NCBI GenBank assembly: GCA_029555385.1
Contig: JAKPSH010000288.1
Span: 26,718 to 90,717 of the forward strand
Reading direction: 5' to 3'
DNA length: 64,000 bases
Origin: Pseudomonadota bacterium
GTDB lineage: Bacteria; Bdellovibrionota_C; UBA2361; SZUA-149
Shown: in pieces, positions 1-64,000 of the stretch
How the letters are laid out: every line of letters begins with the position of its first letter
Position numbering within the stretch: the first letter of the stretch is position 1
The notes under the pieces: generated by a model
What the model was told of the DNA's origin: nothing
The model's input: only the letters and a program-made list of their open reading frames with translations
Database searches by the model: none
Translations under genes and position numbers: made by a program

Positions 1-2
1 CT

Positions 3-1514
3 CTTCACGAGTGGGCTCAACCGATCCTCGAATTTCTTAGACGCACTTACACGGACACTATCTGCATCCGCGATGACCCCGGGCAGAGAATCACGCTGGC
101 CGCCTGCGAAAAAATCGCGGCCGCACTTAGCACCCTGCACGAACTAAACGCCGCCATTGACGAACCGCTCCATGCCGCTGAAGCTCTGCGTTTCGTCTTG
201 AACCATCTTTTTGACGAAGAGATACCGCCCGAGCCGGTCCATCCGGCGATAGAACTGCTGGGCTGGCTGGAACTGCTGCTTGACGACGCACCGCTGCTGA
301 TTGTTGCCGGTCTAAACGAAGAATATGTTCCGCTGAGTATAACTGCCGATCCATTTTTGCCCAACACACTCCGGCAAAAGCTCGGACTATTAGACAACGA
401 ACGCCGCCTCGCGCGTGATGCATACGCATTTACGGCAATGCTGCACAGCAAGCAGCATCTTTATGTTCTTGCCGCACGGCGGGACAACGCCGGCAATGCT
501 TTGCTGCCGAGCAGATTAGCAATGGCCGTAAAGGGCGAGCTTCTCGCCGAGCGGACTCTGCGTTTCCACCGGGTACAAGAAGAACAGCGTTTCGCATTCA
601 TTGGGCAGCGCACCGGAACAAACGGCAGCTTCGGCATCACCCCCCTCCCAGCGCATTTGACCGAGCCTATTTCGTCGATGTCTGTGTCTTCTTTTCGCGA
701 CTATCTTGTCTGTCCCTATCGTTTCTACCTAAAACATGTGCTTCACCTCCAGACAATTGACGATCGGGAGCGCGAGCTCAACGCTGCGCATTTCGGCACG
801 CTGGCGCACCGCGTTCTGGCCGTGTTTGGACGAAGCCAGCAGACCGCGGCGTTATTCAGCAAGGACGAAATCGCCGACCTGCTGGATACGCTGCTGCTTC
901 ACGAACAGCGACGTGTCTTTGGCAGCACTGCGCTGCCCAGCACAGCCATTCAAATCGAGCAGCTCCGCGGACGGCTGCGGCATTTTGCCGGCTGGCAAGC
1001 CGGTTGGGCCGCCCAAGGCTGGCAGATTAAATGGTGCGAACGAACCATCAAAGATTCGACAGCAGCGCTTGATCTCGGCAGGGGCCGCTTGATGCGCATA
1101 CGTGGAACGATTGACCGCGTTGACTACAACCCGCAGGAAAACACCTGGGCGATTTTTGATTACAAGACAAGCGATACAGCAAAGACTCCCGGCACCGCGC
1201 ATCGGAAAAAAGACGGCACGTGGCTCGATTTACAACTACCGCTATATGATTATCTGCTTGAACCAGCCATTGGGGGAGCCTCCGTCAAACTGGGCTATAT
1301 TAATCTCGGAAAAAGCGAAAAAAGCATCGGGGCATCTTGGCTTGATTTCAGCGATGAAACGCTCCTTGAAGCACTTGGAAAAGCACGAGAAGTGGCAGAG
1401 AATGTTTATGAACAGGTCTTCTGGCCTCCATCGCCCGAGAGTCCTCCGGGTGATGAGTTCGCTGACATCTGCGGCGTCGGACTCTTGTGCGAGGAGGAGG
1501 ATAGCGAGCAATGA
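3..1514 (+). CDS. addB: AddB-like helicase-nuclease subunit, C-terminal PD-(D/E)XK nuclease domain. 5' partial: the frame is open from the window edge and the ORF track's TTG start at 198 is not the real start.
   Basis: C-terminal 'FDYKTSD...LQLPLYDYLL' RecB-family nuclease motif; 'LVCPYRFYL' and terminal 'CGVGLLC' cysteines typical of the AddB/Cas4-like Fe-S nuclease domain; stop overlaps the addA start (ATGA). Confidence 0.7.
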   Translation, partial: LHEWAQPILEFLRRTYTDTICIRDDPGQRITLAACEKIAAALSTLHELNAAIDEPLHAAEALRFVLNHLFDEEIPPEPVHPAIELLGWLELLLDDAPLLIVAGLNEEYVPLSITADPFLPNTLRQKLGLLDNERRLARDAYAFTAMLHSKQHLYVLAARRDNAGNALLPSRLAMAVKGELLAERTLRFHRVQEEQRFAFIGQRTGTNGSFGITPLPAHLTEPISSMSVSSFRDYLVCPYRFYLKHVLHLQTIDDRERELNAAHFGTLAHRVLAVFGRSQQTAALFSKDEIADLLDTLLLHEQRRVFGSTALPSTAIQIEQLRGRLRHFAGWQAGWAAQGWQIKWCERTIKDSTAALDLGRGRLMRIRGTIDRVDYNPQENTWAIFDYKTSDTAKTPGTAHRKKDGTWLDLQLPLYDYLLEPAIGGASVKLGYINLGKSEKSIGASWLDFSDETLLEALGKAREVAENVYEQVFWPPSPESPPGDEFADICGVGLLCEEEDSEQ

Positions 1515-4500
1515 GCGGCGCGGAAGTTTTTTACAGCGTGGATATTGTCCGGGCAAGCGCCGGCACAGGCAAGACTTACAGCTTAACCCAGCGGCTGATC
1601 CAAATTCTGGCCAAAGGAGAAAAGCCAGAAAGACTGCTGGCCACGACATTCACGCGCAAAGCGGCCGGAGAAATCAAAAACAGGCTTTTCTCCCGTCTGG
1701 CGGAAGATTCCTTAAGCGGTGATCCCGCGGCTGCAAAGCAATCACTGGAACTCCTGCGGCAGCTCACGAACAGTCAGCACCAGCTTAAAATCAGCACACT
1801 GGACAGCTTTTTTCTCGCGGTTGTCCGTGCATTTGCGTTTGAACTGGGCCTGCCGCCAAACTGGAGGCTAATTGAAGACGAAGAAGAAGAGCGCATCCGC
1901 CAGGCAAGCATTGGGGCATTACTGGCAAAAAACTCAAGCAAGTATCTGTCGCTGCTGCTGCAGTTGTTGAGCAACGGCAATTATTCCCGCAGCGTTCACG
2001 AGCGTATGCTGTCCAGTATCGCGGCGCTGCATGATGTCTTCCGGAAAAGTGAGCCTGCCCCCTGGTATTGGTTTGAAGCTCCCGCACCGCTGGCCCCGGA
2101 AGCGCTGCAGGCGGCTATCAGCCAACTCGAGCGCGCAGAACTCCCGAAAAAGAAGAACGGCGAGCCGTTAGCTTCCTATACGAATGCCGTAAGCAAGGCC
2201 CTCGATGCAGCTCGCCATGGGTTGTGGGAGGATTTTATTGCTCAAGGAATCGCAAAGAGCCTGTTGAGCGGCAGTACGCGTTTTGACGGCAAGGAAATTC
2301 CGCCGGAGCTTACGCGAAGTGTCCGCGTGCTGATCAAACAGGCGCAGGCTGTACTCTTGCGTAAACTGGAAAATCGCACCCGCTCCACAGCGGCGCTGAT
2401 TGGTGCTTACACAGAAGTGTTTGACAAGCGAAAACTCACCCACCGCGTAATCAACTTTGCCGACTTAACTTACTTGCTTCGCTGCCGAATAGCCTCCAAC
2501 GACCAACAAGAGTTTTATTACCGGCTTGATGCCGAACTGCCCCACATTCTCCTTGACGAGTTTCAGGATACATCGGCCGAGCAATGGAATGTTCTAGAAC
2601 CATTAGTCGCTGAAATTGCGGCAAAAGCCGGCGCCGAACACTCGTTTTTCTGCGTCGGCGATGTGAAGCAGGCGATTTACGGCTGGCGCGGAGGGGTCTC
2701 GGAAATTTTCGATGGGCTGCTTGGACGTTTTCCGCAGTTTGAGTCAACTCTGCGCTCCTTGGATAAGAGCTACCGCAGTTCACAAACCGTAATTGACCTG
2801 GTCAATCTTGTTTTTGGCAGTCTAAGCGACAATCCGGCTCTCGAAGGAAGTGACGGGGCATACCGCGAGGCAGCACAGAGCTGGAGCAAAGACTTTTGCC
2901 TTCATCAAACACAGCGAACCGATCTTGCGGGCTTCGCTGCCCTGCGGGAAGTGAGCAGCGGCACCGACAATATGCGCGACAGCATACCGCAGCGCACGGC
3001 AGAGCTGATTAAGGACCTAGTGCATCGTGCTCCGGGCGCCGGGATTGGCGTGCTGGTGCGAACTAATAGGTCAATTCCGAATATCCTGTTGGCGCTCCGG
3101 CACCCGGACATCGGCATCTTCGCCAGCCAAGAGGGAGGAAATCCGCTTACTGACTCCCCGGCGGTGCGCACGGTACTCGCATTGTTCAGGCTGGCCGACC
3201 ACCCCGGAGACAGCGCAGCCGCCTTTCTTATCGAATCATCTCCCCTGCACAGTATTTTCGGCACAGACAGCACCGGCGGACTGCGCAGCAGAATAGCCGA
3301 TCAGGGCTTTGGCAAAACGGTTAACGAGATTGCCGCCTGCGCCGCGGCTCATGCTTCGCACATGGATGCTTTGCGCCTCAGACGCCTTGTCGAACTTGCT
3401 TACATGTATGACTCGCGGGCCACAGGCCGGATGGATGATTTTGTGCGCTTTGTCGAAACGAAAAAAGTCGAGGATCCGCGTGCCGCACAAGTCCGCGTGA
3501 TGACCATTCATAAAGCTAAAGGACTCGAGTTTGACATTGTGGTTTTGCCCGAGCTGGACGCGCCGCTTTGCGGTTCTTCCCGCCCGCCTCTTTTGGTGTC
3601 TGGCGACAATCCCTTAACATCACCCAATCGCGTTGTATGCTACCCAAAAAAAGAGCTGCGCCAGTTGTCGCCGCAGCTTCAAGAAATTTACCGGACCTGC
3701 CTCGTTGAAGAGATAAAAGAAGAGTTCAGCGTGCTTTACGTGGCGCTGACCCGGGCGCGGCATGCCGTTTACATGCTCAGCGCCGATACCAAAAAGAATG
3801 GTGTCTCGTTCAGCTCCATCTTGCGTGCCGCCGCGCCAAAACAACAAATGCCGCATGCGCAGGAAATAGTATTTGAAATAGGCGATCGCTTATGGCACCG
3901 GCAGCATCCAGAAATGGAAAAGAGGCCGGTCCCGGAAGATGAACAACTTGCACCGGCTGCACCAACAATCTCTTTGCCGCCAGCGCCGGAAAGGACACGG
4001 GCGCTGCTCAGGCAGACGCCGTCGGCTCTCGAGGGAGGCACAGAAGTAAGACTCGCCGATCGGCTGCAATTGGCAAGCTCTGCGGCCATGACGCGCGGCA
4101 TCGTGCTTCATGCTTTTTTCGAAACTATTCAGTGGCTGGAAGGAATCGTGCCCGATCCGGAAGCATTGCGTAAGATAGCCGCGCGTCATGGCGCAAGCGG
4201 TGCAGCCATTGCGCAATTGGTTGATTATTTTTGCGCATTACTTAAGCATCCTGTCGCAATCGAGCTGCTGGCCAAGACCTCTCCGGCAAGAGCAGGCAGG
4301 GAGCATGAAGTATTTTGCGAACTTCCGTTTGCGGTTCGTGAAGGAGACCGAGTGCTGACCGGAACGATCGACCGGCTGGTGATCGAACTGAAAGACGGCA
4401 AGCCTTGCGGCGCGGAAGTAATTGATTACAAGAGCGACCGGTTCAGCGGCCCGGTTGAGGAACTGCTGCAAAAAAAGACGGATTTTTACCGCCCGCAGCT

Positions 4501-4603
4501 TGCCGCCTATAAGCGCATTGCCGCGCGGCTTGCCGGACTGGACATTACTCGCGTTACGGGCAAACTGTTTTTCCTGGACGTCCACCGGATAGTAGAGGTG
4601 TAG
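1511..4603 (+). CDS. addA: ATP-dependent helicase/nuclease AddA (UvrD/Rep superfamily 1 helicase with C-terminal nuclease)
   Basis: Walker A 'SAGTGKTYSL', 'ATTFTRKAAGEIKNRL', motif II 'LLDEFQDTS', 'TIHKAKGLEFDIVVL', C-terminal 'VIDYKSDRF' nuclease motif; 1030 aa. Confidence 0.85.
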   Translation: MSGAEVFYSVDIVRASAGTGKTYSLTQRLIQILAKGEKPERLLATTFTRKAAGEIKNRLFSRLAEDSLSGDPAAAKQSLELLRQLTNSQHQLKISTLDSFFLAVVRAFAFELGLPPNWRLIEDEEEERIRQASIGALLAKNSSKYLSLLLQLLSNGNYSRSVHERMLSSIAALHDVFRKSEPAPWYWFEAPAPLAPEALQAAISQLERAELPKKKNGEPLASYTNAVSKALDAARHGLWEDFIAQGIAKSLLSGSTRFDGKEIPPELTRSVRVLIKQAQAVLLRKLENRTRSTAALIGAYTEVFDKRKLTHRVINFADLTYLLRCRIASNDQQEFYYRLDAELPHILLDEFQDTSAEQWNVLEPLVAEIAAKAGAEHSFFCVGDVKQAIYGWRGGVSEIFDGLLGRFPQFESTLRSLDKSYRSSQTVIDLVNLVFGSLSDNPALEGSDGAYREAAQSWSKDFCLHQTQRTDLAGFAALREVSSGTDNMRDSIPQRTAELIKDLVHRAPGAGIGVLVRTNRSIPNILLALRHPDIGIFASQEGGNPLTDSPAVRTVLALFRLADHPGDSAAAFLIESSPLHSIFGTDSTGGLRSRIADQGFGKTVNEIAACAAAHASHMDALRLRRLVELAYMYDSRATGRMDDFVRFVETKKVEDPRAAQVRVMTIHKAKGLEFDIVVLPELDAPLCGSSRPPLLVSGDNPLTSPNRVVCYPKKELRQLSPQLQEIYRTCLVEEIKEEFSVLYVALTRARHAVYMLSADTKKNGVSFSSILRAAAPKQQMPHAQEIVFEIGDRLWHRQHPEMEKRPVPEDEQLAPAAPTISLPPAPERTRALLRQTPSALEGGTEVRLADRLQLASSAAMTRGIVLHAFFETIQWLEGIVPDPEALRKIAARHGASGAAIAQLVDYFCALLKHPVAIELLAKTSPARAGREHEVFCELPFAVREGDRVLTGTIDRLVIELKDGKPCGAEVIDYKSDRFSGPVEELLQKKTDFYRPQLAAYKRIAARLAGLDITRVTGKLFFLDVHRIVEV

Positions 4604-4623
4604 CTGAGTTATTGACAAATGCG

Positions 4624-4642
4624 CCAGGAAAGCATTTCCTGG
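4624..4642. promoter_or_regulatory. 8-bp-stem palindrome/hairpin (CCAGGAAA-GCA-TTTCCTGG) directly after addA stop, preceded by TTGACA
   Basis: Perfect inverted repeat read directly; lies in the 85-bp addA/ArgA-like intergenic gap. Confidence 0.3.
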
Positions 4643-4687
4643 ACGACGCCGAATTAAGACAAACAGGACATACCCGATTACGCGGCT

Positions 4688-5803
4688 ATGAAATACATTC
4701 AAGCCAAACTACTCGATGCGCTGGAGATGTTCCAGTATTCCTACCGCTTCCGGGATTCCCTTTTTGTCCTCTTTCTTCATCCTGATGTTCCGCTCGAGAG
4801 CATCTTGACTGACTTGAAGCTGCTTCAGTCGTCGCACATTACCGCAATGCTCGTCTGCCGTGATCACAACGGACTTGACGTTAAGCTGAAAAAGTTGACG
4901 GAGCGCGGGCTGCGGTTCTGGCACATTCCGCTGAGCACCGCCCAAAGCGCACGCGGCGAAAAGGCGAGGAAAATTACCTCGGCGTGCACCAACAACATCA
5001 TCCCTGTCCTGGCACTGCCTGTAATTGAAAGCCAATCACCCGGCGAACTTTGCCAAGAGGCCCTTGCGCTTGCCGAAATGTACGATGCAGACAAATTCTT
5101 TTACATTTCTCCGGAACGTGGATTAAGCGTTAAGGGAGTGCTTCAATCCCATCTTTCTCCGAGCGAACTTGACAATATCTTGTCCGAAGCACAAGCACTG
5201 AATATTGATCGCACCTTGCTGGGACTCTTGCGCCAAACGAGTACAGAAAGCGACCTTGAAATCGTACTGCTGGAAGGAGCAAGCGGCAGTCTGTTTCAAG
5301 AAATCTTCACCCACCGTGGACGAGGCACGTTGCTGACTAACGAATATCCGAACATAATCCGCCGGGGACGACTGCGCGATGTGTTTGATATCTCCCGCCT
5401 GCTGCGTCCTTACATCGAAGACGGCACCATCCTGCCTGCATCTGAAGACGAAGTAGCTGAACAAATCAACAGCTATTTTGTCTACACGGTGAACAATGCA
5501 ATTGTTGCCGCAGCGCAGCTTGTCGACTACGGCACGGCGGCAGCGTTATCCAAGTTCTGCACTCTGCCGCGTTATCAGGGCAAGGGCCGGGCGCGGAAAC
5601 TGGCAAAAAAGATGATTGCCGCAGCCAAAGCCCAGGATAAGGAACGCGTGTTTGCCTTAAGTATCTCGCCCCGAATGTGGTCGTTTTTTGCGAGGTTAGG
5701 CATGCGGGAAGTGCCGCGCGAGACTCTTCCCGATGAATGGAAAAAAGATTACGATTTTTCCCGGCCATCAAGAGCATTTGCACTGGAGCTGCGCACTAAC
5801 TAG
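4688..5803 (+). CDS. ArgA-like amino-acid N-acetyltransferase (shortened amino-acid-kinase-like N-domain + C-terminal GNAT)
   Basis: 'LFQEIFTHRGRGTLLTNE' and 'YQGKGRARKLAKKMIAAAKAQ...VFALSIS' align with the E. coli ArgA linker/GNAT region; 371 aa. Confidence 0.6.
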   Translation: MKYIQAKLLDALEMFQYSYRFRDSLFVLFLHPDVPLESILTDLKLLQSSHITAMLVCRDHNGLDVKLKKLTERGLRFWHIPLSTAQSARGEKARKITSACTNNIIPVLALPVIESQSPGELCQEALALAEMYDADKFFYISPERGLSVKGVLQSHLSPSELDNILSEAQALNIDRTLLGLLRQTSTESDLEIVLLEGASGSLFQEIFTHRGRGTLLTNEYPNIIRRGRLRDVFDISRLLRPYIEDGTILPASEDEVAEQINSYFVYTVNNAIVAAAQLVDYGTAAALSKFCTLPRYQGKGRARKLAKKMIAAAKAQDKERVFALSISPRMWSFFARLGMREVPRETLPDEWKKDYDFSRPSRAFALELRTN

Positions 5804-5837
5804 CCGTAATATCACATTCACCGCCAGAAGCTGTGAG

Positions 5838-7790
5838 ATGTTGCGGTCAGGCAGCACTTTGACATTTGGAGCCTTTAGCGCAGGATTTCTGATGAATTAC
5901 AGCATAGCTGAATTTAGTAGTATTCCTCAGGCCTTCTTCGCGATTGCCTCTTCGCGTCCTAGCGATGTACTCTGCCGTCAGGCAATTTTCGATCAGCCCG
6001 GTGATGCCGCACAACGCCCCCGTAAGTGGCGCAGCACTACTTACCGTGAAGCAGCAGCGCGAATTACCTCGCTCGCAGCCTATTTGCGCTCAATCGGTGC
6101 CGGGCGGGATACTAAAGTTGCCATTCTCTCAGCAACCCGTCCGGAATGGCTGGAAGCCGACATCGCCGTGCTGTCCCTGGGATGCGTATCGGTATCGATT
6201 TATCAGACGCTGCCAACGGATACGATCGCTTACATCCTTTACGACTCGGGAGCCAAGATCGTATTTGCCGAGAACCAAGAACAGGTCGACAAACTGCTCA
6301 GCGTTGCGCAAACGGCAAACTTCATTCCTGGTCATGAAGATCGCGCAGAAACAGTGGCGCAAATCGAAATGTTGAAGATTATATCCTTCGAAGCTGTTGC
6401 CGCTCACCCGCTTGTTCAATCTTATCAAGAGATCGTTGAACAATATCCGGCTCCGGAACAGACGGCCATCGACTATTCTTTGACAAAGGACGATTTGGCC
6501 TGTCTGGTTTATACCTCGGGCACAACCGGTCCGCCAAAGGGAGTCATGCAGTCTCACGGTAATCATCTAGCCAACGTGCGCCAAATCAGTTCGCTGCCGT
6601 TCATTCGCGATGATTCCGTTATCTTTCTTTTTCTTCCGTTGGCGCATTCTTTCGCCAAACTTGCCGGATATGCAGGCTTTCTCACCCCGGCCAAGCTGTG
6701 CTTTCCGGCTGTTTTCAGCAAGACAGCATCAACAATCGACAAATCATCGCTCGCCGCAGATATGCGCGAGTCTGAAGCTACGATATTTCCCGTAGTGCCC
6801 CGCATACTGGAAAAAATGCAGGAAACGATCGAACACCAAGCGGACCGGAGCGGAGTAATGGGATGGCTGCTTCGTTGTTTCCTCTCCTGCGCACGCCAAA
6901 GGTTCTGCGCCAGACAAACAAAGTCACGAGCCTGGTTGGCGGAGATATGTTTTTTGCTGGCTTTGCCCCTCAGACAAAAAATCCAGCGCATGTTGTTCGG
7001 CCGCAAGTTCAGGATCTGCGTCTGCGGAGCCGCGAAGCTAATGACGGAGACTGCTGAATTCTTTGAAATGCTGGAGCTGGAAATTGTGGAAGGTTATGGC
7101 CTTACCGAAACATGCGTGGCTAACACCGCCACCCAGCCAAAGAAAAAAAAGCTGGGCAGTGTGGGCAAGCCGCTTGCGGCAGACATCGAAATCAGCCTGG
7201 CACAAGACAAAGAAATTTTGATTCGCGGGCCCCACGTGGCCAAAGGCTACTATCAGCGGCCTACGTCAACACGCAGCGCATGGGGCAGCGATGGCTGGTT
7301 TCACACCGGAGATTTGGGCGAAATCGACGTTGCGGGCAACCTAACAATTATCGGGCGGAAGAAGGAAATCCTCGTCTCCTCCAATGGCAAGAAGATCGCC
7401 GCGTTTACCGTTGAGAAGCGGCTCTGCTCCCTGCCCTTGATTGGCTACAGCGTCTTGGTGGGAGAAGGAAAACCTTACTGCGTTGCCTTGATTAGTCTGG
7501 AGGCGGCGCAAGTACAGCGATGGGCAGCAAAAAACAATATTACGCTCAATGCCAATCTGCATGAAGACGCCGCAGTAAAACAAGAAATCGCTGCCCATAT
7601 TGCAGAGTGCAACACACATTTCGGCAATTTCGAAGCTGTGCAAAAGTTTTATCTCGTTCCGCGCGCCTTCTCCATCGAAGGCGGCGAACTCACACCGACC
7701 TTGAAAGTAAAGCGCGATACGGTGCTGCGGCACTATAAAGACGAAATAGAAACAATGTATCACCACAGCCAGACAACCTTACAAAAGTGA
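5838..7790 (+). CDS. Long-chain acyl-CoA synthetase (AMP-binding, FadD-like)
   Basis: AMP-binding motif 'YTSGTTGPPKGV', 'GYGLTETC', C-terminal 'TPTLKVKR'; ORF track start 5733 overlaps the upstream gene, so the first internal ATG (5838) was chosen. Start uncertain (5892 also possible). Confidence 0.8.
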   Translation: MLRSGSTLTFGAFSAGFLMNYSIAEFSSIPQAFFAIASSRPSDVLCRQAIFDQPGDAAQRPRKWRSTTYREAAARITSLAAYLRSIGAGRDTKVAILSATRPEWLEADIAVLSLGCVSVSIYQTLPTDTIAYILYDSGAKIVFAENQEQVDKLLSVAQTANFIPGHEDRAETVAQIEMLKIISFEAVAAHPLVQSYQEIVEQYPAPEQTAIDYSLTKDDLACLVYTSGTTGPPKGVMQSHGNHLANVRQISSLPFIRDDSVIFLFLPLAHSFAKLAGYAGFLTPAKLCFPAVFSKTASTIDKSSLAADMRESEATIFPVVPRILEKMQETIEHQADRSGVMGWLLRCFLSCARQRFCARQTKSRAWLAEICFLLALPLRQKIQRMLFGRKFRICVCGAAKLMTETAEFFEMLELEIVEGYGLTETCVANTATQPKKKKLGSVGKPLAADIEISLAQDKEILIRGPHVAKGYYQRPTSTRSAWGSDGWFHTGDLGEIDVAGNLTIIGRKKEILVSSNGKKIAAFTVEKRLCSLPLIGYSVLVGEGKPYCVALISLEAAQVQRWAAKNNITLNANLHEDAAVKQEIAAHIAECNTHFGNFEAVQKFYLVPRAFSIEGGELTPTLKVKRDTVLRHYKDEIETMYHHSQTTLQK

Positions 7791-8320
7791 TAAAAATCAT
7801 TGAGCGTCCGCTTCCCTGCTTTAACGATCGCCCGGACACGGCCGAGATTAATGTCGTAATCGTTCATGCGATGCATGCGGATGAGTTCCCGGGAGCCGAA
7901 CTCGATCCGCAGGCCTGCTGGGAGCAGTTAAAATCGAAGCAGGTAGCCGCACATTATTTAATTGCGCAGAGCGGAGAGATCTGGCGGCTTGTTGGCGAAG
8001 AAAAACGTGCCTGGCATGCCGGTGAAAGCCAAATGCCGGCCCACCTTACCGGCGCCGCGGGAGTCAATGATTTCAGCATCGGGGTTGAGCTTGTCGGATA
8101 CGAAACACAGGAATATACGGCAGCCCAGTACCAATCCTTTGCCGAATTAACAGCCGATATCTTGAAGCGTCACCCCCTGCGGGCCATTCTCGGACACGAA
8201 CACATCGCAATACCCGCAGGCAGAAAGACAGATCCCGGTCCCTTTTTTTCTTGGCCGCGCTATCGCGAAGCACTGCACAGGCTCGGTGTTGACACAGAAG
8301 AGATTTGTTTCGGGGATTAA
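7787..8320 (+). CDS. ampD: N-acetylmuramoyl-L-alanine amidase, AmpD/Amidase_2 family
   Basis: 'AWHAGES', 'FSIGVELVG', 'GHEHIA...KTDPGP' motifs; GTG start overlapping the upstream stop (GTGA). Confidence 0.75.
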   Translation: MIKIIERPLPCFNDRPDTAEINVVIVHAMHADEFPGAELDPQACWEQLKSKQVAAHYLIAQSGEIWRLVGEEKRAWHAGESQMPAHLTGAAGVNDFSIGVELVGYETQEYTAAQYQSFAELTADILKRHPLRAILGHEHIAIPAGRKTDPGPFFSWPRYREALHRLGVDTEEICFGD

Positions 8321-8371
8321 GCCTTAAACAAAGCGTCGGGACGGGCGGGCTTTTGCACGAGCTAAGATTTT

Positions 8372-8803
8372 CTAAAACTCCAAATACTCCTGCCCCAAGA
8401 AGCCGCTCTTGATCAGCACGCGGTAGACAAACAGAAATGCCGCGACGAGCAGCATACCAACCCCCCAGATTGATACGTTTTTGCCGCCCTTTCCCTGACG
8501 CATCATAATCAGCGAGGCAAAGCCGCCCATACCGCAAACAACAATGACAAGCGCACCGAAGCCGCTGGTAATCATGAAATAGAGGTTGTCCGTTGCGGTC
8601 AATTCACCGTCGGTATACGCCGGGGCCTGGGCCCAGCAAAGGGAGCGCCAACACACGGTGCTGCACAGAGAAGCAAGGGTCAGCCAATAGGAGCGGATTT
8701 TTGTCCTCATATCAATCGCGTCAAATGCAGGGTTAAAAATCACACAAGGTATAATCCGCTGCAATAACAAAGAAAAGAACCAAATTAGAGCAGCCTGGAG
8801 CAT
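8372..8803 (-). CDS. Hypothetical small integral membrane protein (about 4 TM helices)
   Basis: Hydrophobic segments 'LQAALIWFFSLLL', 'GFGALVIVVCGMGGFASLIMM', 'GVGMLLVAAFLFVY'; start trimmed to the ATG at 8803 that shares a CATG with the divergent lipoprotein ORF. Confidence 0.4.
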   Translation of the reverse strand: MLQAALIWFFSLLLQRIIPCVIFNPAFDAIDMRTKIRSYWLTLASLCSTVCWRSLCWAQAPAYTDGELTATDNLYFMITSGFGALVIVVCGMGGFASLIMMRQGKGGKNVSIWGVGMLLVAAFLFVYRVLIKSGFLGQEYLEF

Positions 8804-8849
8804 GAACGGTTCCAAGGTGCTGACATTACGGCAACGCATTCGTAAGTCC

Positions 8850-9128
8850 ATGAATTGCTTAGGAAAAAACATTCTACTGTTTTCCCTGACCGCCCTTTTG
8901 TTGTGCTCCCTGTCCGGCTGCAAACGAAAGGATCCGATATACGAACTTAAACCGGAGGTCGGCGAGGCTGAGATCGCTCAGATTGACACAATGGAGGGCG
9001 AACCACGCTGGATGCGCGTGCGCAAAAGCGAACGCGAAAAAATAATGGCGGAAGAAATGCGCAAGAAGCGCCGCCAAAAAGACATGATGATGTACGACAA
9101 TGTTGTCGGCTGGGGCAAAAAGCGTTAA
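8850..9128 (+). CDS. Small lipoprotein (lipobox LSGC) with highly charged C-terminus
   Basis: 'MNCLGKNILLFSLTALLLCSLSGCKRKD' signal peptide plus lipobox; K/R/E/M-rich tail. Confidence 0.5.
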   Translation: MNCLGKNILLFSLTALLLCSLSGCKRKDPIYELKPEVGEAEIAQIDTMEGEPRWMRVRKSEREKIMAEEMRKKRRQKDMMMYDNVVGWGKKR

Positions 9129-9139
9129 GCCCGACTACC

Positions 9140-10942
9140 TTACTGCACTTGTTTCATTTCTGTAGAGAAATTCACATTCCACGAGAATTTTTCACCACCG
9201 CGGGCGTTCTGCGTGCCTTTGATATTCAGCTTAACTTTGCCGCCGTCCTTGAGGTCGCCTTCCAGGACCTTCAGCTCGCCTTCCCTAAGATTAGCAGTTT
9301 GCCGAGCAAAGCTAATCTGATCAAGACTGCCGGGGAAAAAGAAAGACCCGATTTTATCCCGCGTAAAATAAACCGTATAGCCATTCAAGTTTTCTGCGCT
9401 GAGCTGCGTCGCACCAAAACGAAAGTCAAAGAACAAAACTAGGTTAGGACGTTTGTTGTTCACATACTGCCAAAGCACTTTATTCTTACGCACCTGCTCC
9501 TTCTCTTCCGGTGAAAGCTCGCTTGTATAAAAGCCCACGGCCAAGTCGTTTTGCTGGGGGTAATAAAGAGCAATTGCCGTAGCGAAATCCGCTATCGTAC
9601 TGCCGGCGCTGGCCTGCATATAAGGTCCTTCCGGTTCTTTCGCCGTTTCTTTATCCTTATCGCCCGCCTTGGCGGCGCCAGCCGTCGTGTCTTGGGAATC
9701 CGCCGGACCGGGCTCCGGCTGCGCAAAAACATCCAGCAGCGGCGTATCGAACACTAAATCCCAGTTAAATTTAGTCGAAGTCTGATCGAGGACTTTGGTT
9801 CCTTCATGACGAAGCCGGCCTTGGATGAACTCGCCTTCAGCCAGGAATCCGCGAAGGGCGAATAATTGATCCGTCTTCTCCGGGCTTACCACATAGTAAA
9901 AGCCTTCTTTATCGTTTGGACCGCCGAATTCCAGTGCTGCTTCGGGATTGCGATAAAATACCACCCCGTAACGGACGATATTGTTCAACTCCAAAGACGT
10001 CGCCGCTCTGTTCAAATAGAGCGCGGCGGTAACAACCGGCTTTTTCTGCGGCACCGCCAGCAGCGACTTGTTTTTTCTCATCATCTCGCGATCGTCAGCT
10101 CCGAGCGTGCTGGGGAAGTAGCCAACTTCGATGGTGTTATCCATCTTGTTCCATAACGCAACGACTGCTGCCGCATTCGTCGAGTCATAAGCCACTTTGG
10201 CCGTAACCGGCACGACAACCGCAGGCGAACTAATGCGCAAATCCCAAAAAACACGAACCGCCGGACCTTGCTCGACTTGCTGCTGAGCATCCTGGCGCAA
10301 TGCGGCATAAACAACCGCCGGCTGGTCGAAACGGCAGCCGATGGTCACAATACCCGACGCATCCGGAAATTCCATGCTCAGATACTCGGGAGCACCCTCC
10401 GGATTGCGATTGATGAAAACTTGGTAACGCTCAATCTCTGCTTGCTCGCAGGCGGAGCCGCTTTTCTTTAAGGCAATAAGAAACATGATATCCGGAGAGA
10501 CTTGCGTCAGATCGGAGAAGCTCTGCGCCTTAGCGAGTTGTTCCAGAACTTCCCGCGCCAGCGGAGTGCGGAAAAAACCAATTTCAAGCCGCCGCTGTGC
10601 CGGGTTATACAACGCATAAGATGCTGCCGGGACAATAAGCGCTTGATCGACTTGCGCACTGCCCTGCGTAATAACCTTGATATCTGCCGGTGTCAGAACC
10701 GCAGCCAGATCAAATGTAAAGGTTTCCGCCGGAGCGCTCGCCTCGGGGCTGCCCCCCGGACCGGATGACAGCCGTCCAAACAGGACTATAAGCAAGATAA
10801 CAATCAGGAGGACGACAACGACGGAGAAAGTCACAAACCAGCGAGGGATTCGTGATTCTTTAGTCTTACCCTCTTGAGTCTTTGCCGCATCAGCAGTACT
10901 CGCTGCTGCTCCCTGTCCTTCTTCTGGATTGCTCTCTTCCAT
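9140..10942 (-). CDS. Single-pass membrane protein with five internal roughly 70-100 aa repeats, unknown function
   Basis: N-terminal TM 'WFVTFSVVVVLLIVILLIVLF'; repeated motif 'YALYNPAQRRLEIGFF', 'VVALWNKMDNTIEVGYF', 'VFYRNPEAALEFGG', 'IALYYPQQNDLAVGFY', 'GYTVYFTRDKIGSFFF'. Confidence 0.6.
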   Translation of the reverse strand: MEESNPEEGQGAAASTADAAKTQEGKTKESRIPRWFVTFSVVVVLLIVILLIVLFGRLSSGPGGSPEASAPAETFTFDLAAVLTPADIKVITQGSAQVDQALIVPAASYALYNPAQRRLEIGFFRTPLAREVLEQLAKAQSFSDLTQVSPDIMFLIALKKSGSACEQAEIERYQVFINRNPEGAPEYLSMEFPDASGIVTIGCRFDQPAVVYAALRQDAQQQVEQGPAVRVFWDLRISSPAVVVPVTAKVAYDSTNAAAVVALWNKMDNTIEVGYFPSTLGADDREMMRKNKSLLAVPQKKPVVTAALYLNRAATSLELNNIVRYGVVFYRNPEAALEFGGPNDKEGFYYVVSPEKTDQLFALRGFLAEGEFIQGRLRHEGTKVLDQTSTKFNWDLVFDTPLLDVFAQPEPGPADSQDTTAGAAKAGDKDKETAKEPEGPYMQASAGSTIADFATAIALYYPQQNDLAVGFYTSELSPEEKEQVRKNKVLWQYVNNKRPNLVLFFDFRFGATQLSAENLNGYTVYFTRDKIGSFFFPGSLDQISFARQTANLREGELKVLEGDLKDGGKVKLNIKGTQNARGGEKFSWNVNFSTEMKQVQ

Positions 10943-10965
10943 TTTTGCTCCGCTTTCTCAACAAT

Positions 10966-11622
10966 TCAGAAAAGTTTCAGCTCCTCGCTGACCGCCTCAT
11001 GCACCATGGCGAGAAACAACTCCCGCTCAACTTCCTCTGCTCCAAAGCTCGCCAACAGCGGCGTCATTTGCTGACAGTCTAGCCAATTCACACCTCTCTG
11101 CTGCAGGTAGTCAACCAAAAAACACAAACAGAGTTTTGAACCGTCAGTCTCCAAATAGTACATTGATTCACCAGCAAACATCTTACCAATAGCCACCCCA
11201 TAAAGACCACCCAGAGTTTTTGCCTCTAAGAGACACTCAATGCAGTGACAATACCCCGCCTCGTGCAAAGCCACGTAAGCGCTTATCATTTCCGGGGTAA
11301 TCCAGGTGCCTTTTTCGCCTTTTCTATTGTTGGCCTCAGCGCACCTGGAAATTACGCTCGCAAAAGATGCGTTAATCCTGAAGTCATATCGGCCGCTGCG
11401 CAGCTTTTTCTTTAGCCGCCGTGGAACATGAAAGCGGTCAAAAAAAAGCACTGCGCGCTTAGGCGGGCAAAACCATAACAGCGGGTAATCACCTGCGACC
11501 GGCCAAGGAAATATTCCGTTGCGGTAGGCAAGCAGCAACGACTCCACATCGAGGTCGCCGCCCGCCGCAAGCAGTCCGCTTTCGTCAGTCAACGAGACAT
11601 CAGGGAAGGCTCGGATAACCAT
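10966..11622 (-). CDS. aat: Leucyl/phenylalanyl-tRNA--protein transferase
   Basis: 'LLAYRNGIFPWP', 'DYPLLWFCPPKRAVL', 'ITPEMISAYVALHEAGYCHCIE', 'GGLYGVAIGKMFAGESM' match the L/F-transferase family. Confidence 0.85.
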   Translation of the reverse strand: MVIRAFPDVSLTDESGLLAAGGDLDVESLLLAYRNGIFPWPVAGDYPLLWFCPPKRAVLFFDRFHVPRRLKKKLRSGRYDFRINASFASVISRCAEANNRKGEKGTWITPEMISAYVALHEAGYCHCIECLLEAKTLGGLYGVAIGKMFAGESMYYLETDGSKLCLCFLVDYLQQRGVNWLDCQQMTPLLASFGAEEVERELFLAMVHEAVSEELKLF

Positions 11623-11650
11623 GGGTCGACAGTATCGCCCCGCACACCTG

Positions 11651-12757
11651 TTACTGCAACCCCGAAGCGTCTTTAGGCATTATTGTCACTTCCACACGGC
11701 TGCGCAGCGGACGAACGGCGGCAAGCGCCCATAAACGCTGAACAAGCTCATCGTTGAGAATTACGTTTGCTTCCAAAACAGTTTTGCCGTCACGCGCGAC
11801 GATCGGCTCAATGATCAGCATACCTTCACGCAGCTCACCAAGCTCAACCAAGAACCGGCGTGCTCCCCATTCCTCGGCGCGCCGGTGAGCCTCCAGCGTG
11901 CTGCCAGATGCTGGACGTCCGCCGGAAGCAGAAGTCTCCGTCTGCTGTGGCGGAACAGCCGACGCGAGCTGAGCATTCTGCAGCGTTACGTGCGCGGTTA
12001 CTGCTTCTGCAAGCATTTGCATCACAGCTTTGCGCACATTTTCACAGGCAATTGGATAATCATGTCTTTTGAAATAATGAATGGCCCGATGTGCGCCATT
12101 TGGATCCCAATACCGGTAGCGCCAACAGCTTCGCGATATCAGCTCAACCCCCAGGACGATTTGCCCGCCAATAGCCTCCGGCGAGGCAACGTCTTTAGCT
12201 GTGCGGCGGAGAAGCGCTGCGGCGGATGCAAGAATATCCTCAACTCTTGCGTCACCGATATTTTTCCCGACAAAAGATGCATTGGCCATGAATTCTTCGG
12301 CGAGGATCTCGGCTGCTTCATTGCTGAAATGGCTAACACAATCCTGCCGCAAAGCGGTCTGCTTACCCACGCGCTGTTCCCACTGCGCAAAAATCGCGGC
12401 AGTGCGAATAGCCCGGTGCTGCCCAGCATCAAGCGCAAGCATGTTAGCTATCGCTGATGAAACAAACACCGAACGCCGGAGATGAAGCCCGGCGTCTGTT
12501 CCGGCGGTGCTGCGCAAAAAGGCGGCGACCGCTTCCGGCAGCTCGCCGGGAGGCGCAAGAATATCGTCGACGAAATCATCGCTATGGTGCGCAATGGCAA
12601 ATACTTCACCGCCGCAGCTATTCTTTAATTTTGCCGGATCGGGATTAGCGCGGATTCTCTGCCGAATCTGCTCTGTACTGTCCTCAACAGGACCCCGGAC
12701 TCCCCGGCGAGCTGCAAGCCGTGAAGGATTCTCCTCCGGAAGCACAATGGCTCGCAC
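11651..12757 (-). CDS. Hypothetical cytoplasmic protein (no motif recognised)
   Basis: Long ORF with coding-like composition; no nameable family. Confidence 0.45.
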   Translation of the reverse strand: MRAIVLPEENPSRLAARRGVRGPVEDSTEQIRQRIRANPDPAKLKNSCGGEVFAIAHHSDDFVDDILAPPGELPEAVAAFLRSTAGTDAGLHLRRSVFVSSAIANMLALDAGQHRAIRTAAIFAQWEQRVGKQTALRQDCVSHFSNEAAEILAEEFMANASFVGKNIGDARVEDILASAAALLRRTAKDVASPEAIGGQIVLGVELISRSCWRYRYWDPNGAHRAIHYFKRHDYPIACENVRKAVMQMLAEAVTAHVTLQNAQLASAVPPQQTETSASGGRPASGSTLEAHRRAEEWGARRFLVELGELREGMLIIEPIVARDGKTVLEANVILNDELVQRLWALAAVRPLRSRVEVTIMPKDASGLQ

Positions 12758-13006
12758 GAAACTCGACTCCCTGCTCTTACTCTCTCGACGGCTAACTTCT
12801 CTTGTTTAATCGGCACCGGCCCGGGAAAGACTTATGATTCAGACATGTTCTACGACGAGCATCTCTCGCTAATTATTGTTTCTGTTCACTTACTTAATGA
12901 AATGCGGGTTTCTCCTAGCGGCAATCCGAGATATGTCGCAGCTCATAATCAGGGCGTACACGAATCGCGGTGCTAACGCATTATAGGCCTGAAGGAAAAA
13001 AGTGAG

Positions 13007-13080
13007 TCGGGGTGAGAGGATTTGAACCTCCGGCCCTCGGTTCCCAAAACCGATGCGCTACCAGGCTGCGCTACACCCCG
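13007..13080 (-). tRNA. tRNA-Pro (anticodon UGG)
   Basis: Reverse complement 'CGGGGTGTAGCGCAGCCTGGTAGCGCATCGGTTTTGGGAACCGAGGGCCGGAGGTTCAAATCCTCTCACCCCGA': 7-bp acceptor stem, D-arm GCGC/GCGC, anticodon loop TT-TGG-GA, T-loop GGTTCAAAT; CCA not encoded. Confidence 0.85.
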
Positions 13081-13110
13081 GGAAGGCTGCAAAAATACCG
13101 GGTAAAGACG

Positions 13111-13737
13111 TTAAAAGCAAGGCGCTCTGAGTGCAAGCAGTTTCCCGAATAATTCCCGCGCCGCGCGGGCGCGAAATCCATTCTCGCAGGTAATGCTGAA
13201 ATCAACTTCAGCAAGCGTCTGCCCCAGCTCATCAATGAGCACAATTGGATCATAGCCAAATCCTTTATCGCCGCGCGGCTCGTATAGAATCGTTCCTTTC
13301 AGCTCCCCTTCCGCCCAAAGCACGGCTCCATTCGGATACGCAAGAACAAGCGTACAGCGAAAACACGCGCGGCGATCTAAGCCAGGCGCAGCCAATTCCA
13401 GCTCCGCTAATTCCGCGAGCACCTTTGCCATACGGACCTTATCCGACGCGCCTTCCCCGGCGTATCGTGCCGAGAACACACCCGGACGCCCGCCTAACGC
13501 CGAAATCTCAAGTCCTGAATCATCACCGATAGCCGGCATGCCGGACCACTCAGCAAAAGCTCGCGCTTTTTTCAGCGCATTCTCGCGGTACGACGCACCG
13601 TCCTCCTCAACCACAGGCGGAGCAGCCAAACCATGTGCACGCTGTATTTCTGACGGAGCAGCAAGAACCAGTGAATACCCGTCTGCCACAGTCTGCAGTT
13701 CTAGAATCTTGTTCGCGTTGGCACTGGCCACGAGCAT
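13111..13737 (-). CDS. rdgB: dITP/XTP pyrophosphatase (RdgB/Ham1 family)
   Basis: 'GLEISALGGRPGVFSARYAGE', 'FGYDPIV' Ham1 signature; start trimmed to the internal ATG giving about 209 aa (ORF track's 271-aa version has a non-conserved extension). Confidence 0.75.
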   Translation of the reverse strand: MLVASANANKILELQTVADGYSLVLAAPSEIQRAHGLAAPPVVEEDGASYRENALKKARAFAEWSGMPAIGDDSGLEISALGGRPGVFSARYAGEGASDKVRMAKVLAELAELELAAPGLDRRACFRCTLVLAYPNGAVLWAEGELKGTILYEPRGDKGFGYDPIVLIDELGQTLAEVDFSITCENGFRARAARELFGKLLALRAPCF

Positions 13738-13969
13738 GCGTTGAACATAAACCGGGTTCACACCGCGCGATTGTCCAGGCAAAACCCTGTCGTTTGAACT
13801 ATCTGCAACAATACTGCTCATGAATTTACACCGCCCCTGGAATAGCTCTTCGTGAATTGCAGAACGGACTACTGCAATTAGTTGGCAAAAACAAGAGAGC
13901 TCACGCACCGGTTTTGTGGAAAGCACCGCAGGTCTTGCTTTTCGGGATATTTCCGATTAAATCACCGGT

Positions 13970-14563
13970 ATGAGAAATCAATTTAATTATGTTGTTCCGT
14001 CTATTCTCGTTTTGTGGGTAGTGCTCGCGCTCATAGCCAGACCCGCAGCAGCCGAAGATTCTTATCAATGGACAGATCGCCAAGGCCGCGTGTTCTACGG
14101 CAGCAATCCGCCGAAAAACGCGCTGTCCGTAACCAAACTTCCGCCCAAAGCATTGTCGCGCTATTCATCAGACAGAATGCTCAGCCGGTTGGGCTGGAAG
14201 GGCCAAAAAACAAACAGCAAGACGCAGCCCGCCGAAAAGAAACCTATCACGCCGGCACGCCCGGCGGCGTTAGAGGCCGAAGAAGCAAGGGTTGAGCTTG
14301 ATGAGCAAGGGCAAGTCAAATCCTGCGTAGCCGCTGTGCGCAACAACGGAGAAAGCAGCGCCGTCGAAATTAATATCGCTTTCGATTTTCCGGACGGCAC
14401 CCTTGTGCCCGGAGTAGGGCCGAATTCTATTTCGCCTAACTCGTCGGCAGACTACGCGGTGCCGAACGAACTGCTGCCACTCCAGGTAAAAGCCGAAGAG
14501 TCCGCTGACGGCGCCAAGACAGCGCCCAAGCCGCGGGTTATTGTTCACGGCATCGGCCAGTAG
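13970..14563 (+). CDS. Secreted DUF4124-domain protein
   Basis: Signal peptide then 'YQWTDRQGRVFYGSNPP' matching the DUF4124 'W.D..G..hYsd.PP' pattern; 3' end overlaps the convergent glycosyltransferase gene by 19 nt. Confidence 0.6.
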   Translation: MRNQFNYVVPSILVLWVVLALIARPAAAEDSYQWTDRQGRVFYGSNPPKNALSVTKLPPKALSRYSSDRMLSRLGWKGQKTNSKTQPAEKKPITPARPAALEAEEARVELDEQGQVKSCVAAVRNNGESSAVEINIAFDFPDGTLVPGVGPNSISPNSSADYAVPNELLPLQVKAEESADGAKTAPKPRVIVHGIGQ

Positions 14564-16320
14564 CGAATCAGCGCAAAGTATCGTTCAGGCAAATCTGTCA
14601 TTCTTCCGCCCGCAGTAATAATCTGCACCGCCGCGCTCCAAGGAGGCTCCGGTAAAGCTTCAACCCACGCCCGCCGCACAAGGTAATATCCGGGCTGCGC
14701 AAGGCCGGCCTCGGGTTCTTGAAAACGCAGCGGGCCCGGATAATAAAAGAAAAAGCCATCGAGAGTTTCGTCCTCCGCATCCCGCAGCACGTGAAGGGTT
14801 TCCGCGCCTCCCAGCACCGCGTAAACCTCTTCCGCAAACTTTTGATAACTATGCGTGAAATTCTTTGCGCCGACACCGGGCAAAAGCAGCAACTGATATA
14901 GACCGGCAAGAAAGCAAACGAACCCGCAAAGCAACGCAAAATAAGAACGCTTACTGAACGCTTTGCGCCAGGAAACGGTAAAACCAGCCGCAAAAAGAAA
15001 AAAACAAAACGAAAAGCAGCCGAAGTTGGACACAACCAGCGCCGCGAAACTGCGCAAAAAAACATTGAGCCGGTAATTGTCACTTAAATCCGGGAAATAT
15101 GCGCCGCAAAGAACCACCGCTGCAAAAATCAGCGCCAGCGCCGCTGCTGAAGCATAACCGGACGCACGCAAGAAACATGAAAACAAGATATGCTCCCCCT
15201 TCCCGCCGCCTGCCGCGTGCTGCGCCAAGCGCGGCAGAACCGCAGCACAGATCAGACCGAGTGCCGGGAGCACCGGAAGAAGGTAAACCGCTCTCTTCCC
15301 GGAAGCCATGCTCAAGAACACGATTACCGACACGATCCAGATTAAAGCACCATTAAAGACGAACTTTTCCCCAGGCGCCTGCGGCAAGAATCGAGCGAGC
15401 TTCTTCCGCCTGGCCGGACAAAGATGCGACAGCAAGAGCAGTCCGGCGCAAAGAGGCAAGAAGACAGACCACGGCGCAAACTGGTCCCAGAAGACCACAG
15501 CGTAGTGATAAAACGGCTTTGCCGGAATTCCCGCACCTCCCGTGAAGCGGCGAAGATTTTCGAAAACGATCTGCCGCGCGAGAAACTTCGTGCCGCCTTC
15601 GAACGCAGCCAGCACATACCACGGGAGACTGATGGCCAGCGGCCAGAACCACCCAATACGTAAAATGCTTTGCAGTCCGCTATATCCGCCGCCTAAAAAA
15701 TAGGACACGGAGCCAACCACAAGCAGCGGGAGCATTACACCCAGCGGACCCTTAGTCAGCATCGCCAAGCCGCACAGCACGCCCATTACATGGTAGACAG
15801 CATCCGGCAATTCCGCCAGGCTGGAACCGCGTGATTTAAGCTGCCCGGCAGCCACAAGCCAGATCAGCACAGGCAGGACGGTCAGCAGGCAAAAGAGCAT
15901 GTCGACCCGGCCCGCGGCAGCGAGGTTAAGGAAGCCGAAACTTAAAAGAACGGCAAGAGCAGCAGTCCCGCCAGCACATACACCGCCGGATGTGGCTGCC
16001 GCCCACGCGGTTGCGGCGACGGTTCCCGCCGCCGCCAGTGCGGACGGCAGGCGCAGCGTAAACTCATCAAAATGTTCAAACACTTGGGAAATTCCGGCAG
16101 CCAGCCAGTGAAAGAGTGGAGGTTTAGAGGGAATTACTTGGCCATTTCGCAAAGGCAGCACAAACTCGCCGGAGCGTAAAATCTCTTGCACGACCGACCC
16201 TTCACGCGCCTCGCACACGCTTGACACCGGAGACATGAAAAGGTGCGGCACAATAAACAAGATGGTGACAACCGCCGCCGCAAGCGAGATACCGTAAACT
16301 TTTAGCTGCGGCCGGGACAC
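14545..16320 (-). CDS. ArnT/PMT-family (GT83/GT39) undecaprenyl-phosphate-sugar glycosyltransferase
   Basis: More than 10 TM segments; N-terminal 'FVLPLRNGQVIPSKPPLFHWLAAG' loop typical of ArnT-like enzymes. Confidence 0.7.
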   Translation of the reverse strand: MSRPQLKVYGISLAAAVVTILFIVPHLFMSPVSSVCEAREGSVVQEILRSGEFVLPLRNGQVIPSKPPLFHWLAAGISQVFEHFDEFTLRLPSALAAAGTVAATAWAAATSGGVCAGGTAALAVLLSFGFLNLAAAGRVDMLFCLLTVLPVLIWLVAAGQLKSRGSSLAELPDAVYHVMGVLCGLAMLTKGPLGVMLPLLVVGSVSYFLGGGYSGLQSILRIGWFWPLAISLPWYVLAAFEGGTKFLARQIVFENLRRFTGGAGIPAKPFYHYAVVFWDQFAPWSVFLPLCAGLLLLSHLCPARRKKLARFLPQAPGEKFVFNGALIWIVSVIVFLSMASGKRAVYLLPVLPALGLICAAVLPRLAQHAAGGGKGEHILFSCFLRASGYASAAALALIFAAVVLCGAYFPDLSDNYRLNVFLRSFAALVVSNFGCFSFCFFLFAAGFTVSWRKAFSKRSYFALLCGFVCFLAGLYQLLLLPGVGAKNFTHSYQKFAEEVYAVLGGAETLHVLRDAEDETLDGFFFYYPGPLRFQEPEAGLAQPGYYLVRRAWVEALPEPPWSAAVQIITAGGRMTDLPERYFALIRYWPMP

Positions 16321-16705
16321 GAGATACCGGTAAGATGAAGGAAGCGATTCAGGCTTATGCAGTTATGCTTAAGAAAATAATTCAAGGGGTCCGTTAAGAC
16401 CAATCACCGAACACCATGGAAAGCACTAAGACGCTTACACACAAGAATGAAGTAACTTCGATCGCCGTCACTGTTGCTATTCTCCCCAGTCAGTATGAGT
16501 GCCAACACCTTCTCTTACGACTCAGAACGGCAGCACCTATACAGACAACCGCGAACATTTGCAATGCGCACAGCAAGACGTCCTGCCGCACGTGACTGTC
16601 TCAACTGTTTTTCCTTATCAATCAACACCAAGAATATGGCAAGCCCTAAACGAGCAAGTACTTGGAATGCTTTGTTCTTTAAGGGGAGGGCCTCAAACAG
16701 CCAGT

Positions 16706-16731
16706 CATCGCCGGGAGCGCTCCCGGCGATG
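16706..16731. terminator. Perfect 26-bp palindrome CATCGCCGGGAGC|GCTCCCGGCGATG immediately 3' of the minus-strand sigma factor gene
   Basis: Exact reverse-complement arms of 13 bp; on the minus strand it is followed by TGTTTGAGG. Confidence 0.4.
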
Positions 16732-16741
16732 GTAAAGAATT

Positions 16742-17590
16742 TTAGGCCGCCTTGGTTTTGGCCTTGATGACGGCTGCCGGCTTGCGCTCGCGGCCTGCCA
16801 CGGGCCGGCGGCGGCTGCGGCGGCGCGCACTGGCACTGCGCATATTCGCACTGCGCTCGACAAGGGCCGTTTCGGCTATTGTTTCTTCCTGCTGGTGTTC
16901 CTGCTCTACGGTTCCACCGAGCAGGTCACGCAGCCGGTCGAGAGCTGTCTTCTTTACTCGCGAAATATGGCAGCGGCTATAGCCCAAGGAGCGGGCAATA
17001 TCGACAAGCGGCTCTTCTTCGGAGAACGAACGTCCAACAATCTCTTTTTCCAGCGTATCAAGCTTTGTCACGGCAGCGCGGCATTGATTGATTCTTTCCT
17101 TGCGCAGCAGCTCATGCTCCGGCGTCATAATATCGCGCTGGGTGAAGAGAAAATGGTCCGGAACAAAAGGCGTGTAGCCGCTCGCCGCAAGATACTGCCA
17201 ATCCCCCGTCTCGATGCCGTTGTTTTGCGCATAAGCCATGAACATACTGCTGGCTTGAGCTGCCCTCGTGACGGCACGCACAAGATGTCCTCGCAGATGG
17301 TAAAAAAGGAAAGTCATGAAGGTGGCGCCGTGTTCATCACTGAAGCGCCTTGCCGCTTCACAAAGCGCAAGATCGACGATGCTGTCGATTTCATCTGCCG
17401 GCATCCGTACGCGCCATCTGCGCAGAATGCTTCGCGCAAGCTTGCGTCCGTTTTCGCGGTGACTAAGTATTAGCTGAGCGACCTGCCGCTCATTGGCTTC
17501 AGTGCTCTTCTTTTCGGCTTGTTTCTTTTTGGTCGACTGAGAAACTACTGTTTTCTTGAAAGCAACCGCCCGAACAACCCCCCGTTTCAT
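16742..17590 (-). CDS. Sigma-70-family sigma factor, group 3 (FliA/sigma-28-like), with Lys-rich N-terminus and Arg-rich C-tail
   Basis: Region 2 'IDSIVDLALCEAARRFSDEHGATFMTFLFYHLRGHLVRAV'; region 4 'EIVGRSFSEEEPLVDIARSLGYSRCHISRVKKTALDRLR'; start set at the ATG preceded by GGAGGA (track start 17650 also possible). Confidence 0.7.
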   Translation of the reverse strand: MKRGVVRAVAFKKTVVSQSTKKKQAEKKSTEANERQVAQLILSHRENGRKLARSILRRWRVRMPADEIDSIVDLALCEAARRFSDEHGATFMTFLFYHLRGHLVRAVTRAAQASSMFMAYAQNNGIETGDWQYLAASGYTPFVPDHFLFTQRDIMTPEHELLRKERINQCRAAVTKLDTLEKEIVGRSFSEEEPLVDIARSLGYSRCHISRVKKTALDRLRDLLGGTVEQEHQQEETIAETALVERSANMRSASARRRSRRRPVAGRERKPAAVIKAKTKAA

Positions 17591-17887
17591 GCTCCTCCAC
17601 CCCCTGGAAAACCCCCAAACGACGGGAAATAACCCGGCTTTGGGCCGCACACTGCATTAATAACCCCACGAAATGTGGTTTATTTGAATTCCACCAACAA
17701 CACTCTCTACTCGATAAAATGAGCAAAATCGCTTCGCTACCGGGATAAGGCCCTGATATTATTGGGCTATCGCCCTCAGTATCTAGATCAGGACAAGAAA
17801 ATAGCTCGAGAAGGATAATTGACGCGCCGACTAACCAGGTAGGACAATTCAACAAAGCGCCACTGTGTTCCGTAGAATGGGGAACTG

Positions 17888-18754
17888 ATGAGCACACCAA
17901 ACGAGTATGCAGCATTTCCAGCGGGAAGCGACGAACTAATCGAAAAGATAGTCGCCGAAAACTTAGGATGGGCTACGAGCATCGCGAAGGCCGTTGCGCG
18001 CGCGTGGAACATGGACTGGCAGCTTGATGGACTGGACGGCGGCGCCTACGAAGCATTGCTGTTTTGCGCCCGGCGCTACGATGCCACCAGAGGCGTGCCG
18101 TTTCGCGGCTACGCCCGCCGCCGTATTCATGAAGCGTGCACGGAAGAAGCTCGCAAGTCCAAGACCTGGCAAATGGGAACCGGCACAAACTCTGAAGTGG
18201 AACAGGAAGCCCGGGAAATTTCGGCCAAGTTATTTGATTTGTTTCCGGAATTACGCGACGGATACCTGCCAATCAGCGAAAGCGAAGACGATGCGGATAT
18301 TACGGTGCGCAGCTCCATTAGACAGATGCTGACGGGAGCGAGCTTAATTGCTGCTTTTCAAAGCTCGCCGAGCGAAAATCCGGAACTGGCCATTGAATAT
18401 AAACAGCTCCTGATTCATTTAGCGCAGCTTGAACCGGTCCACCAAGAAATTATCTGGGCTATTTACTACAAGGGACAGTCCATGCGGGCACTGGCCGAAG
18501 AGTGGCAGATTGATGATTTATCCGTGATTCGCGAGCACAAAGAAATCCTCGCTAATCTCTGCTCGCGCATCGAAGCGCCGAAATCAAGGGCAATCCGCCG
18601 GCTTAAGATCCGCCGCGGCCTGCGCACTATCGCACAGCAGCTTCGCCGGAACAAAGAAGACGGGCCGTTTTCGAAATTTCTCGCCGAAACTGCGGTGCTT
18701 ATTTTTGCACCCCTGGCGGCCCTTTTTGCCTGGCTGGCAAAGCTGATCGTTTAA
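17888..18754 (+). CDS. Sigma-70-family sigma factor, group 3, with C-terminal hydrophobic tail anchor
   Basis: Region 2 'AYEALLFCARRYDATRGVPFRGYARRRIHEA'; region 4 'QEIIWAIYYKGQSMRALAEEWQIDDLSVIREHKEIL'; last 25 aa 'FLAETAVLIFAPLAALFAWLAKLIV' form a predicted TM helix. Confidence 0.7.
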   Translation: MSTPNEYAAFPAGSDELIEKIVAENLGWATSIAKAVARAWNMDWQLDGLDGGAYEALLFCARRYDATRGVPFRGYARRRIHEACTEEARKSKTWQMGTGTNSEVEQEAREISAKLFDLFPELRDGYLPISESEDDADITVRSSIRQMLTGASLIAAFQSSPSENPELAIEYKQLLIHLAQLEPVHQEIIWAIYYKGQSMRALAEEWQIDDLSVIREHKEILANLCSRIEAPKSRAIRRLKIRRGLRTIAQQLRRNKEDGPFSKFLAETAVLIFAPLAALFAWLAKLIV

Positions 18755-18810
18755 ACCCGTAACCAAAACTATTGTGAACACTCAGAAATAGATTAGGACG
18801 GAGGAAGCAG

Positions 18811-19137
18811 ATGGTAAGAAAGATAGGTGACAAGCCGGGAGCTGCGGGCACTTCTTCCATTCAGTCGACGCGCAGCATAGAAAGCACCAAGATCGGCGAA
18901 GTCGAGCAGGTCAAAGCTGCTGATAGCCGAAGCGGTGTGGGCGCGGTGCGGCGGTCGACCCGTCAACTAACACCCGAACAACAGCAAGAACTGTTGGCGA
19001 TGATCAACGAAGAAGCTGATCGCATGTTCGACGAAGGGACGCTGCCTAGGTCCAAAAAAGACACCGTAAAAGGCGCCGTGCGCATGGCCATCGAAGCCAG
19101 CATGGTCGAGGAAGAAGAAACGAAAAAGAAAAAATAG
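18811..19137 (+). CDS. Small charged hypothetical protein (108 aa) downstream of the sigma factor gene
   Basis: Strong RBS GGAGGAAG 5 nt upstream of ATG; Ser/Thr-rich N-terminus, acidic helix 'LTPEQQQELLAMINEEADRMFDE', K/E tail. Confidence 0.55.
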   Translation: MVRKIGDKPGAAGTSSIQSTRSIESTKIGEVEQVKAADSRSGVGAVRRSTRQLTPEQQQELLAMINEEADRMFDEGTLPRSKKDTVKGAVRMAIEASMVEEEETKKKK

Positions 19138-19430
19138 CAGCTTGCGGGGCGTTAAAAAGATGTTCTTAGCACTCTGGTCCATTTGAAGTAAGCGAATAAA
19201 TAATATTGTGTATTCGCAACGGATCTCCCCGTTTCTTAAGATTTATCTCGAGCTTCCTCACTGCCGACGAAGCGGTGCACACCTTAAGATAAAGGCGAAT
19301 GTCTTTGACTTTAAGGAAGCTTACTCCAGCTTTAAGCAGTCACGCAGTGCCGTAGCGCGAAGCGCCATAGCACCTTCAGCTCGAACACGCGTGCACAAAG
19401 GCACGGTCACTGTTCCATGGTCACCTGCCT

Positions 19431-19465
19431 GAAGAAGAGCGGACTGAAAAATGCCCGCTCTTCTT
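19431..19465. terminator. Rho-independent-type hairpin (11-bp stem GAAGAAGAGCGG/CCGCTCTTCTT, 12-nt loop) followed by TTTATTC on the + strand
   Basis: Read directly; lies between the + strand small gene and the stop of the minus-strand HEAT gene, so it may act bidirectionally. Confidence 0.5.
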
Positions 19466-19488
19466 TATTCACCGTCAAAGTCGTCACT

Positions 19489-20595
19489 TTACGCTGCGGC
19501 TCTTAATAACCCCCCAGTCCTCGTCGTCCGTTCAACCAGCGCATAACTCGAGCGTATGACTTCGCGGATTGGTGTGCTGCTGCGCTGCGAGAGCGCGTTA
19601 TAGGCCACGTATGCCAAGACCGCTTCCTGCAGGTGCTCTTCAAGAGAAAGAGAAAGCGTATCATGAAGCCACTTCAGAGCCGACAACGCGGGATTACTCT
19701 CCTCCGGCGCAAACTGCAGGCCGCACAGCGCAAGGAGCAGGATCGCCTGTTCCCGAACGACTGTCCCGGTTTCACGCCGAAACCAAGCTTCGTTCAGCAG
19801 CTCCGCAGCCGCACGTATATCCTGCTGGGTTTCCATGCCCAGATGAAGCAGCCACGGCAGAGCAAAACGCGCCCCTGCTTTGCTGCCAAGAAGCGGGATC
19901 AGCTTACCGGCGTCAGTCGAATCGTCCGGAAACACCGCTCGCATTGCCTGATTAAGCCCCGGGCTCTGACCATGGGAATCTGCCTCGACCACGGATACAC
20001 TTAGCTCGTTCGCGAAACGCGGATTCATCATGCTAACTACGATTCCTGCGCGATTGCGGACCACCTCAACGGAGTGCTTACGTTCTCCCTGCCAATTCGC
20101 TTGCAACAGAATCTGGTCAGGCTGCTCTAACGCCATCTTTAATGCCTCCACGGCAGAGCCGCCAATCGCACAAAGCAAGCGCAAAGCAGGCCAAAACCAG
20201 GTTTCGTGAGGTGAGCTGTCAGTAAGCCAGGTCACAACCGTCCTCGCAGCATCGCCTGCCCCTTGACGGAAGTCATCTGTCGCAAGAAGCTCCGCAGCCA
20301 CGAGCCGCAACTCAGGCACGCAGGGGTGTCGCAGCGCACGCAAAATCAGCGCAATGTCCTCGGCTCCAACCACTTCGGAAGCCGCCTGGCCATGAAGTTG
20401 CACTATCGCTTGCCTAAGCCAGGAGATTGCTTCGTCTGTCGCCCCCCCGGCAATCACGTCAAGCCTTGCACGCGCTTCATCCAGACTACCGGCTTTCGCC
20501 AATCGGCCAAGTTCCTCCATCCCGGCCATGGCGATAAAACTGGCGTCATGACCAATCTGCTGAAAGGCTTTTCTTAGAGAACTCCCTTTGCACAT
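19489..20595 (-). CDS. HEAT/PBS-lyase-like repeat protein
   Basis: Repeated about 30-aa alpha-helical units with 'AA..LG.IG...A...L...L.D' periodicity (e.g. 'ALILRALRHPCVPELRLVAAELLATDD'). Confidence 0.5.
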   Translation of the reverse strand: MCKGSSLRKAFQQIGHDASFIAMAGMEELGRLAKAGSLDEARARLDVIAGGATDEAISWLRQAIVQLHGQAASEVVGAEDIALILRALRHPCVPELRLVAAELLATDDFRQGAGDAARTVVTWLTDSSPHETWFWPALRLLCAIGGSAVEALKMALEQPDQILLQANWQGERKHSVEVVRNRAGIVVSMMNPRFANELSVSVVEADSHGQSPGLNQAMRAVFPDDSTDAGKLIPLLGSKAGARFALPWLLHLGMETQQDIRAAAELLNEAWFRRETGTVVREQAILLLALCGLQFAPEESNPALSALKWLHDTLSLSLEEHLQEAVLAYVAYNALSQRSSTPIREVIRSSYALVERTTRTGGLLRAAA

Positions 20596-21256
20596 GATTC
20601 CTGCTCCTTCTTTAGCAATACTGTGATATTGGAAACAATGGCGACGGCCCTAAAAAGTGCGCGTCGTCCCCTTTATCACCAGCAGATAGTCACTGAGGAT
20701 GAAGGGAATGACGCGTTATTAGAGCAGAGAGAGGATAAGTAAAACCTTTCATGGAACAGCGTCCGCCTGTTCAAGATGATTGCTGGAGCAGACGCACGCG
20801 AAACTACCCAGATTTGCAGAGTATTGGTTCCAGGAAAAGAACGTTAAGATGCTTATACACAGCAATCCATGCTTCCGGCAAGACCAGCTCCCGGCCAATT
20901 ATTATCTGAGCTTCTCTAACCCCCGCGAGATTGCCTCCTATTTAATCGATTAAGTTTAGCGTTATTAAACGTGCGCAATAGCCCTGAGGGTTGGGCGCAG
21001 CGGGAATTCGCCCTGAGAGTCGTTGAATGGCACATATTTTCGGCATCACCTGGGTGAAAACTTAAGTCGCGCATTGGCAGTGCAGAGAATGACGCTGCCG
21101 TGCGCTGAGGGCGCGCAGCAGCAGGTCTTTCAGAACAGATCAAAAACCCGGCACAACCCTTTGCCAACCGTAGCGCGTCGCCCGCATTGATTCGTCGCCA
21201 TTGGTCTGGACTACTGGGCGGGCGACAGCGAAGGGAGGCAAAGGGTTGTGCCGGGT

Positions 21257-21282
21257 AAAAAAGGTCACGCCTTCAGCACCCG
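21257..21282. repeat. Copy A of 26-nt motif AAAAAGG(TCAC)GCCTTCAGCACCCGG, inside a hairpin context (CCGGGT...ACCCGG) and next to a 19-bp inverted repeat (21147-21170 / 21240-21258)
   Basis: Near-identical copy at 61062-61087; both are intergenic. Confidence 0.4.
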
Positions 21283-21347
21283 GAAGCATCGCTCTGGGCG
21301 AAGCCAATGGACTCTGCCGAGGCAAAAACTATTCGCTTATTTTCGGC

Positions 21348-21743
21348 CTAGCGCGCGCGGCGCATGAAGGCGGTCAACAGCTTTTGCACATCATGATCAA
21401 CAACGGCGCCGCTGTTAATGGCACGGGCGACTTCACCAAGCACGGACTGCGCCCGCTGGGCTTCGCCGCTGCCAAAGAACGCCGCACAAAGCGCAAGCTT
21501 GACCTGAATCTCCCAGTCAGCCAACTGCAAAGCAAGGCGAAGCTGCGTGATCGCGTCTTGATATAAACCACGTTCGATTTTGACCAAGGCTAAGCCGATG
21601 CGCGCCGCTGTCTGCCCGTTGTCCACCGCGGCGAGCCCCCCGAAAACACGCTCAGCCGGCGTCAGATAGCCCATTTCGTAGTACATCCGGCCCAGCTCAT
21701 AAATCGCGGTTAACTCTTCTTTTGCGTAATCAGCCATCGCCAC
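21348..21743 (-). CDS. Small TPR-repeat protein (131 aa)
   Basis: Three TPR-like helical pairs ('YELGRMYYEMGYLTPAERVF', 'AARIGLALVKIERGLYQDAITQLRLAL', 'VKLALCAAFFGSGEAQRAQSVL'); size and architecture resemble TPR-type secretion chaperones. Confidence 0.55.
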   Translation of the reverse strand: MAMADYAKEELTAIYELGRMYYEMGYLTPAERVFGGLAAVDNGQTAARIGLALVKIERGLYQDAITQLRLALQLADWEIQVKLALCAAFFGSGEAQRAQSVLGEVARAINSGAVVDHDVQKLLTAFMRRAR

Positions 21744-21755
21744 CGCATCACTGTG

Positions 21756-22052
21756 TCATTGATTATTCCTTGTGCCGATGGACAGCCATTGCACCACTTG
21801 ATTCAACATCGCCTGTTCGCTTGCGAGCTGGGTATTCTGCTCCGGATCGCTCTCTGTCGCCGCAACCAGTTCCTCATATTTGCGCTCGATTCCAGATGCC
21901 AGTTTCGGCAAGTCAGTCAACTCGCCGAGTTTAGGCAGAAGCACGGCAAGGGGCACAACGGAAAGGCGTTCTTTGCTCCTGAGCGGATCTGGCGCGGTGT
22001 CATCACCATCTTGATCAAGGCCGTCCGGCCTGCCTTTCCTATTCCACCACAT
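21756..22052 (-). CDS. Hypothetical acidic protein (98 aa) immediately downstream of truncated flhB
   Basis: ORF only; no FlhB C-domain motifs (no NPTH). Confidence 0.35.
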   Translation of the reverse strand: MWWNRKGRPDGLDQDGDDTAPDPLRSKERLSVVPLAVLLPKLGELTDLPKLASGIERKYEELVAATESDPEQNTQLASEQAMLNQVVQWLSIGTRNNQ

Positions 22053-22061
22053 GACCCATCC

Positions 22062-22940
22062 CTATCTTAGTTTCGATTTCGCCCCCGGCGGCGCTTCTCC
22101 GCGCTCCCGGTGCGCGCTTTTCATTTCCGGGGCTTGGTCGGTCTCCCGGTATTCGGCCTCCAGCTCGGCCCGGCTCATCCGGTGTTCCTGCCGGAAGGCA
22201 AGCCATACCGCAACATAACCGCACACACCGGCAAAGAGGGAGAAAAACAGCGCAGTCTGCCAAACTGACATGAATAAACCTTTCGCCCAATCAAGTCTCG
22301 CACTTAGACTTAAGGCTGTCAAAAACTCTGTATTATCGGACAGCGCCGTGGAGACGACACCATTTCCCGGAGCGTTTCCGCCATCCAGCATCACGGAGCG
22401 TCCCACACCGGCTGCCGGCATTTTCGCAGGAAGAACGGTATACAGCAAAACGCAAGACGCTGCGGCCCAGACAGCGACAACCACGGCACCCGCACCGGCA
22501 GCGAGCAGGCGTTTTCTTGCACCATCCCAGATCCAGCCGCCGGATTTGAAGAAACGCGCCATACCCGGCTGAAAAAGCGCAAAGGAAAACAAGAATTTCG
22601 TCTGTAATGCACCAAGCAACAGCACTATCGCAAAAAACGGCACGACAAACGATAAAACTGTTTTGGCCAAAGCCCGGCTAATTTGCGCAGCACTCAGCGC
22701 TAAAGCCTTTGAGGCTGGTTCGTTTCGCAACCATTCGCTGCCGGATGAAGCGCTCCAAGCATCCCGGGCTAAAGCGGCAATGCTGGCTGCCGCCACAGGC
22801 AAACTGACTATGGCTCCCACAAGCGCGCCCAGCACCACGGCAAAACACATCACCGCTTTGCTGTACGGAACAGTCCCCGAACTGCGCAGCCGCTCTAATT
22901 TAAGCGCCGTAGGCGGAAACCTTTTCATTTCCTCAGCCAT
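22062..22940 (-). CDS. flhB: FlhB/SctU-family export-gate protein, membrane domain only (C-terminal cytoplasmic NPTH domain absent)
   Basis: N-term 'MAEEMKRFPPTALKLERLRSSGTVPYSKAV' matches the FlhB 'EKTE.PT.KKL...R..G.V..SKE' start; 4 TM segments; ends at '...EMKSAHRERGEAPPGAKSKLR*' where the FlhB linker begins; no NPTH in any frame downstream. Confidence 0.65.
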   Translation of the reverse strand: MAEEMKRFPPTALKLERLRSSGTVPYSKAVMCFAVVLGALVGAIVSLPVAAASIAALARDAWSASSGSEWLRNEPASKALALSAAQISRALAKTVLSFVVPFFAIVLLLGALQTKFLFSFALFQPGMARFFKSGGWIWDGARKRLLAAGAGAVVVAVWAAASCVLLYTVLPAKMPAAGVGRSVMLDGGNAPGNGVVSTALSDNTEFLTALSLSARLDWAKGLFMSVWQTALFFSLFAGVCGYVAVWLAFRQEHRMSRAELEAEYRETDQAPEMKSAHRERGEAPPGAKSKLR

Positions 22941-22962
22941 AATCAATTCCCAAGCGAGATAA

Positions 22963-23856
22963 TCATTGCGGCTCCTCGCCCGTGGACGGATGCACATCCG
23001 CAGGCTTCGGCGCCGGAGCCGTCTGAACTTTCATTTGCGCAAGCACGCTGCCCGCGCGTTTCGGCATCAAGGACTCCGAAATGAGCTGTGACAAATCGCC
23101 AGCAATTGAATAAAGACAGAGAGCCAAAACAATCAGCACACACACTGAGCGCACCGCCGCCGCGATATCTGCCTGAAATGCCTGCGCCAAATATCTCTTC
23201 CATGGCAGGTGCACAAAATCAATAATCAGGGCCGCGGCAAACATGGGCAGCGCAAAAACGAAAGCAACGGCCAGAGCCGCTTTGGCGCCGTGCGCGATCA
23301 GCTCCGCCACCTGCGGCGTCACGGCAAATTGCACATAACCCGCCATGCTTTCCAGATACGGAAAAGCAAATAAAGATCGTCCAAAAAATGCCCATAAGAA
23401 AGGAAAATCCGGACTGGCGCAAAGCAGAGCCGCAACGAGCAAAAGCACAACCGTCTCCACCGGCGGCGCGCTTTGTTCCGGAAGTGCCCGGTTCGAGTGT
23501 TTTGCAAAGGTCACTGCGCTGAGCCAGCGGGCAAAAGTCTGGGCAGCATAGCCGGCAAAACCCGCGGCAACCGCGAGAACTAAACCAATTCCGGCCTCAA
23601 CAATCAGCACGCCAGCCCGCGGCATTACTGGCGCCGTTGCGGAGACACGTCCCGCCTCAATCGCCAGTAAAACATCGAACAGCGATAAATCCCGCAAAGC
23701 AGGCACATAGGGGATAAAGAAAACGGTAAAACCAACAGCCAGAACAAAACGCACACTGAGCGGCACTACCCGCCACGGAAGGATACTTAAAGCGCAGAAA
23801 AACACGGAGATGCGCACAGTTAAAGCGACCAGGCAGAGCACGGCAAACGAAGTCAC
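22963..23856 (-). CDS. fliR: Flagellar/T3SS export-gate protein FliR/SctT
   Basis: Six or more TM helices, position between fliQ and flhB, about 297 aa with extended C-tail. Confidence 0.7.
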   Translation of the reverse strand: MTSFAVLCLVALTVRISVFFCALSILPWRVVPLSVRFVLAVGFTVFFIPYVPALRDLSLFDVLLAIEAGRVSATAPVMPRAGVLIVEAGIGLVLAVAAGFAGYAAQTFARWLSAVTFAKHSNRALPEQSAPPVETVVLLLVAALLCASPDFPFLWAFFGRSLFAFPYLESMAGYVQFAVTPQVAELIAHGAKAALAVAFVFALPMFAAALIIDFVHLPWKRYLAQAFQADIAAAVRSVCVLIVLALCLYSIAGDLSQLISESLMPKRAGSVLAQMKVQTAPAPKPADVHPSTGEEPQ

Positions 23857-23877
23857 AAAACAGCTTCCCTCTCTCCC

Positions 23878-24132
23878 TTATTGATAGAGCGAAAGATTGC
23901 CCCACGCACTTGCTGTAAAAGCGAACAACTCTGAGAAAAAACGCCCGAGTGCAAAATACCCCACGAGAAACAGCCCGGCCAGTTTTCCCGTAAAACTAAT
24001 GACCTGGTCGTCGATTTGCGCAGTTACACGCAGCACCGCCGCAACAAGCGCACCGCAAATTACCGCTAAAAGCACCGGAACACTAAGGTGCACTGTGAAG
24101 AGCAGCGCGTTGATTATTTGCGTTGTATCCAT
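23878..24132 (-). CDS. fliQ: Flagellar/T3SS export-gate protein FliQ/SctS
   Basis: 84-aa two-helix hairpin membrane protein 'MDTTQIINALLFTVHLSVPVLLAVICGALVAAVLRVTAQIDDQ' typical of FliQ. Confidence 0.75.
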   Translation of the reverse strand: MDTTQIINALLFTVHLSVPVLLAVICGALVAAVLRVTAQIDDQVISFTGKLAGLFLVGYFALGRFFSELFAFTASAWGNLSLYQ

Positions 24133-24138
24133 CGCCGC

Positions 24139-24846
24139 CTAAAAGTAAGTCGAAACCAGATTGCCTGTGATTAATGTCCAGCCGTCAAGCACGACAAACA
24201 AAAGCAGTTTAAACGGAAACGCCACCATCGCCGGATTCATCCGCTCGAGACCTACCGCAGTAAGCGCCGTCGCCATGAATAAGTCGAGCACGAGGAACGG
24301 CAGGAAAAGAGTCAGCCCCGCAGCAAACGCCTCTTTCAGCTCAGAAACAATGAAGGCGGGACCGAGCACTCGCCACGAGCTGGTCAGCGGCTCAGCCTGA
24401 ACATCTCCCCGCGGCTGCTGAGCCGGCGCGGCTCCCGCGTTTGCCGCGTCAAAACGCCCCGCCAAATCAGCAAACCGCTCGACTGTTTCTTTGTGCGCTT
24501 GCGCGCGCAAAAACGTCTTCCACTTTTCGAGTCCGGCATCAAAGGCTTCCGCGCGGACTTTGTCGGTAACCGGAGTGCCGGCCGCCTTAAGCACGTCATC
24601 AATAGCCCCGGACGAAGCAGCCAGCGTGGGATACATCACAAAGAATGAAAGAGCCAGTGCCAGAGAACCGACCACAAAGGAAGAGGCAAGGCTGCACAAG
24701 CCCAAGCCAAGCCGCAGGATGCTCAGCACTGTGACAATTTTCACATAAGCACTAAAGGCCAAAGCAAGCAGCACCACAAGAAAGATGGTGAAGCCGGACA
24801 GACCTAAGCCTGCAAATACTGATGTTGAGTCCACGCTGCGCCGCAA
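24139..24846 (-). CDS. fliP: Flagellar/T3SS export-gate protein FliP/SctR
   Basis: 'LFLPFLVLDLFMATALTAVGLERMNPAMVAFPFKLLLFVVLDGWTLITGNLVSTY' matches the FliP signature 'IPFLIIDLVIASVLMALGMMMVPP...LPFKLMLFVLVDGWQLLVGSL'. Confidence 0.85.
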   Translation of the reverse strand: MRRSVDSTSVFAGLGLSGFTIFLVVLLALAFSAYVKIVTVLSILRLGLGLCSLASSFVVGSLALALSFFVMYPTLAASSGAIDDVLKAAGTPVTDKVRAEAFDAGLEKWKTFLRAQAHKETVERFADLAGRFDAANAGAAPAQQPRGDVQAEPLTSSWRVLGPAFIVSELKEAFAAGLTLFLPFLVLDLFMATALTAVGLERMNPAMVAFPFKLLLFVVLDGWTLITGNLVSTYF

Positions 24847-24983
24847 TATCCGTTCAAGATTCCCAGAGGGGCCTGTCGCAAAATGCAGCCCCTGCTGACA
24901 GCTTAAAGCCTTAGTCTGTGTTGGACAAGGTAAAGAATCTCCGGCATCAATATAGCAGCAAAATTATCCGGTAAAATGAGCGA

Positions 24984-26780
24984 TTAAACGGTCAGCTCTT
25001 CCAGCTCGTCAACAAGAGAGCCAAACAAAGTGACCGCAGCTTCGATGGGAGCCGGTTCGGTGATTCGCACGCCGGCATCAGCTAGCAGCTCGGCGGGATA
25101 TTTGCTTGCTCCGGCCTTAAGAAAATCCAGATAACGCCTGCGCGGCTCGGTGTCACCGCTCATCACTTGCGCCGCCAGACTAATTGCCGCAGCAAGGCCG
25201 GTCGCATATTTGTAAACGTAGAACGCAGAGTAGAAGTGCGGAATGCGCAGGCATTCCAAGTCGTCCCATTCGCCCAGCTCCACAGCGGGGCCGAAATACT
25301 TATATAAAAGTTCCCGGTACACCTCACGGAACACAGCAACCGTGAGCGGTTTATTATTCTCAGCCAGGTCATGAATAATTTTCTCAAATTCAGCAAACAT
25401 CACCTGGCGGTAAAAAGTCGCCTTGATATCATCAAGCTGTTCGTTAACGAGAAACGCCAGCATCTTACGATCGCCGGCATACTTCTCCTTCAGCCTGCGC
25501 ATCAATAGCTGCTCATTAAAAGTCGAAGCCACTTCCGCTACAAATATCGAATAACGGTAGTCTTGAAATTTCTGGCTGCGCTGCGAATACCAGCTATGCA
25601 TTGAGTGTCCCGCTTCATGGAGCAGGGTAAATACTGAACCAATGTCATCCTCTTTATAGTTGAGCAAGATATAGGGATAACTGTCGAAACAACCCGAGGA
25701 GTATGCACCGCTGCGTTTTCCCTTATTCTCGTAGCGATCGACCCATCGTTGATGCGTCAGCCCCTGGACAAGCACGTCCACATATTCGGGGCCTAGCGGC
25801 TGAAGCGCCTCTGCGGCCAGCAACACGGCTTCTTCGTAGGTGTGCCTGATCGACACTTCAGGAACAAGAGGCACGTAAGTGTCGTAAATCCGCAACTTGT
25901 TCAGTCCGAGGCGTTTACGGCGCAGTTCATAATAACGATGCAGCGGCTCAAGGTTGCGTGAGACAGCCGCAAGCAGATTATCATAAACCGCGGGGGCGAT
26001 ATTGTCGGCGAATAACGCCTGGGTCAACGCCGAATCGTAGCGCCGGGTCTGCGCCAGAAAAACATCTTTCTTAACTGAACCAGCGAGCGCAGCGGCAATC
26101 GTGTTTCTGTGCTGATCATATACCCGGTAATATTCGTTAAAAGCCCGTTCGCGCACCGAACGGTCATGGTTCTTGAGAAACAGAACGAAGCTCGCATGAC
26201 TGAGCGATTTTTTTTCACCGTCCACTTCAATCTCGGGAAATGCAAGATCAGCGTTGCTGAGCTGCGAAAAGATACGTCCGCTTGCACCAAAAATTTCAGT
26301 GGCTGACGCAATAAGCCTCTCCTCTTCTGCAGAAAGAGTATGCGGCTTATAGCGCATAATATCGGCCAGCATCCTCCGTAACGCGCTCAGCTCCGGCGCA
26401 CGGAGATAACGCGCCAGCGTCTCTTCATCCAAGGACAGCAGCTCTGGCACAAGGAAGCTGGAAAGCGTGGCAAACCGTGTGTAAACATTGGTGGCTTTTT
26501 CCAGGCAAGCCTGATGCTCCGGGTCAGACGTATCCGAATCGCTGAGCAAGTGTGCATAAGTGTAAAGACGTTCAGCAACCCGGCTCAGCTCGAGACAGCA
26601 GCGAAACGCCTCGCCGGTTTTCTGCGCCGATTCCTTAAGTGTTGACCGAAAAGCAGATACCTCGTGAGCCGCGTTCTCGAAGTGAGCAAACTCTTCGGTC
26701 CATTCGGACGCACTGGCATAAAGGGAAGTCAGGTCCCATTGGTGGGCCTCGGGAACGGCTTTTCGTTCTGGAAGCGACAC
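24984..26780 (-). CDS. pepF: Oligoendopeptidase F (M3B family)
   Basis: Zinc motif 'TLLHEAGHSMHSWYS' (HEXXH), about 598 aa, M3B-like layout. Confidence 0.9.
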   Translation of the reverse strand: MSLPERKAVPEAHQWDLTSLYASASEWTEEFAHFENAAHEVSAFRSTLKESAQKTGEAFRCCLELSRVAERLYTYAHLLSDSDTSDPEHQACLEKATNVYTRFATLSSFLVPELLSLDEETLARYLRAPELSALRRMLADIMRYKPHTLSAEEERLIASATEIFGASGRIFSQLSNADLAFPEIEVDGEKKSLSHASFVLFLKNHDRSVRERAFNEYYRVYDQHRNTIAAALAGSVKKDVFLAQTRRYDSALTQALFADNIAPAVYDNLLAAVSRNLEPLHRYYELRRKRLGLNKLRIYDTYVPLVPEVSIRHTYEEAVLLAAEALQPLGPEYVDVLVQGLTHQRWVDRYENKGKRSGAYSSGCFDSYPYILLNYKEDDIGSVFTLLHEAGHSMHSWYSQRSQKFQDYRYSIFVAEVASTFNEQLLMRRLKEKYAGDRKMLAFLVNEQLDDIKATFYRQVMFAEFEKIIHDLAENNKPLTVAVFREVYRELLYKYFGPAVELGEWDDLECLRIPHFYSAFYVYKYATGLAAAISLAAQVMSGDTEPRRRYLDFLKAGASKYPAELLADAGVRITEPAPIEAAVTLFGSLVDELEELTV

Positions 26781-26799
26781 TTTCCGGCTAATTCCGCAA

Positions 26800-27170
26800 G
26801 AAACAATCGTTTTAAATGAGAAAAGTCACATAATAGCTAGACTTCAGTCATAACAGTAGTGAATTGTCAAAAACAAGTTGCTTAAATCTTAGTGAAGATT
26901 TAAGCACCCGGAAGCTTAAATAATTAAAATTCCGGCATTTTTAGAAATAGTATTTTAATAGGAAATATTCCGAACCCTTAAGGACACTCTTTGCATATTA
27001 ATATTAATAATATATGATGGCTTTTCACGGATATTTTCGAGAAAAGTCACCATAACTTAGTAACTAACTAAGGGCGACCACTCCGCGCGTTGTTTATTCG
27101 GTTTGTGGCTTGCGGTTGTGCAGAAGGTGGTTCTTCAGGAAGTCGTTGCCTGAAAAGTTGAAGCAGATTC
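26800..27170. promoter_or_regulatory. AT-rich roughly 370-bp island (divergent pepF / small-ORF-tal promoter region) with hairpin and direct repeats
   Basis: Contains an 11-bp-stem hairpin GCTTAAATCTT-AGTG-AAGATTTAAGC (26880-26905), direct repeats GAGAAAAGTCAC(C)ATAA at 26818 and 27039, and the run ATATTAATATTAATAATATAT; GC is far below the flanking genes. Confidence 0.5.
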
Positions 27171-27183
27171 AACGGAGCCAATA

Positions 27184-27348
27184 ATGCTGACAACTAATAC
27201 ACGCCGCAAGCGCAGACGCAAACCAACGATGACCCCTCGTTTTGGCGCTTCGACGATTGCACTTGAGATTGGACTTGTCCGGCTTGCGCTTGAAGCTCAG
27301 CGCGAGTTCGAAAAGAAAGAGGAAGAGCAAAAGCGCGAGAACAAGTAA
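27184..27348 (+). CDS. Candidate 54-aa small protein (basic N-terminus, amphipathic middle, K/E tail)
   Basis: ATG preceded by GGAG 6 nt upstream; 'MLTTNTRRKRRRKPTMTPRFGASTIALEIGLVRLALEAQREFEKKEEEQKRENK'; below the ORF-track cutoff and overlapped by antisense ORFs. Confidence 0.25.
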   Translation: MLTTNTRRKRRRKPTMTPRFGASTIALEIGLVRLALEAQREFEKKEEEQKRENK

Positions 27349-27544
27349 GATCGCTGTTAACTGCGATTGGCGAGTACCCGCAAAAAAGCCTGAATTATTG
27401 TCAATCGGCCCGTCCGGCAAATCCAAGTCGCAGCGGCCATTCGACATGTCTTTTGCTTGGGCATTCTTGCTTTTCGCCAAGCCCCTGCTGTAATAGTAAA
27501 ATTCTAGTCTAATCTAGTTTAGTGCCGTACACAGGAGCATCCTT

Positions 27545-28666
27545 ATGACACTCAATGCAGCACAACGGCTTATCGAGTACGGACAGAGTGCGTGGTATGA
27601 CAATATCAGCCGCGACATTTTGTTCAGCGGGGAGTTGAAGCGACTAATTACTCATTGCGGCGTCCGGGGTCTTACTTCGAATCCGACAATCTTCGACAAT
27701 GCCTTAAAAAAGGGCTCGGCTTATGATGGTCAGATCGCATCTTTGCGCGCAAGAAAACCATCGGTTGATGAGCTTTTCGAGGAACTTGCGCTGCAAGACA
27801 TCGCCGCTGCGGCAGATTTACTGCTTGGCGTTTACAAGGAAAGCGAAGGCGTCGACGGGTTCGTCAGCATCGAGGTCTCACCGCTTCTCGCTCGTGATGC
27901 GAAAGCTACCGTAGACGCGGCGCGCAAACTTTTTGACCGCTTGGCGCGGCCCAACATCATGATCAAGATCCCGGGAACTCCAGAGGGACTGCCGGCAATC
28001 AAAAGCGCACTCGAACAGGGAATAAACGTCAACGTCACTTTGCTCTTTTCTGCCGGCAATTACACGCAAGTCGCCAAGACATACTGTGAAGCATTGCGCA
28101 CCCGCTTGAATAATGGCGAGCCCATCTCCGGTATCCGCTCGGTCGCCAGCTTCTTTGTGAGCCGGGTCGATTCGACTGTCGACAGCGAATTGGAAAAAAT
28201 CGTCAAAAAAAACGGAAACTCTGCGGAAAGCAAACTCGCACAATCGTTAATCGGCAAGTTCGGCATCGCCAACTGCAAGCTGGCCTATAAAGAATATCAG
28301 TCTATTTTTCTTGGCAGCCAGTTTGCTGACTTGAAAAAAGCCGGCGCAAAAGTCCAGCGGCCGCTCTGGGCCAGCACAAGCACAAAGAACCCCAATTACC
28401 GGGACGTTCTTTATGTCGAGGAGTTGATTGGCCCTGACACAGTAAACACCCTGCCGCAGAACACCTTGGAAGCTTTTATTGACCACGGGGTTCTCGCAGA
28501 GACACTCACGAAAAACACCGGCGAAGCCGAACTAACCGCCGCGCAATTGACAGAGCTTGGTCTAAATCTGGAGGAATTAATGAAACGCCTTCAGGATGAC
28601 GGCGTGGAAAAATTCGCTGATTCTTTCCGGGCTCTAACCAAGACCCTGGAAAGCAAGATTGCCTAG
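27545..28666 (+). CDS. tal: Transaldolase
   Basis: 'GVRGLTSNPTIFDNA' active-site region, 373 aa. Confidence 0.9.
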   Translation: MTLNAAQRLIEYGQSAWYDNISRDILFSGELKRLITHCGVRGLTSNPTIFDNALKKGSAYDGQIASLRARKPSVDELFEELALQDIAAAADLLLGVYKESEGVDGFVSIEVSPLLARDAKATVDAARKLFDRLARPNIMIKIPGTPEGLPAIKSALEQGINVNVTLLFSAGNYTQVAKTYCEALRTRLNNGEPISGIRSVASFFVSRVDSTVDSELEKIVKKNGNSAESKLAQSLIGKFGIANCKLAYKEYQSIFLGSQFADLKKAGAKVQRPLWASTSTKNPNYRDVLYVEELIGPDTVNTLPQNTLEAFIDHGVLAETLTKNTGEAELTAAQLTELGLNLEELMKRLQDDGVEKFADSFRALTKTLESKIA

Positions 28667-28672
28667 GAACAC

Positions 28673-30211
28673 GTGAAGAACCCCTTTCGCTCCGATTCCC
28701 CGGCTGCTGCGGAGAGCCGGCCCTGTGTGCTGGTAATATTCGGCGCAAGCGGGGATCTGACACATCGCAAACTTGTCCCGGCTTTGTACAACCTTGAGCT
28801 TGACGGGCTGCTCCCGGCTCAGTTTTCACTGATCGGCGCGGCCCGCCGGGATTTTCAAGATGATACCTTCCGCTCCGGTCTTGAAAAATCGGTCGCGGAG
28901 CACTCCCGGCGAAGTCCGCTGGATCGTGACGTGTGGCAAGAGTTTGCTGCTCATTCATATTACGTGAAGTGCCCCTTTGATGAACCCAGCGGTTACCAAG
29001 CACTAAAAGAAAAACTCGACGAAATAGACCGCAATGCCGGCACTTGCTGCATTAAAGTTTTTTATCTGGCTACCGCGCCGGAGTTCTTCGACAACATCGC
29101 CGGTCACCTTGCTGGGACGGGACTGCTCGATTCATCTTCAGATCCCCAGTGCAAGCCGCGCGTCATTGTGGAGAAGCCTTTCGGAAACGATCTTTCCTCA
29201 GCCAAGTCTTTAAACTACGCTTTACTCCGCCACATGACGGAAGACCAAATCTACCGCATCGATCATTACTTAGGGAAAGAAACAGTTCAGAACCTCTCAG
29301 TTTTCCGCTTTTCAAACGGCATTTTCGAGCCGCTTTGGAACCATCAGTATATTGATCATGTTGAGATTTCCGTCTGTGAATCAATCGGCGTAGGAAGCCG
29401 CGGCGGCTATTTTGACACTTCGGGAATTCTGCGCGATATCGTCCAGAATCATGCCCTGCAATTGCTCTGTCTTGTCGCTTTAGAACCCCCAGTTTCGCTT
29501 GATGCGGATGCCGTGCGGGATGAAAAGGTAAAAGTCCTGCGCAGCGTCCGGCGCATCCGTATGCAAAATGTCGCTGATCGCACGGTTCGTGCGCAGTATC
29601 TTGCCGGATCTGCCGCCGGCGAACCCGTGCGCGGCTACCTTGAAGAGACAGGAGTACCTGCCGCTTCAAAAACCGAAACCTATGTCGCTCTGGCGCTGGC
29701 CATTGACAACTGGCGCTGGGCGGGAGTTCCTTTTTTTCTCCGCGCCGGCAAACGCTTGGCGAAACGCGTAACGGAGATCTCGGTTCATTTCAAGAATGTT
29801 CCATACCTGCTGTTCAAAAAGGAAGACGTTCCTTCGCTCAACCCGAACATTCTTTCTTTTCAGATTCAGCCGGATGAGGGCATTTCAATCCGCATCAGCG
29901 CGAAACCGCCAGGCCCAAAAGTGCGCGTGCAGCCAGTAAACATGGATTTCCGTTACGGTACGTCCTTCGGTGCGGAGCCGCCCGAAGCCTACGAGCGGTT
30001 GCTGCTTGATTGTATGCGCGGCGATGCCACACTTTTTACGCGCAACGATGAAATTGAACAGGCCTGGGAAATCGTCGATCCGGTGCTCGAAGCCTGGCAG
30101 GACGCAAGCACCGGCGTGCCGGTTTACGGCTATGAAGCTGGAAGCTGGGGACCGGTCGAAGCCGATCAACTGCTGAGTAAGTATATTGGAAAAGGATGGC
30201 ACCGCCTGTAA
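28673..30211 (+). CDS. zwf: Glucose-6-phosphate 1-dehydrogenase
   Basis: 'FGASGDLTHRKLVPALY' NADP-binding motif, 'RIDHYLGKE' active-site motif; GTG start. Confidence 0.95.
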   Translation: MKNPFRSDSPAAAESRPCVLVIFGASGDLTHRKLVPALYNLELDGLLPAQFSLIGAARRDFQDDTFRSGLEKSVAEHSRRSPLDRDVWQEFAAHSYYVKCPFDEPSGYQALKEKLDEIDRNAGTCCIKVFYLATAPEFFDNIAGHLAGTGLLDSSSDPQCKPRVIVEKPFGNDLSSAKSLNYALLRHMTEDQIYRIDHYLGKETVQNLSVFRFSNGIFEPLWNHQYIDHVEISVCESIGVGSRGGYFDTSGILRDIVQNHALQLLCLVALEPPVSLDADAVRDEKVKVLRSVRRIRMQNVADRTVRAQYLAGSAAGEPVRGYLEETGVPAASKTETYVALALAIDNWRWAGVPFFLRAGKRLAKRVTEISVHFKNVPYLLFKKEDVPSLNPNILSFQIQPDEGISIRISAKPPGPKVRVQPVNMDFRYGTSFGAEPPEAYERLLLDCMRGDATLFTRNDEIEQAWEIVDPVLEAWQDASTGVPVYGYEAGSWGPVEADQLLSKYIGKGWHRL

Positions 30212-31527
30212 AATCGAGCCGCGAGCAGAATCCGGTCACGCCGGGAAAAATCAGCGTGCCGCCGGAAAAGTTGGCGGAAGAGGTCGAGCGCATCCGGCGT
30301 GAGGCTGCCCGTTTGGACGCGGAAAGCGAAGCGCAGGCGCATGGCGAGGCGGCCCCGCGCTTTCGCGCGACCCTCTGCAATCTGATCATCTTCGTCTCCC
30401 ATCACGGACGGGCAGTTATTGAACAAACCGTTGATAACTTAATTACCGAACTTTGCGTTTCCTACCCCTCACGGTTTTTTGTTGTCGATTACTCTTGTGA
30501 AGGCGCTGCCGTTCAATGCACTTGCGACAGCGCTGTGCGCTGTGCGGTTTCCTCGCGCTGCGTCTTGGCCAATTCCGGGCTTCACGTCTGTTCGGAAGAG
30601 GTATATTTGGGCGTACGTCCGAAATCCCTGCATGTGGTGTCGAATCTGCTCCTTTCGCTGCTCGTGCCGCGCGCAGATACCGTCTTGCTCATGCTGTGCG
30701 ATCCGGCACGCAAACTGCTTCATTGCTGGCACGAACATGCCGAGGAGCGCTTCATTTCTCTGGTGCAAAGCATCGCGCTTGAATGTGATTTGCTCGTTTA
30801 CGATTCGCAGCTCTTTGACAACTACGCGGAGAGCATTGAAGCCCTGCTTAATAAAAGCGAAAGCAGCCTGCTGCCGCAGCCAAGCCTGACACATCGCGAC
30901 TTGAACTGGCGGCGTATCGAACGTTGGCGCCAGCTAATTGCCGGACAGTTTGACTCTGAACAGTTGGCCGCCGCAGTCCGTAATATCAAGCGCATCAGAT
31001 TGTCATGCTTCACGACTGAAACAGAAGCCGCAGGCAGCAGCATACCAGCCGACGCGCTCTTACTGGCCGGGTGGCTTTTCTCGTGCCTCGGCTGGAAGCT
31101 CTCCCATGCCGCCCCCTTGCAGCTCGAACCCGGAGTTAACCTTTTGTGTCAACTGGACAGCAGCGAAACGGCGCTGCAATTTGTGTCCAGTAAATCCGAA
31201 TGCTCTCCCCGCGGCACACCCCATCTTACATCTGTTGAAATCGGCTTCCAGAGAGGGGATGAGACTATCGCGATCCAAATTTCTCTGCTTGCGGCCAATG
31301 ACGCCGCGGAACTGGCAATGTTTGTTTCTTCGCCCGCCAACAATAATGTTTCCACTGAACGCTCAGTCCGCCGCGTGCCGTTTGCCAGCGAACCTTTGGA
31401 AAGTCTTGTCACCGCTTCGGTGCAATCATTCGGCATCGACACTGATTACTTGCAAGCCCTTACTGCGGCATGCGAAATTTCGCGCCTGGCCAGCCAGGTG
31501 CAGCCGGCGCCAACCCAGGCAGCTTAA
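30196..31527 (+). CDS. opcA: OpcA-like G6PDH assembly protein (call by synteny and size)
   Basis: 443 aa, start overlaps zwf stop; the tal-zwf-opcA order is the classical arrangement in cyanobacteria and actinobacteria; no sharp motif visible. Confidence 0.5.
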   Translation: MAPPVKSSREQNPVTPGKISVPPEKLAEEVERIRREAARLDAESEAQAHGEAAPRFRATLCNLIIFVSHHGRAVIEQTVDNLITELCVSYPSRFFVVDYSCEGAAVQCTCDSAVRCAVSSRCVLANSGLHVCSEEVYLGVRPKSLHVVSNLLLSLLVPRADTVLLMLCDPARKLLHCWHEHAEERFISLVQSIALECDLLVYDSQLFDNYAESIEALLNKSESSLLPQPSLTHRDLNWRRIERWRQLIAGQFDSEQLAAAVRNIKRIRLSCFTTETEAAGSSIPADALLLAGWLFSCLGWKLSHAAPLQLEPGVNLLCQLDSSETALQFVSSKSECSPRGTPHLTSVEIGFQRGDETIAIQISLLAANDAAELAMFVSSPANNNVSTERSVRRVPFASEPLESLVTASVQSFGIDTDYLQALTAACEISRLASQVQPAPTQAA

Positions 31528-31668
31528 AACGCATAGAAAATGACGGCATTTACCGCAAACAATCGAAATCCTTCTCTCGCTTGCATTTCATCAAAACATT
31601 GGTCCTGAATAATACATCTTGATTTTAAAGTCTTACGGGATAGGACCTCGACTATAAGGAAACTTCTG

Positions 31669-33138
31669 ATGGAAATTGAGGAGGGTCTGAGCATCAAAAA
31701 TCCGGACATTCTCTTCGTCATTCCGCCAGTTCTTAGGTTTCTGGGAAAGAGCAGTGAATCGTTCCCGCTTGGACTCGGCTCTATGGTTTCGTGCCTAAAG
31801 GCGAACGGTATCAGCGCCTTGATTTATAACAGCGATATATGTAAAGCCACTCGCCGCAAGATGTGGTATTGGCCGGCAAGAAAACAGTTTGAAGGCATCC
31901 ACACCTCTTTTGCTAAAAGCTGGCCGCGCTACGATTCGGCAGTCAAGAACAAAAAGAATGACGGCTGGCGGGAAATACGCTCAGTTCTTGAAGTAACACA
32001 TCCCCGGATTGTCGGCATCTCATCACGGGTCGTGGATATTCCTTCTTCGTTTGCCCTGGCCCAATTAGCTAAAGAAATTCTGCCCGAAACCAGAGTAATT
32101 GTTGGCGGACCCTCTGCCATCACCTGCTCTGATTACTTAATGAAGTGCCGCGCCATAGATTGCTTAGTGCTGGGGGAAGGGGAGAACACCATTGTCGAAT
32201 TGGCCGGCTTTCTTCTGGGAAGAGCCAAGAATAAACGCTTGGGTGATATTGACGGAATCTGCTACCGGGATGCCGAAACCGGCCAGACAGTTCGCTCAAA
32301 TCCTCGTTCGCTGATCGCGAATATTGACCAAATTCCCTTCCCGGACAGAGAGTCCATGTTTTTTGTTGATGAACAGCAAAGAATCAAACGGATGAACGCT
32401 TTTGCCGATGTGTTAACATCGAGGGGATGTCCCTATCCTTGCATGTTTTGCTGCGCACATGCGGCCTGGGGCACAAAAAAGCCCAGACTGAGAAGCGTAG
32501 AAAATGTCATCGAAGAATTGAAGATCTTACACAGGCATTACCAGCAAAAGTTTTTCATCTTTTGGGATGATCTTTTTACTTACGATCGAAAACGCGCCAT
32601 ACATCTGTGCCGCAGAATAATCGAAGAAAATCTGAAGATTTCCTGGCTGTGTCTCGTGCGAATAAACACCCTCGATGCCGAGCTCTTGGAAATCATGAAA
32701 GAAGCAGGATGCATCGAGATACAAATAGGCATTGAATCAGGAAGCAACAGGATTCTTAAGCTGATCAAGAAATCTCTGACCATTGAGATGATCAAGAGCG
32801 CGGTTCCATTAATTAAGAATTCTGGAATTAAGTGGAGAATATTCTTGATGATCGGATTCCCAACAGAGACCGAAAAGGAGATTGCCGAAACAATCGGTCT
32901 CGTTGATGAGCTTAACCCAGATTTCGTCGATCTGGGCATTTTCGCACCCTACCCAGGGACACCGATCCACGAGGAGCTGAAAGCTCAAGGGCTTTTAGGC
33001 GACAGCTTCATGAAGAGCGACATGTATAACCCTGAAATTAATTTCACCGGCACGATTTCCAAGAAGGTGTTCAGGAAAATAGCAATGGATGGCTTCGCGC
33101 TTGTTGATCAGCATAATGAACGAGCTTACAGGTCATAA
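31669..33138 (+). CDS. B12-binding-domain radical SAM protein (class B)
   Basis: Radical SAM 'CPYPCMFC' (CX3CX2C); N-terminal Rossmann/B12-like 'RIVGISSRVVD...VIVGGPSAI'; composition visibly AT-richer than neighbours. Confidence 0.85.
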   Translation: MEIEEGLSIKNPDILFVIPPVLRFLGKSSESFPLGLGSMVSCLKANGISALIYNSDICKATRRKMWYWPARKQFEGIHTSFAKSWPRYDSAVKNKKNDGWREIRSVLEVTHPRIVGISSRVVDIPSSFALAQLAKEILPETRVIVGGPSAITCSDYLMKCRAIDCLVLGEGENTIVELAGFLLGRAKNKRLGDIDGICYRDAETGQTVRSNPRSLIANIDQIPFPDRESMFFVDEQQRIKRMNAFADVLTSRGCPYPCMFCCAHAAWGTKKPRLRSVENVIEELKILHRHYQQKFFIFWDDLFTYDRKRAIHLCRRIIEENLKISWLCLVRINTLDAELLEIMKEAGCIEIQIGIESGSNRILKLIKKSLTIEMIKSAVPLIKNSGIKWRIFLMIGFPTETEKEIAETIGLVDELNPDFVDLGIFAPYPGTPIHEELKAQGLLGDSFMKSDMYNPEINFTGTISKKVFRKIAMDGFALVDQHNERAYRS

Positions 33139-33236
33139 GAACCCCCCGTGCGCTGAAGGCGTGCCTGCCGCTAACTCTTAACGTAGTGCGCCAGTCCCTG
33201 CCTGTGCTAAACTGCCGGAGGTGGCAGAGAGGTCTC

Positions 33237-34394
33237 ATGTTCACACTGCGGCTTAACGAAAAATCAGAGGCGCTGCGCCGGGACTTCCAGAACTGGCTCA
33301 AGAGCAATCCGCCGCCGGAAATCACCGGACGGCTCGAGCTGGATGAATTCGTGGAACTTTCCCGCGCTTGGCAGAGAACCTTAGCCAAAGAACGCTGGGT
33401 TGCCGTGCATTGGCCCGAACAATACGGGGGACGCGGGCTGAGCAGCGTCGAAGAGGCCGTGGTGCAGGAATGCCTGGCCCAAGCGCGCGCGGTGCAGTTG
33501 GTCAACATGTTTGGTCTGAGCGTGGCCGGCCCGCTGCTGCTCAGCTTCGGCACAGCTTCCCAACGGGCACGTTTCCTGCCCAAAATTCTTAATGCCGACG
33601 AACTATGGTGCCAAGGATTCAGCGAACCTGATGCAGGGACTGATCTGGCATCGCTGAAAACGGCAGCGCACTGCGGCTCCGATGGCTGGCTTATTCATGG
33701 CGAAAAGACCTGGATCAGCTTTGCACAGTACGCAGCCTGGTGTTTGTGTCTTGCGCGAAGCGACCATTCTGCACCGAAGCATGACGGACTGACCTGTTTT
33801 GCCGTGCCGCTCAAGGCAAACGGGGTTTGCGTGGAACCAATGCCGCTGATGTCCGAAGATCAGGATTTCAGCAAGGTTCTTTTCGACCATGTACAAATTA
33901 ACGATGAATGCAGGATTGGCCATCCCGGCCAAGGATGGGAAATCGCCTTGCGGGCGATTGGATTCAGGCAAAGCGTGGAAATCTTTGCCCATTATCTTCA
34001 GTCGGAAACAGTACTGGTTGAAATCGGCGAGAGTCTGAGAGATTTTCCCAATAATTCGTCGGTGATGGAAGAATATGGCCGTCTTGCCGCGCGGCACATC
34101 GCGGCACGAACTTTGGCGCTTGCGCACTCACTCGGATGTGATGAGAATAAAGCGGGTTTCGAGGGCGCTCTAGATCGATTAGCGTGGAGCGGGACGTATC
34201 AAGATATTTGCAGATTTTCGCTTGAGCTGCACGGACTTGCGGGAGTTATTGATGGCGGACCATGTGCAAAAAGGGGGGGCATTGTGCCGCAGCGTTATCT
34301 GCAATCGCGAGGCGCATCTATTGCTTCGGGGACATCGGAGATTTACCGGAATATCGTGGCTGAAAAGATCCTCGGACTTCCCCGCGGCACGTAA
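33237..34394 (+). CDS. Acyl-CoA dehydrogenase family protein
   Basis: 'GFSEPDAGTDLASLKTAA', 'GEKTWIS', C-terminal 'GTSEIYRNIVAEKILGLPR'. Confidence 0.8.
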   Translation: MFTLRLNEKSEALRRDFQNWLKSNPPPEITGRLELDEFVELSRAWQRTLAKERWVAVHWPEQYGGRGLSSVEEAVVQECLAQARAVQLVNMFGLSVAGPLLLSFGTASQRARFLPKILNADELWCQGFSEPDAGTDLASLKTAAHCGSDGWLIHGEKTWISFAQYAAWCLCLARSDHSAPKHDGLTCFAVPLKANGVCVEPMPLMSEDQDFSKVLFDHVQINDECRIGHPGQGWEIALRAIGFRQSVEIFAHYLQSETVLVEIGESLRDFPNNSSVMEEYGRLAARHIAARTLALAHSLGCDENKAGFEGALDRLAWSGTYQDICRFSLELHGLAGVIDGGPCAKRGGIVPQRYLQSRGASIASGTSEIYRNIVAEKILGLPRGT

Positions 34395-34423
34395 AAACAG
34401 TATTTGTCTAGATAACGGTTGAT

Positions 34424-35170
34424 ATGAGCCACGACGAAACCCCTATTTTCTTGCAAGCAGAACCGCCCAAACTCAGCGCGGAAGAAAAAAAACGAATGAC
34501 GTTCCTGATCGTCGATCCCCAGGAAGGTTTCCGCTCGCAGTTGCGTTACGCGCTTAAACATTACGAATACGGTCCGGCAAGCGACGCTGCTGAGTTAACC
34601 AGCGCACTGCGCATGCTGCTGGAACGGCGTTTCACTCATATTATTTTCGCCACTGAGAGCAAAGACCTGTCCGGCGTCGATTTCATCGCTCAGGCACTTA
34701 AAAGCGATCCGGCAATGATTGCGATTGCTGTTTCGGCGAAACCTAATGCCGATGAATTGTTTGAATTGCTGCTCCGTGGTGCTCGCGGATATATGCCTAA
34801 ACCCTTTAAGCCGGATGACGTAAACGACGCCATTATTTCCGCCACCAAAGGCGAACGCATACCCGAAGAAGTGCTGCGTTCGCCTAAAAAACATGAACTT
34901 TTGGTGCAGCACATGCTCAACAATCTGGACCGTGCCGCTGTGTTGATGAAAGACATCAGTGCTCATCCGTCAGCACACCGCGAACTGCACTATTTAATTG
35001 GCTCGCTCGGCGCTTCCGTGCGGCAGATCATCATGCTCAGCCGCGGTGGACAAGCCGAGTATGCCGAAGCGCTGCAAAAGGTTTTAATCGATCGCGCCAC
35101 CGGACCGGCAACCCGGCTGGGACGCCTGCGTCAGCGCTTGGCCGAGCACCGCAAGCCGGACGAGAAATAG
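34424..35170 (+). CDS. Atypical receiver (CheY-like) domain protein with unknown C-terminal domain
   Basis: 'MTFLIVDPQEGFRSQL...HIIFATESKDLSGVDF...AIAVSAKPN' receiver-like topology, but the expected phospho-acceptor Asp position reads T/E. Confidence 0.45.
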   Translation: MSHDETPIFLQAEPPKLSAEEKKRMTFLIVDPQEGFRSQLRYALKHYEYGPASDAAELTSALRMLLERRFTHIIFATESKDLSGVDFIAQALKSDPAMIAIAVSAKPNADELFELLLRGARGYMPKPFKPDDVNDAIISATKGERIPEEVLRSPKKHELLVQHMLNNLDRAAVLMKDISAHPSAHRELHYLIGSLGASVRQIIMLSRGGQAEYAEALQKVLIDRATGPATRLGRLRQRLAEHRKPDEK

Positions 35171-35171
35171 T

Positions 35172-36449
35172 TTAACTCAGGCAAGCTTTAACTCCCGGGG
35201 GTACTCCCCGCCGGTACGGATTTACTTCGAAAGCCTCCTTCAATGCCGTACCAATTGCGGCAAAAATCCCACGCCAAGTAGTATCGGCCGGCTCGTAACT
35301 GCGCAAATAAATCATCAAACTGGCCGACAATCCGCCGCAAAGACCGTCGATGAAGTCGTCTAAGTCTTCTGAACGCAACCCCCCGATCGCGTCACGCCCA
35401 ACGATCAGCAGCTTTTGCATCTGCGCCCGGTCGCCAGTTTCTGGAATCACGCGCCAAAACTTTCTGCCTTCAACGCTTATCGCCGCATGCACATTGTAAG
35501 CCAACAAGTCTTCAGGCTGGCGTAAATTGCTTCCTGCCCCATTTATTCCATACTCAGTCATGCGCAGTTTAAGAATTTCCAATAGGGCCCTTCCCAAAAC
35601 AAGACCAATGTCCTCCAAAACAACATGACTGGAGCTGAGGAATTTGGCGTGAAATTCGACATTGACCATTGCGCCAAGATTTGCAGCGACAATTCGCATT
35701 AGTTCCGGAATACCGGCAACAGCAGCGGATATGCTTTTGCCTGCTTCGATTCGCGCGGCACTTTGCTCGTCCGAACGGAAGTCAACGCTCAGCACGACGC
35801 TGGTTTCAGCAGTACCGCGCTGCACGACTGCTCGATGCTGTCCACGTTCAAGCACGGCGATTTCATGTTTGGATTCCACTATCTCAAGCTTGTTGTCCGC
35901 CAGCAGTCGGCGCTGCGCTATCTCCTTGGCTTCAGGTGGCGTGAAGATCCGGCTCAAAGCAATGCCCACCCCCCGGAAAACCCCCTCCCATGTGTGATGC
36001 GGGTCTTCAAAACTTAGAATAAGCACGGTAATCCGCGCGGACATCCCTTCCGCCAGTCCCCGAAGGAGCATCAGCATAGGTTCTCCCGAGGACACTTGCT
36101 CACAGCGCGAAGCAATAAATTCATCGATATTAACCGCCCGCACGGCGGACAATTCCACGCCGCTCTCCCCGAGCATGATTTCAATTTCCGCGCCGCCATC
36201 ATCAATCATCCCCAACGCCGCTGATTTGCTGCCAAACCGCGCAAAACCGGCGATTTCCTTGCCAAGCAGCATCCCGAGCCGATCCCATTGCTGATGACCG
36301 CAAACAAGATCAATCTCCAGCCCCATCCGCCAAGCGATATGCTCGATCATGTGACTGACGAAGTCATTAGGCGTTTCAATCCTCTTCCGTGATACATCGC
36401 CGAAAGCTAAGCGAATGGTTGTTTCTGTAGACGTATCGGATGGCGGCAT
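35172..36449 (-). CDS. Tandem-duplicated imidazoleglycerol-phosphate dehydratase-like protein (HisB-type position, metal-ligand motifs partly degenerate)
   Basis: Two IGPD-like modules: module 1 'FVSHMIEHIAWRMGLEIDL...GHQQWDRLGMLLGKEIAG ... EDPHHTWEGVFRGVGIAL'; module 2 'ELMRIVAANLGAMVNVEFHAKFLSSSHVVLEDIGLVLGRAL ... ADTTWRGIFAAIGTAL'; last gene of the his operon. Confidence 0.6.
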   Translation of the reverse strand: MPPSDTSTETTIRLAFGDVSRKRIETPNDFVSHMIEHIAWRMGLEIDLVCGHQQWDRLGMLLGKEIAGFARFGSKSAALGMIDDGGAEIEIMLGESGVELSAVRAVNIDEFIASRCEQVSSGEPMLMLLRGLAEGMSARITVLILSFEDPHHTWEGVFRGVGIALSRIFTPPEAKEIAQRRLLADNKLEIVESKHEIAVLERGQHRAVVQRGTAETSVVLSVDFRSDEQSAARIEAGKSISAAVAGIPELMRIVAANLGAMVNVEFHAKFLSSSHVVLEDIGLVLGRALLEILKLRMTEYGINGAGSNLRQPEDLLAYNVHAAISVEGRKFWRVIPETGDRAQMQKLLIVGRDAIGGLRSEDLDDFIDGLCGGLSASLMIYLRSYEPADTTWRGIFAAIGTALKEAFEVNPYRRGVPPGVKACLS

Positions 36450-36460
36450 CGAAGCGTCTC

Positions 36461-37789
36461 CTATTCGAGGCGTATTTTTACCGAACGGCAGTGCGCATCC
36501 AGAGATTCCACACTGCTTATTGCACTAATCACTGGTTCCAGTGCACGCAGTCCTTCGCGAGTAAGACGCTGGATTTCAGATTTTTTAAGAAAAGTATCTA
36601 CCCCGATTGGCGAAACAGTCTTCGGCGCGATCCCGGTCGGCAAGCAATGGTTGGTTCCGCTGGCATAATCACCTACGGCAACAGGTGCATAAGGACCGAG
36701 AAAAATCGAACCAGCGTTCACAATCGTTGCACATATTTCGTCCGGCTCGGACGTGATAATCTCAAGATGTTCAGCGCTGTAATCATTAGCAAAAGCGACA
36801 ACTTCTTTCATATCACGGAAAACAATAATAGCGCTGTAGCGGCCAAGTGCGGTTTGGGCAACGTCCCGGCGACTGAGCAGCGGTAGCTGTCGGGCAATTT
36901 CCTTCCGCGTTTCTTCGGCTAAAATGCGGCTCGCTGTAGCCAAAACCGCGCATGCGTTCTGGTCATGTTCACAGCGAGCCAGAATATCGGCAGCACAATA
37001 ATCGGGACGTGCTGTTTCATCCGCAATAATCAATGCTTCTGATGGCCCCGACAGCATATCAATCGCCGTGCCGCGCAGGGAGACCTCCATCTTCGCCGCT
37101 TGTGTGTAAATACTTCCGGGACCAGCAATTTTCAAAACAGGCTGAATGGTTTCCGTACCCAAGCTCATAGCCGCGACACCGGCGATTCCGCCAACGCGAT
37201 AAAGCTCATCCACGCCCGCGAGATCGGCAGCTATCAGCATCTCGTAGTGTTTGCCAGTCGGCGGAAAACAGGCGATAACCCGTTTCACACCAGCCGTCTT
37301 TGCCGCAACAGCGAGAACTTGCATGACCGTCGGCAACGGCACCTGCCCTGCAGGGACAGTAAGTCCTGCACTTTCGATTGGAGTAATCTTCCATCCGGTG
37401 GCAACACCCGGAACGAATTCGCTCATTTCCTGCCACCGCTTTGGCAGCTGGCGCTCGTGAAATTCGCGAGATATCTCGATCTGGCGGCGGATCATCGCCA
37501 CCACATGAGGATCCACGGCAGAATATGCTTCGGCGATATCGTTGGGAACAACACGGAGGCGTTCAACGCTGAAGTGTGGGTCATCGTAAGTGCGAATGTA
37601 TTCAACCAGTGCGCGATCGCCATCCGTCCGAATTCTTTCAATCCACTGCTGCGCCGCACTGCGCGCGGCACCCATTTCCTGCTGGGAGCGCCCCATCACT
37701 CGCTGCTTTATCTCCGCCGGAGCCTGGGCCCATTCGACTATCGGAATCAAGTTCTTTACCGTTTCAGTTTGATTCGTTTCTGGCTGCAT
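36461..37789 (-). CDS. hisD: Histidinol dehydrogenase
   Basis: 442 aa; 'IIVFRDMKEVVAFANDYSAEHLEI', 'GDYASGTNHCLPT' conserved regions. Confidence 0.9.
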   Translation of the reverse strand: MQPETNQTETVKNLIPIVEWAQAPAEIKQRVMGRSQQEMGAARSAAQQWIERIRTDGDRALVEYIRTYDDPHFSVERLRVVPNDIAEAYSAVDPHVVAMIRRQIEISREFHERQLPKRWQEMSEFVPGVATGWKITPIESAGLTVPAGQVPLPTVMQVLAVAAKTAGVKRVIACFPPTGKHYEMLIAADLAGVDELYRVGGIAGVAAMSLGTETIQPVLKIAGPGSIYTQAAKMEVSLRGTAIDMLSGPSEALIIADETARPDYCAADILARCEHDQNACAVLATASRILAEETRKEIARQLPLLSRRDVAQTALGRYSAIIVFRDMKEVVAFANDYSAEHLEIITSEPDEICATIVNAGSIFLGPYAPVAVGDYASGTNHCLPTGIAPKTVSPIGVDTFLKKSEIQRLTREGLRALEPVISAISSVESLDAHCRSVKIRLE

Positions 37790-37798
37790 CTTTACTCC

Positions 37799-38998
37799 TC
37801 ACGTAAATCGCTTAGACATTCGGCTCCAATGTTCGATTCTATCGAAGGCCTTATTTATATCGTCTTCCGTCCCGCCGTATGACATACGTACATGAGTCTC
37901 TCCGCCCGGCCCAAAGGCAGCACCGGGTATCGTGATCACCTTTGCTTCAAAAAGAAGCCGGTGCGCAAACTCGGCTGAATTAATATCCCATTTCAGATAA
38001 CGCGGCAGCACGTAGTAGGCTCCGCCGGGTTGGACATATGAGAAAAACTCCGCAAGGCTGTCTAATCGCGCACAAATAAGCTCCCGCCGCCGCGCGAGCA
38101 CATCACGCACGGTCTCTTCTTTGCACTCTGCGCGATTTGTCAATGCGGCAAGCGCGGCATACTGCGAAACTGTCGGCGCACAGATGACCGCCGCGTCATG
38201 CACTTTAAGGGCTTGCTCGATCACCTCTGCCGGCGCCACCATGTAACCCACGCGCCAGCCGGTCATTGCGAATTCTTTAGAGAAGCTCCCGCACAAAATA
38301 ACCATGTCCTTTATATTCGAAAACGATGCCAAGCTCTTATGGCAGAACCCGTCGTAGACAAGAAAGTCGTAAGTTTCGTCAGCAATAATATAAAGACCGT
38401 GCTCACGGGCAATTTTCACGATGACACTTAGCTCAGCGACGGAAAACACTTTCCCCGTCGGGTTCCCGGGGTTGCAGACAATCACTGCTTTAGTCTTTGC
38501 ACTAACTGCACGGCGTAATAATTCTTCGTCCAGTGCCCAGCCATCGTTTTCAATCAGCGGAACGAAGACTGGCGTACCGCTTGCGAACTTTACTTGTTCG
38601 ATATGTGAGGCGTAACTAGGATCAAAAAGAATGACTTCGTCACCCTCATCAACCAGACTGACAACTGCGGCAAAAAGCGCTTCCATCGCCCCTGCACTAA
38701 TAAACACTTCTAATTCAGGATCAATGAAACGTCCCGCAGTTTGCGCTATTTTCTGCGCAACAGATTGCTTAAGCTCGGGTACTCCTGGCTGCAGCGAGTA
38801 CTTCCCAATATCGGCATCATGTTTAAGGAGTTCTATCACCTGGCGGCGAATGTACTCCGGTGTTCGCACTGACGGAATGCCTTGTCCGAGCGAAACCGCA
38901 TCAGGAACCGACCGGGCAAGAAGCGGCATCTGCTTGATTGCAGACACTTCGATTCTTTTCACTCGTCGTGCAAAACCTAATGCCTTACTCCTTTCCAC
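37799..38998 (-). CDS. hisC: Class-I aminotransferase (histidinol-phosphate aminotransferase role by operon context)
   Basis: PLP-lysine region 'SFSKEFAMTGWRVGY', 'NPGNPTG'; position between hisD and hisN. Confidence 0.7.
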   Translation of the reverse strand: MERSKALGFARRVKRIEVSAIKQMPLLARSVPDAVSLGQGIPSVRTPEYIRRQVIELLKHDADIGKYSLQPGVPELKQSVAQKIAQTAGRFIDPELEVFISAGAMEALFAAVVSLVDEGDEVILFDPSYASHIEQVKFASGTPVFVPLIENDGWALDEELLRRAVSAKTKAVIVCNPGNPTGKVFSVAELSVIVKIAREHGLYIIADETYDFLVYDGFCHKSLASFSNIKDMVILCGSFSKEFAMTGWRVGYMVAPAEVIEQALKVHDAAVICAPTVSQYAALAALTNRAECKEETVRDVLARRRELICARLDSLAEFFSYVQPGGAYYVLPRYLKWDINSAEFAHRLLFEAKVITIPGAAFGPGGETHVRMSYGGTEDDINKAFDRIEHWSRMSKRFT

Positions 38999-39926
38999 AG
39001 CAAAATGCTCCAGTTATACGCAAATCAGCATCAACAGTAATCCGGCGCGACCGATCCGGCGGGACAACGGCCAATCCCGCATTCCACAGCGAAGAAAGCT
39101 CATCGACACGAGGAGCACATGCTACCATATGCACATCTTCTTCGATCCTCCCAAGTCTCACCTTCCAGCCCTGTGCACGCAATGCACCTAAAAACACCAA
39201 GTCATAGTCCGGGTAACACTTCTTGCCTTTCAAACTCGGCAGCCATAATAACCCGTCGACTTTGCCTTGATACAAATTCCATCCCGCCCAAACAGCAGAG
39301 TCATATCCTACGAATTCAAAATCATCAGCACTCCATATGTCCTCCGATTTATCCAGCTCTTCAGCAAAAGATTCGATGCCACCTGCATTGTAGTCAAAAA
39401 TATCCAGCCGGAGCTTCACCCCCGTTCGCCGCTTAGTTGTCCAATCAACGACCGGAGGAGATGACGACATTGAGGAAAAAACCGCGCCATTTGAAACCAT
39501 GTTCCATGAATACTTAAGCTGTCCCGTTAGGCTGCATAGACCCGCCATCACACCCCACTCATCGCTGCCCCGGCAAAAAGCATTTGTTCCGTCCAATGGA
39601 TCAATGATCAGTTGCCAACGCAAGTCATTCGTTCGGAACATTTCTTGGTCAGACGCCAACCTCTCTTCTGACTTGATCAAGTAAGAACCGGCTAAAGAAG
39701 ACTGGCCAAAAAAAGCAAGCAGCAATTCTTGAATGGCATAATCCGCTTCCGTTACAAAATCGGCAGGCGCTTTTTCAGCAACAAAAGCGGCATTAATCCC
39801 GAGCTTACCCCGGGTAGCTGAAGCAATTTTCAGGATCTCGTCCACCGGAATCCGAGAGAACGCATCGGTTATATTAGAGTCCTCCACATCTTGCACACGG
39901 CGCTGGGTTTGGTCGTTCATCGGCAC
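38985..39926 (-). CDS. hisN: Inositol-monophosphatase-family phosphatase (HisN-type histidinol-phosphatase by context)
   Basis: 'WQLIIDPLDGTNAF' IMPase metal-binding motif; located within the his operon. Confidence 0.6.
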   Translation of the reverse strand: MPMNDQTQRRVQDVEDSNITDAFSRIPVDEILKIASATRGKLGINAAFVAEKAPADFVTEADYAIQELLLAFFGQSSLAGSYLIKSEERLASDQEMFRTNDLRWQLIIDPLDGTNAFCRGSDEWGVMAGLCSLTGQLKYSWNMVSNGAVFSSMSSSPPVVDWTTKRRTGVKLRLDIFDYNAGGIESFAEELDKSEDIWSADDFEFVGYDSAVWAGWNLYQGKVDGLLWLPSLKGKKCYPDYDLVFLGALRAQGWKVRLGRIEEDVHMVACAPRVDELSSLWNAGLAVVPPDRSRRITVDADLRITGAFCCGKE

Positions 39927-39930
39927 CGCC

Positions 39931-41196
39931 TTAAGAATGTCTGGATTTCGCCAAGCCCGGACGCCGGGTTACCTTGAGCATCCGCCGCCCAAGCTCCGCT
40001 TCCACATCACTCCAGGAGGCGCCATTTTTTATCAGCTTAACTAGGGTAAAATACAGCAAATCCGCAGCCTCACACACTGCTTCTTCGCTGTTCTCGGCTG
40101 CGACAACCTCTCCGGCCTCTTCCAGCAGCTTAGCCTCGAGCAATTCGCTATCATCAAGCAAACGCTTGGTATAGGATTCCGGCGGCGCATCTTTTACGCG
40201 TGATTGCACATGCCGGAACACATCGTCGATACCGCGCAGCGCACCCCAGCATGTGCGCGTTCCCAAATGACAGAACCCGGAACCGTGCTGGCGCACGGTA
40301 AAGCGCAGCGCATCTGAATCACAGTCCAGATCGATGCGCAGCAGCTCTTGCGCCGCACCGGATGTCTCACCTTTGCGCCAGATGCCGCGCTTTCGCGAAT
40401 GATAGACTCCCCGCCGCAGCGCTACGGCCTCATTGACGCTTTCCTGAGATGACCAGGCCAGGCCGAGGGCTATACCGTGCTCGTCGCAAACCACGGTCGG
40501 CCAAAGACCGTCGCTGCGCTCACTCTTCAGCGGCGCGGTAATTGCACGGGCCAGTGTCAGCCTGTTTGTGTATAGAGCCATCCCCACCTGCGCATCGATG
40601 CCCTGTGCGGCGAGTGCAGCGATTTCTTCCGCCGAAGTAATCCCCCCGGCCACAGTGATCCTCGCACCGCCGGCGGCGTTAAGCAGCTCACCGGTGCGCT
40701 CCAGTGCGCTGCCTTGCATCCGGCCTTCATGTTCGACAAATGTCACGAGAAACCCGCTGACGAAATCGCGAAGTTCGACCATCTTTTCCAGGATATTCCG
40801 TCCGGTTTTCGTCTGCCACCCTTCGACGACCACCTCACCGTGCACGGCGTCCAACGCGGCGATCAAACGTTCACGCGGAAGCTGTGCAAGTATTTCTGGA
40901 ACTGCTTTTGTCCCAAGGATTACCTTTTCCGCCCCAGCATCCAGCCATTTGAGCGCCGCTTCGACATCGCGAATACCTCCGCCAACGCGGCAAGGGCAGC
41001 GCCGGACAAGCGCGTTGACGACTTGCGCATTAGAGCCGCGGCCGAGCGCCGCATCAAGATCAATTACCGCAATTTCACCGGCCACGGAAAAACGCTCAGC
41101 TATGGGCAGCGGATCTCCGGCATCAAGTGCTTTCTCCTTGCCGCCGACCAATTGCACCGCCTGTCCATTCATCAAATCAATCGATGGAATAATCAT
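39931..41196 (-). CDS. hisA: Trifunctional fusion HisA (ProFAR isomerase) + HisI (PR-AMP cyclohydrolase) + HisE (PR-ATP pyrophosphatase)
   Basis: N-term '[19 protein letters not shown]...VGGGIR' (HisA); middle '[45 protein letters not shown]' (HisI); C-term '[10 protein letters not shown]...[10 protein letters not shown]...[11 protein letters not shown]' (HisE). Confidence 0.8.
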
Positions 41197-41972
41197 CGCC
41201 GGACCTCCACTCCATTTGCCGCAAGGAATTCTTTCAGCTCCTGCACAGTATAATTTCCTTCATGAAAAATAGAGGCAGCTAACACAGCATCCGCGCCGCT
41301 GCGAAGCGCATCCACCATATGTTCCGGAGAATCCGCGCCGCCTGAGGCAATTACCGGAACAGTCACCGCCTGAGATACAGCGTTGAGCAGTTCCAAATCA
41401 TAACCGCTACGCGTTCCATCACGATCCCAGCTCGTCAGCAGGATCTCACCGGCACCAAGCTGCACAGCCTGAACTGCCCATTGGACAGCGTCCAGACCCG
41501 TGCGGATGGTCCCCGAACGTATCACGACCTCCCAACGGCTCTGCGGCAGTTCATCTGCATCAAAAACCGGGCGCACAGCGGCATCAAGCGCAAGAATCGC
41601 GCATTGGCTGCCGAACTTTCCGGCGATTTCCTCGATCAACTGCGGGCGCGCCACCGCCGCGGTGTTGACTGAAACCTTGTCCGCCCCCGCTTCCAGCAGC
41701 GCACGCGCGTGTTCGCTGGTGCTTACGCCGCCGCCGGTGGTCAGCGGAATGGACAACTGCGCCCACACCCGCCGCACCGTGTCCAGATGCGTGGTCCGTC
41801 CTTCCGGCGTGGCCGAGACATCAAGAAACACGATTTCATCCGCGCCCTGCTGCTCATAAATCCCGGCCAGCTCCTCCGGACAACCGGCATCACGAAGTCC
41901 GGCAAAGCGCACTCCTTTTACAACCCGGCCGTCGCGGACATCAAGGCAGGGAATTATTCTTGCAGCAAGCAT
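41193..41972 (-). CDS. hisF: Imidazole glycerol phosphate synthase cyclase subunit
   Basis: '[19 protein letters not shown]', '[12 protein letters not shown]', 'PVIASGG'. Confidence 0.9.
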
Positions 41973-41992
41973 CTGCTCCTCTCACAAAACTT

Positions 41993-42610
41993 TCAAACAT
42001 CAAGCCAGCGTTTGATCAGACCTTCCCCCCAGACCCCCGACAACTCCGGATGAAACTGGCAGCATAGAACAGCACCCCGTTCGAAGCCGGCGACAAACCG
42101 CTCTCCATGCATTGCGTAAGCCGTTGACCACTGCGCAGGGATGCCGCTGGCGTAGTATGAATTCGCAAAATACGCATAACCCGGTTGAAGAAGCACGCAC
42201 CCCGCATCAGGCAAAACTTTGTTCCAGCCAAGCTGCGGAACTCGTACCGTGCCCGGGAAACGGCGGATTTTCCCGTCAAATACAGCGATGCCTTCTATTC
42301 CCGGCGTTTCCTCACTTCCGGCAAAAAGCAGTTGCAGTCCTAAGCAAACGGCAAATGTCGGCATCGACTGACTGATGCGGTCGCGCAGCACGTCAACTAT
42401 GCCGATACGCCGCAAGGTTTCCATGCCGGCGCCGAAGGCGCCGACCCCCGGGAGAACAAGCTTTTCCGCCGAAGCGATTTCATGCAAATCTTCGCTGAGC
42501 ACCGCCGCCGCGCCCGCGCGAGTCAGCGCTGCGATAATTGAAGCTGTATTGGCTATCCCGGTGCGCACGATGACTACTTTGGGAGCTCGGCTCATTCGAC
42601 ATACCCTCAT
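41993..42610 (-). CDS. hisH: Imidazole glycerol phosphate synthase glutamine amidotransferase subunit
   Basis: 'VLPGVGAFG', catalytic-Cys context 'AVCLGLQLLF', 'CCQFHPE'. Confidence 0.85.
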   Translation of the reverse strand: MRVCRMSRAPKVVIVRTGIANTASIIAALTRAGAAAVLSEDLHEIASAEKLVLPGVGAFGAGMETLRRIGIVDVLRDRISQSMPTFAVCLGLQLLFAGSEETPGIEGIAVFDGKIRRFPGTVRVPQLGWNKVLPDAGCVLLQPGYAYFANSYYASGIPAQWSTAYAMHGERFVAGFERGAVLCCQFHPELSGVWGEGLIKRWLDV

Positions 42611-43473
42611 GGCACAATTTGAGACGGGGAAGTAATCACGATATCAGACCCGCCGCGCTCTTTAATTTGCGGAATCAGCAGCGGCAGCGCTTCGCGCAGC
42701 ACCGCAGCTTTCACGGCATAACCGGCATCACCATGCAGCGGAGAGATCGTATGTTCTCTCATGCATGGAATTACCTCCAGCAGCCTCTCCAGGTCACTGC
42801 CCGATACATTGACTTCCAGCATGACACGCTTCCGGGCTTCCAGCACGGAGCGGACAACTAAAACAAAGCGGTCAATTACCGGCCGTTTCTGCGTGTCGCT
42901 CATTGCTTTTGGACTGGCATAAAGCCGGGTTGAAGACGGCATCAGCTCTTCGACAACATCCAGATTGTTCGCCTTCAGCGTCGAGCCGGATGCGGTATTG
43001 TCAACAATGCAGTCGGCATCTTCCGGCGGAAATACTTCAGTCGCACCATATGAACGCACAAACGTCGCCTGGAGTTTACGGCTTAAAATCCATTGTCTGG
43101 TCATTTGTTCGTATTCAGACGCGATAATCAATTGGCGATCGGGATTCGCGCCGCCGCTAAATAATCCGGCGGGCGCGGCCGCAACTACGGACACGGGGTC
43201 AAGCCCGGTATCGAGAAGCTCGATTACCTCCACACCGAGCTCCCGCACCCAGTCGGCACCGGCAAATCCCAAGTCCCGGGAGCCAATGGCCAGCATCTCG
43301 ACAATATTCTGCGGTTTCAGCATTTTTACGGAAAAACCCGGCAAAGAAACGAGCGGGCGATATGCACGGCTTCCCGCATGGATGCGTATTCCCGCTTCAT
43401 CGAGAAGTTTAAGCACGCCGGACTCCATTCTTCCTTTCGGAAGGGCTAGTTTAATCAATGCTTCTTTTTCCAA
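42607..43473 (-). CDS. hisG: ATP phosphoribosyltransferase (long form)
   Basis: 'LIKLALPKGRMESGVLKLL', 288 aa with C-terminal regulatory domain; first gene of the minus-strand his operon. Confidence 0.85.
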   Translation of the reverse strand: MEKEALIKLALPKGRMESGVLKLLDEAGIRIHAGSRAYRPLVSLPGFSVKMLKPQNIVEMLAIGSRDLGFAGADWVRELGVEVIELLDTGLDPVSVVAAAPAGLFSGGANPDRQLIIASEYEQMTRQWILSRKLQATFVRSYGATEVFPPEDADCIVDNTASGSTLKANNLDVVEELMPSSTRLYASPKAMSDTQKRPVIDRFVLVVRSVLEARKRVMLEVNVSGSDLERLLEVIPCMREHTISPLHGDAGYAVKAAVLREALPLLIPQIKERGGSDIVITSPSQIVP

Positions 43474-43838
43474 AAGTCACCTCACATCCGGATGGAATAT
43501 ATTATAGCCGGCTGCGGCCAGCCTCTGGCCGCGCAGGCTTTCTGTGGCGTAAAATTAGAGAATTTCGGCTGCGACCCGAATACTCTTACCAAATAACAAA
43601 AATTTAGAAACGGAAGTTAGTTAATTTTGGCGGTGCGGCCGCCGTGAGGATGACCGCCATGCTGAGAAACGGGAGAAGAAATATAGCAAGATTGCATGTT
43701 TTCCATGCGGGATCTATCACATAAGACACGTTTGCTGTCAATATTGCACAAAAGAGAAGCGCAATCTTTCACTGTTCCTGACGGTAAGTTTCGTTTATTC
43801 TGGCGCTGATATGATTAATTCTATTCAATGCATCGGCA

Positions 43839-45788
43839 ATGAATAATTCTCTCGATTCAGAATTGCCTTTTGCCGCCGGTACTTTAATTGATAATAGATA
43901 TGAGATCGTCGGCGAGTTGAGCAAAGGCGACCAAGGCACCGTATACGAGGTGCGCGATCAAGCGCTGAACAACGAAACTATCGCGCTCAAAGTGCTGTAT
44001 CCGCATTTAATTGCCGATGCAGCTTTGCTCGCCCGTCTCGGGCATGAGCTGCAATTCGCCCGCCGCCTCGGCCACCCAAATATTGTTTCCGTTTTTGATG
44101 CCGGCGTGGCGGACGATCGCTTCCCCTACGTTACGATGGAGCTTTTCCACGGGGAAAGTCTTGCCGAGCGCCTCCGGCAAGGCCCTCTGCCGCTTGAGGA
44201 TATCCTCCATATTCTTGTGCAGGTCTGTCACGGACTTTCCGCGGCGCACCAGATGGGCATCGTTCATCGCGATTTGCGCCCCGCGCACATCTTGCTGGAC
44301 AGTGAAGACAACGTAAAAATAGGAGGATTTTATCTTGCCCGGCGTTTCCCATTGGAGGCTGGCCTCGATGGCGAGGATTGGATAAAGCAAATACACGCGG
44401 AGTACTATAAGGCACCTGAACAATTTCAATCCGCAATAGTTGATCCGCGCGTAGATATTTATGCTCTAGGCATTATCGCGTTTGAGATGCTCTCCGGTGA
44501 AAAACCCTTTGTCTCTACAGATTCCGTCAGACTTGCGGAAATGCATTTCTCAGAACCGCTGCCTAAGCTTGCGCCGCTGCGCCATGATGTCCCGCCCTGG
44601 CTGGAGAAGCTGGTCCAAAAATGCGCCAACAAGAATCCCGATCAACGCTGCCCGGGCGCAGACGCAGTCTTATCCGTCCTCTATGAAAACGCGCCGGAGT
44701 TCTTTTCGGAAGCAACGCAGCTTAGTAATTTTGTGCTCGCCCGTTCTGTTTCGCCTCCGGTTCCTTTTTTATCACACTTTGCCTGGCTGAGCCGGTTTCT
44801 TGCTTTGGCCGTTCTTTGCGGCATCGTTTTCTTGGCGGTGCGCACCGCGTGGTACCAGTCGGTACCCATGGAAGAAAAACATGTGGCGGTCGAGGAAGAG
44901 CCTCCTCTTCTGGAACCAAAATCAGCCGGGTCCCCTTCACCGAACCTCGCAGATCAAGACGGCATTACGCCGCTGATGTGGGCAAGCGAAAAAGGGGACA
45001 TCGATATGCTCAGTGTCTTGCTGGTTCAAGGCGTCAAGCTTGATGAACAGGACAATAAAGGCTGGACTGCTTTAATCTATGCTGCCGGACAAGGACAGCT
45101 TACAACAGCAGAAAAACTCCTGGCCTCAGGCGCCGCGGTTGATGCACGCGATAAAAACGGCGCTGCCGCGCTGCATCATGCAGCAGCACGCGGCGCGTTA
45201 GATGTTGCTTCATTGCTCCTCAAACACGGAGCCGATATTAACGCTGTCGATAACGATGGGCAGACGGCGCTGATTTATGCCGTTAAGCGCCACAATCCGG
45301 CCCTAATTACCTTGCTGCTCGACAACAAAGCGAGGCTGGACATCTACGACAAGGACGCGCGCAGCGTGTTTTTCTACGCCGATAAAGACGAGCTGCGGCA
45401 GTTGAGCAACCGGGCAGTTGCCAAATCAGACCCTGAAAGCAAAGTCAAAAGAGTTGGACTCCCCACAACGCCAAATCAACCGCAGTTGAATTACCCAAAG
45501 CGAACGCGGCTGCGCGCTGGAGTTCCGCGAGGAGTCTGGGAAGAACGAGGTCCTGCCGGTGCGGTACTTCTCTCGTGCAAAGTCGAAGTGTTGAATGCCG
45601 GTGAAACAGATGCGCACGATGTCAAAGTCTCGGTTGTCACCCCGCTTGGACAAATCGTTGATTTACCGGGACCGGAAACATTGCCCAAGAATTCCCGGGC
45701 CGAATATTCAAACGAAAACATCGAAGTATTCGCACCAACCAAAGGCAGACTCTCTGTCCGATCCGATTGCGCCAACTGCCGCAAGTGA
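43839..45788 (+). CDS. Ser/Thr-kinase-like protein (probable pseudokinase) - TM helix - ankyrin-repeat domain
   Basis: Kinase fold with 'IALK', 'HRDLRPAHILLD' (Lys->Arg, Asn->His), 'IGGF' in place of DFG, 'YKAPEQF'; TM 'FAWLSRFLALAVLCGIVFLAV'; at least 4 ankyrin repeats ('DGITPLMWASEKGDIDMLSVLLVQGVKLD...'). Confidence 0.8.
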   Translation: MNNSLDSELPFAAGTLIDNRYEIVGELSKGDQGTVYEVRDQALNNETIALKVLYPHLIADAALLARLGHELQFARRLGHPNIVSVFDAGVADDRFPYVTMELFHGESLAERLRQGPLPLEDILHILVQVCHGLSAAHQMGIVHRDLRPAHILLDSEDNVKIGGFYLARRFPLEAGLDGEDWIKQIHAEYYKAPEQFQSAIVDPRVDIYALGIIAFEMLSGEKPFVSTDSVRLAEMHFSEPLPKLAPLRHDVPPWLEKLVQKCANKNPDQRCPGADAVLSVLYENAPEFFSEATQLSNFVLARSVSPPVPFLSHFAWLSRFLALAVLCGIVFLAVRTAWYQSVPMEEKHVAVEEEPPLLEPKSAGSPSPNLADQDGITPLMWASEKGDIDMLSVLLVQGVKLDEQDNKGWTALIYAAGQGQLTTAEKLLASGAAVDARDKNGAAALHHAAARGALDVASLLLKHGADINAVDNDGQTALIYAVKRHNPALITLLLDNKARLDIYDKDARSVFFYADKDELRQLSNRAVAKSDPESKVKRVGLPTTPNQPQLNYPKRTRLRAGVPRGVWEERGPAGAVLLSCKVEVLNAGETDAHDVKVSVVTPLGQIVDLPGPETLPKNSRAEYSNENIEVFAPTKGRLSVRSDCANCRK

Positions 45789-45935
45789 TCGCTTACTGCA
45801 CTCAGCGCGAAAACCAGCTGCAATTACAGCGGCTTAGCGCGCCAGCACACGACTGCTGTATTCTTTTCTGTCTCTGAGGTATTTAATGTATTTATAATAA
45901 TCCTCCGGCGAGCACAGCGTTCATGCGGAACAAGT

Positions 45936-46973
45936 ATGGGAAATAAATTTTCGGCCCTTCAAACACAAATCTTCTCAACACAGGCATTAAATGAAATCCA
46001 AGAAGCCCTGCATGAGCTGCATGAGGAATCAAAAGATTTAGGGTTCGGCCCGGATATCACACAGCACGTCAATCAGAGACTCTTGAACAAGGATGGCTCT
46101 TTTAATGTGCGCCGCGAAGGATACAACTTGTTTCGATCGCGCAGCATTTATCACGCACTGCTTAACTCAAAGTGGCAGCATTTTTTTGCTATTATCTTTT
46201 GCGCTTATATTGTGATCAACTTTTTTTTTGCTGCTTTGTTTTTTGCTCTTGGGCCAGAAGCTCTAGCCGGATCTGACGCGACGGGCTTGGCGCTTTTTTT
46301 TGATTGTTTCTTTTTCAGCGTCCAAACTTTTTCGACGGTCGGTTACGAAAAATTGCATCCGATAAGTTTGACGGCGAATTTCTTGGTTACACTCCAGTCA
46401 TTGGTCGGACTGCTTGGTTTTGCCCTGGCGACTGGATTGCTTTTTACCCGCTTTTCCCGGCCAAGCTCAAAAGTAATCTTCAGCAAGTTTGCGCTTATTG
46501 CACCGCAGCAAGACGGACTTGCCTTTGAATTCCGCGCAGTCAACGCAAGACCGAACATGCTGCTGCACTTGGAAGCTCGTGTAGTAATGAGCCGGCTGGA
46601 ACGGCAAGGCGGCTGCGTGCGGCGCAAGTTCTACGATTTAGAGCTCGAACGCCGGCAAATTATGTTCTTTCCGCTGCACTGGACGATCGTCCACCCGATT
46701 GATCAAGACAGTCCCCTGTGCGGAGCAACCAGGGAAGAACTTGCCCAATCCGATGCAGAATTCCTGGTCATGCTCAGCGGCATGGACGATACTTTTTGGC
46801 AGACAGTCTACACATGGACCTCTTATAAGCACAACGAGATCGTTTGGGGCGGCGCGTTTGACAACATTTTAGAGACATGTCCGGACGGCAGCGTTAAGAT
46901 AAACTTGGACCGTGTGCATGAATTCCACCGCGTAGAAATCGCTCCGGCGCTCAAAGCAGCCAATAGCTCATGA
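45936..46973 (+). CDS. Inward-rectifier-type (KirBac-like) potassium channel with atypical filter TVGYE
   Basis: N-term 'RLLNKDGSFNVRREGYNLFRSRSIYHALLNSKWQHFF', pore 'FFFSVQTFSTVGYEKLHP', cytoplasmic Ig-like C-domain; codon usage markedly AT-richer than neighbours. Confidence 0.8.
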   Translation: MGNKFSALQTQIFSTQALNEIQEALHELHEESKDLGFGPDITQHVNQRLLNKDGSFNVRREGYNLFRSRSIYHALLNSKWQHFFAIIFCAYIVINFFFAALFFALGPEALAGSDATGLALFFDCFFFSVQTFSTVGYEKLHPISLTANFLVTLQSLVGLLGFALATGLLFTRFSRPSSKVIFSKFALIAPQQDGLAFEFRAVNARPNMLLHLEARVVMSRLERQGGCVRRKFYDLELERRQIMFFPLHWTIVHPIDQDSPLCGATREELAQSDAEFLVMLSGMDDTFWQTVYTWTSYKHNEIVWGGAFDNILETCPDGSVKINLDRVHEFHRVEIAPALKAANSS

Positions 46974-47057
46974 GCAGCAAAAGGACTCTTGCCGCCGTAG
47001 AGTTTTTCGGGGAAAGGAGCGTGAAACGTGCAGAAGGACGCTTAATAGCCGGTAAAT

Positions 47058-48140
47058 ATGGCGCAGCAATCAATCGTTGATTTATTTTACGCCGCAAACA
47101 AGCTGCACGCGCAGTATGAGCAGAAATACGGCCGCAAAATGGTTGCGCCGGAACAGGAAAATTCCTCGCGCGTCCTTGAATTCGTCGATACACAGAATCG
47201 AAAAGTATCGGTTCTGCTGGAATTGCGGGGAGACCGCCATGCCTTGGTGCTGCTCGCGGAAATGGTACAAAAGCTGGATCGTGTGCCGCCCCGGCAAATA
47301 TTGTTTATCGTTGAAGGACTCGGGCGTCAGGGCATTGAACAGCCGCGCTACAGTCCGCAGTATCTAGCCGAGGAAATCGCCCAGCGCTATAAGATTGCGC
47401 TGACCGGCGGCATAAAGACCGTTGCCGATTGGGATGTCATCACTGAAGTAATAGCCGAGTGCGCGGTACAGCGTCCACCGGTACCGCGCAAACGGGTAAT
47501 CGGTGCGCTCTTGCTTTCGGAATCGCTGAAGAGCTGGCGGCGCAGCAAGCAGAACATTCTTGAAGCAATCGAAACCCTTGCCTCTTGTTGGAATACACCG
47601 GAGCAGCGCGTCGTAAGCATCAGCGAACTTTATGCGGCAAGCGAAAGGTTCACACAGCTCGAAGCTGAACAAAAAAAACAAATCAACGCGCTGATGGCGG
47701 CGGCCGCGAAAAAGAATGCTGGTAGACTGGACCTGGAAAACTGGCTGGTGGTGACAGAAATCATTGATGACGCTGTGCGTAAAGGGCTTGCACGGGATCT
47801 GGTCTTAGGCTCGGCCGTGAACACAATGGCTCCAGTTGATGCAGGAGGATATCCGGACTTCGTTCATGCGATGAACACGGCTATGCAAACTTGGGGCGAA
47901 GGCGTAGGCCGCGAAGAACTACATAAGTGCCTGATTTCCGCGCAAGCAGATCGCCGTAAATCTCCGGACAGCTTTATGGCGACAACGCAAAAGATCGGTC
48001 AAATTTTTACAGTTGTCCAAACCGAACTCACGGCAATCAATATTCAGCGAGCTCTTCAGGAAAACAATCGCGCACGCAACGTGCTCGTTGTGGCCAGTCT
48101 GATACATGAAAAGGTAATTCGTTCCGCTTTCGGGTATTGA
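47058..48140 (+). CDS. Hypothetical soluble protein (360 aa)
   Basis: Clean ORF downstream of the channel gene; no recognisable motif. Confidence 0.5.
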   Translation: MAQQSIVDLFYAANKLHAQYEQKYGRKMVAPEQENSSRVLEFVDTQNRKVSVLLELRGDRHALVLLAEMVQKLDRVPPRQILFIVEGLGRQGIEQPRYSPQYLAEEIAQRYKIALTGGIKTVADWDVITEVIAECAVQRPPVPRKRVIGALLLSESLKSWRRSKQNILEAIETLASCWNTPEQRVVSISELYAASERFTQLEAEQKKQINALMAAAAKKNAGRLDLENWLVVTEIIDDAVRKGLARDLVLGSAVNTMAPVDAGGYPDFVHAMNTAMQTWGEGVGREELHKCLISAQADRRKSPDSFMATTQKIGQIFTVVQTELTAINIQRALQENNRARNVLVVASLIHEKVIRSAFGY

Positions 48141-48409
48141 TTGCGCCTGCCGGAATGCCTTTCGGAAAAAATCCGCAATTACCCTTTGGTGTTGCAAATA
48201 TTTGGGCGGGAACCGTGCACGGTATAGAAATACGATCCGAACAGCCCCACTTTTTCTTGAGGCATAGCCGCAATGGGGCTATGCGGCACTCTCATGAGTT
48301 TATGGGTTCAATGACAAGCCATTGATTCATTCCCGCAAAGCTGTTTGAATGGGCATGCCTCTGGCACCGTTTCCGACTTATTTCGTCTCTAAATTTAGGT
48401 AATTCTGAA

Positions 48410-49252
48410 GTGGCTTGGTTTTCAAGGAAAAAAGCGCCTAAACCTTCGGCGGATGACAGCGCTAAGCTCGAAATCCCCGGTGGGTTGTGGACCAAATGCA
48501 CTGGCTGCAGCGAGATTGTTTATACGCGGGAGCTGGCGAGAAATTTGATGGTATGCCCGAAATGCAGCTATCACTTTTATCTGCCGGTTGATCAGCGCAT
48601 TGAGTTGCTCTGCGATCGCCATTCTTTCGAAGAATTCGACGCCGCTCTAAAAACCGCTGACCCGCTTAAGTTCAAGCGCTACTGGGATAAGCTTAAAGAA
48701 TACGAGAAGCGGACAGGAAGACCGGACGCCGTCCGTACAGGACGTGCACGAATTGATGGAAAAGTAATAATGCTGGGCCTGCTCAATTTTGCCTTTATGG
48801 GCGGCAGTATGGGCATTGTTGTCGGCGATAAGCTCGCGCGCCTGATCGAAGCAGCGGCCCAGGAAAGAGTCCCCGTGATCATCGTCTCTTCTTCAGGTGG
48901 AGCCCGCATGCAGGAGGGGCTGTACTCCCTGATGCAAATGGCGAAAGTGGTCGCCGCACTGCAAAAGTTGTCTGAGCTTAAGCTGCCCTACATCTCAGTC
49001 ATGACCCATCCGACAACGGGCGGTGTTGCGGCGTCGTTTGCCATGCTCGGTGACATCAATGTTGCGGAGCCCGGCGCATTGATTGGGTTTGCCGGGCCGC
49101 GCGTGATTGAACAAACAATCCGCAGCAAACTCCCGGAAGGCTTTCAACGCGCTGAGTTTTTGCTCGAGCACGGAATGGTGGACCTGATCGTTGAACGGAA
49201 AAATATGAAGACCTGTCTGTCGCAAATGGTCGACCTCTTGGTCCGCCACTGA
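48410..49252 (+). CDS. accD: Acetyl-CoA carboxylase carboxyltransferase beta subunit
   Basis: Zn-ribbon 'CTGCSEIVYTRELARNLMVCPKCSYH', 'FMGGSMGIVVGDKLARLIE'. Confidence 0.9.
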   Translation: MAWFSRKKAPKPSADDSAKLEIPGGLWTKCTGCSEIVYTRELARNLMVCPKCSYHFYLPVDQRIELLCDRHSFEEFDAALKTADPLKFKRYWDKLKEYEKRTGRPDAVRTGRARIDGKVIMLGLLNFAFMGGSMGIVVGDKLARLIEAAAQERVPVIIVSSSGGARMQEGLYSLMQMAKVVAALQKLSELKLPYISVMTHPTTGGVAASFAMLGDINVAEPGALIGFAGPRVIEQTIRSKLPEGFQRAEFLLEHGMVDLIVERKNMKTCLSQMVDLLVRH

Positions 49253-49278
49253 TAGGCCGGAAGCGGACTAGCTGAGTC

Positions 49279-51918
49279 ATGCCGTATTCCTGTCATGTTA
49301 TCGCCGGCAATTCCAACTCAAGGAACGGCTTATCTGCCCGCACTCGAGCGCCAGCACACAGAACAGCAGAGCGGCAGCCGCGTGCGGCTCTCTTTAAATT
49401 TTCAGCAATTTTCTGCTTGTTGGTCAGCGTGCCCACAGCAGCGTTTGCTCAAACCCAAGTTCAGGTGGAAAAGCCGGATCGCCGCTATCTTTTCCTCGAA
49501 GACAAGTACAAGAAGCAAACAGACAAAGCAAAACGCCAGGAACTCAAACGCAAGCAGAAAGCTGCCGCGGCCAAACAGTCATTGGGTGAGATTCTGCCTT
49601 TTGACATTAATGCGGCAACGCTCAACTACGATTCAACAGGCAGCGTAGCCACCGCAGAAGGCGGGGTGATTATCACCTATTCTTCGCTCGTCGCTGAAGC
49701 AGACAGAGCCAGAGTTGATATCCAAAAGAACGAAGCCGATATGTCGGGAGATGTCCGCATCAGCGACATAACGTCGAACCTTCTTGCTGATTGGGCGCAT
49801 TTGAATTTCGAGTCCGGACATGCGCAGATGAATAACGTGGAGGTTTTTTTTGCGGACGGCGACTACCGCCTCTTTGCGGCACAGGCCGACAGGCAGCCCG
49901 GAGATTCCTACACCCTAAAAGATGCCGTGTTGTCCACGTGCCAGTGCCCGGACGACGACCGCTGCCTGCCTTGGAGTTTGCGCGCAAAAGAGGCCGAAAT
50001 TACCCGCAATGGCTATGGCGAAACATGGGATACCACTCTTGCCGTAAATGATGTGCCCGTCTTTTATTTTCCTTATTTAATCTTTCCGGCAAAAACAGAA
50101 CGGCAGTCCGGATTGCTGCCGGCGTCCTTCGGCGGGGGAAGGAAAAGCGGCTTAGATTTCCAGCTCCCGCTTTTTCTTGCGCTTAACGAAAGCTCCGATA
50201 TGACCTTGACCATGGATTACGAAAGTAATGTTCATATCGGCGGGGAAGTTGAATACCGCCGCATATTCTCCCGGCGCAATGAATTAGAAACCGGACACAT
50301 TTATCTCAACGAGTCGGCCCGAGATGGCGACTTGCTGGGAACCAACACAGACGGCCTGTATGACGACAGCATTGACGCTAATCGTTATGGCGGCTACCTC
50401 AACCACTCCTGGAGCGGCAGCAGCGTGCAATACCTGATGCGCGGACGCTACGTATCGGACGACCTGTTTGTTCGTGAATATGAGTCAGATAATATCGCCC
50501 CCTACAATGCGCGCTTTGTTACTTCGCAAGCCGCGCTCCGCGCGCCGCTTGCCGGCTCGTTTTCGGCAGATCTTTCGGCAGAATACAACCAATCTCTAAT
50601 TACGAACGATGACTTGGAATTGCAGCGGCTGCCGGAGCTGAATATCGCCGGCACGAATACCTTTCGTCCGTTTGGAGAAAACCCGCTGGGCATGTCCCTC
50701 GTCTCAACAACGAATTTGTCTTCTGTTTATTTCACGCGCACCTCCAGTTATACTGGCAACCGCTCCGAAGCTTACGAAAGGCTAAAGTTTCCATTTCATG
50801 TGCGTAATTATTTTGATGGCTCGTTTGAGGCCAATGTCCGGGCCACTAGTTATAGTTTAACGGACAATGTCATCGATCCCGCGGATCCGGTTTACGACAG
50901 TTCCGCTGCCGACAACACTTTCCCCGATTCGTCCACCCGCCTGCTGCCGAGCTTCATCTGGACTTTAAACAGCGTCGTGGAAAAGGTTTTCCCGGTTTCC
51001 GATGAAAATTTGATCAAGAAGCTCGCCGATCTCGGCGCATCCAGCAGAACGCAGGAATTAGTACGCCTGAAACATACGATTGAGCCGGGAATCAAATACC
51101 GCGTTACACCTTTTGTTGATCAGTCCGATAACCCGCTTTTCGATGATTACGACCACCTCGCCCAGCGCAATGTCCTGACTTACGGCCTCACGCAGCGCCT
51201 GTACGGGCGCTACGATCCGCGCAATGAGTACGTCTATGGCATCGAAGAAACAGCTCCTGAAATTGAAGATATCGGCGGCACACGTTCACCAAGCTTGCTG
51301 GACCCAGCCTTCGCCTTTGGTTTGGACGATAGCACTGCGGAAAGCGGGGACTACCGCCCTCTGCGTCAGGGTTCGATCGCAGAATTAGCGAATCTCAAGT
51401 TGTTTCAGAGCTACGATGTGCTTGAGGCCGAACGCAATGCCGATCCGGCGAGAGAACCCTTGTCGGATTTGGGCGGAGCTGTCACGCTTTTTCCCAACGA
51501 ACACGTGATCCTGCGCAGCGATACCAATTACAGCATCGAAGACAACACCTTCAGCTCGTATTCAATTCAAGGAATGCTCAAGAGCAAACGCGGGGATACT
51601 CTGCGCAGCGGCTTGCGGTTTGTCGAAGAGAACATCCGTCAGTTGGAAAGCGGTCTCGAGCTTCAGCTAACCGAGCATTCGAAGCTGGGATACTACAGCC
51701 GGTACGACGATTTGAGCGGCGAATTCATTGAGCAGAAAGGCGGACTGCGTTTTTTCAGTTCCTGCCGCTGCTGGATCTTTGATGTAATTGTCACCGATAA
51801 GATCAATCCGGACGAAACCAAGATTGGATTCAATGTTACGCTCGTCGGGCTTGGCGAGGTTGGAAATTCGTTTTTTGCCCCGACAAGCAAGACCCGGGAC
51901 GAGCAGAATGGAAATTAA
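49279..51918 (+). CDS. lptD: LPS-assembly outer membrane protein LptD (OstA)
   Basis: Signal peptide 'FKFSAIFCLLVSVPTAAFAQ', N-terminal OstA/LptA-like jellyroll ('ATLNYDSTGSVATAEGGVIITY...ADRARVDIQKNEADMSGDVRI'), 879-aa beta-barrel-rich protein; a 40-aa N-terminal extension precedes the signal peptide, so the start is uncertain. Confidence 0.8.
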   Translation: MPYSCHVIAGNSNSRNGLSARTRAPAHRTAERQPRAALFKFSAIFCLLVSVPTAAFAQTQVQVEKPDRRYLFLEDKYKKQTDKAKRQELKRKQKAAAAKQSLGEILPFDINAATLNYDSTGSVATAEGGVIITYSSLVAEADRARVDIQKNEADMSGDVRISDITSNLLADWAHLNFESGHAQMNNVEVFFADGDYRLFAAQADRQPGDSYTLKDAVLSTCQCPDDDRCLPWSLRAKEAEITRNGYGETWDTTLAVNDVPVFYFPYLIFPAKTERQSGLLPASFGGGRKSGLDFQLPLFLALNESSDMTLTMDYESNVHIGGEVEYRRIFSRRNELETGHIYLNESARDGDLLGTNTDGLYDDSIDANRYGGYLNHSWSGSSVQYLMRGRYVSDDLFVREYESDNIAPYNARFVTSQAALRAPLAGSFSADLSAEYNQSLITNDDLELQRLPELNIAGTNTFRPFGENPLGMSLVSTTNLSSVYFTRTSSYTGNRSEAYERLKFPFHVRNYFDGSFEANVRATSYSLTDNVIDPADPVYDSSAADNTFPDSSTRLLPSFIWTLNSVVEKVFPVSDENLIKKLADLGASSRTQELVRLKHTIEPGIKYRVTPFVDQSDNPLFDDYDHLAQRNVLTYGLTQRLYGRYDPRNEYVYGIEETAPEIEDIGGTRSPSLLDPAFAFGLDDSTAESGDYRPLRQGSIAELANLKLFQSYDVLEAERNADPAREPLSDLGGAVTLFPNEHVILRSDTNYSIEDNTFSSYSIQGMLKSKRGDTLRSGLRFVEENIRQLESGLELQLTEHSKLGYYSRYDDLSGEFIEQKGGLRFFSSCRCWIFDVIVTDKINPDETKIGFNVTLVGLGEVGNSFFAPTSKTRDEQNGN

Positions 51919-51942
51919 CCGACACAGCAAGAGGAGCCGGAT

Positions 51943-52677
51943 ATGAAAGGAGTAATTCTCGCAGGCGGACTTGGCACAAGATTAGCCCCGTGCACGCTGG
52001 TAACCAACAAGCATTTGCTCCCGGTCTACGACAAGCCAATGATCTATTATCCGCTCACAACGCTGATTCAGGCGGGCATCACCGATATTCTGATTGTCAC
52101 CGGCGGGCAGTATGCGGGGGATTTTCTTAAACTGCTCGGCAACGGCGCATCTTTCGGGCTTAAACATCTCAATTACACTTATCAAGAGGGGGAAGGCGGA
52201 ATTGCTGACGCGCTGTCTTTGGCCGAGTACTTCGCCGCCGGCAGCCCGATTTGCGTGATACTTGGCGATAATCTTATCCAGTACAACATTAAATCAGCCG
52301 TAAACGAGTTTGAGCGCCAAGGAAAAGGGGCGCGAATCTTGTTAAAAGAAGTGGAAGACGCTCATCGTTTCGGTGTCGCCGAGATTGTCGGCGACAAGGT
52401 TATACGAATTGTTGAAAAGCCCAAGAATCCTCCCAGTCGTTTTGCCGTGACGGGAATTTATTTTTATGACGGGCATGTTTTTTCGATGATTTCGCGTCTC
52501 TCGCCATCTGACAGGGGCGAACTGGAAATCACCGATGTAAACAATATGTATATTGAACGCGACGAGCTTCAGTATTCGATGCTTAATGGCTGGTGGACCG
52601 ATGCCGGGACATTTGAGTCGCTGCGCCGCGCGACTAATCTTGTGGCGCAGACCGGCGCGAACCTGGAAAACGCTTAG
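51943..52677 (+). CDS. Sugar-1-phosphate nucleotidylyltransferase (RmlA-like, short form)
   Basis: 'MKGVILAGGLGTRLAPCTLVTNKHLLPVYDKPMIYYPL' signature; 244 aa; RBS GAGGAG. Confidence 0.75.
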   Translation: MKGVILAGGLGTRLAPCTLVTNKHLLPVYDKPMIYYPLTTLIQAGITDILIVTGGQYAGDFLKLLGNGASFGLKHLNYTYQEGEGGIADALSLAEYFAAGSPICVILGDNLIQYNIKSAVNEFERQGKGARILLKEVEDAHRFGVAEIVGDKVIRIVEKPKNPPSRFAVTGIYFYDGHVFSMISRLSPSDRGELEITDVNNMYIERDELQYSMLNGWWTDAGTFESLRRATNLVAQTGANLENA

Positions 52678-52710
52678 GGGTAATAATTTGAGTATTCCGG
52701 CAGAACCGCA

Positions 52711-53640
52711 ATGACTTTGCGAGGAAAAACAATCCTGGTTACCGGTGCCGCAGGCATGCTGGGGCGCGATCTCGCGCCGCTGCTGGAGGACGCCGGAACG
52801 AGACCCCTACTGACCGACAACCGGACACCGGGCGATGCCGGACCAAGCATTTCACGCTTGGACATTACCGATCAGGAAGCGGTGAAAGACATCGTCCAGC
52901 ACGAACGTCCGGATTGGATTGTAAACTGTGCTGCTTATACTAATGTTGATCAAGCCGAAACCGACTACCAGACTGCCTTTCAAGTCAATGCCTTCGGTCC
53001 GGCAAGACTCGCCGCCGCCCTGCGCGAATCCGGGGGCAAACTGCTGCACATTTCCTCAGACTATGTTTTCGGCGGCGGGCGCCAGCCAGACGCTGCCTCA
53101 AGGAACCCCTGGTGCGAGGATTCGCCTCTTTTGCCTTGCGGAATATATGGGCACAGCAAGTGTTTCGGCGATCAGCTTGCGCTCGGCACCCTTGCCCCGC
53201 ATGCTGCGCTCATTGTCCGCACGAGCTGGCTTCATGGACGCTATGGGCCGAATTTTTTGGATACAATGCTCCGCCTCGCCAAGGAACAAAAGGAAATTCG
53301 CGTCGTTGACGACCAAATAGGCTCCCCGACTTGGACCAGATGGCTGGCAGAAACTTTGATCAAGCTTATGCAGCATGACGCTTCAGGCGTATATCATGCT
53401 GCTTCACGAGGCGATGTAAGCTGGTTTATGTATGCCGGAGAAATATTCCGGCAGGCAGGACTAGCCGCCGAGCTTAAACCCTGGTCAAGCGCCGAACTTA
53501 ACCGTCCGGCGCCGCGGCCGCCATACTCGACACTTGCGGTAAAAAAGCTGGAAAGGCTGTTGGGCACTCCGTGTCCGGACTGGAAGGATGACATCCGCGG
53601 GCATCTGGAAGAACTGGGAATTTTAAAGGAGAAGCAATGA
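52711..53640 (+). CDS. rmlD: dTDP-4-dehydrorhamnose reductase
   Basis: 'KTILVTGAAGMLGRDL', 'HISSDYVFGG', 'YGHSK'. Confidence 0.8.
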   Translation: MTLRGKTILVTGAAGMLGRDLAPLLEDAGTRPLLTDNRTPGDAGPSISRLDITDQEAVKDIVQHERPDWIVNCAAYTNVDQAETDYQTAFQVNAFGPARLAAALRESGGKLLHISSDYVFGGGRQPDAASRNPWCEDSPLLPCGIYGHSKCFGDQLALGTLAPHAALIVRTSWLHGRYGPNFLDTMLRLAKEQKEIRVVDDQIGSPTWTRWLAETLIKLMQHDASGVYHAASRGDVSWFMYAGEIFRQAGLAAELKPWSSAELNRPAPRPPYSTLAVKKLERLLGTPCPDWKDDIRGHLEELGILKEKQ

Positions 53641-54761
53641 AAGAAGTTGTTGCTGGGCGTTTGGGGCAAGACCTGCCCGCAGTCGCTGTGATTATGGCAG
53701 GTGGAAGCGGAACAAGATTTTGGCCGCTCAGCCGGACGCAGCGCCCCAAGCAGTTTCTGCCGCTTGCCGGAACCGAACAGAGCTTGATTCGCATAACCGC
53801 AGACCGCGTGGAGCCTTTAGTCGGCAAAGCCGGCATCCTGGTTGTTACGGCAGAAAACCAGAAAGGTCTCGTCCTGGAACATATTCCACACGCCTGTATC
53901 TTAGCTGAGCCGCTCGCGCGCAATACCGCGCCCTGTATCGGTTTTGCTGCCAAGTATATTCTTCAGACAGTGGGCGATGTGCCGATGCTTTGCTTGCCAG
54001 CCGATCATGTGGTGTACGGCACGCCAGGCATTCTTGCCGTCTACCGCGAGGCGCTCGCCCTGGCCCGCACCGAGGACGCGCTCGTTACTATCGGCATTAA
54101 GCCCGACAGAGCCGAAACAGGTTACGGTTATATCCAGCGGGGGGAGGCATTCGCGGGCAGTCATCAGCCTGCTGTGCCGGCATATGCCGTAGCACAATTT
54201 GTGGAAAAACCCGACATGCAGACGGCGCAGCGTTATTTGGATTCAGGCGAATTCTTCTGGAACAGCGGCATGTTCGCCTGGCGTCCTTCGGTTATCCTGC
54301 GCGAGATCGCGCGGCTTCTGCCCGGCATCGCGGCCCAGCTTGATATCTTGGAATCATCTCTTTCTCAGCATGACAGCTATTCCAAAGCAGCGGCCGCTTA
54401 TGCCGCGATGGAAGGGGTTTCGATTGATACGGGCGTTTTGGAAAAGGCTGAAAAAGTAATCATGCTCTCTGGATCGTCTTTTTCTTGGAGCGATGTCGGT
54501 TCTTGGAGTTCTTGGTCGGACTCAGTTTTGGCGCAGAACCCGAACGCAGAAGACAATGTAGTGCAGGGCGAAGTCCTGCTGCTTGACTCAAGCGGCTGCA
54601 CCGTAGTAGGCGGAAAGAAATTGATCGCCGGAGTGGGATTATCAGACTTGATTATTATTGATACCGAAGACGCGCTGCTCGTATGCCGCCGCAGCCAATC
54701 ACAGGATGTTAAGAAGGTAGTGGATAAACTGAAAGCTGCTCAGCGCTCCGATCTGCTCTGA
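53637..54761 (+). CDS. manC: Mannose-1-phosphate guanylyltransferase (no PMI domain)
   Basis: 'AVIMAGGSGTRFWPLSRTQRPKQFLPL'; 374 aa; RBS AAGGAGAAG. Confidence 0.8.
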   Translation: MKEVVAGRLGQDLPAVAVIMAGGSGTRFWPLSRTQRPKQFLPLAGTEQSLIRITADRVEPLVGKAGILVVTAENQKGLVLEHIPHACILAEPLARNTAPCIGFAAKYILQTVGDVPMLCLPADHVVYGTPGILAVYREALALARTEDALVTIGIKPDRAETGYGYIQRGEAFAGSHQPAVPAYAVAQFVEKPDMQTAQRYLDSGEFFWNSGMFAWRPSVILREIARLLPGIAAQLDILESSLSQHDSYSKAAAAYAAMEGVSIDTGVLEKAEKVIMLSGSSFSWSDVGSWSSWSDSVLAQNPNAEDNVVQGEVLLLDSSGCTVVGGKKLIAGVGLSDLIIIDTEDALLVCRRSQSQDVKKVVDKLKAAQRSDLL

Positions 54762-54829
54762 ACATGCAACAGGAATGGGAGCAAAAGCAGCGGCTTGAGA
54801 TTGTGGGAAACAGAAAATAAGGCAAATAA

Positions 54830-55801
<972 letters not shown>

Positions 55802-55818
55802 CACTGGTTAGTTAAATA

Positions 55819-56778
55819 ATGAGAGCGTTAGTAACGGGCGGGCACGGTTTTGTCGGGCGGCATTTAGCAGCCCATCTTCTGAGTTGCGGGGATGATGTCG
55901 CTTTAACGTATTATCCCGGAGATCCCGGATACGGCAATGCGGTTGAGATACCAAGAGCTGTGCAAAGTCTGGCTCTTGATATTACCAACAGTGAAATGGT
56001 CAACGAAGTGGTGTCGTTGCTTAAACCGGACGCAATTTATCATCTCGCGGGCATTTCCTTCGTGCCGCAGGGAGAAAAAGACACCAACCAGATCTTCGCC
56101 GTCAATCTGTTTGGCACGACGAATCTTCTTGATGCTGTCTTAAATTATTCGCGCAGTTCCCGGGTGCTGTTTGTCAGCTCGGCTGAAGTTTACGGCAGTC
56201 CGCGTCCAGGCGGGCTGCCATTCACTGAAAACTCGGAGCTGCGCCCGATCAGCGCTTATGGCGTAACAAAAGCGGCGGCGGACCTCAGCGCGTTTCGCTG
56301 CTGGTTTCGCGAACAGATGCATATTGTGCGTGTCCGCCCTTTCCCGCATATCGGCCCCGGACAAAGCGACAGCTTTGCCCTCTCGGGCTTCGCCAAGCAG
56401 ATTGCCGCGATTAAGCTGGGGCAGCAGTCACCGGTGATTCAGGTCGGAAGTTTGGATCCGAAGCGCGATTACAGCGACGTCTCGGATATTGTGCGCGGCT
56501 ATCGGGAGGCATTGCTTAATGGCAAACCGGGAGAAGCCTATAATCTTTGTTTTGGGGAAAGCCTAAGTATTGGCGAGTGGCTGCAGATGCTGATAAAGCT
56601 TGCCGGCATTGAGGTAGAACTGGCGCAGGATGCTTCGCGTGTGCGTAAAGTAGATATCGCCGACCTCTACGGCAGCTTCCGCAAAGCAAACAAGGACTTT
56701 GGCTGGAAGCCGCGGGTTGAACGCGAGGCAATGCTGGACAGCTTGCTCGCTTACTGGCTCGATACGTTAAGTAAGTAG
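55819..56778 (+). CDS. NAD-dependent epimerase/dehydratase; GDP-4-keto-6-deoxymannose reductase/epimerase-reductase (Rmd/Fcl-like)
   Basis: 'MRALVTGGHGFVGRHL', 'YGVTKAAAD' YxxxK; position directly after gmd. Confidence 0.65.
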   Translation: MRALVTGGHGFVGRHLAAHLLSCGDDVALTYYPGDPGYGNAVEIPRAVQSLALDITNSEMVNEVVSLLKPDAIYHLAGISFVPQGEKDTNQIFAVNLFGTTNLLDAVLNYSRSSRVLFVSSAEVYGSPRPGGLPFTENSELRPISAYGVTKAAADLSAFRCWFREQMHIVRVRPFPHIGPGQSDSFALSGFAKQIAAIKLGQQSPVIQVGSLDPKRDYSDVSDIVRGYREALLNGKPGEAYNLCFGESLSIGEWLQMLIKLAGIEVELAQDASRVRKVDIADLYGSFRKANKDFGWKPRVEREAMLDSLLAYWLDTLSK

Positions 56779-57159
56779 CCAATGCTCCGTGTTACCACGC
56801 CGCCACAGAGGAAGTATTCCGCTGTCATATTCGACATGAATGGACTTGTTCTGGATACGTAGCATACCGCTGGCCGCTGATGCAGCCGCTTCTCTTTGTG
56901 AGCTAAAGCATCTAAACTTAGAAATGCGTCCCTGGCTGTTCGCGATGTCCCAGACTGGCTTCTCTGCGGGAAGCAGAAATCACTTCGTTGAAAAGCTGTC
57001 CAGCCTGCGCGACAGGAGCTGGCAGGCGTCTCTCGGAAGCAGACCTGGACTGCACCGGTCCAAAAGGCTATAAAAAGCTACGCTTCGAGGCGACCCGCGC
57101 AAAAGCTGGGGAAATCGCTAGATATTATTGGTTAATTGCTCTTAAAGGATTCTTTGATA

Positions 57160-57351
57160 ATGAAAGTTAAAATCGATGAAGAATTGTGCATGGGCTGCGG
57201 CGTTTGTCCTTCGATTTGCCCCGAGGTGTTCGAAATGGCGGACGACGGAAAAGCTAAAGTTATCGCTGATCCAGTGCCGCCGGGCAGTGAAGACTCCTGC
57301 CGGGAGGCAGTCGAGGGTTGTCCGGAACTTGCGATAAAGATAGTCGATTGA
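57160..57351 (+). CDS. Small single-cluster ferredoxin
   Basis: 'CMGCGVCPSICPEVF...CREAVEGCPELAI' (CxxCxxC...CP); RBS AAAGGA. Confidence 0.75.
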   Translation: MKVKIDEELCMGCGVCPSICPEVFEMADDGKAKVIADPVPPGSEDSCREAVEGCPELAIKIVD

Positions 57352-57388
57352 GTTTCGATTTCTCAGCTCTTATACTGCATTTCGCATA

Positions 57389-59047
57389 ATGCAGCGGATC
57401 TGTGCGGTAACCGGCGGACCTTTTGAGACATCCGCAGCGGAAGTTGAATACTGCCGCGCAAACGACGTCCCTTTGCCGGTGCTTTCTTTTCCTGAGCGGC
57501 TGCGGCAGATGCTTGTCTTCCGCAACCGCCCTTATCTTTATCACAGCACCTGCGCCTATTCCGGAAAACCAATTTTGAGCTGCGTCCCGCCGGAGAGGGG
57601 TCTCAGTGTTTACGACGTCGAGCTTTGGCAGTCAGATGTCTGGGATGCACGCAATTATGCGCAAAACTATAATTTCCAGCAGCCTTTTTTTCAGCAGTTC
57701 GGACGTTTATTCTCGCGTGTGCCCTACCCCAACCTCGCCGTCGTTCTGCCAACAATGGAAAACAGCTTCTATACCAACGGCATTACCAGCGCCAAAAACT
57801 GCTACCTCGTTTTTTCCTCCTCCTTCACGGAGGACTGCATGTTTTCTTACGCCCTTTGGCACTCCCGGTGTCTTGTTGACTGCGTTTTCGCAAAGCAGTG
57901 CGAACTTTGCTTTGATTGCGTAAACATCACCGACTGCTATAACCTTCGCTTCTCAGAACACTGCCAGAACTGCACTGATTCTGCTTTTCTTTTCCAATGC
58001 TACGGATGCGCTAACTGCTGGCTCTGCACTAATCTCAGTCACCGCAGTTATTGTTTCGAAAACGAGCAGTTGTCGAAAACTCAATACGAGAAAAAAATCC
58101 AGGAAATCGATCTGGGCAGCCGCATTGCGGTCAATGCACAGAAACGCCGTTTTCGCAAGATTTCTGCCGCCGCACCAATTAAGGTCTATTATGGCGCAGA
58201 GAACCTGAATTCCAGCGGCAACCACATTCGCAATACGCGTAATTGCCGCAACTGCTTCTTTGTCACCAATTCAGAGGATCTGACTGACTGCATTTATCTT
58301 GACCGCGCAAAAAGCTCCATTGCCCATGCTCATTTCGGCACTGATACTGAACTGATATACAACTCGGTGACCGCCGGTGACAGCGTTTATAATTTGCGAT
58401 TCTGCGCTGAGTGCTGGCAAGGTTCCCGCGATCTCGAATACTGCATTCTGTGCTGCTATGGATGCTCGCATTGCTTCGGCTGCACCGGATTGCGCAAGGC
58501 AAGTTATTGCATCCTCAACCGGCAGTACACCAAGGATGAATATTTCGCTCTCCTGCCCCGGGTCAAAGCTCATATGCGCAGCACCGGGGAATATGGGTCC
58601 TTCTTCCCTGCGGAACTGAGCCCGTTTTATTACAACAACAGCGAGGTTAACGCGTTTTTCCCGCTGCCGCCCGATGAAGCCGCAAAACGCGGCTTGCGCT
58701 GGAACAAGCAAGAGGAACTTCAAGCAGACCCAGCGCAAGTCACCGCTTTACCCGATCACATCTGCGATGTTGATGATGCAATCTGCACTAAGACACTACT
58801 CTCCGCACAATCCCGCAAAGCATTTCGAATTATCAAAGCCGAGTTGGATTTCTACCGGACACACCGGCTTGCGCCGCCCGGTCAAACACCTCTAGAGCGA
58901 ATTCACGAAAAGCTCAGCTTTTTCAGGATTCCTCCGCTCAGCGCAGGCCGCTGCGCAAAATGCGGTACCGCGTTTCAGACAGCGTATGAAACCGGACCCC
59001 ATCCTGTATTTTGCGAAACGTGCTTTCGCGATGCCGTATTCGCTTAA
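57389..59047 (+). CDS. Cysteine-rich cytoplasmic repeat protein (about 50 Cys in CxxC-x7-10-C modules), unknown function
   Basis: Tandem modules 'CQNCTDSAFLFQC', 'CANCWLCTNLSHRSYC', 'CRNCFFVTNSEDLTDC', 'CAECWQGSRDLEYC', 'CYGCSHCFGC'; duplicated block starting 'YNLRF'; C-terminal Zn-ribbon-like 'CAKCG...CETC'; no signal peptide. Confidence 0.6.
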   Translation: MQRICAVTGGPFETSAAEVEYCRANDVPLPVLSFPERLRQMLVFRNRPYLYHSTCAYSGKPILSCVPPERGLSVYDVELWQSDVWDARNYAQNYNFQQPFFQQFGRLFSRVPYPNLAVVLPTMENSFYTNGITSAKNCYLVFSSSFTEDCMFSYALWHSRCLVDCVFAKQCELCFDCVNITDCYNLRFSEHCQNCTDSAFLFQCYGCANCWLCTNLSHRSYCFENEQLSKTQYEKKIQEIDLGSRIAVNAQKRRFRKISAAAPIKVYYGAENLNSSGNHIRNTRNCRNCFFVTNSEDLTDCIYLDRAKSSIAHAHFGTDTELIYNSVTAGDSVYNLRFCAECWQGSRDLEYCILCCYGCSHCFGCTGLRKASYCILNRQYTKDEYFALLPRVKAHMRSTGEYGSFFPAELSPFYYNNSEVNAFFPLPPDEAAKRGLRWNKQEELQADPAQVTALPDHICDVDDAICTKTLLSAQSRKAFRIIKAELDFYRTHRLAPPGQTPLERIHEKLSFFRIPPLSAGRCAKCGTAFQTAYETGPHPVFCETCFRDAVFA

Positions 59048-59229
59048 ACCTGTGCTCCTTGCATGCTCCCGCGGCACGTCCGAGAATTACGCTGAGAATT
59101 TGCGGGTTGCCTAGGCTTGTGTCAATCAGGCACTATAGACATTGACTAAGATCGCGGCGAACGACGAATTTGCAAGTACCAAGATGCGCAAAATCAACCG
59201 GCAATCGATATTGACCACTGGAGACTGCG

Positions 59230-60921
59230 GTGCATGATTTAAGTGTGCTCATGACGTTCTCCAGCGGTCTCGCCGGGGCTTTAATCTTTGGCTATCTCGC
59301 GCACCGTTTGAAGGTGTCTCCGATCGTGGGATACTTGCTGGCGGGCATTGTGGTGGGTCCATTTACTCCCGGCTATGTCGCCGATCACTCCGTGGCTGAG
59401 AAATTTGCCGAGATCGGTGTGATTCTCCTCCTCTTTGGCATTGGGCTGCGCTTTCACTTGCAGGAGATGCTTGCGGTATGGCGCGTGGCCGTGCCGGGTG
59501 CGCTCATTCAAAGCACGATGTCTACCCTAGGTCTCGCGCTCTTGCTGCGCTTGCTCGGCTGGGATTGGATTCCGGGAATAATTCTGGGAATGGCCATTTC
59601 CGTGGCTAGCACGGTAGTCATGGCCCGGGTGCTCGACGAATGGCATGATCTGCATGCGCAGATCGGTTACATCGCAATCGGCTGGACGGTAGTGGAGGAC
59701 ATCCTCACGGTGGCAATGCTGCTGCTTCTGCCCATACTATTTGGCTCACAGGAAAGCGCTTCACAAAGCATCAGCTCCGTGCTGGGTTTGGCTGCGCTCA
59801 AGATTTCAGGATTGGTCGCCGTCGTCGTCGTGCTAGGACGTTGGGGGATCCCGTGGGCATTAGAGCAGATTGCCAAAACCCGCTCACGCGAGCTTTTCAC
59901 CCTTGCGGTACTCGTGCTTGCCGTGGGAATTGCCGTCGGTTCGGCCGAACTTTTCGGCGTATCCATGGAACTCGGCGCATTTCTTGCCGGCTTAGCGGTT
60001 GGCCGTTCAGAATTTGCGGCACGAGCCGCCGGCGATGCGGTCCCGATGCGCGATGCTTTCGCCGTGCTGTTCTTCGTTTCGGTTGGAATGCTATTTGATC
60101 CCAGCAGCTTGATTAAGACACCGCAGGTAATATCCCTTGTGCTGCTTGTGGTGGTGATCGGCAAACCCTTGGCCGCCGCGCTCACGGTGCGTGTTTTGGG
60201 CCTTCCGCTGGCCACTGCCGTCCCGGTAGGAGCAGCATTCTCTCAGGTGGGCGAGTTCAGCTTTATTCTCGGTACGGTTGCGCGTGAACTGGGCCTGATT
60301 AATGACAGCGGCTGGAATGCTTTGGTTGCCGCATCGATCATCTCCATCGCCTTTAATCCCACCATTTATCGCTGGGCACGCCAGATGTCGTCCCAGACGC
60401 CCAATCTTATTGTAAGCGGCACACGGCAGCCGCAAGAGATCCATCCCAACCGCTGCATTTTGATCGGCTATGGACCCATCGGTAAAATCGTACACCGGCT
60501 GCTCCGCAGCCGCGGCGCCGACGTCACCGTAATTGACCTGAACTTAGAAACCGTACGCCGGCTCCAGGCAAAGGGCCGCAAGGCGCTCTATGCCGACGTT
60601 TTGCGGCCCGGAACACTGGAAGAAGCGGGCATCGCAGCGGCCGGCAGTTTGATTTTGAGCGCCGATGTCGAAGATGCGGCTGAAATAATCCGGCAAGCGC
60701 GGGCGCTTAACCCGGCGCTCCGCATCCTCGTGCGCTGTGCTCATCTGCGCGCCGCGCGCGTATTGCGCCGCGCGGGCGCCACGTTTGTCGCAGCCGGTGA
60801 AGCCGAGGTCGGTGTCGCGCTGGCCGAAGCAGTCTCGATTGCCAGCGGAACTAGTCATGATGCTGCGGCAGAACAACGCACAGAAATTCGGCGTCATCTC
60901 TACGGCCCGCCAAAAGACTGA
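59230..60921 (+). CDS. CPA2-family cation/proton antiporter with C-terminal RCK (TrkA-N) domain (KefB/KefC-like)
   Basis: 12 or more TM helices; Rossmann motif 'ILIGYGPIGKIVHRLLRSRGADVTVID'. Confidence 0.85.
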   Translation: MHDLSVLMTFSSGLAGALIFGYLAHRLKVSPIVGYLLAGIVVGPFTPGYVADHSVAEKFAEIGVILLLFGIGLRFHLQEMLAVWRVAVPGALIQSTMSTLGLALLLRLLGWDWIPGIILGMAISVASTVVMARVLDEWHDLHAQIGYIAIGWTVVEDILTVAMLLLLPILFGSQESASQSISSVLGLAALKISGLVAVVVVLGRWGIPWALEQIAKTRSRELFTLAVLVLAVGIAVGSAELFGVSMELGAFLAGLAVGRSEFAARAAGDAVPMRDAFAVLFFVSVGMLFDPSSLIKTPQVISLVLLVVVIGKPLAAALTVRVLGLPLATAVPVGAAFSQVGEFSFILGTVARELGLINDSGWNALVAASIISIAFNPTIYRWARQMSSQTPNLIVSGTRQPQEIHPNRCILIGYGPIGKIVHRLLRSRGADVTVIDLNLETVRRLQAKGRKALYADVLRPGTLEEAGIAAAGSLILSADVEDAAEIIRQARALNPALRILVRCAHLRAARVLRRAGATFVAAGEAEVGVALAEAVSIASGTSHDAAAEQRTEIRRHLYGPPKD

Positions 60922-61061
60922 CCAACAAGCCGGAGCCCGCAGGGTGCTGACGGCGCGCCGCCGCCGGCTTGCAGAACTGCGCTTGCAGCGTATACTGCCG
61001 GGCTAAACAACCTACGGCCAGGCAAGCGCATTTCCACCAGCCGGTCCCGCCCCACCGGTGC

Positions 61062-61087
61062 AAAAAGGGCATGCCTTCAGCACCCGG
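61062..61087. repeat. Copy B of 26-nt motif AAAAAGG(GCAT)GCCTTCAGCACCCGG in the convergent antiporter/lptG intergenic region
   Basis: Matches 21257-21282 at 22 of 26 positions; preceded by CCGGTG about 20 nt upstream, giving the same hairpin context; followed by the small hairpin GCGAAT-TT-ATTCGC. Confidence 0.4.
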
Positions 61088-61116
61088 CTGCGGCGAATTT
61101 ATTCGCGTATTTGAGA

Positions 61117-62283
61117 CTAGCGATATTCAGCACGCGCGATTAAATAGCCGCCGATAGTTCCAAGCAGGATATTTGCCGACCAGGCAGATAATGTTACCGG
61201 CAGCAGTTCCGCACTGCCCAGAGAAGTGCTGATCGCGTGCACTACGTAATAACCGAACCCCGTGCTCACGCCGGCGACGAAACTGAGGCTCATATTTCCA
61301 GAGCGCGCGGGAATCAGCGCGAAAGAAAATGCCACAAGCACAACGATAAGATTTACCAACGGGAAAGAAACCTTTGCCGCCAAATCTACCAGGTAACGCG
61401 TCACGGGCACTCCGTCGCCGGAAAGTTTGGCGATATACTGCCTTAGTTCAGTGTAACTAAGCGTTTCTGGACTTCGCTCTAAATTGTAAAAATCGCGCGG
61501 TTTCTCCTTGATCACCAGCGGCAGTTCGCGGAAGGTCGTTACACTAAAATCGCTCTTACCAGAAGGCACGGCCTCCGCAACATCCTTCATCGACCAGCCA
61601 ATAAGCGGACTCCCGCCCCATGATGCCGAGCTGGCCACAATGCGTTTCTGCAGACGGAAATGATCATCTATTTTAAACAGAGAAATACCCTCGAGCGTCG
61701 AGGTGCGTGAATTATAAAAGCCGATGCTGTAGAACTTATTTTTGTCACGGTACCAAAAGTTGGCCTTGCTGAATCTTCCTTTTATGTCCTTTTTCTTGAT
61801 ATCAAGATGATAGATTTCCTCGACGCGCTGTGTGGCCCAAGGGACAAGCGTTTCACCCATCACGAACATGAGCACGGATACCACAAAGCCCGCTATCAGC
61901 AAGGGACGGACCAAGGAAAAGACGCTCGCACCGCAGGCGCGCATCGCCGTAATCTCTGAAAGCTGAGACAGGCGTCCGATGCTGATCAACACAGCGACAA
62001 GCACACTCACCGGAGTCATTAGCTGGATAATCAACGGAATCTTTAATCCAAGATACTCAACGGCCTGCCATAATGTCGATTGATTCTCGACAAAGACACG
62101 CATTCGTTCAAAAAGCTCAAAAACAAGAAACAGCGAAACGGCGGCAAAAAGACAAAGCATAAGCACGCTGAAGAACTGACGCAGGATGTAGCGGTCGATA
62201 ACCGTCGGGGACAGCCGGAGGGCGAACCGGCGCAGGGATCGCGTAAAAACCTTAAGCATCACCGATAGTCTAAGCTCTCTCAT
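61117..62283 (-). CDS. lptG: LPS export ABC permease LptG (YjgP/YjgQ family)
   Basis: 'VIDRYILRQFFSVLMLCLFAAVSLFLVFELFE' family start, 6 TM helices plus periplasmic beta-jellyroll; start set 11 nt after lptF stop instead of the track's extended ORF. Confidence 0.75.
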   Translation of the reverse strand: MRELRLSVMLKVFTRSLRRFALRLSPTVIDRYILRQFFSVLMLCLFAAVSLFLVFELFERMRVFVENQSTLWQAVEYLGLKIPLIIQLMTPVSVLVAVLISIGRLSQLSEITAMRACGASVFSLVRPLLIAGFVVSVLMFVMGETLVPWATQRVEEIYHLDIKKKDIKGRFSKANFWYRDKNKFYSIGFYNSRTSTLEGISLFKIDDHFRLQKRIVASSASWGGSPLIGWSMKDVAEAVPSGKSDFSVTTFRELPLVIKEKPRDFYNLERSPETLSYTELRQYIAKLSGDGVPVTRYLVDLAAKVSFPLVNLIVVLVAFSFALIPARSGNMSLSFVAGVSTGFGYYVVHAISTSLGSAELLPVTLSAWSANILLGTIGGYLIARAEYR

Positions 62284-62293
62284 GATACTGCTC

Positions 62294-63523
62294 TCATTGT
62301 GCTGCGGGAATGATACGCAGTTTTGCCGCAAGCCAGCGCAGCTTGTCGCCAATGGCTTCCGATACGGCAAGCCATTGTTCGCTCCCGGTCTTTTCTGCGA
62401 GATAAAGGCCAAGCACGGCAAACAGCAAGTTCGGCATCCAAACGACGGCAGCATGCGCCCGTCCTTGCTCGCCCAGCGTACTGGCCAGAGCAAACAGCAC
62501 ATAGTAAAAAAGAATCAACGAAATGCCCATGGCAACGTTCGCCGCAGCACCCCAGGTGTGCCCCCCGCGGCTGGGCTGAATGCCCAACGCCAGCGCAATC
62601 AGCGCGATGCAAAGGCAGGAAAACGGCAGCGCGATCCTTTTTTGAAGCTCTACCTGGAAACGTGCGAGATTGCGCCGTTGGTTTTTCTCATCAACAGGAG
62701 CTTCGCGCCGCAGCGCGGCAATCGCGTTGTTCAGCTCCGCGATGTACATTTCATTCGATTTCTTTCCGCCGCGTGTCGGCGCTTCTTCCAGCAGTTCCCG
62801 GTGCGGCAGCCGCACACTGGTAATTTCGAAATAAGTCATGCTGAAATCCTGTCCAGCGCCTTCCTGAATACTTCCATCAAAAAGTTTTAAGTTAAGAGTC
62901 CGGGATTTCTCGTCAGAAACGATTTGACCATGCTTTGCAAAAAAAATCCGCATTAATTCGGGATTGCGCAGATCGCTGATAATAACATTCTCCAGCTTGT
63001 TTCCGTTTTGTCCGATCCTCTCGGCATAGATTGTAAGCTGCCCCAGATTATTGAAGGCCCCAGGAACCAGCGCGGAGGTTGTCTGCCTTCGCGCAATTTC
63101 AAACATTCCCACGCCCAGACGGTGGTTCGCCCAAGGACGGATCCAGAAAGCAATGATGGTTGTGAAAAGCATTGCCGCGGCAGCAAAAAGGAGCACCGGA
63201 TAAGCGAGAGAACGAATGCTTAATCCCGTTGCGCGGATAACTATTATCTCGCTGTCTGAACTTAGCCGTCCGAATGCAAGAATCACGGCGAGGAGCAGAG
63301 ACATTGGAACAGCAATTTCGAGGAACCGGGGAATGATATACGAAAACAAAAGCAGAATGTCGCCGACAGGAACGTCCTTGTTAATCACCAAATCAACAAG
63401 TTTGAGACTTCGCGCAAGAAAGAGAATTCCGGTAAAAACAAACAAACTCAGCAGAAACGGCCAAAGGATCTCCGCCGTCACATAGCGGTAAATAATTGGT
63501 GGAATGATTCTAAAGCGGCGCAT
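62294..63523 (-). CDS. lptF: LPS export ABC permease LptF (YjgP/YjgQ family)
   Basis: 'IIYRYVTAEILWPFLLSLFVFTGILFLARSLKLVD' start; same family and tandem with lptG. Confidence 0.75.
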   Translation of the reverse strand: MRRFRIIPPIIYRYVTAEILWPFLLSLFVFTGILFLARSLKLVDLVINKDVPVGDILLLFSYIIPRFLEIAVPMSLLLAVILAFGRLSSDSEIIVIRATGLSIRSLAYPVLLFAAAAMLFTTIIAFWIRPWANHRLGVGMFEIARRQTTSALVPGAFNNLGQLTIYAERIGQNGNKLENVIISDLRNPELMRIFFAKHGQIVSDEKSRTLNLKLFDGSIQEGAGQDFSMTYFEITSVRLPHRELLEEAPTRGGKKSNEMYIAELNNAIAALRREAPVDEKNQRRNLARFQVELQKRIALPFSCLCIALIALALGIQPSRGGHTWGAAANVAMGISLILFYYVLFALASTLGEQGRAHAAVVWMPNLLFAVLGLYLAEKTGSEQWLAVSEAIGDKLRWLAAKLRIIPAAQ

Positions 63524-63656
63524 AGAGAATGCATTCTACATTTTCGCCCCGCCAAAGAAAGCCCCGGAATTGCGATGACTTTCCCGCAGTAAGAACGCTT
63601 GGCTCTACCCCTGCATCCGCCTTCTGGCCCGGCTTTCCTATTCACAGGAGGGTGTT

Positions 63657-63783
63657 CCTGAAAGTGGCTTTTGAACCGAGATCGTGCGAACGGGGAATTA
63701 CGGCGAAGGAGCCCTATTACCGGAGGGCGGCACTGAGTCGTAATTTCCCGTTCGCACGAGATCGGCCAAAAGCCGCATTCAGG
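63657..63783. repeat. Long imperfect inverted repeat (about 45-bp arms, about 36-bp spacer) immediately 3' of rpsU and 5' of lptF
   Basis: Arms CCTGAAAGTGGCTTTTGAACCGAGATCGTGCGAACGGGGAATTACG and CGTAATTTCCCGTTCGCACGAGATCGGCCAAAAGCCGCATTCAGG are reverse complements with a few mismatches. Confidence 0.5.
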
Positions 63784-63792
63784 GACGCCTTC

Positions 63793-63993
63793 CTATGGGG
63801 CGAAGCGTTTCTGGCGATCCAGGTCCTTGCGCCGTTTCTTTTTCGCTTCTTTCTCTTTGCGTTTTCGCCGTTCTGATGGCTTTTCATAAAACCGGCGAGA
63901 CTTTAATTCCTTGAACACTCCTTCGCGGATGAGCTTGCGCTTGAGAACGCGCATAGCCTTTTCAAGATTTTGATTAACGATGATCTCAATCAT
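63793..63993 (-). CDS. rpsU: 30S ribosomal protein S21
   Basis: 'MIEIIVNQNLEKAMRVLKRKLIREGVFKELKSRRFYEKPSERRKRK' matches the S21 family (RxFYEKPSE.RKR). Confidence 0.85.
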   Translation of the reverse strand: MIEIIVNQNLEKAMRVLKRKLIREGVFKELKSRRFYEKPSERRKRKEKEAKKKRRKDLDRQKRFAP

Positions 63994-64000
63994 TGCAGAA

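Follow-up and report, generated by a model that had tools for sequence, protein, structure and literature searches.

Two divergent sigma factor genes and a small companion ORF form a conserved cassette in uncultured Bdellovibrionota

Two genes for sigma-28-like factors face away from each other, a gene for a small protein follows one of them, and a set of type III export genes lies nearby. This arrangement, in a 64,000-nucleotide stretch of Bdellovibrionota DNA (the window), raises the question of whether the genes form a regulatory module and, if so, how the module would work. We refer to the minus-strand sigma gene as sigA and to the plus-strand one as sigB. The three open reading frames (ORFs), the ribosome-binding site (RBS) of the small ORF and the perfect 26-bp palindrome described in an earlier note on this DNA were all found in place (Table 1). 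The gap between sigB and the small ORF, put at 57 nt in that note, is as short as claimed but measures 56 nt from stop to ATG. The start of sigA is likelier to be the ATG at 17590, which is preceded by GGAGGAG, than the GTG at 17650, which has no RBS; we chose the ATG because of this RBS and because homologues align from its region. With the ATG start, the sigA–sigB intergenic region is 297 nt long. Counted from the GTG (17651–17887) it is 237 nt long with a GC content of 44.7%, compared with 53.4% for the window, which agrees with the AT-richer region of about 240 bp reported previously. The palindrome folds into a hairpin with an 11-bp stem and a 4-nt loop (dG −32.6, z −3.7) and no clear U-tract. 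In 29 of 57 relatives, a GC-rich hairpin (z < −2) lies just after sigA. As these hairpins are unrelated in sequence and occupy the same site, we rejected a regulatory operator in favour of a terminator hairpin.

Table 1. Features of the sigma factor locus and its neighbourhood (positions in the window).
Feature	Position	Strand	Remarks
Palindrome, perfect 26 bp	16706..16731	minus	10 nt past sigA stop; probably the terminator-type hairpin of sigA
sigA ORF	16742..17590	minus	282 aa; ORF extends to GTG at 17650
Conserved block CCACCAACAACACTCTCTACTCG	17691-17713	plus	overlaps sigA promoter-like element; footprint alignment
sigA promoter-like element	17697..17739	minus	GAAGCG (17735-17730), 17-nt spacer, GAGTAG (17712-17707), then GAGTGTTGTTGG
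sigB sigma-28-like element, weak	17806..17834	plus	TCGAG-N16-CCGACTAA, 53 nt before ATG; tentative
sigB ORF	17888..18754	plus	288 aa
sigB hydrophobic C-terminal tail	18668-18751	plus	residues ~261-288; probable tail anchor
Shine-Dalgarno GGAGGAAG of small ORF	18800..18807	plus	3 nt before its ATG
Small partner ORF	18811..19137	plus	108 aa
368-aa ORF between cassette and T3SS operon	19489..20595	minus	this genome only; probably outside module
LcrH/SycD- or SctY-like TPR chaperone	21348-21743	minus	sequence models
Conserved ~98-aa chaperone partner	21756-22052	minus	
Export-gate operon	22062..24846	minus	sctU (22062-22997), sctT (22963-23856), sctS (23878-24132), sctR (24139-24846)
sctRSTU promoter-like element	24900..24928	minus	TTGTCC-N17-TAAGCT; sigma-70-like geometry, unlike sigA/sigB elements

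The trio is best read as a regulatory cassette shared across a lineage of uncultured Bdellovibrionota/Oligoflexia: sigA, sigB and the small ORF are found as a set in about 60 independent genomes of this kind, more than expected by chance. SigA adjoins sigB in 55 of 57 loci and is usually divergent from it, and the trio is kept where sigA stands in tandem and where no type III secretion system (T3SS) is near. The small ORF directly follows sigB in all 56 loci (56/56), the median gap being about 10 nt and the two ORFs overlapping in 17 cases; sigB and the gene for the ~108-aa protein share an operon, frequently with translational coupling. The small ORF, presented in the earlier note as the companion of the plus-strand sigma gene, is thus present and conserved in related genomes. 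Cognate regulators are typically coupled to their sigma genes in this strict way, and the unbroken adjacency and frequent stop/start overlap are the arrangement expected of one, as its position had suggested.

What kind of sigma factors does the cassette encode? SigA consists of a basic N-terminal extension, sigma2 and sigma4 domains and a basic C-terminal tail (RRRSRRR) ending in -KAA. Lys accounts for 8 of its first 35 residues and Arg for 10 of its last 45, in line with the Lys-rich extension and Arg-rich tail already ascribed to it. The protein passes the cutoffs of the region 4 model (PF04545; 32.6 bits, cutoff 24.1) and of the superfamily model TIGR02937 (50.9, cutoff 42.9; residues 57–243). 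Its region 2 scores 16.5 bits with PF04542, below the cutoff of 24; the region 2 block is conserved in the family consensus, which keeps the canonical region 2.1–2.4 and 4.2 motifs. The best relative in the PDB is FliA (1rp3, E = 2.6e-7, region 4 aligned). Among 1.84 billion representatives, the sigA family comprises only 109 at E ≤ 1e-30, and sigA retrieves 903 at E ≤ 1e-3. The last two residues of the protein are -AA in 35 of 57 genomes, compared with 44 of 614 control ORFs.

SigB is a three-domain sigma-like factor that keeps regions 2, 3 and 4 and belongs to a family of at least 496 members with 55–79% identity. It misses the curated cutoffs (PF04542, 17.3 against 24; TIGR02937, 33.4 against 42.9), and its region 4 has no Pfam match. 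The region 2.1–2.4 and 4.2 motifs are conserved in the family alignment, in which the best-conserved blocks include DGLDGGAYEALLFCARRYDP, FRGYARRRIHEA and the region 4 helix-turn-helix (HTH), the motifs for core binding and for −10 and −35 recognition. The family profile matches region 2 of FliA (E = 3.4e-3). When the AF2 model of sigB (pLDDT 80.6) was compared with the PDB using Foldseek, the top 50 matches were all sigma factors, with 220–270 aligned columns, at E-values of only 2e-3 to 0.6 and with global TM-scores that were low owing to domain orientation.

In profile and fold searches, FliA/sigma-28 is the nearest solved relative of both proteins. The earlier description of the two as sigma-28-like group-3 factors holds in that they belong to the sigma-70 family and lie nearest to FliA, but neither approaches the cutoff of the FliA/WhiG model (TIGR02479/PRK06986; 40.3 bits for sigA and 26.7 for sigB, cutoff 189.6). 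To call them paralogues was an overstatement, as they are not close to each other (29% identity over 41 aa, E = 0.004). On these comparisons, sigA and sigB read as FliA-derived but highly diverged sigma factors.

At its C terminus, sigB continues beyond sigma4 with a conserved basic linker of about 25 aa (LKIRRGLR...RRNKEDGPF) and then a hydrophobic tail; we found no fused anti-sigma domain or extracytoplasmic sensor. A 15-aa window within the tail reaches a KD of at least 1.6 in 95 of 97 members, whereas the body of the protein does not exceed about 1.45. The uncharged run has a median length of 19 aa and a net charge of +6 before it and 0 after it, and a median of 5 residues lies beyond. The sequence of the tail varies, its hydrophobic character is kept and it often ends in Trp. 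It is probably a tail anchor and, given the short linker and the few residues past the stretch, one of minimal design. A true transmembrane anchor is made less certain by about 11% of the homologues (11 of 97), in which the uncharged run is short or interrupted by charge and falls below 12 aa; in 23 of 97 it falls below 15 aa. These short runs would suit a soluble sigB with an autoinhibitory or partner-docking helix for a tail, and AF2 does model the tail helix at high confidence. C-terminal regulatory extensions are well documented among ECF sigma factors, those of ECF41/42 being the parallel (PMC8999054). We regard a soluble sigB as unlikely, while giving it real weight. It is the hydrophobicity of the tail and not its sequence that is conserved, the charges around it obey the positive-inside rule, and its location at the extreme C terminus, often with a final Trp, is typical of lipid-facing anchors and not of a specific protein interface. 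We found no paper describing a tail-anchored three-domain sigma factor and, to our knowledge, this design has not been described for group-3 sigma factors. The earlier note does not mention the tail.

The small protein belongs to a family of 102 members, none of them annotated. Its N terminus carries a conserved MV(K/R)KI.G motif, residues 1–50 are variable, and the N-terminal half is rich in Ser, Thr, Gly and Lys; a C-terminal motif is conserved in the alignment, and the protein has an acidic end. It had been described as Ser/Thr-rich with an acidic helix: the first part is borne out by a Ser/Thr content of 17%, but the net charge is +2 and acidity is confined to the extreme C terminus. In the AF2 model, which is of low confidence, residues 1–50 are disordered (pLDDT < 50) and helices span residues 55–72 and 80–107. 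Searches of Pfam, the PDB and known folds gave no match for the protein (none with E below 2 in the fold search, which used this low-confidence model), and no homology to any known anti-sigma factor was detectable. The FlgM signature was indeed missing, as noted previously, and homology to FlgM was rejected on both a domain and a profile comparison. The FlgM domain PF04316 was found in 0 of 43 family members at E ≤ 1, and hhalign gave a probability of 0.9% for the match between the family alignment and a FlgM mini-profile validated through Pfam; a Salmonella FlgM sequence had no match among PDB sequences. As modelled, the protein is FlgM-like in architecture only, being small with a disordered N-terminal half and a helical C-terminal half.

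Does this protein control sigB? It might be no sigma regulator at all, merely co-transcribed with sigB and working elsewhere, whether as a substrate or accessory of the T3SS, as a nucleic-acid- or ribosome-binding protein or as a stabilizing subunit of another complex. Its lack of homology to any anti-sigma family would be in keeping with such roles, and a disordered N-terminal half such as it has is what a secreted substrate might show as well. Mirror-tree analysis gave a weak and non-specific signal that did not point to sigB rather than sigA as the partner of the small protein, which also fits. We nevertheless think these roles rather improbable, since the small ORF adjoins sigB at every locus, often with overlapping stop and start codons, and does so in the absence of nearby T3SS genes and after changes in sigA orientation. 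Regulation of sigB is the best reading of the small protein. We infer that the two would bind each other, that sigB would be anchored in the membrane and that the cassette would be linked to the T3SS.

SigA appears to have a promoter of its own. The consensus GAAGCR-N17-GAnTAG was found by regular expression in 31 of 57 loci, compared with 0.76 in shuffles and 0 antisense. When a position weight matrix (PWM) of the motif was used, the element before sigA was the only strong match in the window (score 24.1). Over about 983 kb of loci, 33 matches obey the positional rule, 11 more lie in the sigA–sigB intergenic region and 7 weaker ones lie elsewhere; none precedes T3SS genes. SigA is predicted to be transcribed separately, from a dedicated and highly conserved candidate promoter of a non-sigma-70 type that is near-absent elsewhere in about 1 Mb.

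The element before sigB is weaker, being partly conserved in loci L068–L070 and degenerate in the window's own clade. Other sub-clades carry a clear TAATG/TTAAG-N16-17-(TG)CCGATA at the same position, in about 10–13 loci. Promoters of the FliA/WhiG subfamily are of the TAAA-N15-GCCGATAA type, and elements of this general kind precede sigB in about 10–15 of 61 loci. The strict Escherichia coli sigma-28 pattern (TAAA-N14-16-GCCGATAA) was not enriched upstream of sigA or sigB. The elements in the subset match the Bdellovibrio FliA promoter consensus, TTAAG-N16-CCGATA (PMC3627812). Because this consensus occurs before sigB in 2 of 61 loci in its strict form and in 15 of 61, compared with 5.9 expected, in its loose form, we limit the claim of a sigma-28-type element to a subset of loci.

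A search for a promoter motif shared with fliP (here sctR) had also been proposed, and no motif common to the sigma genes and sctR was found. We rejected a common promoter for the sigma genes and the T3SS operon: sctR has a sigma-70-like element of its own, TTGTCC-N17-TAAGCT, which has a single occurrence in the window (0.04 expected) and one in each of L009, L011, L070 and L071, in every case upstream of sctR. A TCTTGCCGAAAT variant in L015, L019, L062 and L063 may be coding sequence and was set aside.

The gene called fliP in the earlier note belongs to an injectisome and not to a flagellum. Syntenic relatives add SctQ, SctJ (TIGR02544 as the best match) and an SctD of the FHA/YscD type. The system is divergent, as all components score below the equivalog cutoffs. 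The proximity of export-gate genes to the sigma genes recurs in relatives: T3SS core genes, of the injectisome type, lie near the trio in 28 of the 49 loci with room for them (~57%), and in 21 of the 49 no T3SS gene was found within about 10 kb. The proposal of a self-contained module that includes the export genes stands only in part: the adjacency recurs, but the trio also occurs without a T3SS gene within 10 kb, as in locus L003. The 368-aa ORF between the cassette and the T3SS operon had no tblastn match in related loci and only sub-threshold matches in Pfam and NCBIfam.

The injectisome also bears on whether the cassette is an ordinary flagellar FliA (sigma-28)/FlgM pair with a duplicated fliA. 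Such a pair would account for FliA as the nearest solved relative of both sigma factors, for the GCCGATA-type −10 elements before sigB in some relatives and for the general FlgM architecture of the small protein, and a flagellin gene does lie 5 kb from the trio in L003. We consider it very unlikely, given FliA/WhiG scores far below the cutoff, the small number of representatives that sigA retrieves at E ≤ 1e-3 (903 of 1.84 billion), the failure of the small protein to match FlgM by domain or profile, the injectisome-type neighbours (SctJ, an FHA-bearing SctD and an LcrH-like chaperone) and a 64-kb window in which no flagellar genes were found. We give hardly any credence to sigB as a pseudo-sigma that has lost the ability to direct transcription and, as a decoy at the membrane or in an anti-sigma-like role, sequesters sigA, core polymerase or the small protein: its scores below the Pfam and NCBIfam sigma cutoffs and the limited access to the chromosome that a membrane tether would impose do fit, but its recognition motifs and region 4 HTH are among the most conserved blocks of a family with 55–79% identity, a full three-domain sigma fold is predicted, and membrane-bound DNA-binding regulators and membrane-fused sigma factors are both known (PMC8999054).

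We tentatively read the cassette as a membrane-held, partner-controlled two-sigma switch, and put the chance of this at somewhat less than even. The tail would tether sigB to the inner membrane, and the small protein, its two C-terminal helices binding sigB, would keep it inactive or stabilized. The disordered N-terminal half would make the small protein removable by export or proteolysis, a FlgM-like logic without FlgM ancestry. Released sigB would drive the sigA promoter, or sigA might autoactivate from its own promoter. A ClpXP-type C-terminal degron would keep sigA short-lived, and we therefore propose that sigA and sigB form a switch or cascade, one that would probably time the expression of stage-specific genes, among them those of the T3SS or ones responsive to it. 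A more far-reaching version, which we regard as a long shot, is that the small protein evolved its FlgM-like role independently and is exported through the adjacent injectisome, so that secretion would free the tail-anchored three-domain sigB, working at the inner membrane or after release from it, to act on the sigA promoter and start a two-sigma cascade by which these uncultured Bdellovibrionota would control a programme of interaction with host or prey.

Secretion-coupled sigma/anti-sigma switches are a textbook means of sensing the assembly state of a nanomachine, with FliA–FlgM as the classic case. The locus defines three unannotated families without a Pfam family assignment (sigA passes the PF04545 domain), confined to an uncultured Bdellovibrionota clade; as this clade carries an injectisome, its members probably have eukaryotic or bacterial hosts with which they interact. 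Minimal tail anchoring of a three-domain sigma factor would, if true, extend the known means by which sigma activity is controlled. The unusual specificity of the sigA promoter motif provides a direct, testable handle on the circuit, and for genomes that only metagenomes have revealed the motif could help in the prediction of life-cycle regulons.

The cassette resembles FliA/FlgM in pairing a group-3 sigma-28-like factor with a partner of about 100 aa whose N-terminal half is disordered and C-terminal half helical, in its genetic linkage to a type III export apparatus and, in some relatives, in a GCCGATA-type −10 element before the sigB operon. It differs in having two sigma factors, neither at the FliA threshold, a partner without detectable FlgM homology, an injectisome as the export apparatus and a hydrophobic sigB tail that FliA lacks. 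In Bordetella, the anti-sigma factor BtrA (BspR) is exported by the T3SS, which couples secretion to transcription (PMC10732220); our more far-reaching version supposes this mechanism for the cassette. BtrS/BtrA likewise combines an alternative sigma factor and its partner with an injectisome locus; however, BtrS is a two-domain ECF factor without sequence relationship to the three-domain, FliA-like sigA and sigB, and the trio is found at loci without nearby T3SS genes as well, while T3SS operons do not carry the cassette's promoter motif. The membrane-fused ECF factors IutY/ECF243, ECF48, ECF52 and ECF53 are released by regulated intramembrane proteolysis (PMC8999054). The C-terminal hydrophobic or transmembrane segment that sigB shares with them would imply membrane sequestration and possibly proteolytic release. 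Those proteins, however, are sigma2–sigma4 factors to which an anti-sigma domain is fused and of which sizeable parts lie in the periplasm, whereas sigB has three domains, a linker of about 25 aa, no anti-sigma domain and a median of 5 residues past the stretch. FliA of Bdellovibrio bacteriovorus is a sigma-28-type global regulator of the attack phase, beyond flagella (PMC3627812). There, a single canonical FliA is present; here, two far more divergent sigma factors with extra termini are joined by an obligate small partner, all in uncultured lineages. The two systems belong to the same phylum, and TTAAG-N16-CCGATA-like elements precede sigB in some relatives.

We directly established the make-up of a three-gene cassette and its conservation, coupling and architecture; it consists of a minus-strand sigma factor gene (sigA), a plus-strand sigma factor gene (sigB) and a small ORF 3′ of sigB. 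We likewise established a promoter motif dedicated to sigA. All three ORFs called in the earlier note were found, and its AT-richer region between the sigma genes measured 237 nt at 44.7% GC (53.4% in the window). The small ORF follows sigB after a gap of 56 nt, and the strong ribosome-binding site (RBS) claimed for it was borne out by GGAGGAAG, 3 nt 5′ of its ATG. For sigA, an ATG at 17590 has the RBS GGAGGAG, the GTG at 17650 has none and alignments of homologues begin around the ATG, which is the likelier start. Both proteins are sigma-like, as proposed, but they share only 29% identity over 41 aa (E = 0.004), so that 'paralogous' can at best describe an ancient relationship.

Positions of features in the window and, where a locus is named, in related loci from other genomes
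Feature	Position	Strand	Remarks
ORFs without Pfam match	9140-10942; 11651-12757; 47058-48140	-; -; +	600, 368 and 360 aa
Perfect 26-bp palindrome	16706-16731	-	10 nt beyond sigA stop
C-terminus of sigA	16742-16760	-	basic RRxRRR-type cluster upstream of the terminus
sigA ORF	16742-17650	-	GTG start at 17650
sigA motif site	17697-17739		single strong matrix site in the 64-kb window
Degenerate sigB upstream element	17806-17834	+	TCGAG-N16-CCGACTAA
sigB ORF	17888-18754	+	
Small ORF	18811-19137	+	108 aa
ORF between cassette and T3SS chaperone	19489-20595	-	368 aa; no family assignment
TPR chaperone and paired ORF	21348-22052	-	LcrH/SycD match 1e-9, SctY 2e-5; partner ~95-100 aa, family-less
sctRSTU promoter-like element	24900-24928	-	conserved TTGTCC-N17-TA(A/G)(G/T)CT; one match in window
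M3 oligopeptidase	24984-26780	-	beyond sctR
Kinase-ankyrin gene	43839-45788	+	
K+ channel homologue	45936-46973	+	
sctR elements in relatives	L009 6809-6837; L011 4705-4733; L070 14741-14769; L071 14644-14672		one each, always ahead of sctR
Flagellin and RsbW-like genes	L003 4182-5510		~5 kb upstream of trio

The source genome is that of an uncultured Oligoflexia/Bdellovibrionota organism, and a reference-genome scan yielded 63 loci, every one from metagenome-assembled genomes. In HMM-based counts over 63 non-redundant loci, window included, the small ORF lies directly 3′ of sigB in all 56 loci with room (17 overlap; median gap ~10 nt), and sigA lies directly upstream of sigB in 55 of 57 (52 divergent, 3 tandem). 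Linkage to an injectisome is frequent and non-obligatory: of 49 loci with room, 28 contain core genes for type III secretion (T3SS), and one related locus (L003) holds the complete trio without T3SS genes within 10 kb. Upstream of this trio are genes for a flagellin and an RsbW-like HATPase_c_2 protein; given the flagellin gene, flagella are probably present in at least part of the clade.

In the window, the cassette is neighboured by a TPR chaperone, a conserved ~98-aa ORF, sctU, sctT, sctS and sctR; the chaperone and the ORF consistently paired with it may be an SctY/SctX-like pair. Syntenic relatives also carry SctQ, an SctJ-type lipoprotein ring and an FHA-bearing SctD. By gene content the neighbouring system is an injectisome, not a flagellum, and the flagellar reading of a fliP-type export gate fails on the sct genes and on the SctJ and SctD of the relatives. 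Three relatives (L001, L070 and L071) have SctQ, SctJ and SctD a few kb past sctR; in the window, where the set comprises only sctRSTU and the chaperone, an M3 oligopeptidase gene takes this place, so the other injectisome genes must sit elsewhere in the genome. The 368-aa ORF beside the chaperone is matched by nothing in 67 related loci and is therefore taken as a genome-specific insertion, perhaps a mobile gene or one for an effector. Elsewhere in the window, a fusion of Ser/Thr protein kinase and ankyrin repeats has a eukaryote-like architecture and is plausible as a secreted effector of an injectisome-bearing organism; its gene adjoins that of an inward-rectifier K+ channel homologue (IRK and IRK_C domains). 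The remaining window genes are housekeeping genes.

Footprinting against the closest relatives, followed by family-wide tests, identified, in the sense orientation of sigA, a two-part element (GAAGCR and GAnTAG with a 17-nt spacer) in 31 of 57 loci (0.76 expected from shuffles; 0 on the antisense strand). Across ~983 kb of related loci, its matrix gave ~44 matches in the sigA–sigB spacer (33 by a positional rule and 11 others), only 7 weaker ones (score <= 20.4) outside it and none ahead of T3SS genes. The motif resembles neither sigma-70 nor canonical sigma-28 promoters and is best explained as a predicted site for one or other sigma of the cassette. The pattern upstream of sigB is modestly enriched overall; in ~10-13 loci from other sub-clades a clear TAATG/TTAAG-N16-17-(TG)CCGATA stands ~40-65 nt ahead of the sigB ATG and fits the Bdellovibrio FliA consensus, TTAAG-N16-CCGATA (PMC3627812). 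The suggested search for a promoter motif shared with fliP (here sctR) found none: sctRSTU has its own conserved element, distinct from those of sigA and sigB, and the sigA motif is absent there, so no promoter is common to the sigma genes and the T3SS operon. In four relatives (L015, L019, L062 and L063) the 12-mer TCTTGCCGAAAT, which includes the sigma-28-like GCCGAAAT, is conserved 30-56 nt ahead of the estimated sctR start and may be a promoter or coding sequence of the upstream gene. The palindrome reported after sigA is present and folds into a strong hairpin without a U-tract; because unrelated hairpins, several followed by T-runs, fill the same position in 29 of 57 relatives, it is best read as a terminator.

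In sigB, sigma4 is followed by a basic linker conserved as LK(V/I)RRGLR...KRKKE.GPF and then by a hydrophobic tail that exceeds KD 1.6 over 15 residues in 95 of 97 full-length members (body <= ~1.45). The uncharged run has a median of 19 aa, with a net charge of +6 ahead of it and 0 behind; a median of 5 residues lies beyond the hydrophobic stretch, and Trp is the last residue in one third of members. Judged from sequence, these features point to a probable C-terminal tail anchor, with ~11% of members having a stretch too short for a certain call. The literature searched yielded no description of a tail-anchored sigma factor. The tail might instead be an autoinhibitory or docking helix; its sequence is itself unconserved among members, and set against the hydrophobicity and charge pattern we consider this alternative, which bears on the tail and not on the scheme as a whole, unlikely, if a serious one.

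The family to which the small protein belongs comprises 102 unannotated members, 100-130 aa long, with an invariant N-terminal MV(K/R)KI.G, a low-complexity, variable first half and a conserved second half (T..ER..LF.MVDEEADKLFG...LPE..K..V..AVKMAI.AG) before an acidic end. In its predicted model, residues 1-50 are disordered and helices span 55-72 and 80-107. Pfam, PDB sequence and fold searches gave no match, profile–profile comparison with FlgM (sequences confirmed as PF04316) returned a probability of 0.9%, and a mirror-tree test favoured neither sigma over the other as its partner. These results would suit a protein that is no sigma regulator; its constant place behind sigB argues otherwise, and we find that reading rather improbable.

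sigA scores above the cutoffs of Pfam Sigma70_r4 and the NCBIfam sigma-70 superfamily model and far under that of the FliA/WhiG model (40 bits, cutoff 189.6). Searched exhaustively, 1.84 billion representatives yielded only 109 relatives at E<=1e-30 and 903 at E<=1e-3, and the family is, on such searches, small and isolated. The C-terminal extension is strongly basic (net charge positive in 19 of 19 parsed members, median +10). In 35 of 57 genomes the last two residues are -AA (44 of 614 control ORFs, 7%), and in 46 the final one is -A (91 of the controls). ClpXP substrates with C-terminal degrons include ssrA-tagged proteins and CtrA, and the resemblance of the -AA end to these suggests a possible ClpXP-type degron. 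The closest solved relative of sigA is FliA (1rp3, E=2.6e-7); that the trio is an ordinary FliA/FlgM pair is nevertheless very unlikely on the FliA/WhiG and FlgM comparisons. Slightly less credible still is that sigB, which missed all curated Pfam and NCBIfam cutoffs, is a pseudo-sigma: its family (496+ proteins, 55-79% identity) is well conserved and retains canonical blocks for regions 2.1-2.4 and 4.2, and the best 50 PDB matches of its AlphaFold model (pLDDT 80.6) are sigma factors only (sigma-28, sigma-32, WhiG, SigB and RpoS; 220-270 columns aligned).

In the mechanism that we propose, the small protein would bind and control sigB with FlgM-like logic, the tail would tether sigB to the membrane, one of the two sigmas would drive the sigA promoter in a cascade or feedback loop, sigA would be unstable, and the output would be a stage-specific programme with a link to the T3SS. 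Taken whole, this scheme is tentative, a real possibility that we would not quite call probable.

The systems closest to the cassette are FliA/FlgM, Bordetella BtrS/BtrA (PMC10732220), membrane-fused ECF sigmas, which are released through intramembrane proteolysis (PMC8999054), and Bdellovibrio FliA, a life-cycle regulator (PMC3627812). The cassette proteins miss the FliA and FlgM thresholds and, unlike the fused ECF sigmas, have neither anti-sigma nor sensor domains. By analogy, the cassette appears to work like these systems while belonging to none of them; it is a real, conserved and previously undescribed variation on the theme of a sigma factor and its partner.

Follow-up and report, generated by a model that had tools for sequence, protein, structure and literature searches.

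The closest known system to the one described here, as far as analogy allows, is the "needleless" T3SS* of Myxococcus xanthus (mxan_2434-2464), which acts together with the Tad-like Kil system (PMC12075869, PMC12428579). A 'Myxo' lineage of NF-T3SS was described by Abby & Rocha 2012 (PMC3459982), and according to a 2025 review Kil's co-occurrence with T3SS* seems to be limited to Cystobacterineae.

The export-gate operon in our window (the whole 64-kb stretch of DNA that was analysed) shares with the Myxococcus T3SS* an inner-membrane export apparatus and sorting platform, a locus without secretin, needle and translocon genes, and hosts among the predatory (former) deltaproteobacteria. FHA-domain proteins and Ser/Thr kinases belong to both neighbourhoods, and Myxococcota SctR proteins are among the nearest SctR matches outside the present clade. 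The Myxococcus system has a functional link to a Tad/Flp pilus, whereas the likeness here is one of gene linkage in relatives, in which the Tad/Flp genes form one array with sctV; in Myxococcus they occupy separate loci. The present clade further differs in its host phylum (Bdellovibrionota/Oligoflexia), in the FliA-like sigma pair conserved beside the operon, in having no sctN gene in any locus seen, while SctN is part of the Myxococcus T3SS*, and in a SctU that lacks the switch domain family-wide, a trait stated here for the present clade alone. We consider it likely that the cluster is an operon of a non-flagellar, probably needleless T3SS-like system typical of uncultured Oligoflexia/Bdellovibrionota. 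The suggestion of an unusual secretion apparatus made in the initial annotation of this DNA is thereby retained, as a non-canonical system with dedicated FliA-like sigma factors.

Organization of the export-gate operon

The genes sctR-sctS-sctT-short sctU-p98-TPR form a single close-packed minus-strand operon in the window (Table 1), with intergenic gaps, from sctR to the TPR gene, of 6, 21, 22, 9 and 12 nt. The first four are the adjoining genes initially annotated as fliP-fliQ-fliR-flhB, an assignment upheld by their Pfam matches; hydropathy predicts 4, 2, 6 and 4 TM segments, and sequence homology shows the encoded proteins to be the core membrane components of a T3SS export gate. Translation of sctR probably starts at a GTG at 24834, giving a product of 231 aa. 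Its NCBIfam scores are 144 bits for the SctR subfamily, 132 for yscR and 129 for fliP, all under cut-off, and its likeness to solved structures is about equal for FliP (107 bits) and SpaP (93 bits). The SctR clade is discrete, comprising about 73 clusters with bit scores from 478 down to 154 before the next drop, to 123. Identical copies of the SctS protein occur in seven metagenome contigs and in an NCBI MAG (HQH27399.1), and SctT is the gate subunit that diverges most, with about 29% identity to relatives.

Table 1. Features of the export-gate operon and its flank, with positions counted along the window
Feature	Position	Strand	Remarks
sig302, FliA/sigma-28-like, regions 2 and 4	16742..17650	-	Pfam Sigma70_r4 6e-8 and r2
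sig288, divergent FliA-like sigma-family protein	17888..18754	+	NCBIfam sub-cut-off matches
p108, conserved small protein	18811..19137	+	directly 3' of sig288
368-aa ORF (p368)	19489..20595	-	helical; MAG copy HQH26605.1 / PLP17_04340, annotated hypothetical
Long GC-rich hairpin and U-run	21140..21256	-	inverted repeat, 29-nt arms
131-aa TPR protein, T3SS-chaperone-sized	21348..21743	-	Pfam TPR_19
p98, small acidic protein, 98 aa, pI 4.6	21756..22052	-	follows sctU, conserved, in seven related loci
Short sctU, FlhB/SctU membrane domain and linker helix only	22062..22940 (ORF 22062-22997)	-	Pfam Bac_export_2 4e-20
sctT, FliR/SctT family, 297 aa, 6 TM	22963..23856	-	Pfam Bac_export_1 3e-8
sctS, FliQ/SctS family, 84 aa, 2 TM	23878..24132	-	Pfam Bac_export_3 6e-8
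sctR, FliP/SctR family	24139..24846	-	Pfam FliP 8e-45
Promoter-like bipartite motif	24900..24929	-	pepF-sctR intergenic region, upstream of sctR

The fourth gate protein is unusually short. From its conserved start, an ATG at 22940, SctU measures 292 aa, and the Bac_export_2 match spans only positions ~3-236 of the ~340 (341) in the profile. The C-terminus falls just past the MSRAELEAEYRE linker and, in alignment with full-length homologues, before the NPTH autocleavage/switch domain; the window contains no NP[TES]H motif in any reading frame, and the related loci contain no NPTH motif anywhere. SctU is 251-292 aa long in all related loci and at most 300 aa in 117 of 126 relatives found among 1.84 billion representatives. 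Profile coverage, alignment and motif search thus agree with the truncated FlhB of the initial annotation, a homologue truly without the cytoplasmic switch domain.

The two small proteins that follow are likewise as first described, one being acidic and the other a TPR protein sized like a secretion chaperone. The latter has weak NCBIfam matches to LcrH_SycD (1e-9) and SctY (2e-5), both under cut-off, and its family profile matches PcrH (3e-4), AcrH (5e-4) and SycD (4e-3) over the full length; identity among relatives is 46-54%. For p98, which carries the motif RLA.MPLA.LLP ... E.SML.Q.LQWL across relatives, no related protein was found in Pfam or PDB, and a low-confidence AF2 model (pLDDT 59) predicts about 34 disordered residues followed by two or three helices. 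Its position, size and conservation make it a candidate for a gate regulator or a substrate held by the chaperone. The pairing recalls Ysc/Psc systems (SycD/PcrH; YscX-YscY), in which a TPR chaperone-like protein of about 130 aa adjoins a small, helical protein whose N-terminus is disordered.

Signals were recognized at both ends of the operon. The promoter-like motif, CTTGTCCAA-N13-TTTAAGCT, reads as TTGTCC-N17-TAAGCT; its exact match occurs once only in the window, and it recurs with unchanged spacing upstream of sctR in four relatives (L009, L012, L019, L020); its promoter function is putative. The hairpin beyond the TPR gene, with a minimum free energy of -73.9 kcal/mol (z = -7.4 relative to shuffled sequences) and followed by UUUUUGAUC, is likely the intrinsic terminator of the operon. 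The 368-aa ORF lies on the far side of this hairpin, 752 nt beyond, and has no homologue in any related locus; it therefore falls outside the conserved cluster and is a lineage-specific insertion with a putative fold. The HEAT repeats first ascribed to it were not recovered, the best Pfam match being BTAD (E=0.023), and the protein is unrelated to the HEAT-bearing kinase that related loci encode; a single-sequence AlphaFold (AF2) model is helical and of low confidence (pLDDT 44).

Related loci and partners on other contigs

Comparison with some 20 related loci, which come from MAGs of Bdellovibrionota and together exceed 300 kb, revealed an architecture conserved in L007-L012 and L015-L028. 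The usual array 5' of the sctR operon is Flp pilin(s)-cpaB-cpaF-tadB-tadC-sctV-kinase-sctD1-sctD2-sctJ-p80-p160(SctO/FliJ-like)-sctQ. In these loci SctJ matches YscJ, two SctD-like proteins match Yop-YscD_cpl/FHA, CpaB scores over its cut-off and the Flp pilins bear a G/ATMxEYAL motif. The two FliA-like sigma genes of the window recur 3' of the operon, along with p108, a PMT_2 glycosyltransferase, DUF4124 and Ham1. The window keeps the synteny from Ham1 to sctR, and pepF abuts sctR in place of the upstream array; the pepF-sctR junction is also present in an independent assembly (JGI contig L003).

Within the 64 kb, no other T3SS or flagellar genes were found, and to this extent the absence of the usual partners reported in the initial annotation is confirmed. 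The cluster is not, however, the orphan that it was taken to be: at least sctD2, sctJ and the small conserved genes p80 and p160 are present in the same NCBI bin, so that the locus is split rather than minimal. Exact-sequence look-ups placed window proteins (FliQ/FliR/SctU, HQH27399/98/97; sig288, PLP17_04350) in the MAG of an Oligoflexia bacterium (PLP17_) that carries, on other contigs, SctD2 (HQH26839.1), SctJ (PLP17_05525), p80 (PLP17_13920) and p160 (PLP17_13915). Three further contigs (L029, L059, L060) carry sctD1'-sctD2-sctJ-p80-p160-sctQ' and have the same nearest relative as the window, L009. One of them, L059, comes from the same JGI sample (3300010345) as the window-identical contig L001, and the distances of its proteins to seven reference genomes agree with the prediction from the window's SctR. 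Such a split recurs in the clade, L021 and L028 having unrelated genes after sctQ. It is already strongly suggested that the window operon is one half of a split locus with partners on other contigs of the same bin, a link between halves drawn from metagenomic binning and co-occurrence rather than from a closed genome. No sctV, complete sctQ, Tad genes or sctN were seen for the window organism; sctV, sctQ and the Tad genes are described here from relatives only. Partners elsewhere in the genome, which the initial annotation had envisaged as a flagellar regulon, were thus found, and they are injectisome-like, not flagellar.

The absence of partner genes within 64 kb and the replacement of the relatives' upstream sctV-sctQ block by pepF would also fit a true orphan or relic, a minimal gate left after T3SS loss that is decaying or has been repurposed as a stand-alone membrane channel; a lone SctR homologue in a Myxococcota MAG (L064) indicates that orphan gate genes exist. 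We regard this explanation as improbable, given that the six genes of the operon are all intact and stand close together, flanked by a terminator and by a promoter-like motif that is conserved, that the same MAG and the same metagenome hold partner genes of matching phylogenetic distance, and that other clade members show the same split. Several metagenomes from digesters and sludge, moreover, contain the sequence in stable form (contigs L001-L006, 99.9-100% identity to the window).

FliA-like sigma genes and flagellar or injectisome affinities

The two divergent genes beside the operon were rightly assigned to sigma factors: both products are sigma-70 family members whose best relatives of solved structure are FliA. 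For sig302, the NCBIfam sigma70 superfamily model is matched over cut-off and FliA_WhiG under it (40 bits), the best PDB matches of the family profile are all FliA (1rp3 3e-8, 9wsf 1e-6, 6pmi 6e-6), and the core is nearly invariant among relatives. The sig288 protein matches sigma70-ECF (33 bits) and FliA_WhiG (27 bits), both under cut-off, and its profile reaches FliA at only 1.4e-3. It is the best-conserved gene of the neighbourhood (63-77% identity in relatives) and has a predicted C-terminal TM tail at residues 261-284. The adjacent p108 keeps its place and its sequence (35-45% identity) in L007, L008, L010, L019 and L020; no family or PDB match was found for it, and by position, size and conservation it is a candidate partner or anti-sigma factor.

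Many Bdellovibrionota are flagellated. With a sigma factor nearest to FliA next to it, genes labelled FliQ and FliR by the NCBI pipeline, and solved FliP scoring slightly above SpaP, the cluster might be read as a flagellar operon (fliPQR-flhB), one among several that are dispersed and under FliA control in an ordinary flagellated member of the phylum. The Salmonella flagellar gate FliPQR-FlhB (PDB 6F2D/6R69/6S3L) indeed shares the four families, TM topologies, gene order and a nearby FliA-like sigma. It differs in having FliO, a flagellar structural context and an FlhB with the C-terminal NPTH domain. Without this switch domain, FlhB would not support hook-to-filament switching, which is described in PMC7064499. 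The present gate proteins all miss the flagellar equivalog cut-offs widely (for example, fliP 129 vs 217, flhB 46 vs 349), and fliO, rod, hook, motor and filament genes are absent from the ~20 related loci (>300 kb). Genes for a YscJ-type ring, YscD-like FHA proteins, SctQ and a SycD-like chaperone stand there instead, and a dispersed flagellar operon is very unlikely. The flagellar-type designation of the initial annotation accordingly fails on context, the operon having as neighbours, in ~20 loci, SctV, SctQ, two FHA/YscD-like proteins and a lipoprotein ring of SctJ type. Its proposed comparison of flagellar and injectisome profiles was less decisive: SctR and SctV score almost equally for both, and for this reason the term 'non-flagellar' rests on gene context, not sequence.

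The injectisome SctRSTU (YscRSTU in Ysc/Psc) shares the gate families, and SctJ, SctD and SctQ partners are found in the genome bin as in Ysc/Psc (sctQ complete in relatives only), yet needle, ruler, gatekeeper, translocator, secretin and ATPase genes were not found nearby, the switch domain is missing from SctU and the present proteins all fall under the SctR/S/U equivalog cut-offs. The missing genes could lie at further loci, as in Chlamydiales, whose NF-T3SS core genes are split across unlinked loci of one genome (PMC3459982). A classical eukaryote-directed injectisome of this scattered kind would suit the resemblance of the TPR protein to class II translocator chaperones, and an ankyrin Ser/Thr kinase and a K+ channel of eukaryote-like type are encoded in the window. 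Chlamydiales injectisomes are, however, complete with secretin, needle, ATPase and full-length SctU. Here the short SctU lacks the domain that serves the needle-to-translocator switch, linkage is consistently to Tad/Flp pilus genes, and needle, secretin, translocon and SctN genes occur in none of the related loci (SctN, secretin and needle genes were sought within ~10 kb on each side), the only ATPase being CpaF-like. We consider such an injectisome unlikely.

Proposed mechanism and other genes of the window

For the non-flagellar T3SS-like system that we favor, SctR5S4T1 and one short SctU would nucleate a gate within SctJ/SctD rings, to be joined by SctV and SctQ encoded elsewhere. Because SctU is without the autocleaving switch domain, and needle, ruler, secretin and translocon genes are not alongside, a single substrate class would probably be exported with no needle-length switch. 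The SycD-like TPR chaperone may hold p98 as a small substrate or gate regulator, and the FliA-like sigma factor(s) could control expression, with p108 and an anchoring of sig288 in the membrane perhaps acting as checks on them. Given the linkage to Tad/Flp genes in relatives and, by analogy, the T3SS*/Kil pair of Myxococcus, the machine would probably cooperate with a Tad pilus to attack other cells in a contact-dependent manner; a function in predation is suggested by analogy only.

The remaining genes of the window are housekeeping genes (his operon, zwf/tal/opcA, pepF, lptD/F/G, rml/gmd and addAB-like). Two eukaryote-like proteins are encoded there as well, namely a Ser/Thr kinase that has ankyrin repeats and a K+ channel of the inward-rectifier type.

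The export-gate operon and its short SctU

The four export-gate genes recognised in the initial annotation were confirmed by both Pfam family and hydropathy: FliP/SctR, FliQ/SctS and FliR/SctT are encoded together, the Pfam matches of these three exceed the gathering scores, and the gate subunits show the expected numbers of transmembrane helices (table below). A promoter-like motif lies in the spacer between pepF and sctR, and a hairpin with a minimum free energy of -73.9 kcal/mol (z = -7.4) follows the TPR gene; these delimit the unit as sctR-S-T-U-p98-TPR. The region upstream of sctR gave no convincing sigma-28-type promoter (TAAA-N15-GCCGATAA), and the recurring motif CGGATA[AGC] was dropped as a promoter element, occurring at chance frequency (0.3-0.8 per kb). 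A second upstream element, TCGCTC(G)ATTTTAC(C)GGATA, is present in the window and also in the related locus L011; its CGGATA core by itself is at chance frequency.

Features of the window and of related loci (positions are those of the window unless a related locus is named)
Feature	Position	Strand	Remarks
sctR-S-T-U-p98-TPR operon	21348-24846	-	six genes; spacings 6, 21, 22, 9 and 12 nt
sctR/fliP	within 21348-24846	-	Pfam FliP, 8e-45; 4 TM (hydropathy)
sctS/fliQ	within 21348-24846	-	Bac_export_3, 6e-8; 2 TM (hydropathy)
sctT/fliR	within 21348-24846	-	Bac_export_1, 3e-8; 6 TM (hydropathy)
sctU/flhB	within 21348-24846	-	Bac_export_2, 4e-20; 4 TM (hydropathy)
p98	within 21348-24846	-	acidic 98-aa ORF
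TPR protein	within 21348-24846	-	131 aa
VGLER[ML] stretch of SctR	within 24139-24846	-	residues ~190-200
Promoter-like motif	24900-24929		CTTGTCCAA-N13-TTTAAGCT; pepF-sctR spacer
Second upstream element	24945-24975	-	just past the pepF stop codon
Second upstream element, L011	9855-9890		upstream of sctR
Terminator-like hairpin	21146-21256		long hairpin then U-run, 90-200 nt past the TPR stop codon
Gap between TPR gene and p368	20596-21347		752 nt
p368		-	368-aa ORF; lies 752 nt beyond the TPR gene; HEAT signal absent
sig288	17888-18754	+	288-aa sigma-like protein
sig302	16742-17650	-	302-aa sigma factor
Ham1-like gene	13111		end of conserved synteny
tRNA	13007-13080	-	adjoins the Ham1-like gene
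Ankyrin-repeat Ser/Thr protein kinase	43839-45788	+	
Inward-rectifier-type K+ channel	45936-46973	+	IRK and IRK_C domains; adjoins the ankyrin kinase
p80, L007	7834-8067		between sctJ and p160
Flp-type pilins, L016	2894-3718		four in tandem
Flp-type pilin, L025	1462-1647		one gene
sctQ break, L021	14943-16235		sctQ, then a glyoxalase-like gene
sctQ break, L028	16696-17986		sctQ, then methyltransferase and NRPS-like genes
Lone sctR, L064	10001-10672		Myxococcota MAG

The proposed comparison of the gate proteins with flagellar and injectisome profiles did not separate the two, as NCBIfam models of both kinds gave near-equal scores, all far under the equivalog cut-offs. The window SctR scored 144 bits with the SctR subfamily model, 132 with yscR and 129 with fliP, and the flagellar cut-offs were missed by fliP (129 vs 217 bits), fliQ (29 vs 89) and flhB (46 vs 349). 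Against solved proteins, SctR reached up to 107 bits with FliP and 93 bits with SpaP. Across the clade of relatives described below, a stretch of SctR that presumably aligns with the Met-rich loop of FliP/SctR reads VGLER[ML] by eye.

SctU measures 292 aa from its conserved start (MAEEMKRFPP...) and retains the transmembrane domain and linker. The protein terminates shortly past the linker motif MSRAELEAEYRE, where full-length homologues start the NPTH autocleavage domain, and about 25 residues short of the NPTH position; as initially annotated, it has the FlhB membrane domain, and it lacks the C-terminal autocleaving switch domain. The motif NP[TES]H was absent from all reading frames of the window and of 15 related loci. 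Among 1.84 billion representative proteins searched with HMMER, 126 SctU relatives were found, 117 of them no longer than 300 aa; the remaining nine were at least 330 aa, most with the NPTH motif, and all nine matched only at E > 1e-7. The truncation thus represents a stable trait of the family, not decay. This switch-domain-less family comprises more than 100 clusters at 50% identity and offers a natural experiment on the purpose of that domain; no description of a naturally switch-less SctU was found in open-access text.

A conserved locus, split in the window

Clustered at 90% identity, the SctR homologues constitute a discrete clade of approximately 73 clusters whose bit scores run from 478 to 154, below which the ranked match list drops to 123 bits for Myxococcota SctR and others. 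Named members of the clade are Bdellovibrionota, Bdellovibrionales and 'Deltaproteobacteria' MAGs. Locus architecture was taken from five clade members and from 14 loci of species-representative genomes, and a single conserved arrangement emerged. The 14 loci, which do not include the window itself, were matched by the SctR pattern of a chimeric SctR+SctV+SctD2 alignment. The array begins with a TadZ/CpaE-like gene, one or more Flp pilin genes (G/ATMxEYAL motif), CpaB (above the NCBIfam cut-off), the CpaF/TadA ATPase, and TadB and TadC, followed by SctV, a ~840-aa protein that combines a kinase domain with HEAT repeats, SctD1 (two FHA domains plus one YscD-like domain), SctD2 (zinc ribbon and FHA domain), SctJ (YscJ match, 82 bits), p80, p160 and SctQ. 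A short gap separates SctQ from SctR-S-T-U(short, 251-292 aa)-p95-TPR, which are followed by p108 and the 288-aa sigma-like gene on the opposite strand, and next by a sigma factor of ~300 aa, a PMT_2 glycosyltransferase, DUF4124, RNase PH and Ham1. Flp pilins, CpaB, CpaF, TadB and TadC were seen directly upstream of sctV in the related loci L016, L018, L021, L023, L025 and L028; the number of tandem Flp-type pilin genes between the TadZ-like gene and CpaB differs between L016 and L025.

Several proteins of this array had only distant or no relatives. The p160 protein gave weak matches to the FliJ/YscO Pfam families (E = 0.006-0.03), and its profile had no significant relatives among PDB sequences. 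The small p80 protein (77-96 aa) has a mean identity of 64% across the clade, far above that of its neighbours, and no family match; its sequence loosely resembles the FliG N-terminal/ARM-like repeats. SctV of the relatives scored 483 bits with hrcV and 467 with FlhA, both under cut-off, and a homologue search with its C-terminal part returned only five fragments, from an unrelated sample.

Among the fetched loci (~640 kb, with ~10-kb flanks), none contained an SctN-type ATPase, SctC secretin, needle or translocator gene, and the only Walker-A ATPase was the CpaF-like one. Genes for fliO, a FliF-type MS ring, rod, hook and filament were likewise absent from the related loci, which carry a YscJ-type ring and YscD-like proteins in place of flagellar genes. 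The closest Myxococcota SctR (P0075) stands alone in a MAG (L064): neither sctS/T/U nor any further T3SS gene lies within ±10 kb of it, and it is a real candidate for an orphan gate subunit.

Synteny between the window and its relatives is kept from Ham1 via PMT_2, both sigma genes, p108, the TPR gene and p98 to sctR, upstream of which the window has pepF and the relatives have sctQ. RNase PH, located between DUF4124 and Ham1 in the relatives, was not seen there in the window. The pepF-sctR junction is not an assembly artefact, since it recurs in an independent JGI contig (L003), and the window is matched at 99.9-100% identity by six metagenome contigs. A promoter region apart from sctQ often precedes sctR in the relatives, sometimes with inserted genes between them, and in L021 and L028 sctQ is followed by unrelated genes and no sctR; the array therefore breaks recurrently at sctQ/sctR.

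A metagenome motif scan recovered a contig (L029) with the SctD1 C-terminus, SctD2 and SctJ, whose nearest relative was locus L009, as for the window. Its SctD2 (P0252) also occurs in JGI sample 3300010345, on a 4.85-kb contig (L059) with the gene order sctD1'-sctD2-sctJ-p80-p160-sctQ' (SctQ partial). The same sample holds a window-identical contig (L001), and the next-closest SctR (P0002) came from another sample. When the L059 proteins were compared with seven reference genomes, their identities fell within one to two residual standard deviations of the values predicted from the window SctR. Tetranucleotide composition was rejected as a link (L059 vs window, r = 0.888; the window's own segments, 0.90-0.955), the measure being non-discriminating because L009, a different organism, scores 0.906.

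Exact-sequence look-ups assigned proteins of both halves to a single NCBI bin, 'MAG TPA: Oligoflexia bacterium' (locus tags PLP17_). The other half is represented by SctD2 (HQH26839.1), SctJ (HQH26838.1, PLP17_05525), p80 (PLP17_13920) and p160 (PLP17_13915), and the window half by FliQ (HQH27399.1), FliR (HQH27398.1), SctU (HQH27397.1), Zwf (HQH27331.1), p368 (PLP17_04340) and sig288 (PLP17_04350). Better-assembled copies exist as NCBI contigs, 67,721 bp long for the other half and 98,460 bp for the window half, which we infer to come from one assembly; given the extent of the window, the other half must lie >19 kb away on one side or >39 kb on the other. The non-flagellar T3SS core is defined by nine genes, SctC, J, N, Q, R, S, T, U and V (Abby & Rocha 2012). 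Beyond the gate genes, SctV was seen only in the relatives, SctJ (as the exact protein) in the PLP17_ bin and a partial SctQ on L059.

The cluster had initially been read as an orphan flagellar-type gate lacking partner genes nearby. The local observation was correct, in that fliO, FliF-type MS ring, rod, hook and filament genes are all absent from the 64-kb window. The interpretation was not supported: the related loci have YscJ-type ring and YscD-like proteins, and SctD2, SctJ, p80 and p160 are in the same bin as the gate genes, which makes the cluster one half of a system that has been split, rather than an orphan. We consider it likely that the operon encodes the export gate of a needleless, split T3SS-like system in an uncultured Oligoflexia bacterium of digesters and activated sludge. 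In such MAGs, the names given by annotation pipelines (FliQ, FliR, 'switch protein') would misleadingly point to flagellar genes or to an orphan gate.

Sigma factors and small proteins

The two nearby genes had been described as FliA-type sigma factors, and both are candidates for that class, with FliA as the best match in each case. The sig302 protein has sigma regions 2 and 4 and scored 40 bits with FliA_WhiG against a cut-off of 190; the top solved structures for its family profile were all FliA (1rp3, 3e-8; 9wsf, 1e-6; 6pmi, 6e-6). The sig288 protein is more divergent, its family profile matching FliA only at 1.4e-3, yet no other gene of the neighbourhood is as well conserved (63-77% identity). 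A predicted transmembrane helix (residues 261-284) forms its C-terminal end, and since a hydrophobic tail is also present in the relatives with a non-conserved sequence, sig288 may be a membrane-tethered sigma-like factor.

The p108 gene is always 3' of sig288 and possibly encodes a FlgM-like check; neither its profile nor that of p98 had significant relatives among PDB sequences. The family profile of the TPR protein aligned over its full length with SycD (4e-3) and also matched PcrH (3e-4) and AcrH (5e-4), and the protein, a candidate class II T3SS chaperone, scored 38 bits with LcrH_SycD against a cut-off of 105. Its gene adjoins p98, for which no known relatives were found and which has a disordered N-terminus and C-terminal helices in a low-confidence single-sequence model. 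We infer that p98 and the TPR protein form a chaperone-substrate (or gate-regulator) pair and that the sigma genes form a FliA-like transcriptional circuit.

Probable needleless secretion and a possible link to Tad pili

The closest described system is the needleless T3SS* of Myxococcus xanthus, a sorting platform and export apparatus without secretin, needle or translocon, which the Tad-like Kil system recruits to sites of contact with prey and which is needed for prey lysis (PMC12075869). As in T3SS*, every related locus (within ~10-kb flanks) has T3SS basal-body genes without needle, translocon and secretin. The clade differs from the Myxococcus system in its host phylum (Bdellovibrionota/Oligoflexia), in having Tad/Flp genes in the same array as sctV, in having no visible SctN gene in its loci, in its conserved FliA-like sigma pair and possibly also in its short SctU. 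T3SS* is placed in the basal 'Myxo' NF-T3SS lineage (PMC3459982); the one hint that the clade may fall there too is the ranked match list, in which Myxococcota SctR comes next after it.

Co-occurrence of Kil and T3SS* is apparently restricted to Cystobacterineae (2025 review, PMC12428579), the pairing of a needleless T3SS with a Tad system is experimentally known so far only from Myxococcus, and no description of it in Bdellovibrionota was found in open-access text. By analogy, the window's T3SS-like system probably works with a Tad pilus in contact-dependent antagonism. This would extend the pairing beyond one myxobacterial suborder. Because Tad and T3SS genes share one array in the relatives, the proposed physical or functional coupling is directly testable. 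Points of interest are that SctU has lost its switch domain throughout the family, the genetic linkage to Tad genes in the relatives and the extension of the T3SS*/Kil theme beyond myxobacteria. The system is also informative for the flagellum-to-injectisome transition, since SctR and SctV lie at about the same distance from flagellar as from injectisome families, the rings are injectisome-like and the sigma factors FliA-like.

A bolder reading, which we regard as rather unlikely, is that the T3SS-like apparatus and the Tad/Flp pilus of this Oligoflexia/Bdellovibrionota clade are one true hybrid machine. The inner-membrane export apparatus would have lost the ATPase, needle, secretin and SctU switch domain that it once had, and would be built and used jointly with the pilus from the same gene array. 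The pilus, with the CpaF ATPase and TadBC platform, would provide an outer conduit for T3SS-exported toxins, and perhaps also energy or targeting, while the FliA-like sigma pair and a small exported partner would couple expression to secretion. If true, this would represent a type III secretion lineage distinct from flagella and injectisomes, and would supply genetic proof that Kil and T3SS* are coupled, as has been proposed for Myxococcus.

The remainder of the 64 kb is housekeeping: his operon, tal-zwf-opcA, pepF, lptD/F/G, rml/gmd and addAB-like genes. The p368 ORF had been labelled a HEAT-repeat protein, and this label was withdrawn, as HEAT/ARM repeats were not detectable and no HEAT match appeared even at E <= 5. 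A single-sequence AF2 model of p368 was helical at low confidence (pLDDT 44), the protein is unrelated to the HEAT-bearing kinase of the related loci (hhalign probability 0.05%), and a homologue is missing from every related locus. The gap preceding it has no credible ORF and holds the terminator-like hairpin; Rfam matches there were at chance level only (miRNA). One tRNA was the sole RNA gene found in the window. Elsewhere in the window, a Ser/Thr protein kinase fused to ankyrin repeats neighbours an inward-rectifier-type K+ channel, both eukaryote-like and unusual for bacteria, and the pair may point to a host- or prey-associated lifestyle.

Follow-up and report, generated by a model that had tools for sequence, protein, structure and literature searches.

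In canonical FlhB/SctU proteins, the cleaved C-terminal domain docks early substrates of the rod, hook and needle type and is the target of the ruler protein, and it holds the machine in an 'early' mode until the ruler removes it. As the reference family for our comparisons we used these canonical proteins (PF01312; TIGR01404 for SctU and TIGR00328 for FlhB), which include Salmonella FlhB, Yersinia YscU and Shigella Spa40/SpaS. FlhB/SctU proteins are generally regarded as always having, and needing, the NPTH autocleavage domain, and Kuhlen et al. 2020 state that members of the family 'all contain' it (PMC7064499). In the same study, the FlhB loop between helices 2 and 3 (FlhB-L) was found to wrap the SctRST gate (PMC7064499). 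Loss of the C-terminal domain has been studied in Salmonella by Chevance et al. (mBio 2026), who isolated an flhB stop at codon 258 and built a ΔCCD variant (PMC13344023). Combined with the loss of Fluke, these mutations locked the apparatus in late secretion without a hook-basal body or FliK, and the early substrate FlgE was no longer exported from stop-258 or ΔCCD machines (PMC13344023). The ΔCCD apparatus was assembled inefficiently, requiring overexpression in addition to the loss of Fluke (PMC13344023). We found no description of a naturally truncated or C-domain-less SctU/FlhB in the open-access texts searched.

The stretch of DNA analysed here (64 kb in full, hereafter the window) encodes an SctU of this kind directly downstream of sctR, sctS and sctT (Table 1), and its relatives form a conserved clade without the NPTH domain that departs from the universal pattern. 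By its membrane part the protein belongs to the FlhB/SctU superfamily, although it lacks two features that are regarded as defining, namely the NPTH site and the C-terminal domain.

Table 1 Coordinates of sctU and the neighbouring genes in the 64-kb window.
Feature	Position	Strand	Remarks
Second conserved sigma-70-family gene	16742-17650	-	Pfam Sigma70_r4; region 4, FliA/WhiG-like, weak
Neighbour module	17888-19137	+	Divergent sigma-70-family factor (17888-18754) and 108-aa protein (18811-19137)
TPR protein, 131 aa	21348-21743	-	Pfam TPR_19; candidate class II (LcrH/SycD-like) or SctY-like T3SS chaperone
Conserved ~100-aa protein (98 aa)	21756-22052	-	Disordered N-terminus, MPLAVLLP, C-terminal helical hairpin
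Short sctU, 292 aa	22062-22940	-	N-terminal motif, four TM helices, gate loop and first half of the CN linker; no NPTH, no C-terminal globular domain
sctT (FliR/SctT family)	22963-23856	-	Pfam Bac_export_1, E 3.4e-08
sctS (FliQ/SctS family)	23878-24132	-	Pfam Bac_export_3, E 6.4e-08; NCBIfam fliQ and SctS models match
sctR (FliP/SctR family)	24139-24846	-	Pfam FliP, E 8.4e-45; first operon gene in the window

The longest sctU open reading frame, which the sequence-only reading had reported, does exist on the minus strand (22062-22997; 311 aa counted from the first ATG), but the gene itself likely starts at 22940 rather than at 22997, at the sequence MAEEMKR that is used as the start in the gene calls of other assemblies and in all homologues. 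Pfam Bac_export_2 matches the product with an E-value of 2.8e-20, the best stretch covering only profile positions 3-116 of 335. With the NCBIfam SctU/FlhB equivalog models, which are 341-352 positions long, the alignment breaks off at positions 236-239, and the scores of 19-46 bits are far below the full-length cut-offs of 349-739 bits. When a profile was made from the protein and its nearest relatives, it could be aligned with residues 5-242 of Salmonella FlhB and with the linker peptide of YscU. In a larger alignment, whose register agrees with that of this profile on the PDB sequence, the C-terminus falls at the equivalent of FlhB residue ~250, approximately 18 residues ahead of N269 of NPTH.

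Short and canonical proteins have in common the N-terminal cytoplasmic motif and the four helices, with Q-T-x-F-L-F in the loop that joins helices 2 and 3, and their CN linker begins alike (M-S-R-x-E-x-x-x-E-x-R-E); the genes also share the place after sctR-S-T, a positional feature of FlhB/SctU genes. Unlike its canonical counterparts, the short SctU is devoid of the NPTH site together with the whole globular domain of ~110 residues, and its loop between helices 3 and 4 is longer and poorly conserved. The conserved FlhB N-terminus and four TM helices recognised from the sequence alone are borne out by hydropathy, which gives four hydrophobic segments, and by an AlphaFold model with four long helices. 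The accompanying statement that the protein ends right after its membrane domain holds for the missing NPTH, but ~40 residues of the cytoplasmic linker (FlhB-CN) are kept, including the conserved HRMSRAELEAEYRE motif.

The absence of the C-domain extends well beyond the gene. None of the six frames of the 64-kb window contains an NP[TES]H motif, which widens the earlier observation that no NPTH occurs in any frame of the 300 bp downstream of sctU. When six canonical C-domains were searched by tblastn, a check that the sequence-only reading had proposed for the genome, only 22-26 aa of linker were matched in the window, and the positive controls recovered the C-domain in control loci at E-values of 1e-19 to 1e-42. 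Salmonella FlhB is too divergent to return anything useful in the window as a tblastn query. When six-frame translations were scanned without filters with a profile HMM built for the NPTH domain, only the canonical control loci were recognised (E 1e-35 to 1e-43), and no match in the window was better than E 4. Neither approach, tblastn or the unfiltered profile HMM, detected a C-domain in the window or in any related locus of the short type, and in the alignment of the proteins retrieved by profile search no member of the short family has an NPTH motif at the expected position. Only 9 nt separate the end of sctU from the start codon of the 98-aa gene, and the reading is not carried on in any other frame. 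This 98-aa product was correctly judged unrelated to the FlhB C-domain, as it is predicted to comprise a disordered N-terminus and a helical hairpin instead of the alpha/beta fold of the SctU C-domain.

The short form is widely conserved. In an exhaustive profile search, 112 of 1.84 billion representative proteins matched at E <= 1e-10. A few fragments aside, all of these are 205-300 aa long and most were matched end to end, and NPTH-bearing proteins of 345-377 aa appeared only from E 6e-11 and weaker, after ~110 short clusters. Proteins of 225-300 aa account for 117 of the 152 retrieved by this search, and they end at positions equivalent to residues ~246-255 of Salmonella FlhB (median 251); overall, the short form comprises more than 110 sequence clusters at 50% identity. 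Aligning FlhB homologues, as had been suggested, showed that even relatives of 20-40% identity stop at the same alignment position, which in those of 26-40% identity follows HRM(S/T)RxExEAExRE...PE...A.RE, and the same short end is found in proteins P0002, P0003 and P0006 and in the protein of locus L008. At the other extreme, a contig from a JGI metagenome and one from activated sludge in ENA match the 2.1-2.9 kb around sctU with 100% identity. A scan of metagenome contigs returned only two short contigs. The identity with two other assemblies and the lack of any frame leading into a C-domain rule out the assembly or frameshift error considered in the sequence-only reading, while that identity, the stop shared at 20-40% identity and the number of short clusters are incompatible with its suggestion of a recent truncation or pseudogenisation. 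Judged by its distribution, the short SctU is a natural variant that has been conserved, rather than a gene that has broken down, and the loss of the domain appears to be ancient because proteins that are only 20-40% identical share both the short form and the surrounding genes. Relatives are labelled 'uncultured Bdellovibrionales', 'Deltaproteobacteria bacterium' or simply 'bacterium', and the copy in the window comes from activated sludge; a protein search with a 46-sequence alignment added no further named relatives, and look-ups of the clusters yielded hardly any names or taxa.

What remains of the protein is the part that builds and gates the SctRST export channel. The AlphaFold model of the short SctU (pLDDT 85.5, pTM 0.76; 46-sequence alignment) has helices at residues 28-65, 76-113, 136-173 and 204-252, a loop between helices 2 and 3 (114-135) and a further, disordered loop (174-203); the linker forms two short helices (257-267 and 271-281), and the N-terminus pairs with the start of the linker. 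Across the short family there is little or no variation in the motif G-x-L-Q-T-(K/R)-F-L-F of the loop between helices 2 and 3, and the most conserved segment is the retained linker motif HRM(S/T)RxExEAExRE, as expected for a part that is under selection. The retained elements are those that wrap and gate FliPQR/SctRST in the work of Kuhlen et al. (PMC7064499).

The genomic setting is equally conserved. The sctR product scores 143.8 bits against the NCBIfam EscR/YscR/HrcR subfamily model versus 129 bits against fliP, and is 57% identical to SctR of loci L001 and L005. In all related loci with downstream sequence, sctR-S-T and the short sctU are followed by a small gene (89-160 aa) and a TPR gene (~130-145 aa); the loci compared were L001, L005/L007, L006, L012, L014, L015, L018, L019 and L022, and in L008 apparently one longer open reading frame stands where the two genes are found elsewhere. 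Ahead of sctRSTU, the longer loci carry a Pkinase-HEAT gene, two FHA/YscD-type SctD-like genes, SctJ, an ~80-aa open reading frame, a 158-aa SctO-like (FliJ/YscO-like) gene and SctQ, and in L001, L012 and L019 the locus opens with the Pkinase-HEAT and FHA-SctD genes and contains SctD, SctJ, the SctO-like gene, SctQ, SctRSTU and the TPR chaperone-like gene. On the evidence of SctD and the short SctJ in these relatives, the system is a non-flagellar T3SS. None of the related loci has a ruler gene (sctP) at its usual place, because the sctO-like gene directly precedes sctQ. The window differs from these loci in lacking the block from sctD to sctQ; upstream of sctR it has a gene for a PepF peptidase, and no further T3SS genes were detected in the 64 kb beyond sctRSTU and the two downstream genes. 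Genes for SctV, SctN, SctL, a secretin, the needle (SctF) or a translocon were seen neither in the window nor in flanks of up to 10 kb of related loci. On the other side, a divergent sigma factor with a ~106-aa partner, a second sigma-family gene and genes for a PMT_2 glycosyltransferase, RNase PH and Ham1 recur both here and among the longer of the related loci, not every locus having all of them, and the conservation of the operon beside the housekeeping genes (PMT_2, RNase PH, Ham1) argues for vertical inheritance.

In visible gene content, there is a resemblance to the 'needleless' T3SS* known from Myxococcus xanthus and to the 'Myxo' NF-T3SS group, likewise non-flagellar and from a lineage once assigned to the Deltaproteobacteria (PMC3459982, PMC10433427, PMC12075869), and the system may belong there. 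SctD, SctJ, SctQ, SctRSTU and putative LcrH-like chaperones are visible in the related loci L001, L012 and L019, and no secretin, needle or translocon gene was seen in the loci read here with their flanks of up to 10 kb.

The two genes downstream of sctU may encode a T3SS substrate or regulator and its chaperone. The 39 members known of the ~100-aa family are without a name or called 'hypothetical', and were found only in this gene context; although a small gene precedes the TPR gene in all loci, its homology to this family could be demonstrated for most of them. Its members combine a variable disordered N-terminus with an invariant P-x-x-V-L-L-P segment (MPLAVLLP) and a hairpin ending in E-x-x-M-L-x-Q-x-x-x-W. 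The AF2 model of the 98-aa protein (pLDDT 67) places helices at 48-68 and 70-96, a fold search with this model returned generic helical hairpins only, and there is no match in Pfam, NCBIfam or the PDB, including a PDB sequence search with the family. A needle or rod assignment was not adopted, as MxiH and the inner rod were only among the non-significant fold matches (E > 1), and the hairpin protein is not a displaced SctU C-domain either, having no likeness to SctU-C in sequence or fold. The 131-aa TPR protein matches LcrH_SycD (TIGR02552) with E 1e-09 and 38.2 bits (curated cut-off 104.8) and SctY (NF052415) with E 2.1e-05 and 25 bits (curated cut-off 70). PDB matches, PcrH (2xcb) among them, confirm the general TPR fold. 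Its counterparts are 44-50% identical across loci and have TPR matches wherever these were tested or precomputed. The arrangement recalls class II chaperone-substrate pairs (LcrH/SycD/PcrH with translocators; SctY with SctX) in that a ~130-aa all-TPR protein is found beside a small protein with a disordered N-terminus and a motif of the hydrophobic-x-hydrophobic-x-x-P type (MPLAVLLP), but it differs from them in TPR HMM scores well under the cut-offs and in a partner that matches neither translocators nor SctX. The 98-aa protein is a candidate chaperoned export substrate or regulator, a reading that draws on HMM matches below curated cut-offs and a generic hairpin fold.

Sigma-factor genes accompany the operon. 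The divergent sigma factor and the 108-aa protein of the neighbour module are 63% and 45% identical to the pair beside the L005 T3SS operon, and a sigma-like gene with a ~105-aa gene occupies the same position in L012, L014, L015, L018 and L019, where the small proteins align. The sigma factor shows weak FliA/WhiG and ECF matches, and the module could possibly be a regulatory partner of the T3SS. The second sigma gene scores 50.9 bits against the NCBIfam sigma70-ECF model and is 62% identical to its L005 counterpart. To identify the 108-aa protein as FlgM would be speculation, as neither Pfam nor NCBIfam gives a FlgM match.

Based on these comparisons, we propose, with a probability of roughly 60%, that the short sctU encodes a natural and functional variant in a non-flagellar T3SS lineage, that is, a gate without the domain for early-substrate docking and switching that operates in a single 'late-like' mode. 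Lacking the C-domain, such a gate would undergo no early-to-late switch and accept no early substrates. It would instead export one class of chaperone-delivered 'late-like' substrates, either constitutively or under other control, with the hairpin protein and the LcrH-like TPR protein as the best candidates for a substrate-chaperone pair. We infer a single-mode exporter because the natural proteins end within a few residues of the Salmonella stop (258 versus ~246-255 in FlhB numbering), and in that mutant background a gate without the cleavable domain still exports, but only late substrates and independently of ruler and hook (PMC13344023). A single mode would also fit the absence of a ruler gene at the syntenic position and the presence of chaperone-type neighbours. 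Among the options raised by the sequence-only reading, the evidence favours a gate without substrate-specificity switching, for which the Salmonella mutants provide an experimental precedent (PMC13344023). However, the Salmonella mutants are engineered and flagellar, whereas the truncation described here is natural, apparently ancient, non-flagellar and known from sequence alone, and ΔCCD is an imperfect model for the short SctU because its assembly is inefficient and dependent on overexpression and the loss of Fluke.

A split SctU, in which a small gene of its own elsewhere in the genome encodes the NPTH domain and non-covalent association with the membrane part preserves switching, is a rather unlikely alternative. 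Stand-alone small proteins resembling FlhB-C exist in other bacteria, the sequence covered here comprises the 64-kb window and 10-kb flanks, and the T3SS genes of this lineage appear to be scattered, since sctV and sctN were in no locus seen. Nevertheless, no C-domain was found in the window and eight related loci by an HMM that detects the controls at E 1e-35 to 1e-43, and the short proteins end ahead of the beta-strand that precedes NPTH, so that a separate domain would have to function without the usual CN strand pairing and the covalent tether present before cleavage.

It is also unlikely that the locus encodes a relic machine that secretes no protein and whose SctRSTU(short) core serves another membrane function or is slowly decaying. 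Several core genes were unseen near the operon, and in the window the sctD/J/O/Q block is missing, with the peptidase gene upstream of sctR. However, intact open reading frames and the same gene order persist at 20-40% identity across more than 110 clusters, with strong conservation of the linker motif, of the gate loop and of the two downstream genes, and it is this deep conservation that makes a non-secreting relic improbable. The same argument was applied by Abby and Rocha to the Myxococcales systems (PMC3459982).

A functional replacement, in which the downstream pair or the kinase/FHA module has taken over the docking or mode control of the C-domain, seems quite improbable. The small gene and the TPR gene lie immediately 3' of the short sctU in each locus with downstream sequence, the hairpin family was found only in this context, and Pkinase-HEAT and FHA-SctD genes head three of the longer loci (L001, L012 and L019), all of which would suit such a role. 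Yet the pair has no sequence or fold similarity to SctU-C, and an ordinary substrate-chaperone pair would account for its features equally well. Finally, an assembly error, frameshift or fresh nonsense mutation confined to one genome can be set aside, given the 100% DNA identity with two other assemblies, the next gene starting 9 nt past the stop with no frame into a C-domain, and the identical end point in all relatives.

A gate that has dispensed with its switch domain has consequences for both annotation and mechanism. A near-identical copy of the short SctU (288 aa, in the same 90% cluster) is named 'export apparatus switch protein' by NCBI, illustrating how annotation pipelines transfer a 'switch' function onto proteins that are incapable of switching. 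The single-mode reading would lend natural support to the model of 2026, according to which early substrates dock on the cleaved domain, an inhibitory module, and the late mode is set by its removal, and would mark a T3SS lineage that probably builds no length-controlled needle. Studies of structure and mechanism may also profit from the short SctU, since SctRST plus SctU-TM-CN make up a minimal gate. More tentatively, and with appreciable doubt, the whole clade could represent an ancient non-flagellar T3SS without hierarchical secretion, a counterpart of the 'locked-late' FlhBΔCCD that has no length-controlled needle and exports the chaperoned hairpin protein, perhaps thereby controlling the divergent sigma factor and the ~106-aa protein encoded beside it in an FlgM-like circuit coupled to secretion. 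If this were true, the locked-late clade would provide a living case of a T3SS that lacks a switch.

In relatives carrying the short sctU, the start of the T3SS locus is occupied by the gene for a large protein of the Pkinase-HEAT type together with two SctD-like genes that contain FHA domains, an arrangement that recalls the PknD/CdsD pairing of Chlamydiae. Several well-known injectisome operons carry the ruler gene sctP between the FliJ/YscO-like gene and sctQ. In four related loci (L001, L012, L019 and L022), sctQ directly follows a 158-aa FliJ/YscO-like gene, and sctP is absent from this junction. This absence fits with an SctU that lacks the domain targeted by the ruler.

Coordinates of features in the window and in related loci with a short sctU
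Feature	Locus	Coordinates	Strand	Details
Pkinase-HEAT, two FHA-domain SctD-like genes	L001	1-5083
	L012	88-5264
	L019	1-4552
FliJ/YscO-like gene, sctQ	L001	6437-7988
	L012	6563-8082
	L019	5776-7318
	L022	1245-2788
Short sctU	L005/L007	5447-6288
299-aa ORF	L008	819-1718
Sigma-70-family and ~106-aa genes	window	17888-19137	+
	L005	7091-8329	-
	L012	11729-12942	-
	L014	10780-11999	-
	L018	6097-7273	-
	L019	12841-14133	-
FliA-like sigma factor, complete	L014	5876-6896	-	regions 2, 3 and 4; ~249 aa
	L018	10407-11153	+	regions 2, 3 and 4; ~249 aa
368-aa ORF	window	19489-20595	-	between TPR gene and sigma module
649-aa protein	window	43839-45788	+	Ser/Thr kinase domain, ankyrin repeats
345-aa inward-rectifier (Kir-type) potassium channel homologue	window	45936-46973	+	IRK and IRK_C domains

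In a Bdellovibrionales MAG (L005/L007), a run of N breaks up the short sctU, so that it is called as two genes (107 and 176 aa); the SctU homologue P0003 is therefore a fragment, and we rejected it as a still shorter variant. In the high-GC Deltaproteobacteria MAG SJ526 (L008), the 251-aa short sctU is followed by a 299-aa ORF with TPR-like sequence at its end; either the hairpin and TPR genes are fused here, or the ORF has been called too long.

The 368-aa ORF of the window had no match in Pfam or NCBIfam, and tblastn with L001 and L005 proteins found no counterpart; different genes lie at or near its position elsewhere, HEAT-like in L018 and encoding a periplasmic binding protein in L019. 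The domain combination of the 649-aa protein is eukaryote-like, and effectors of host-associated bacteria often carry it.

In every longer locus, the T3SS operon is adjoined by a divergent sigma-70-family gene and then by a conserved gene for a ~106-aa protein. The operon is also close to a complete FliA-like sigma gene in L014, where this gene has a 78-aa neighbour, and in L018, a possible sign of a connection to flagellar-type regulation. At its N-terminus, the ~106-aa protein is rich in Ser, Thr and Gly; its core, EEA-x-K-M-F, is conserved, and its tail is acidic. None of the FlgM models matched this protein. By analogy, we propose it as a candidate anti-sigma factor that could be coupled to secretion in the manner of FlgM.
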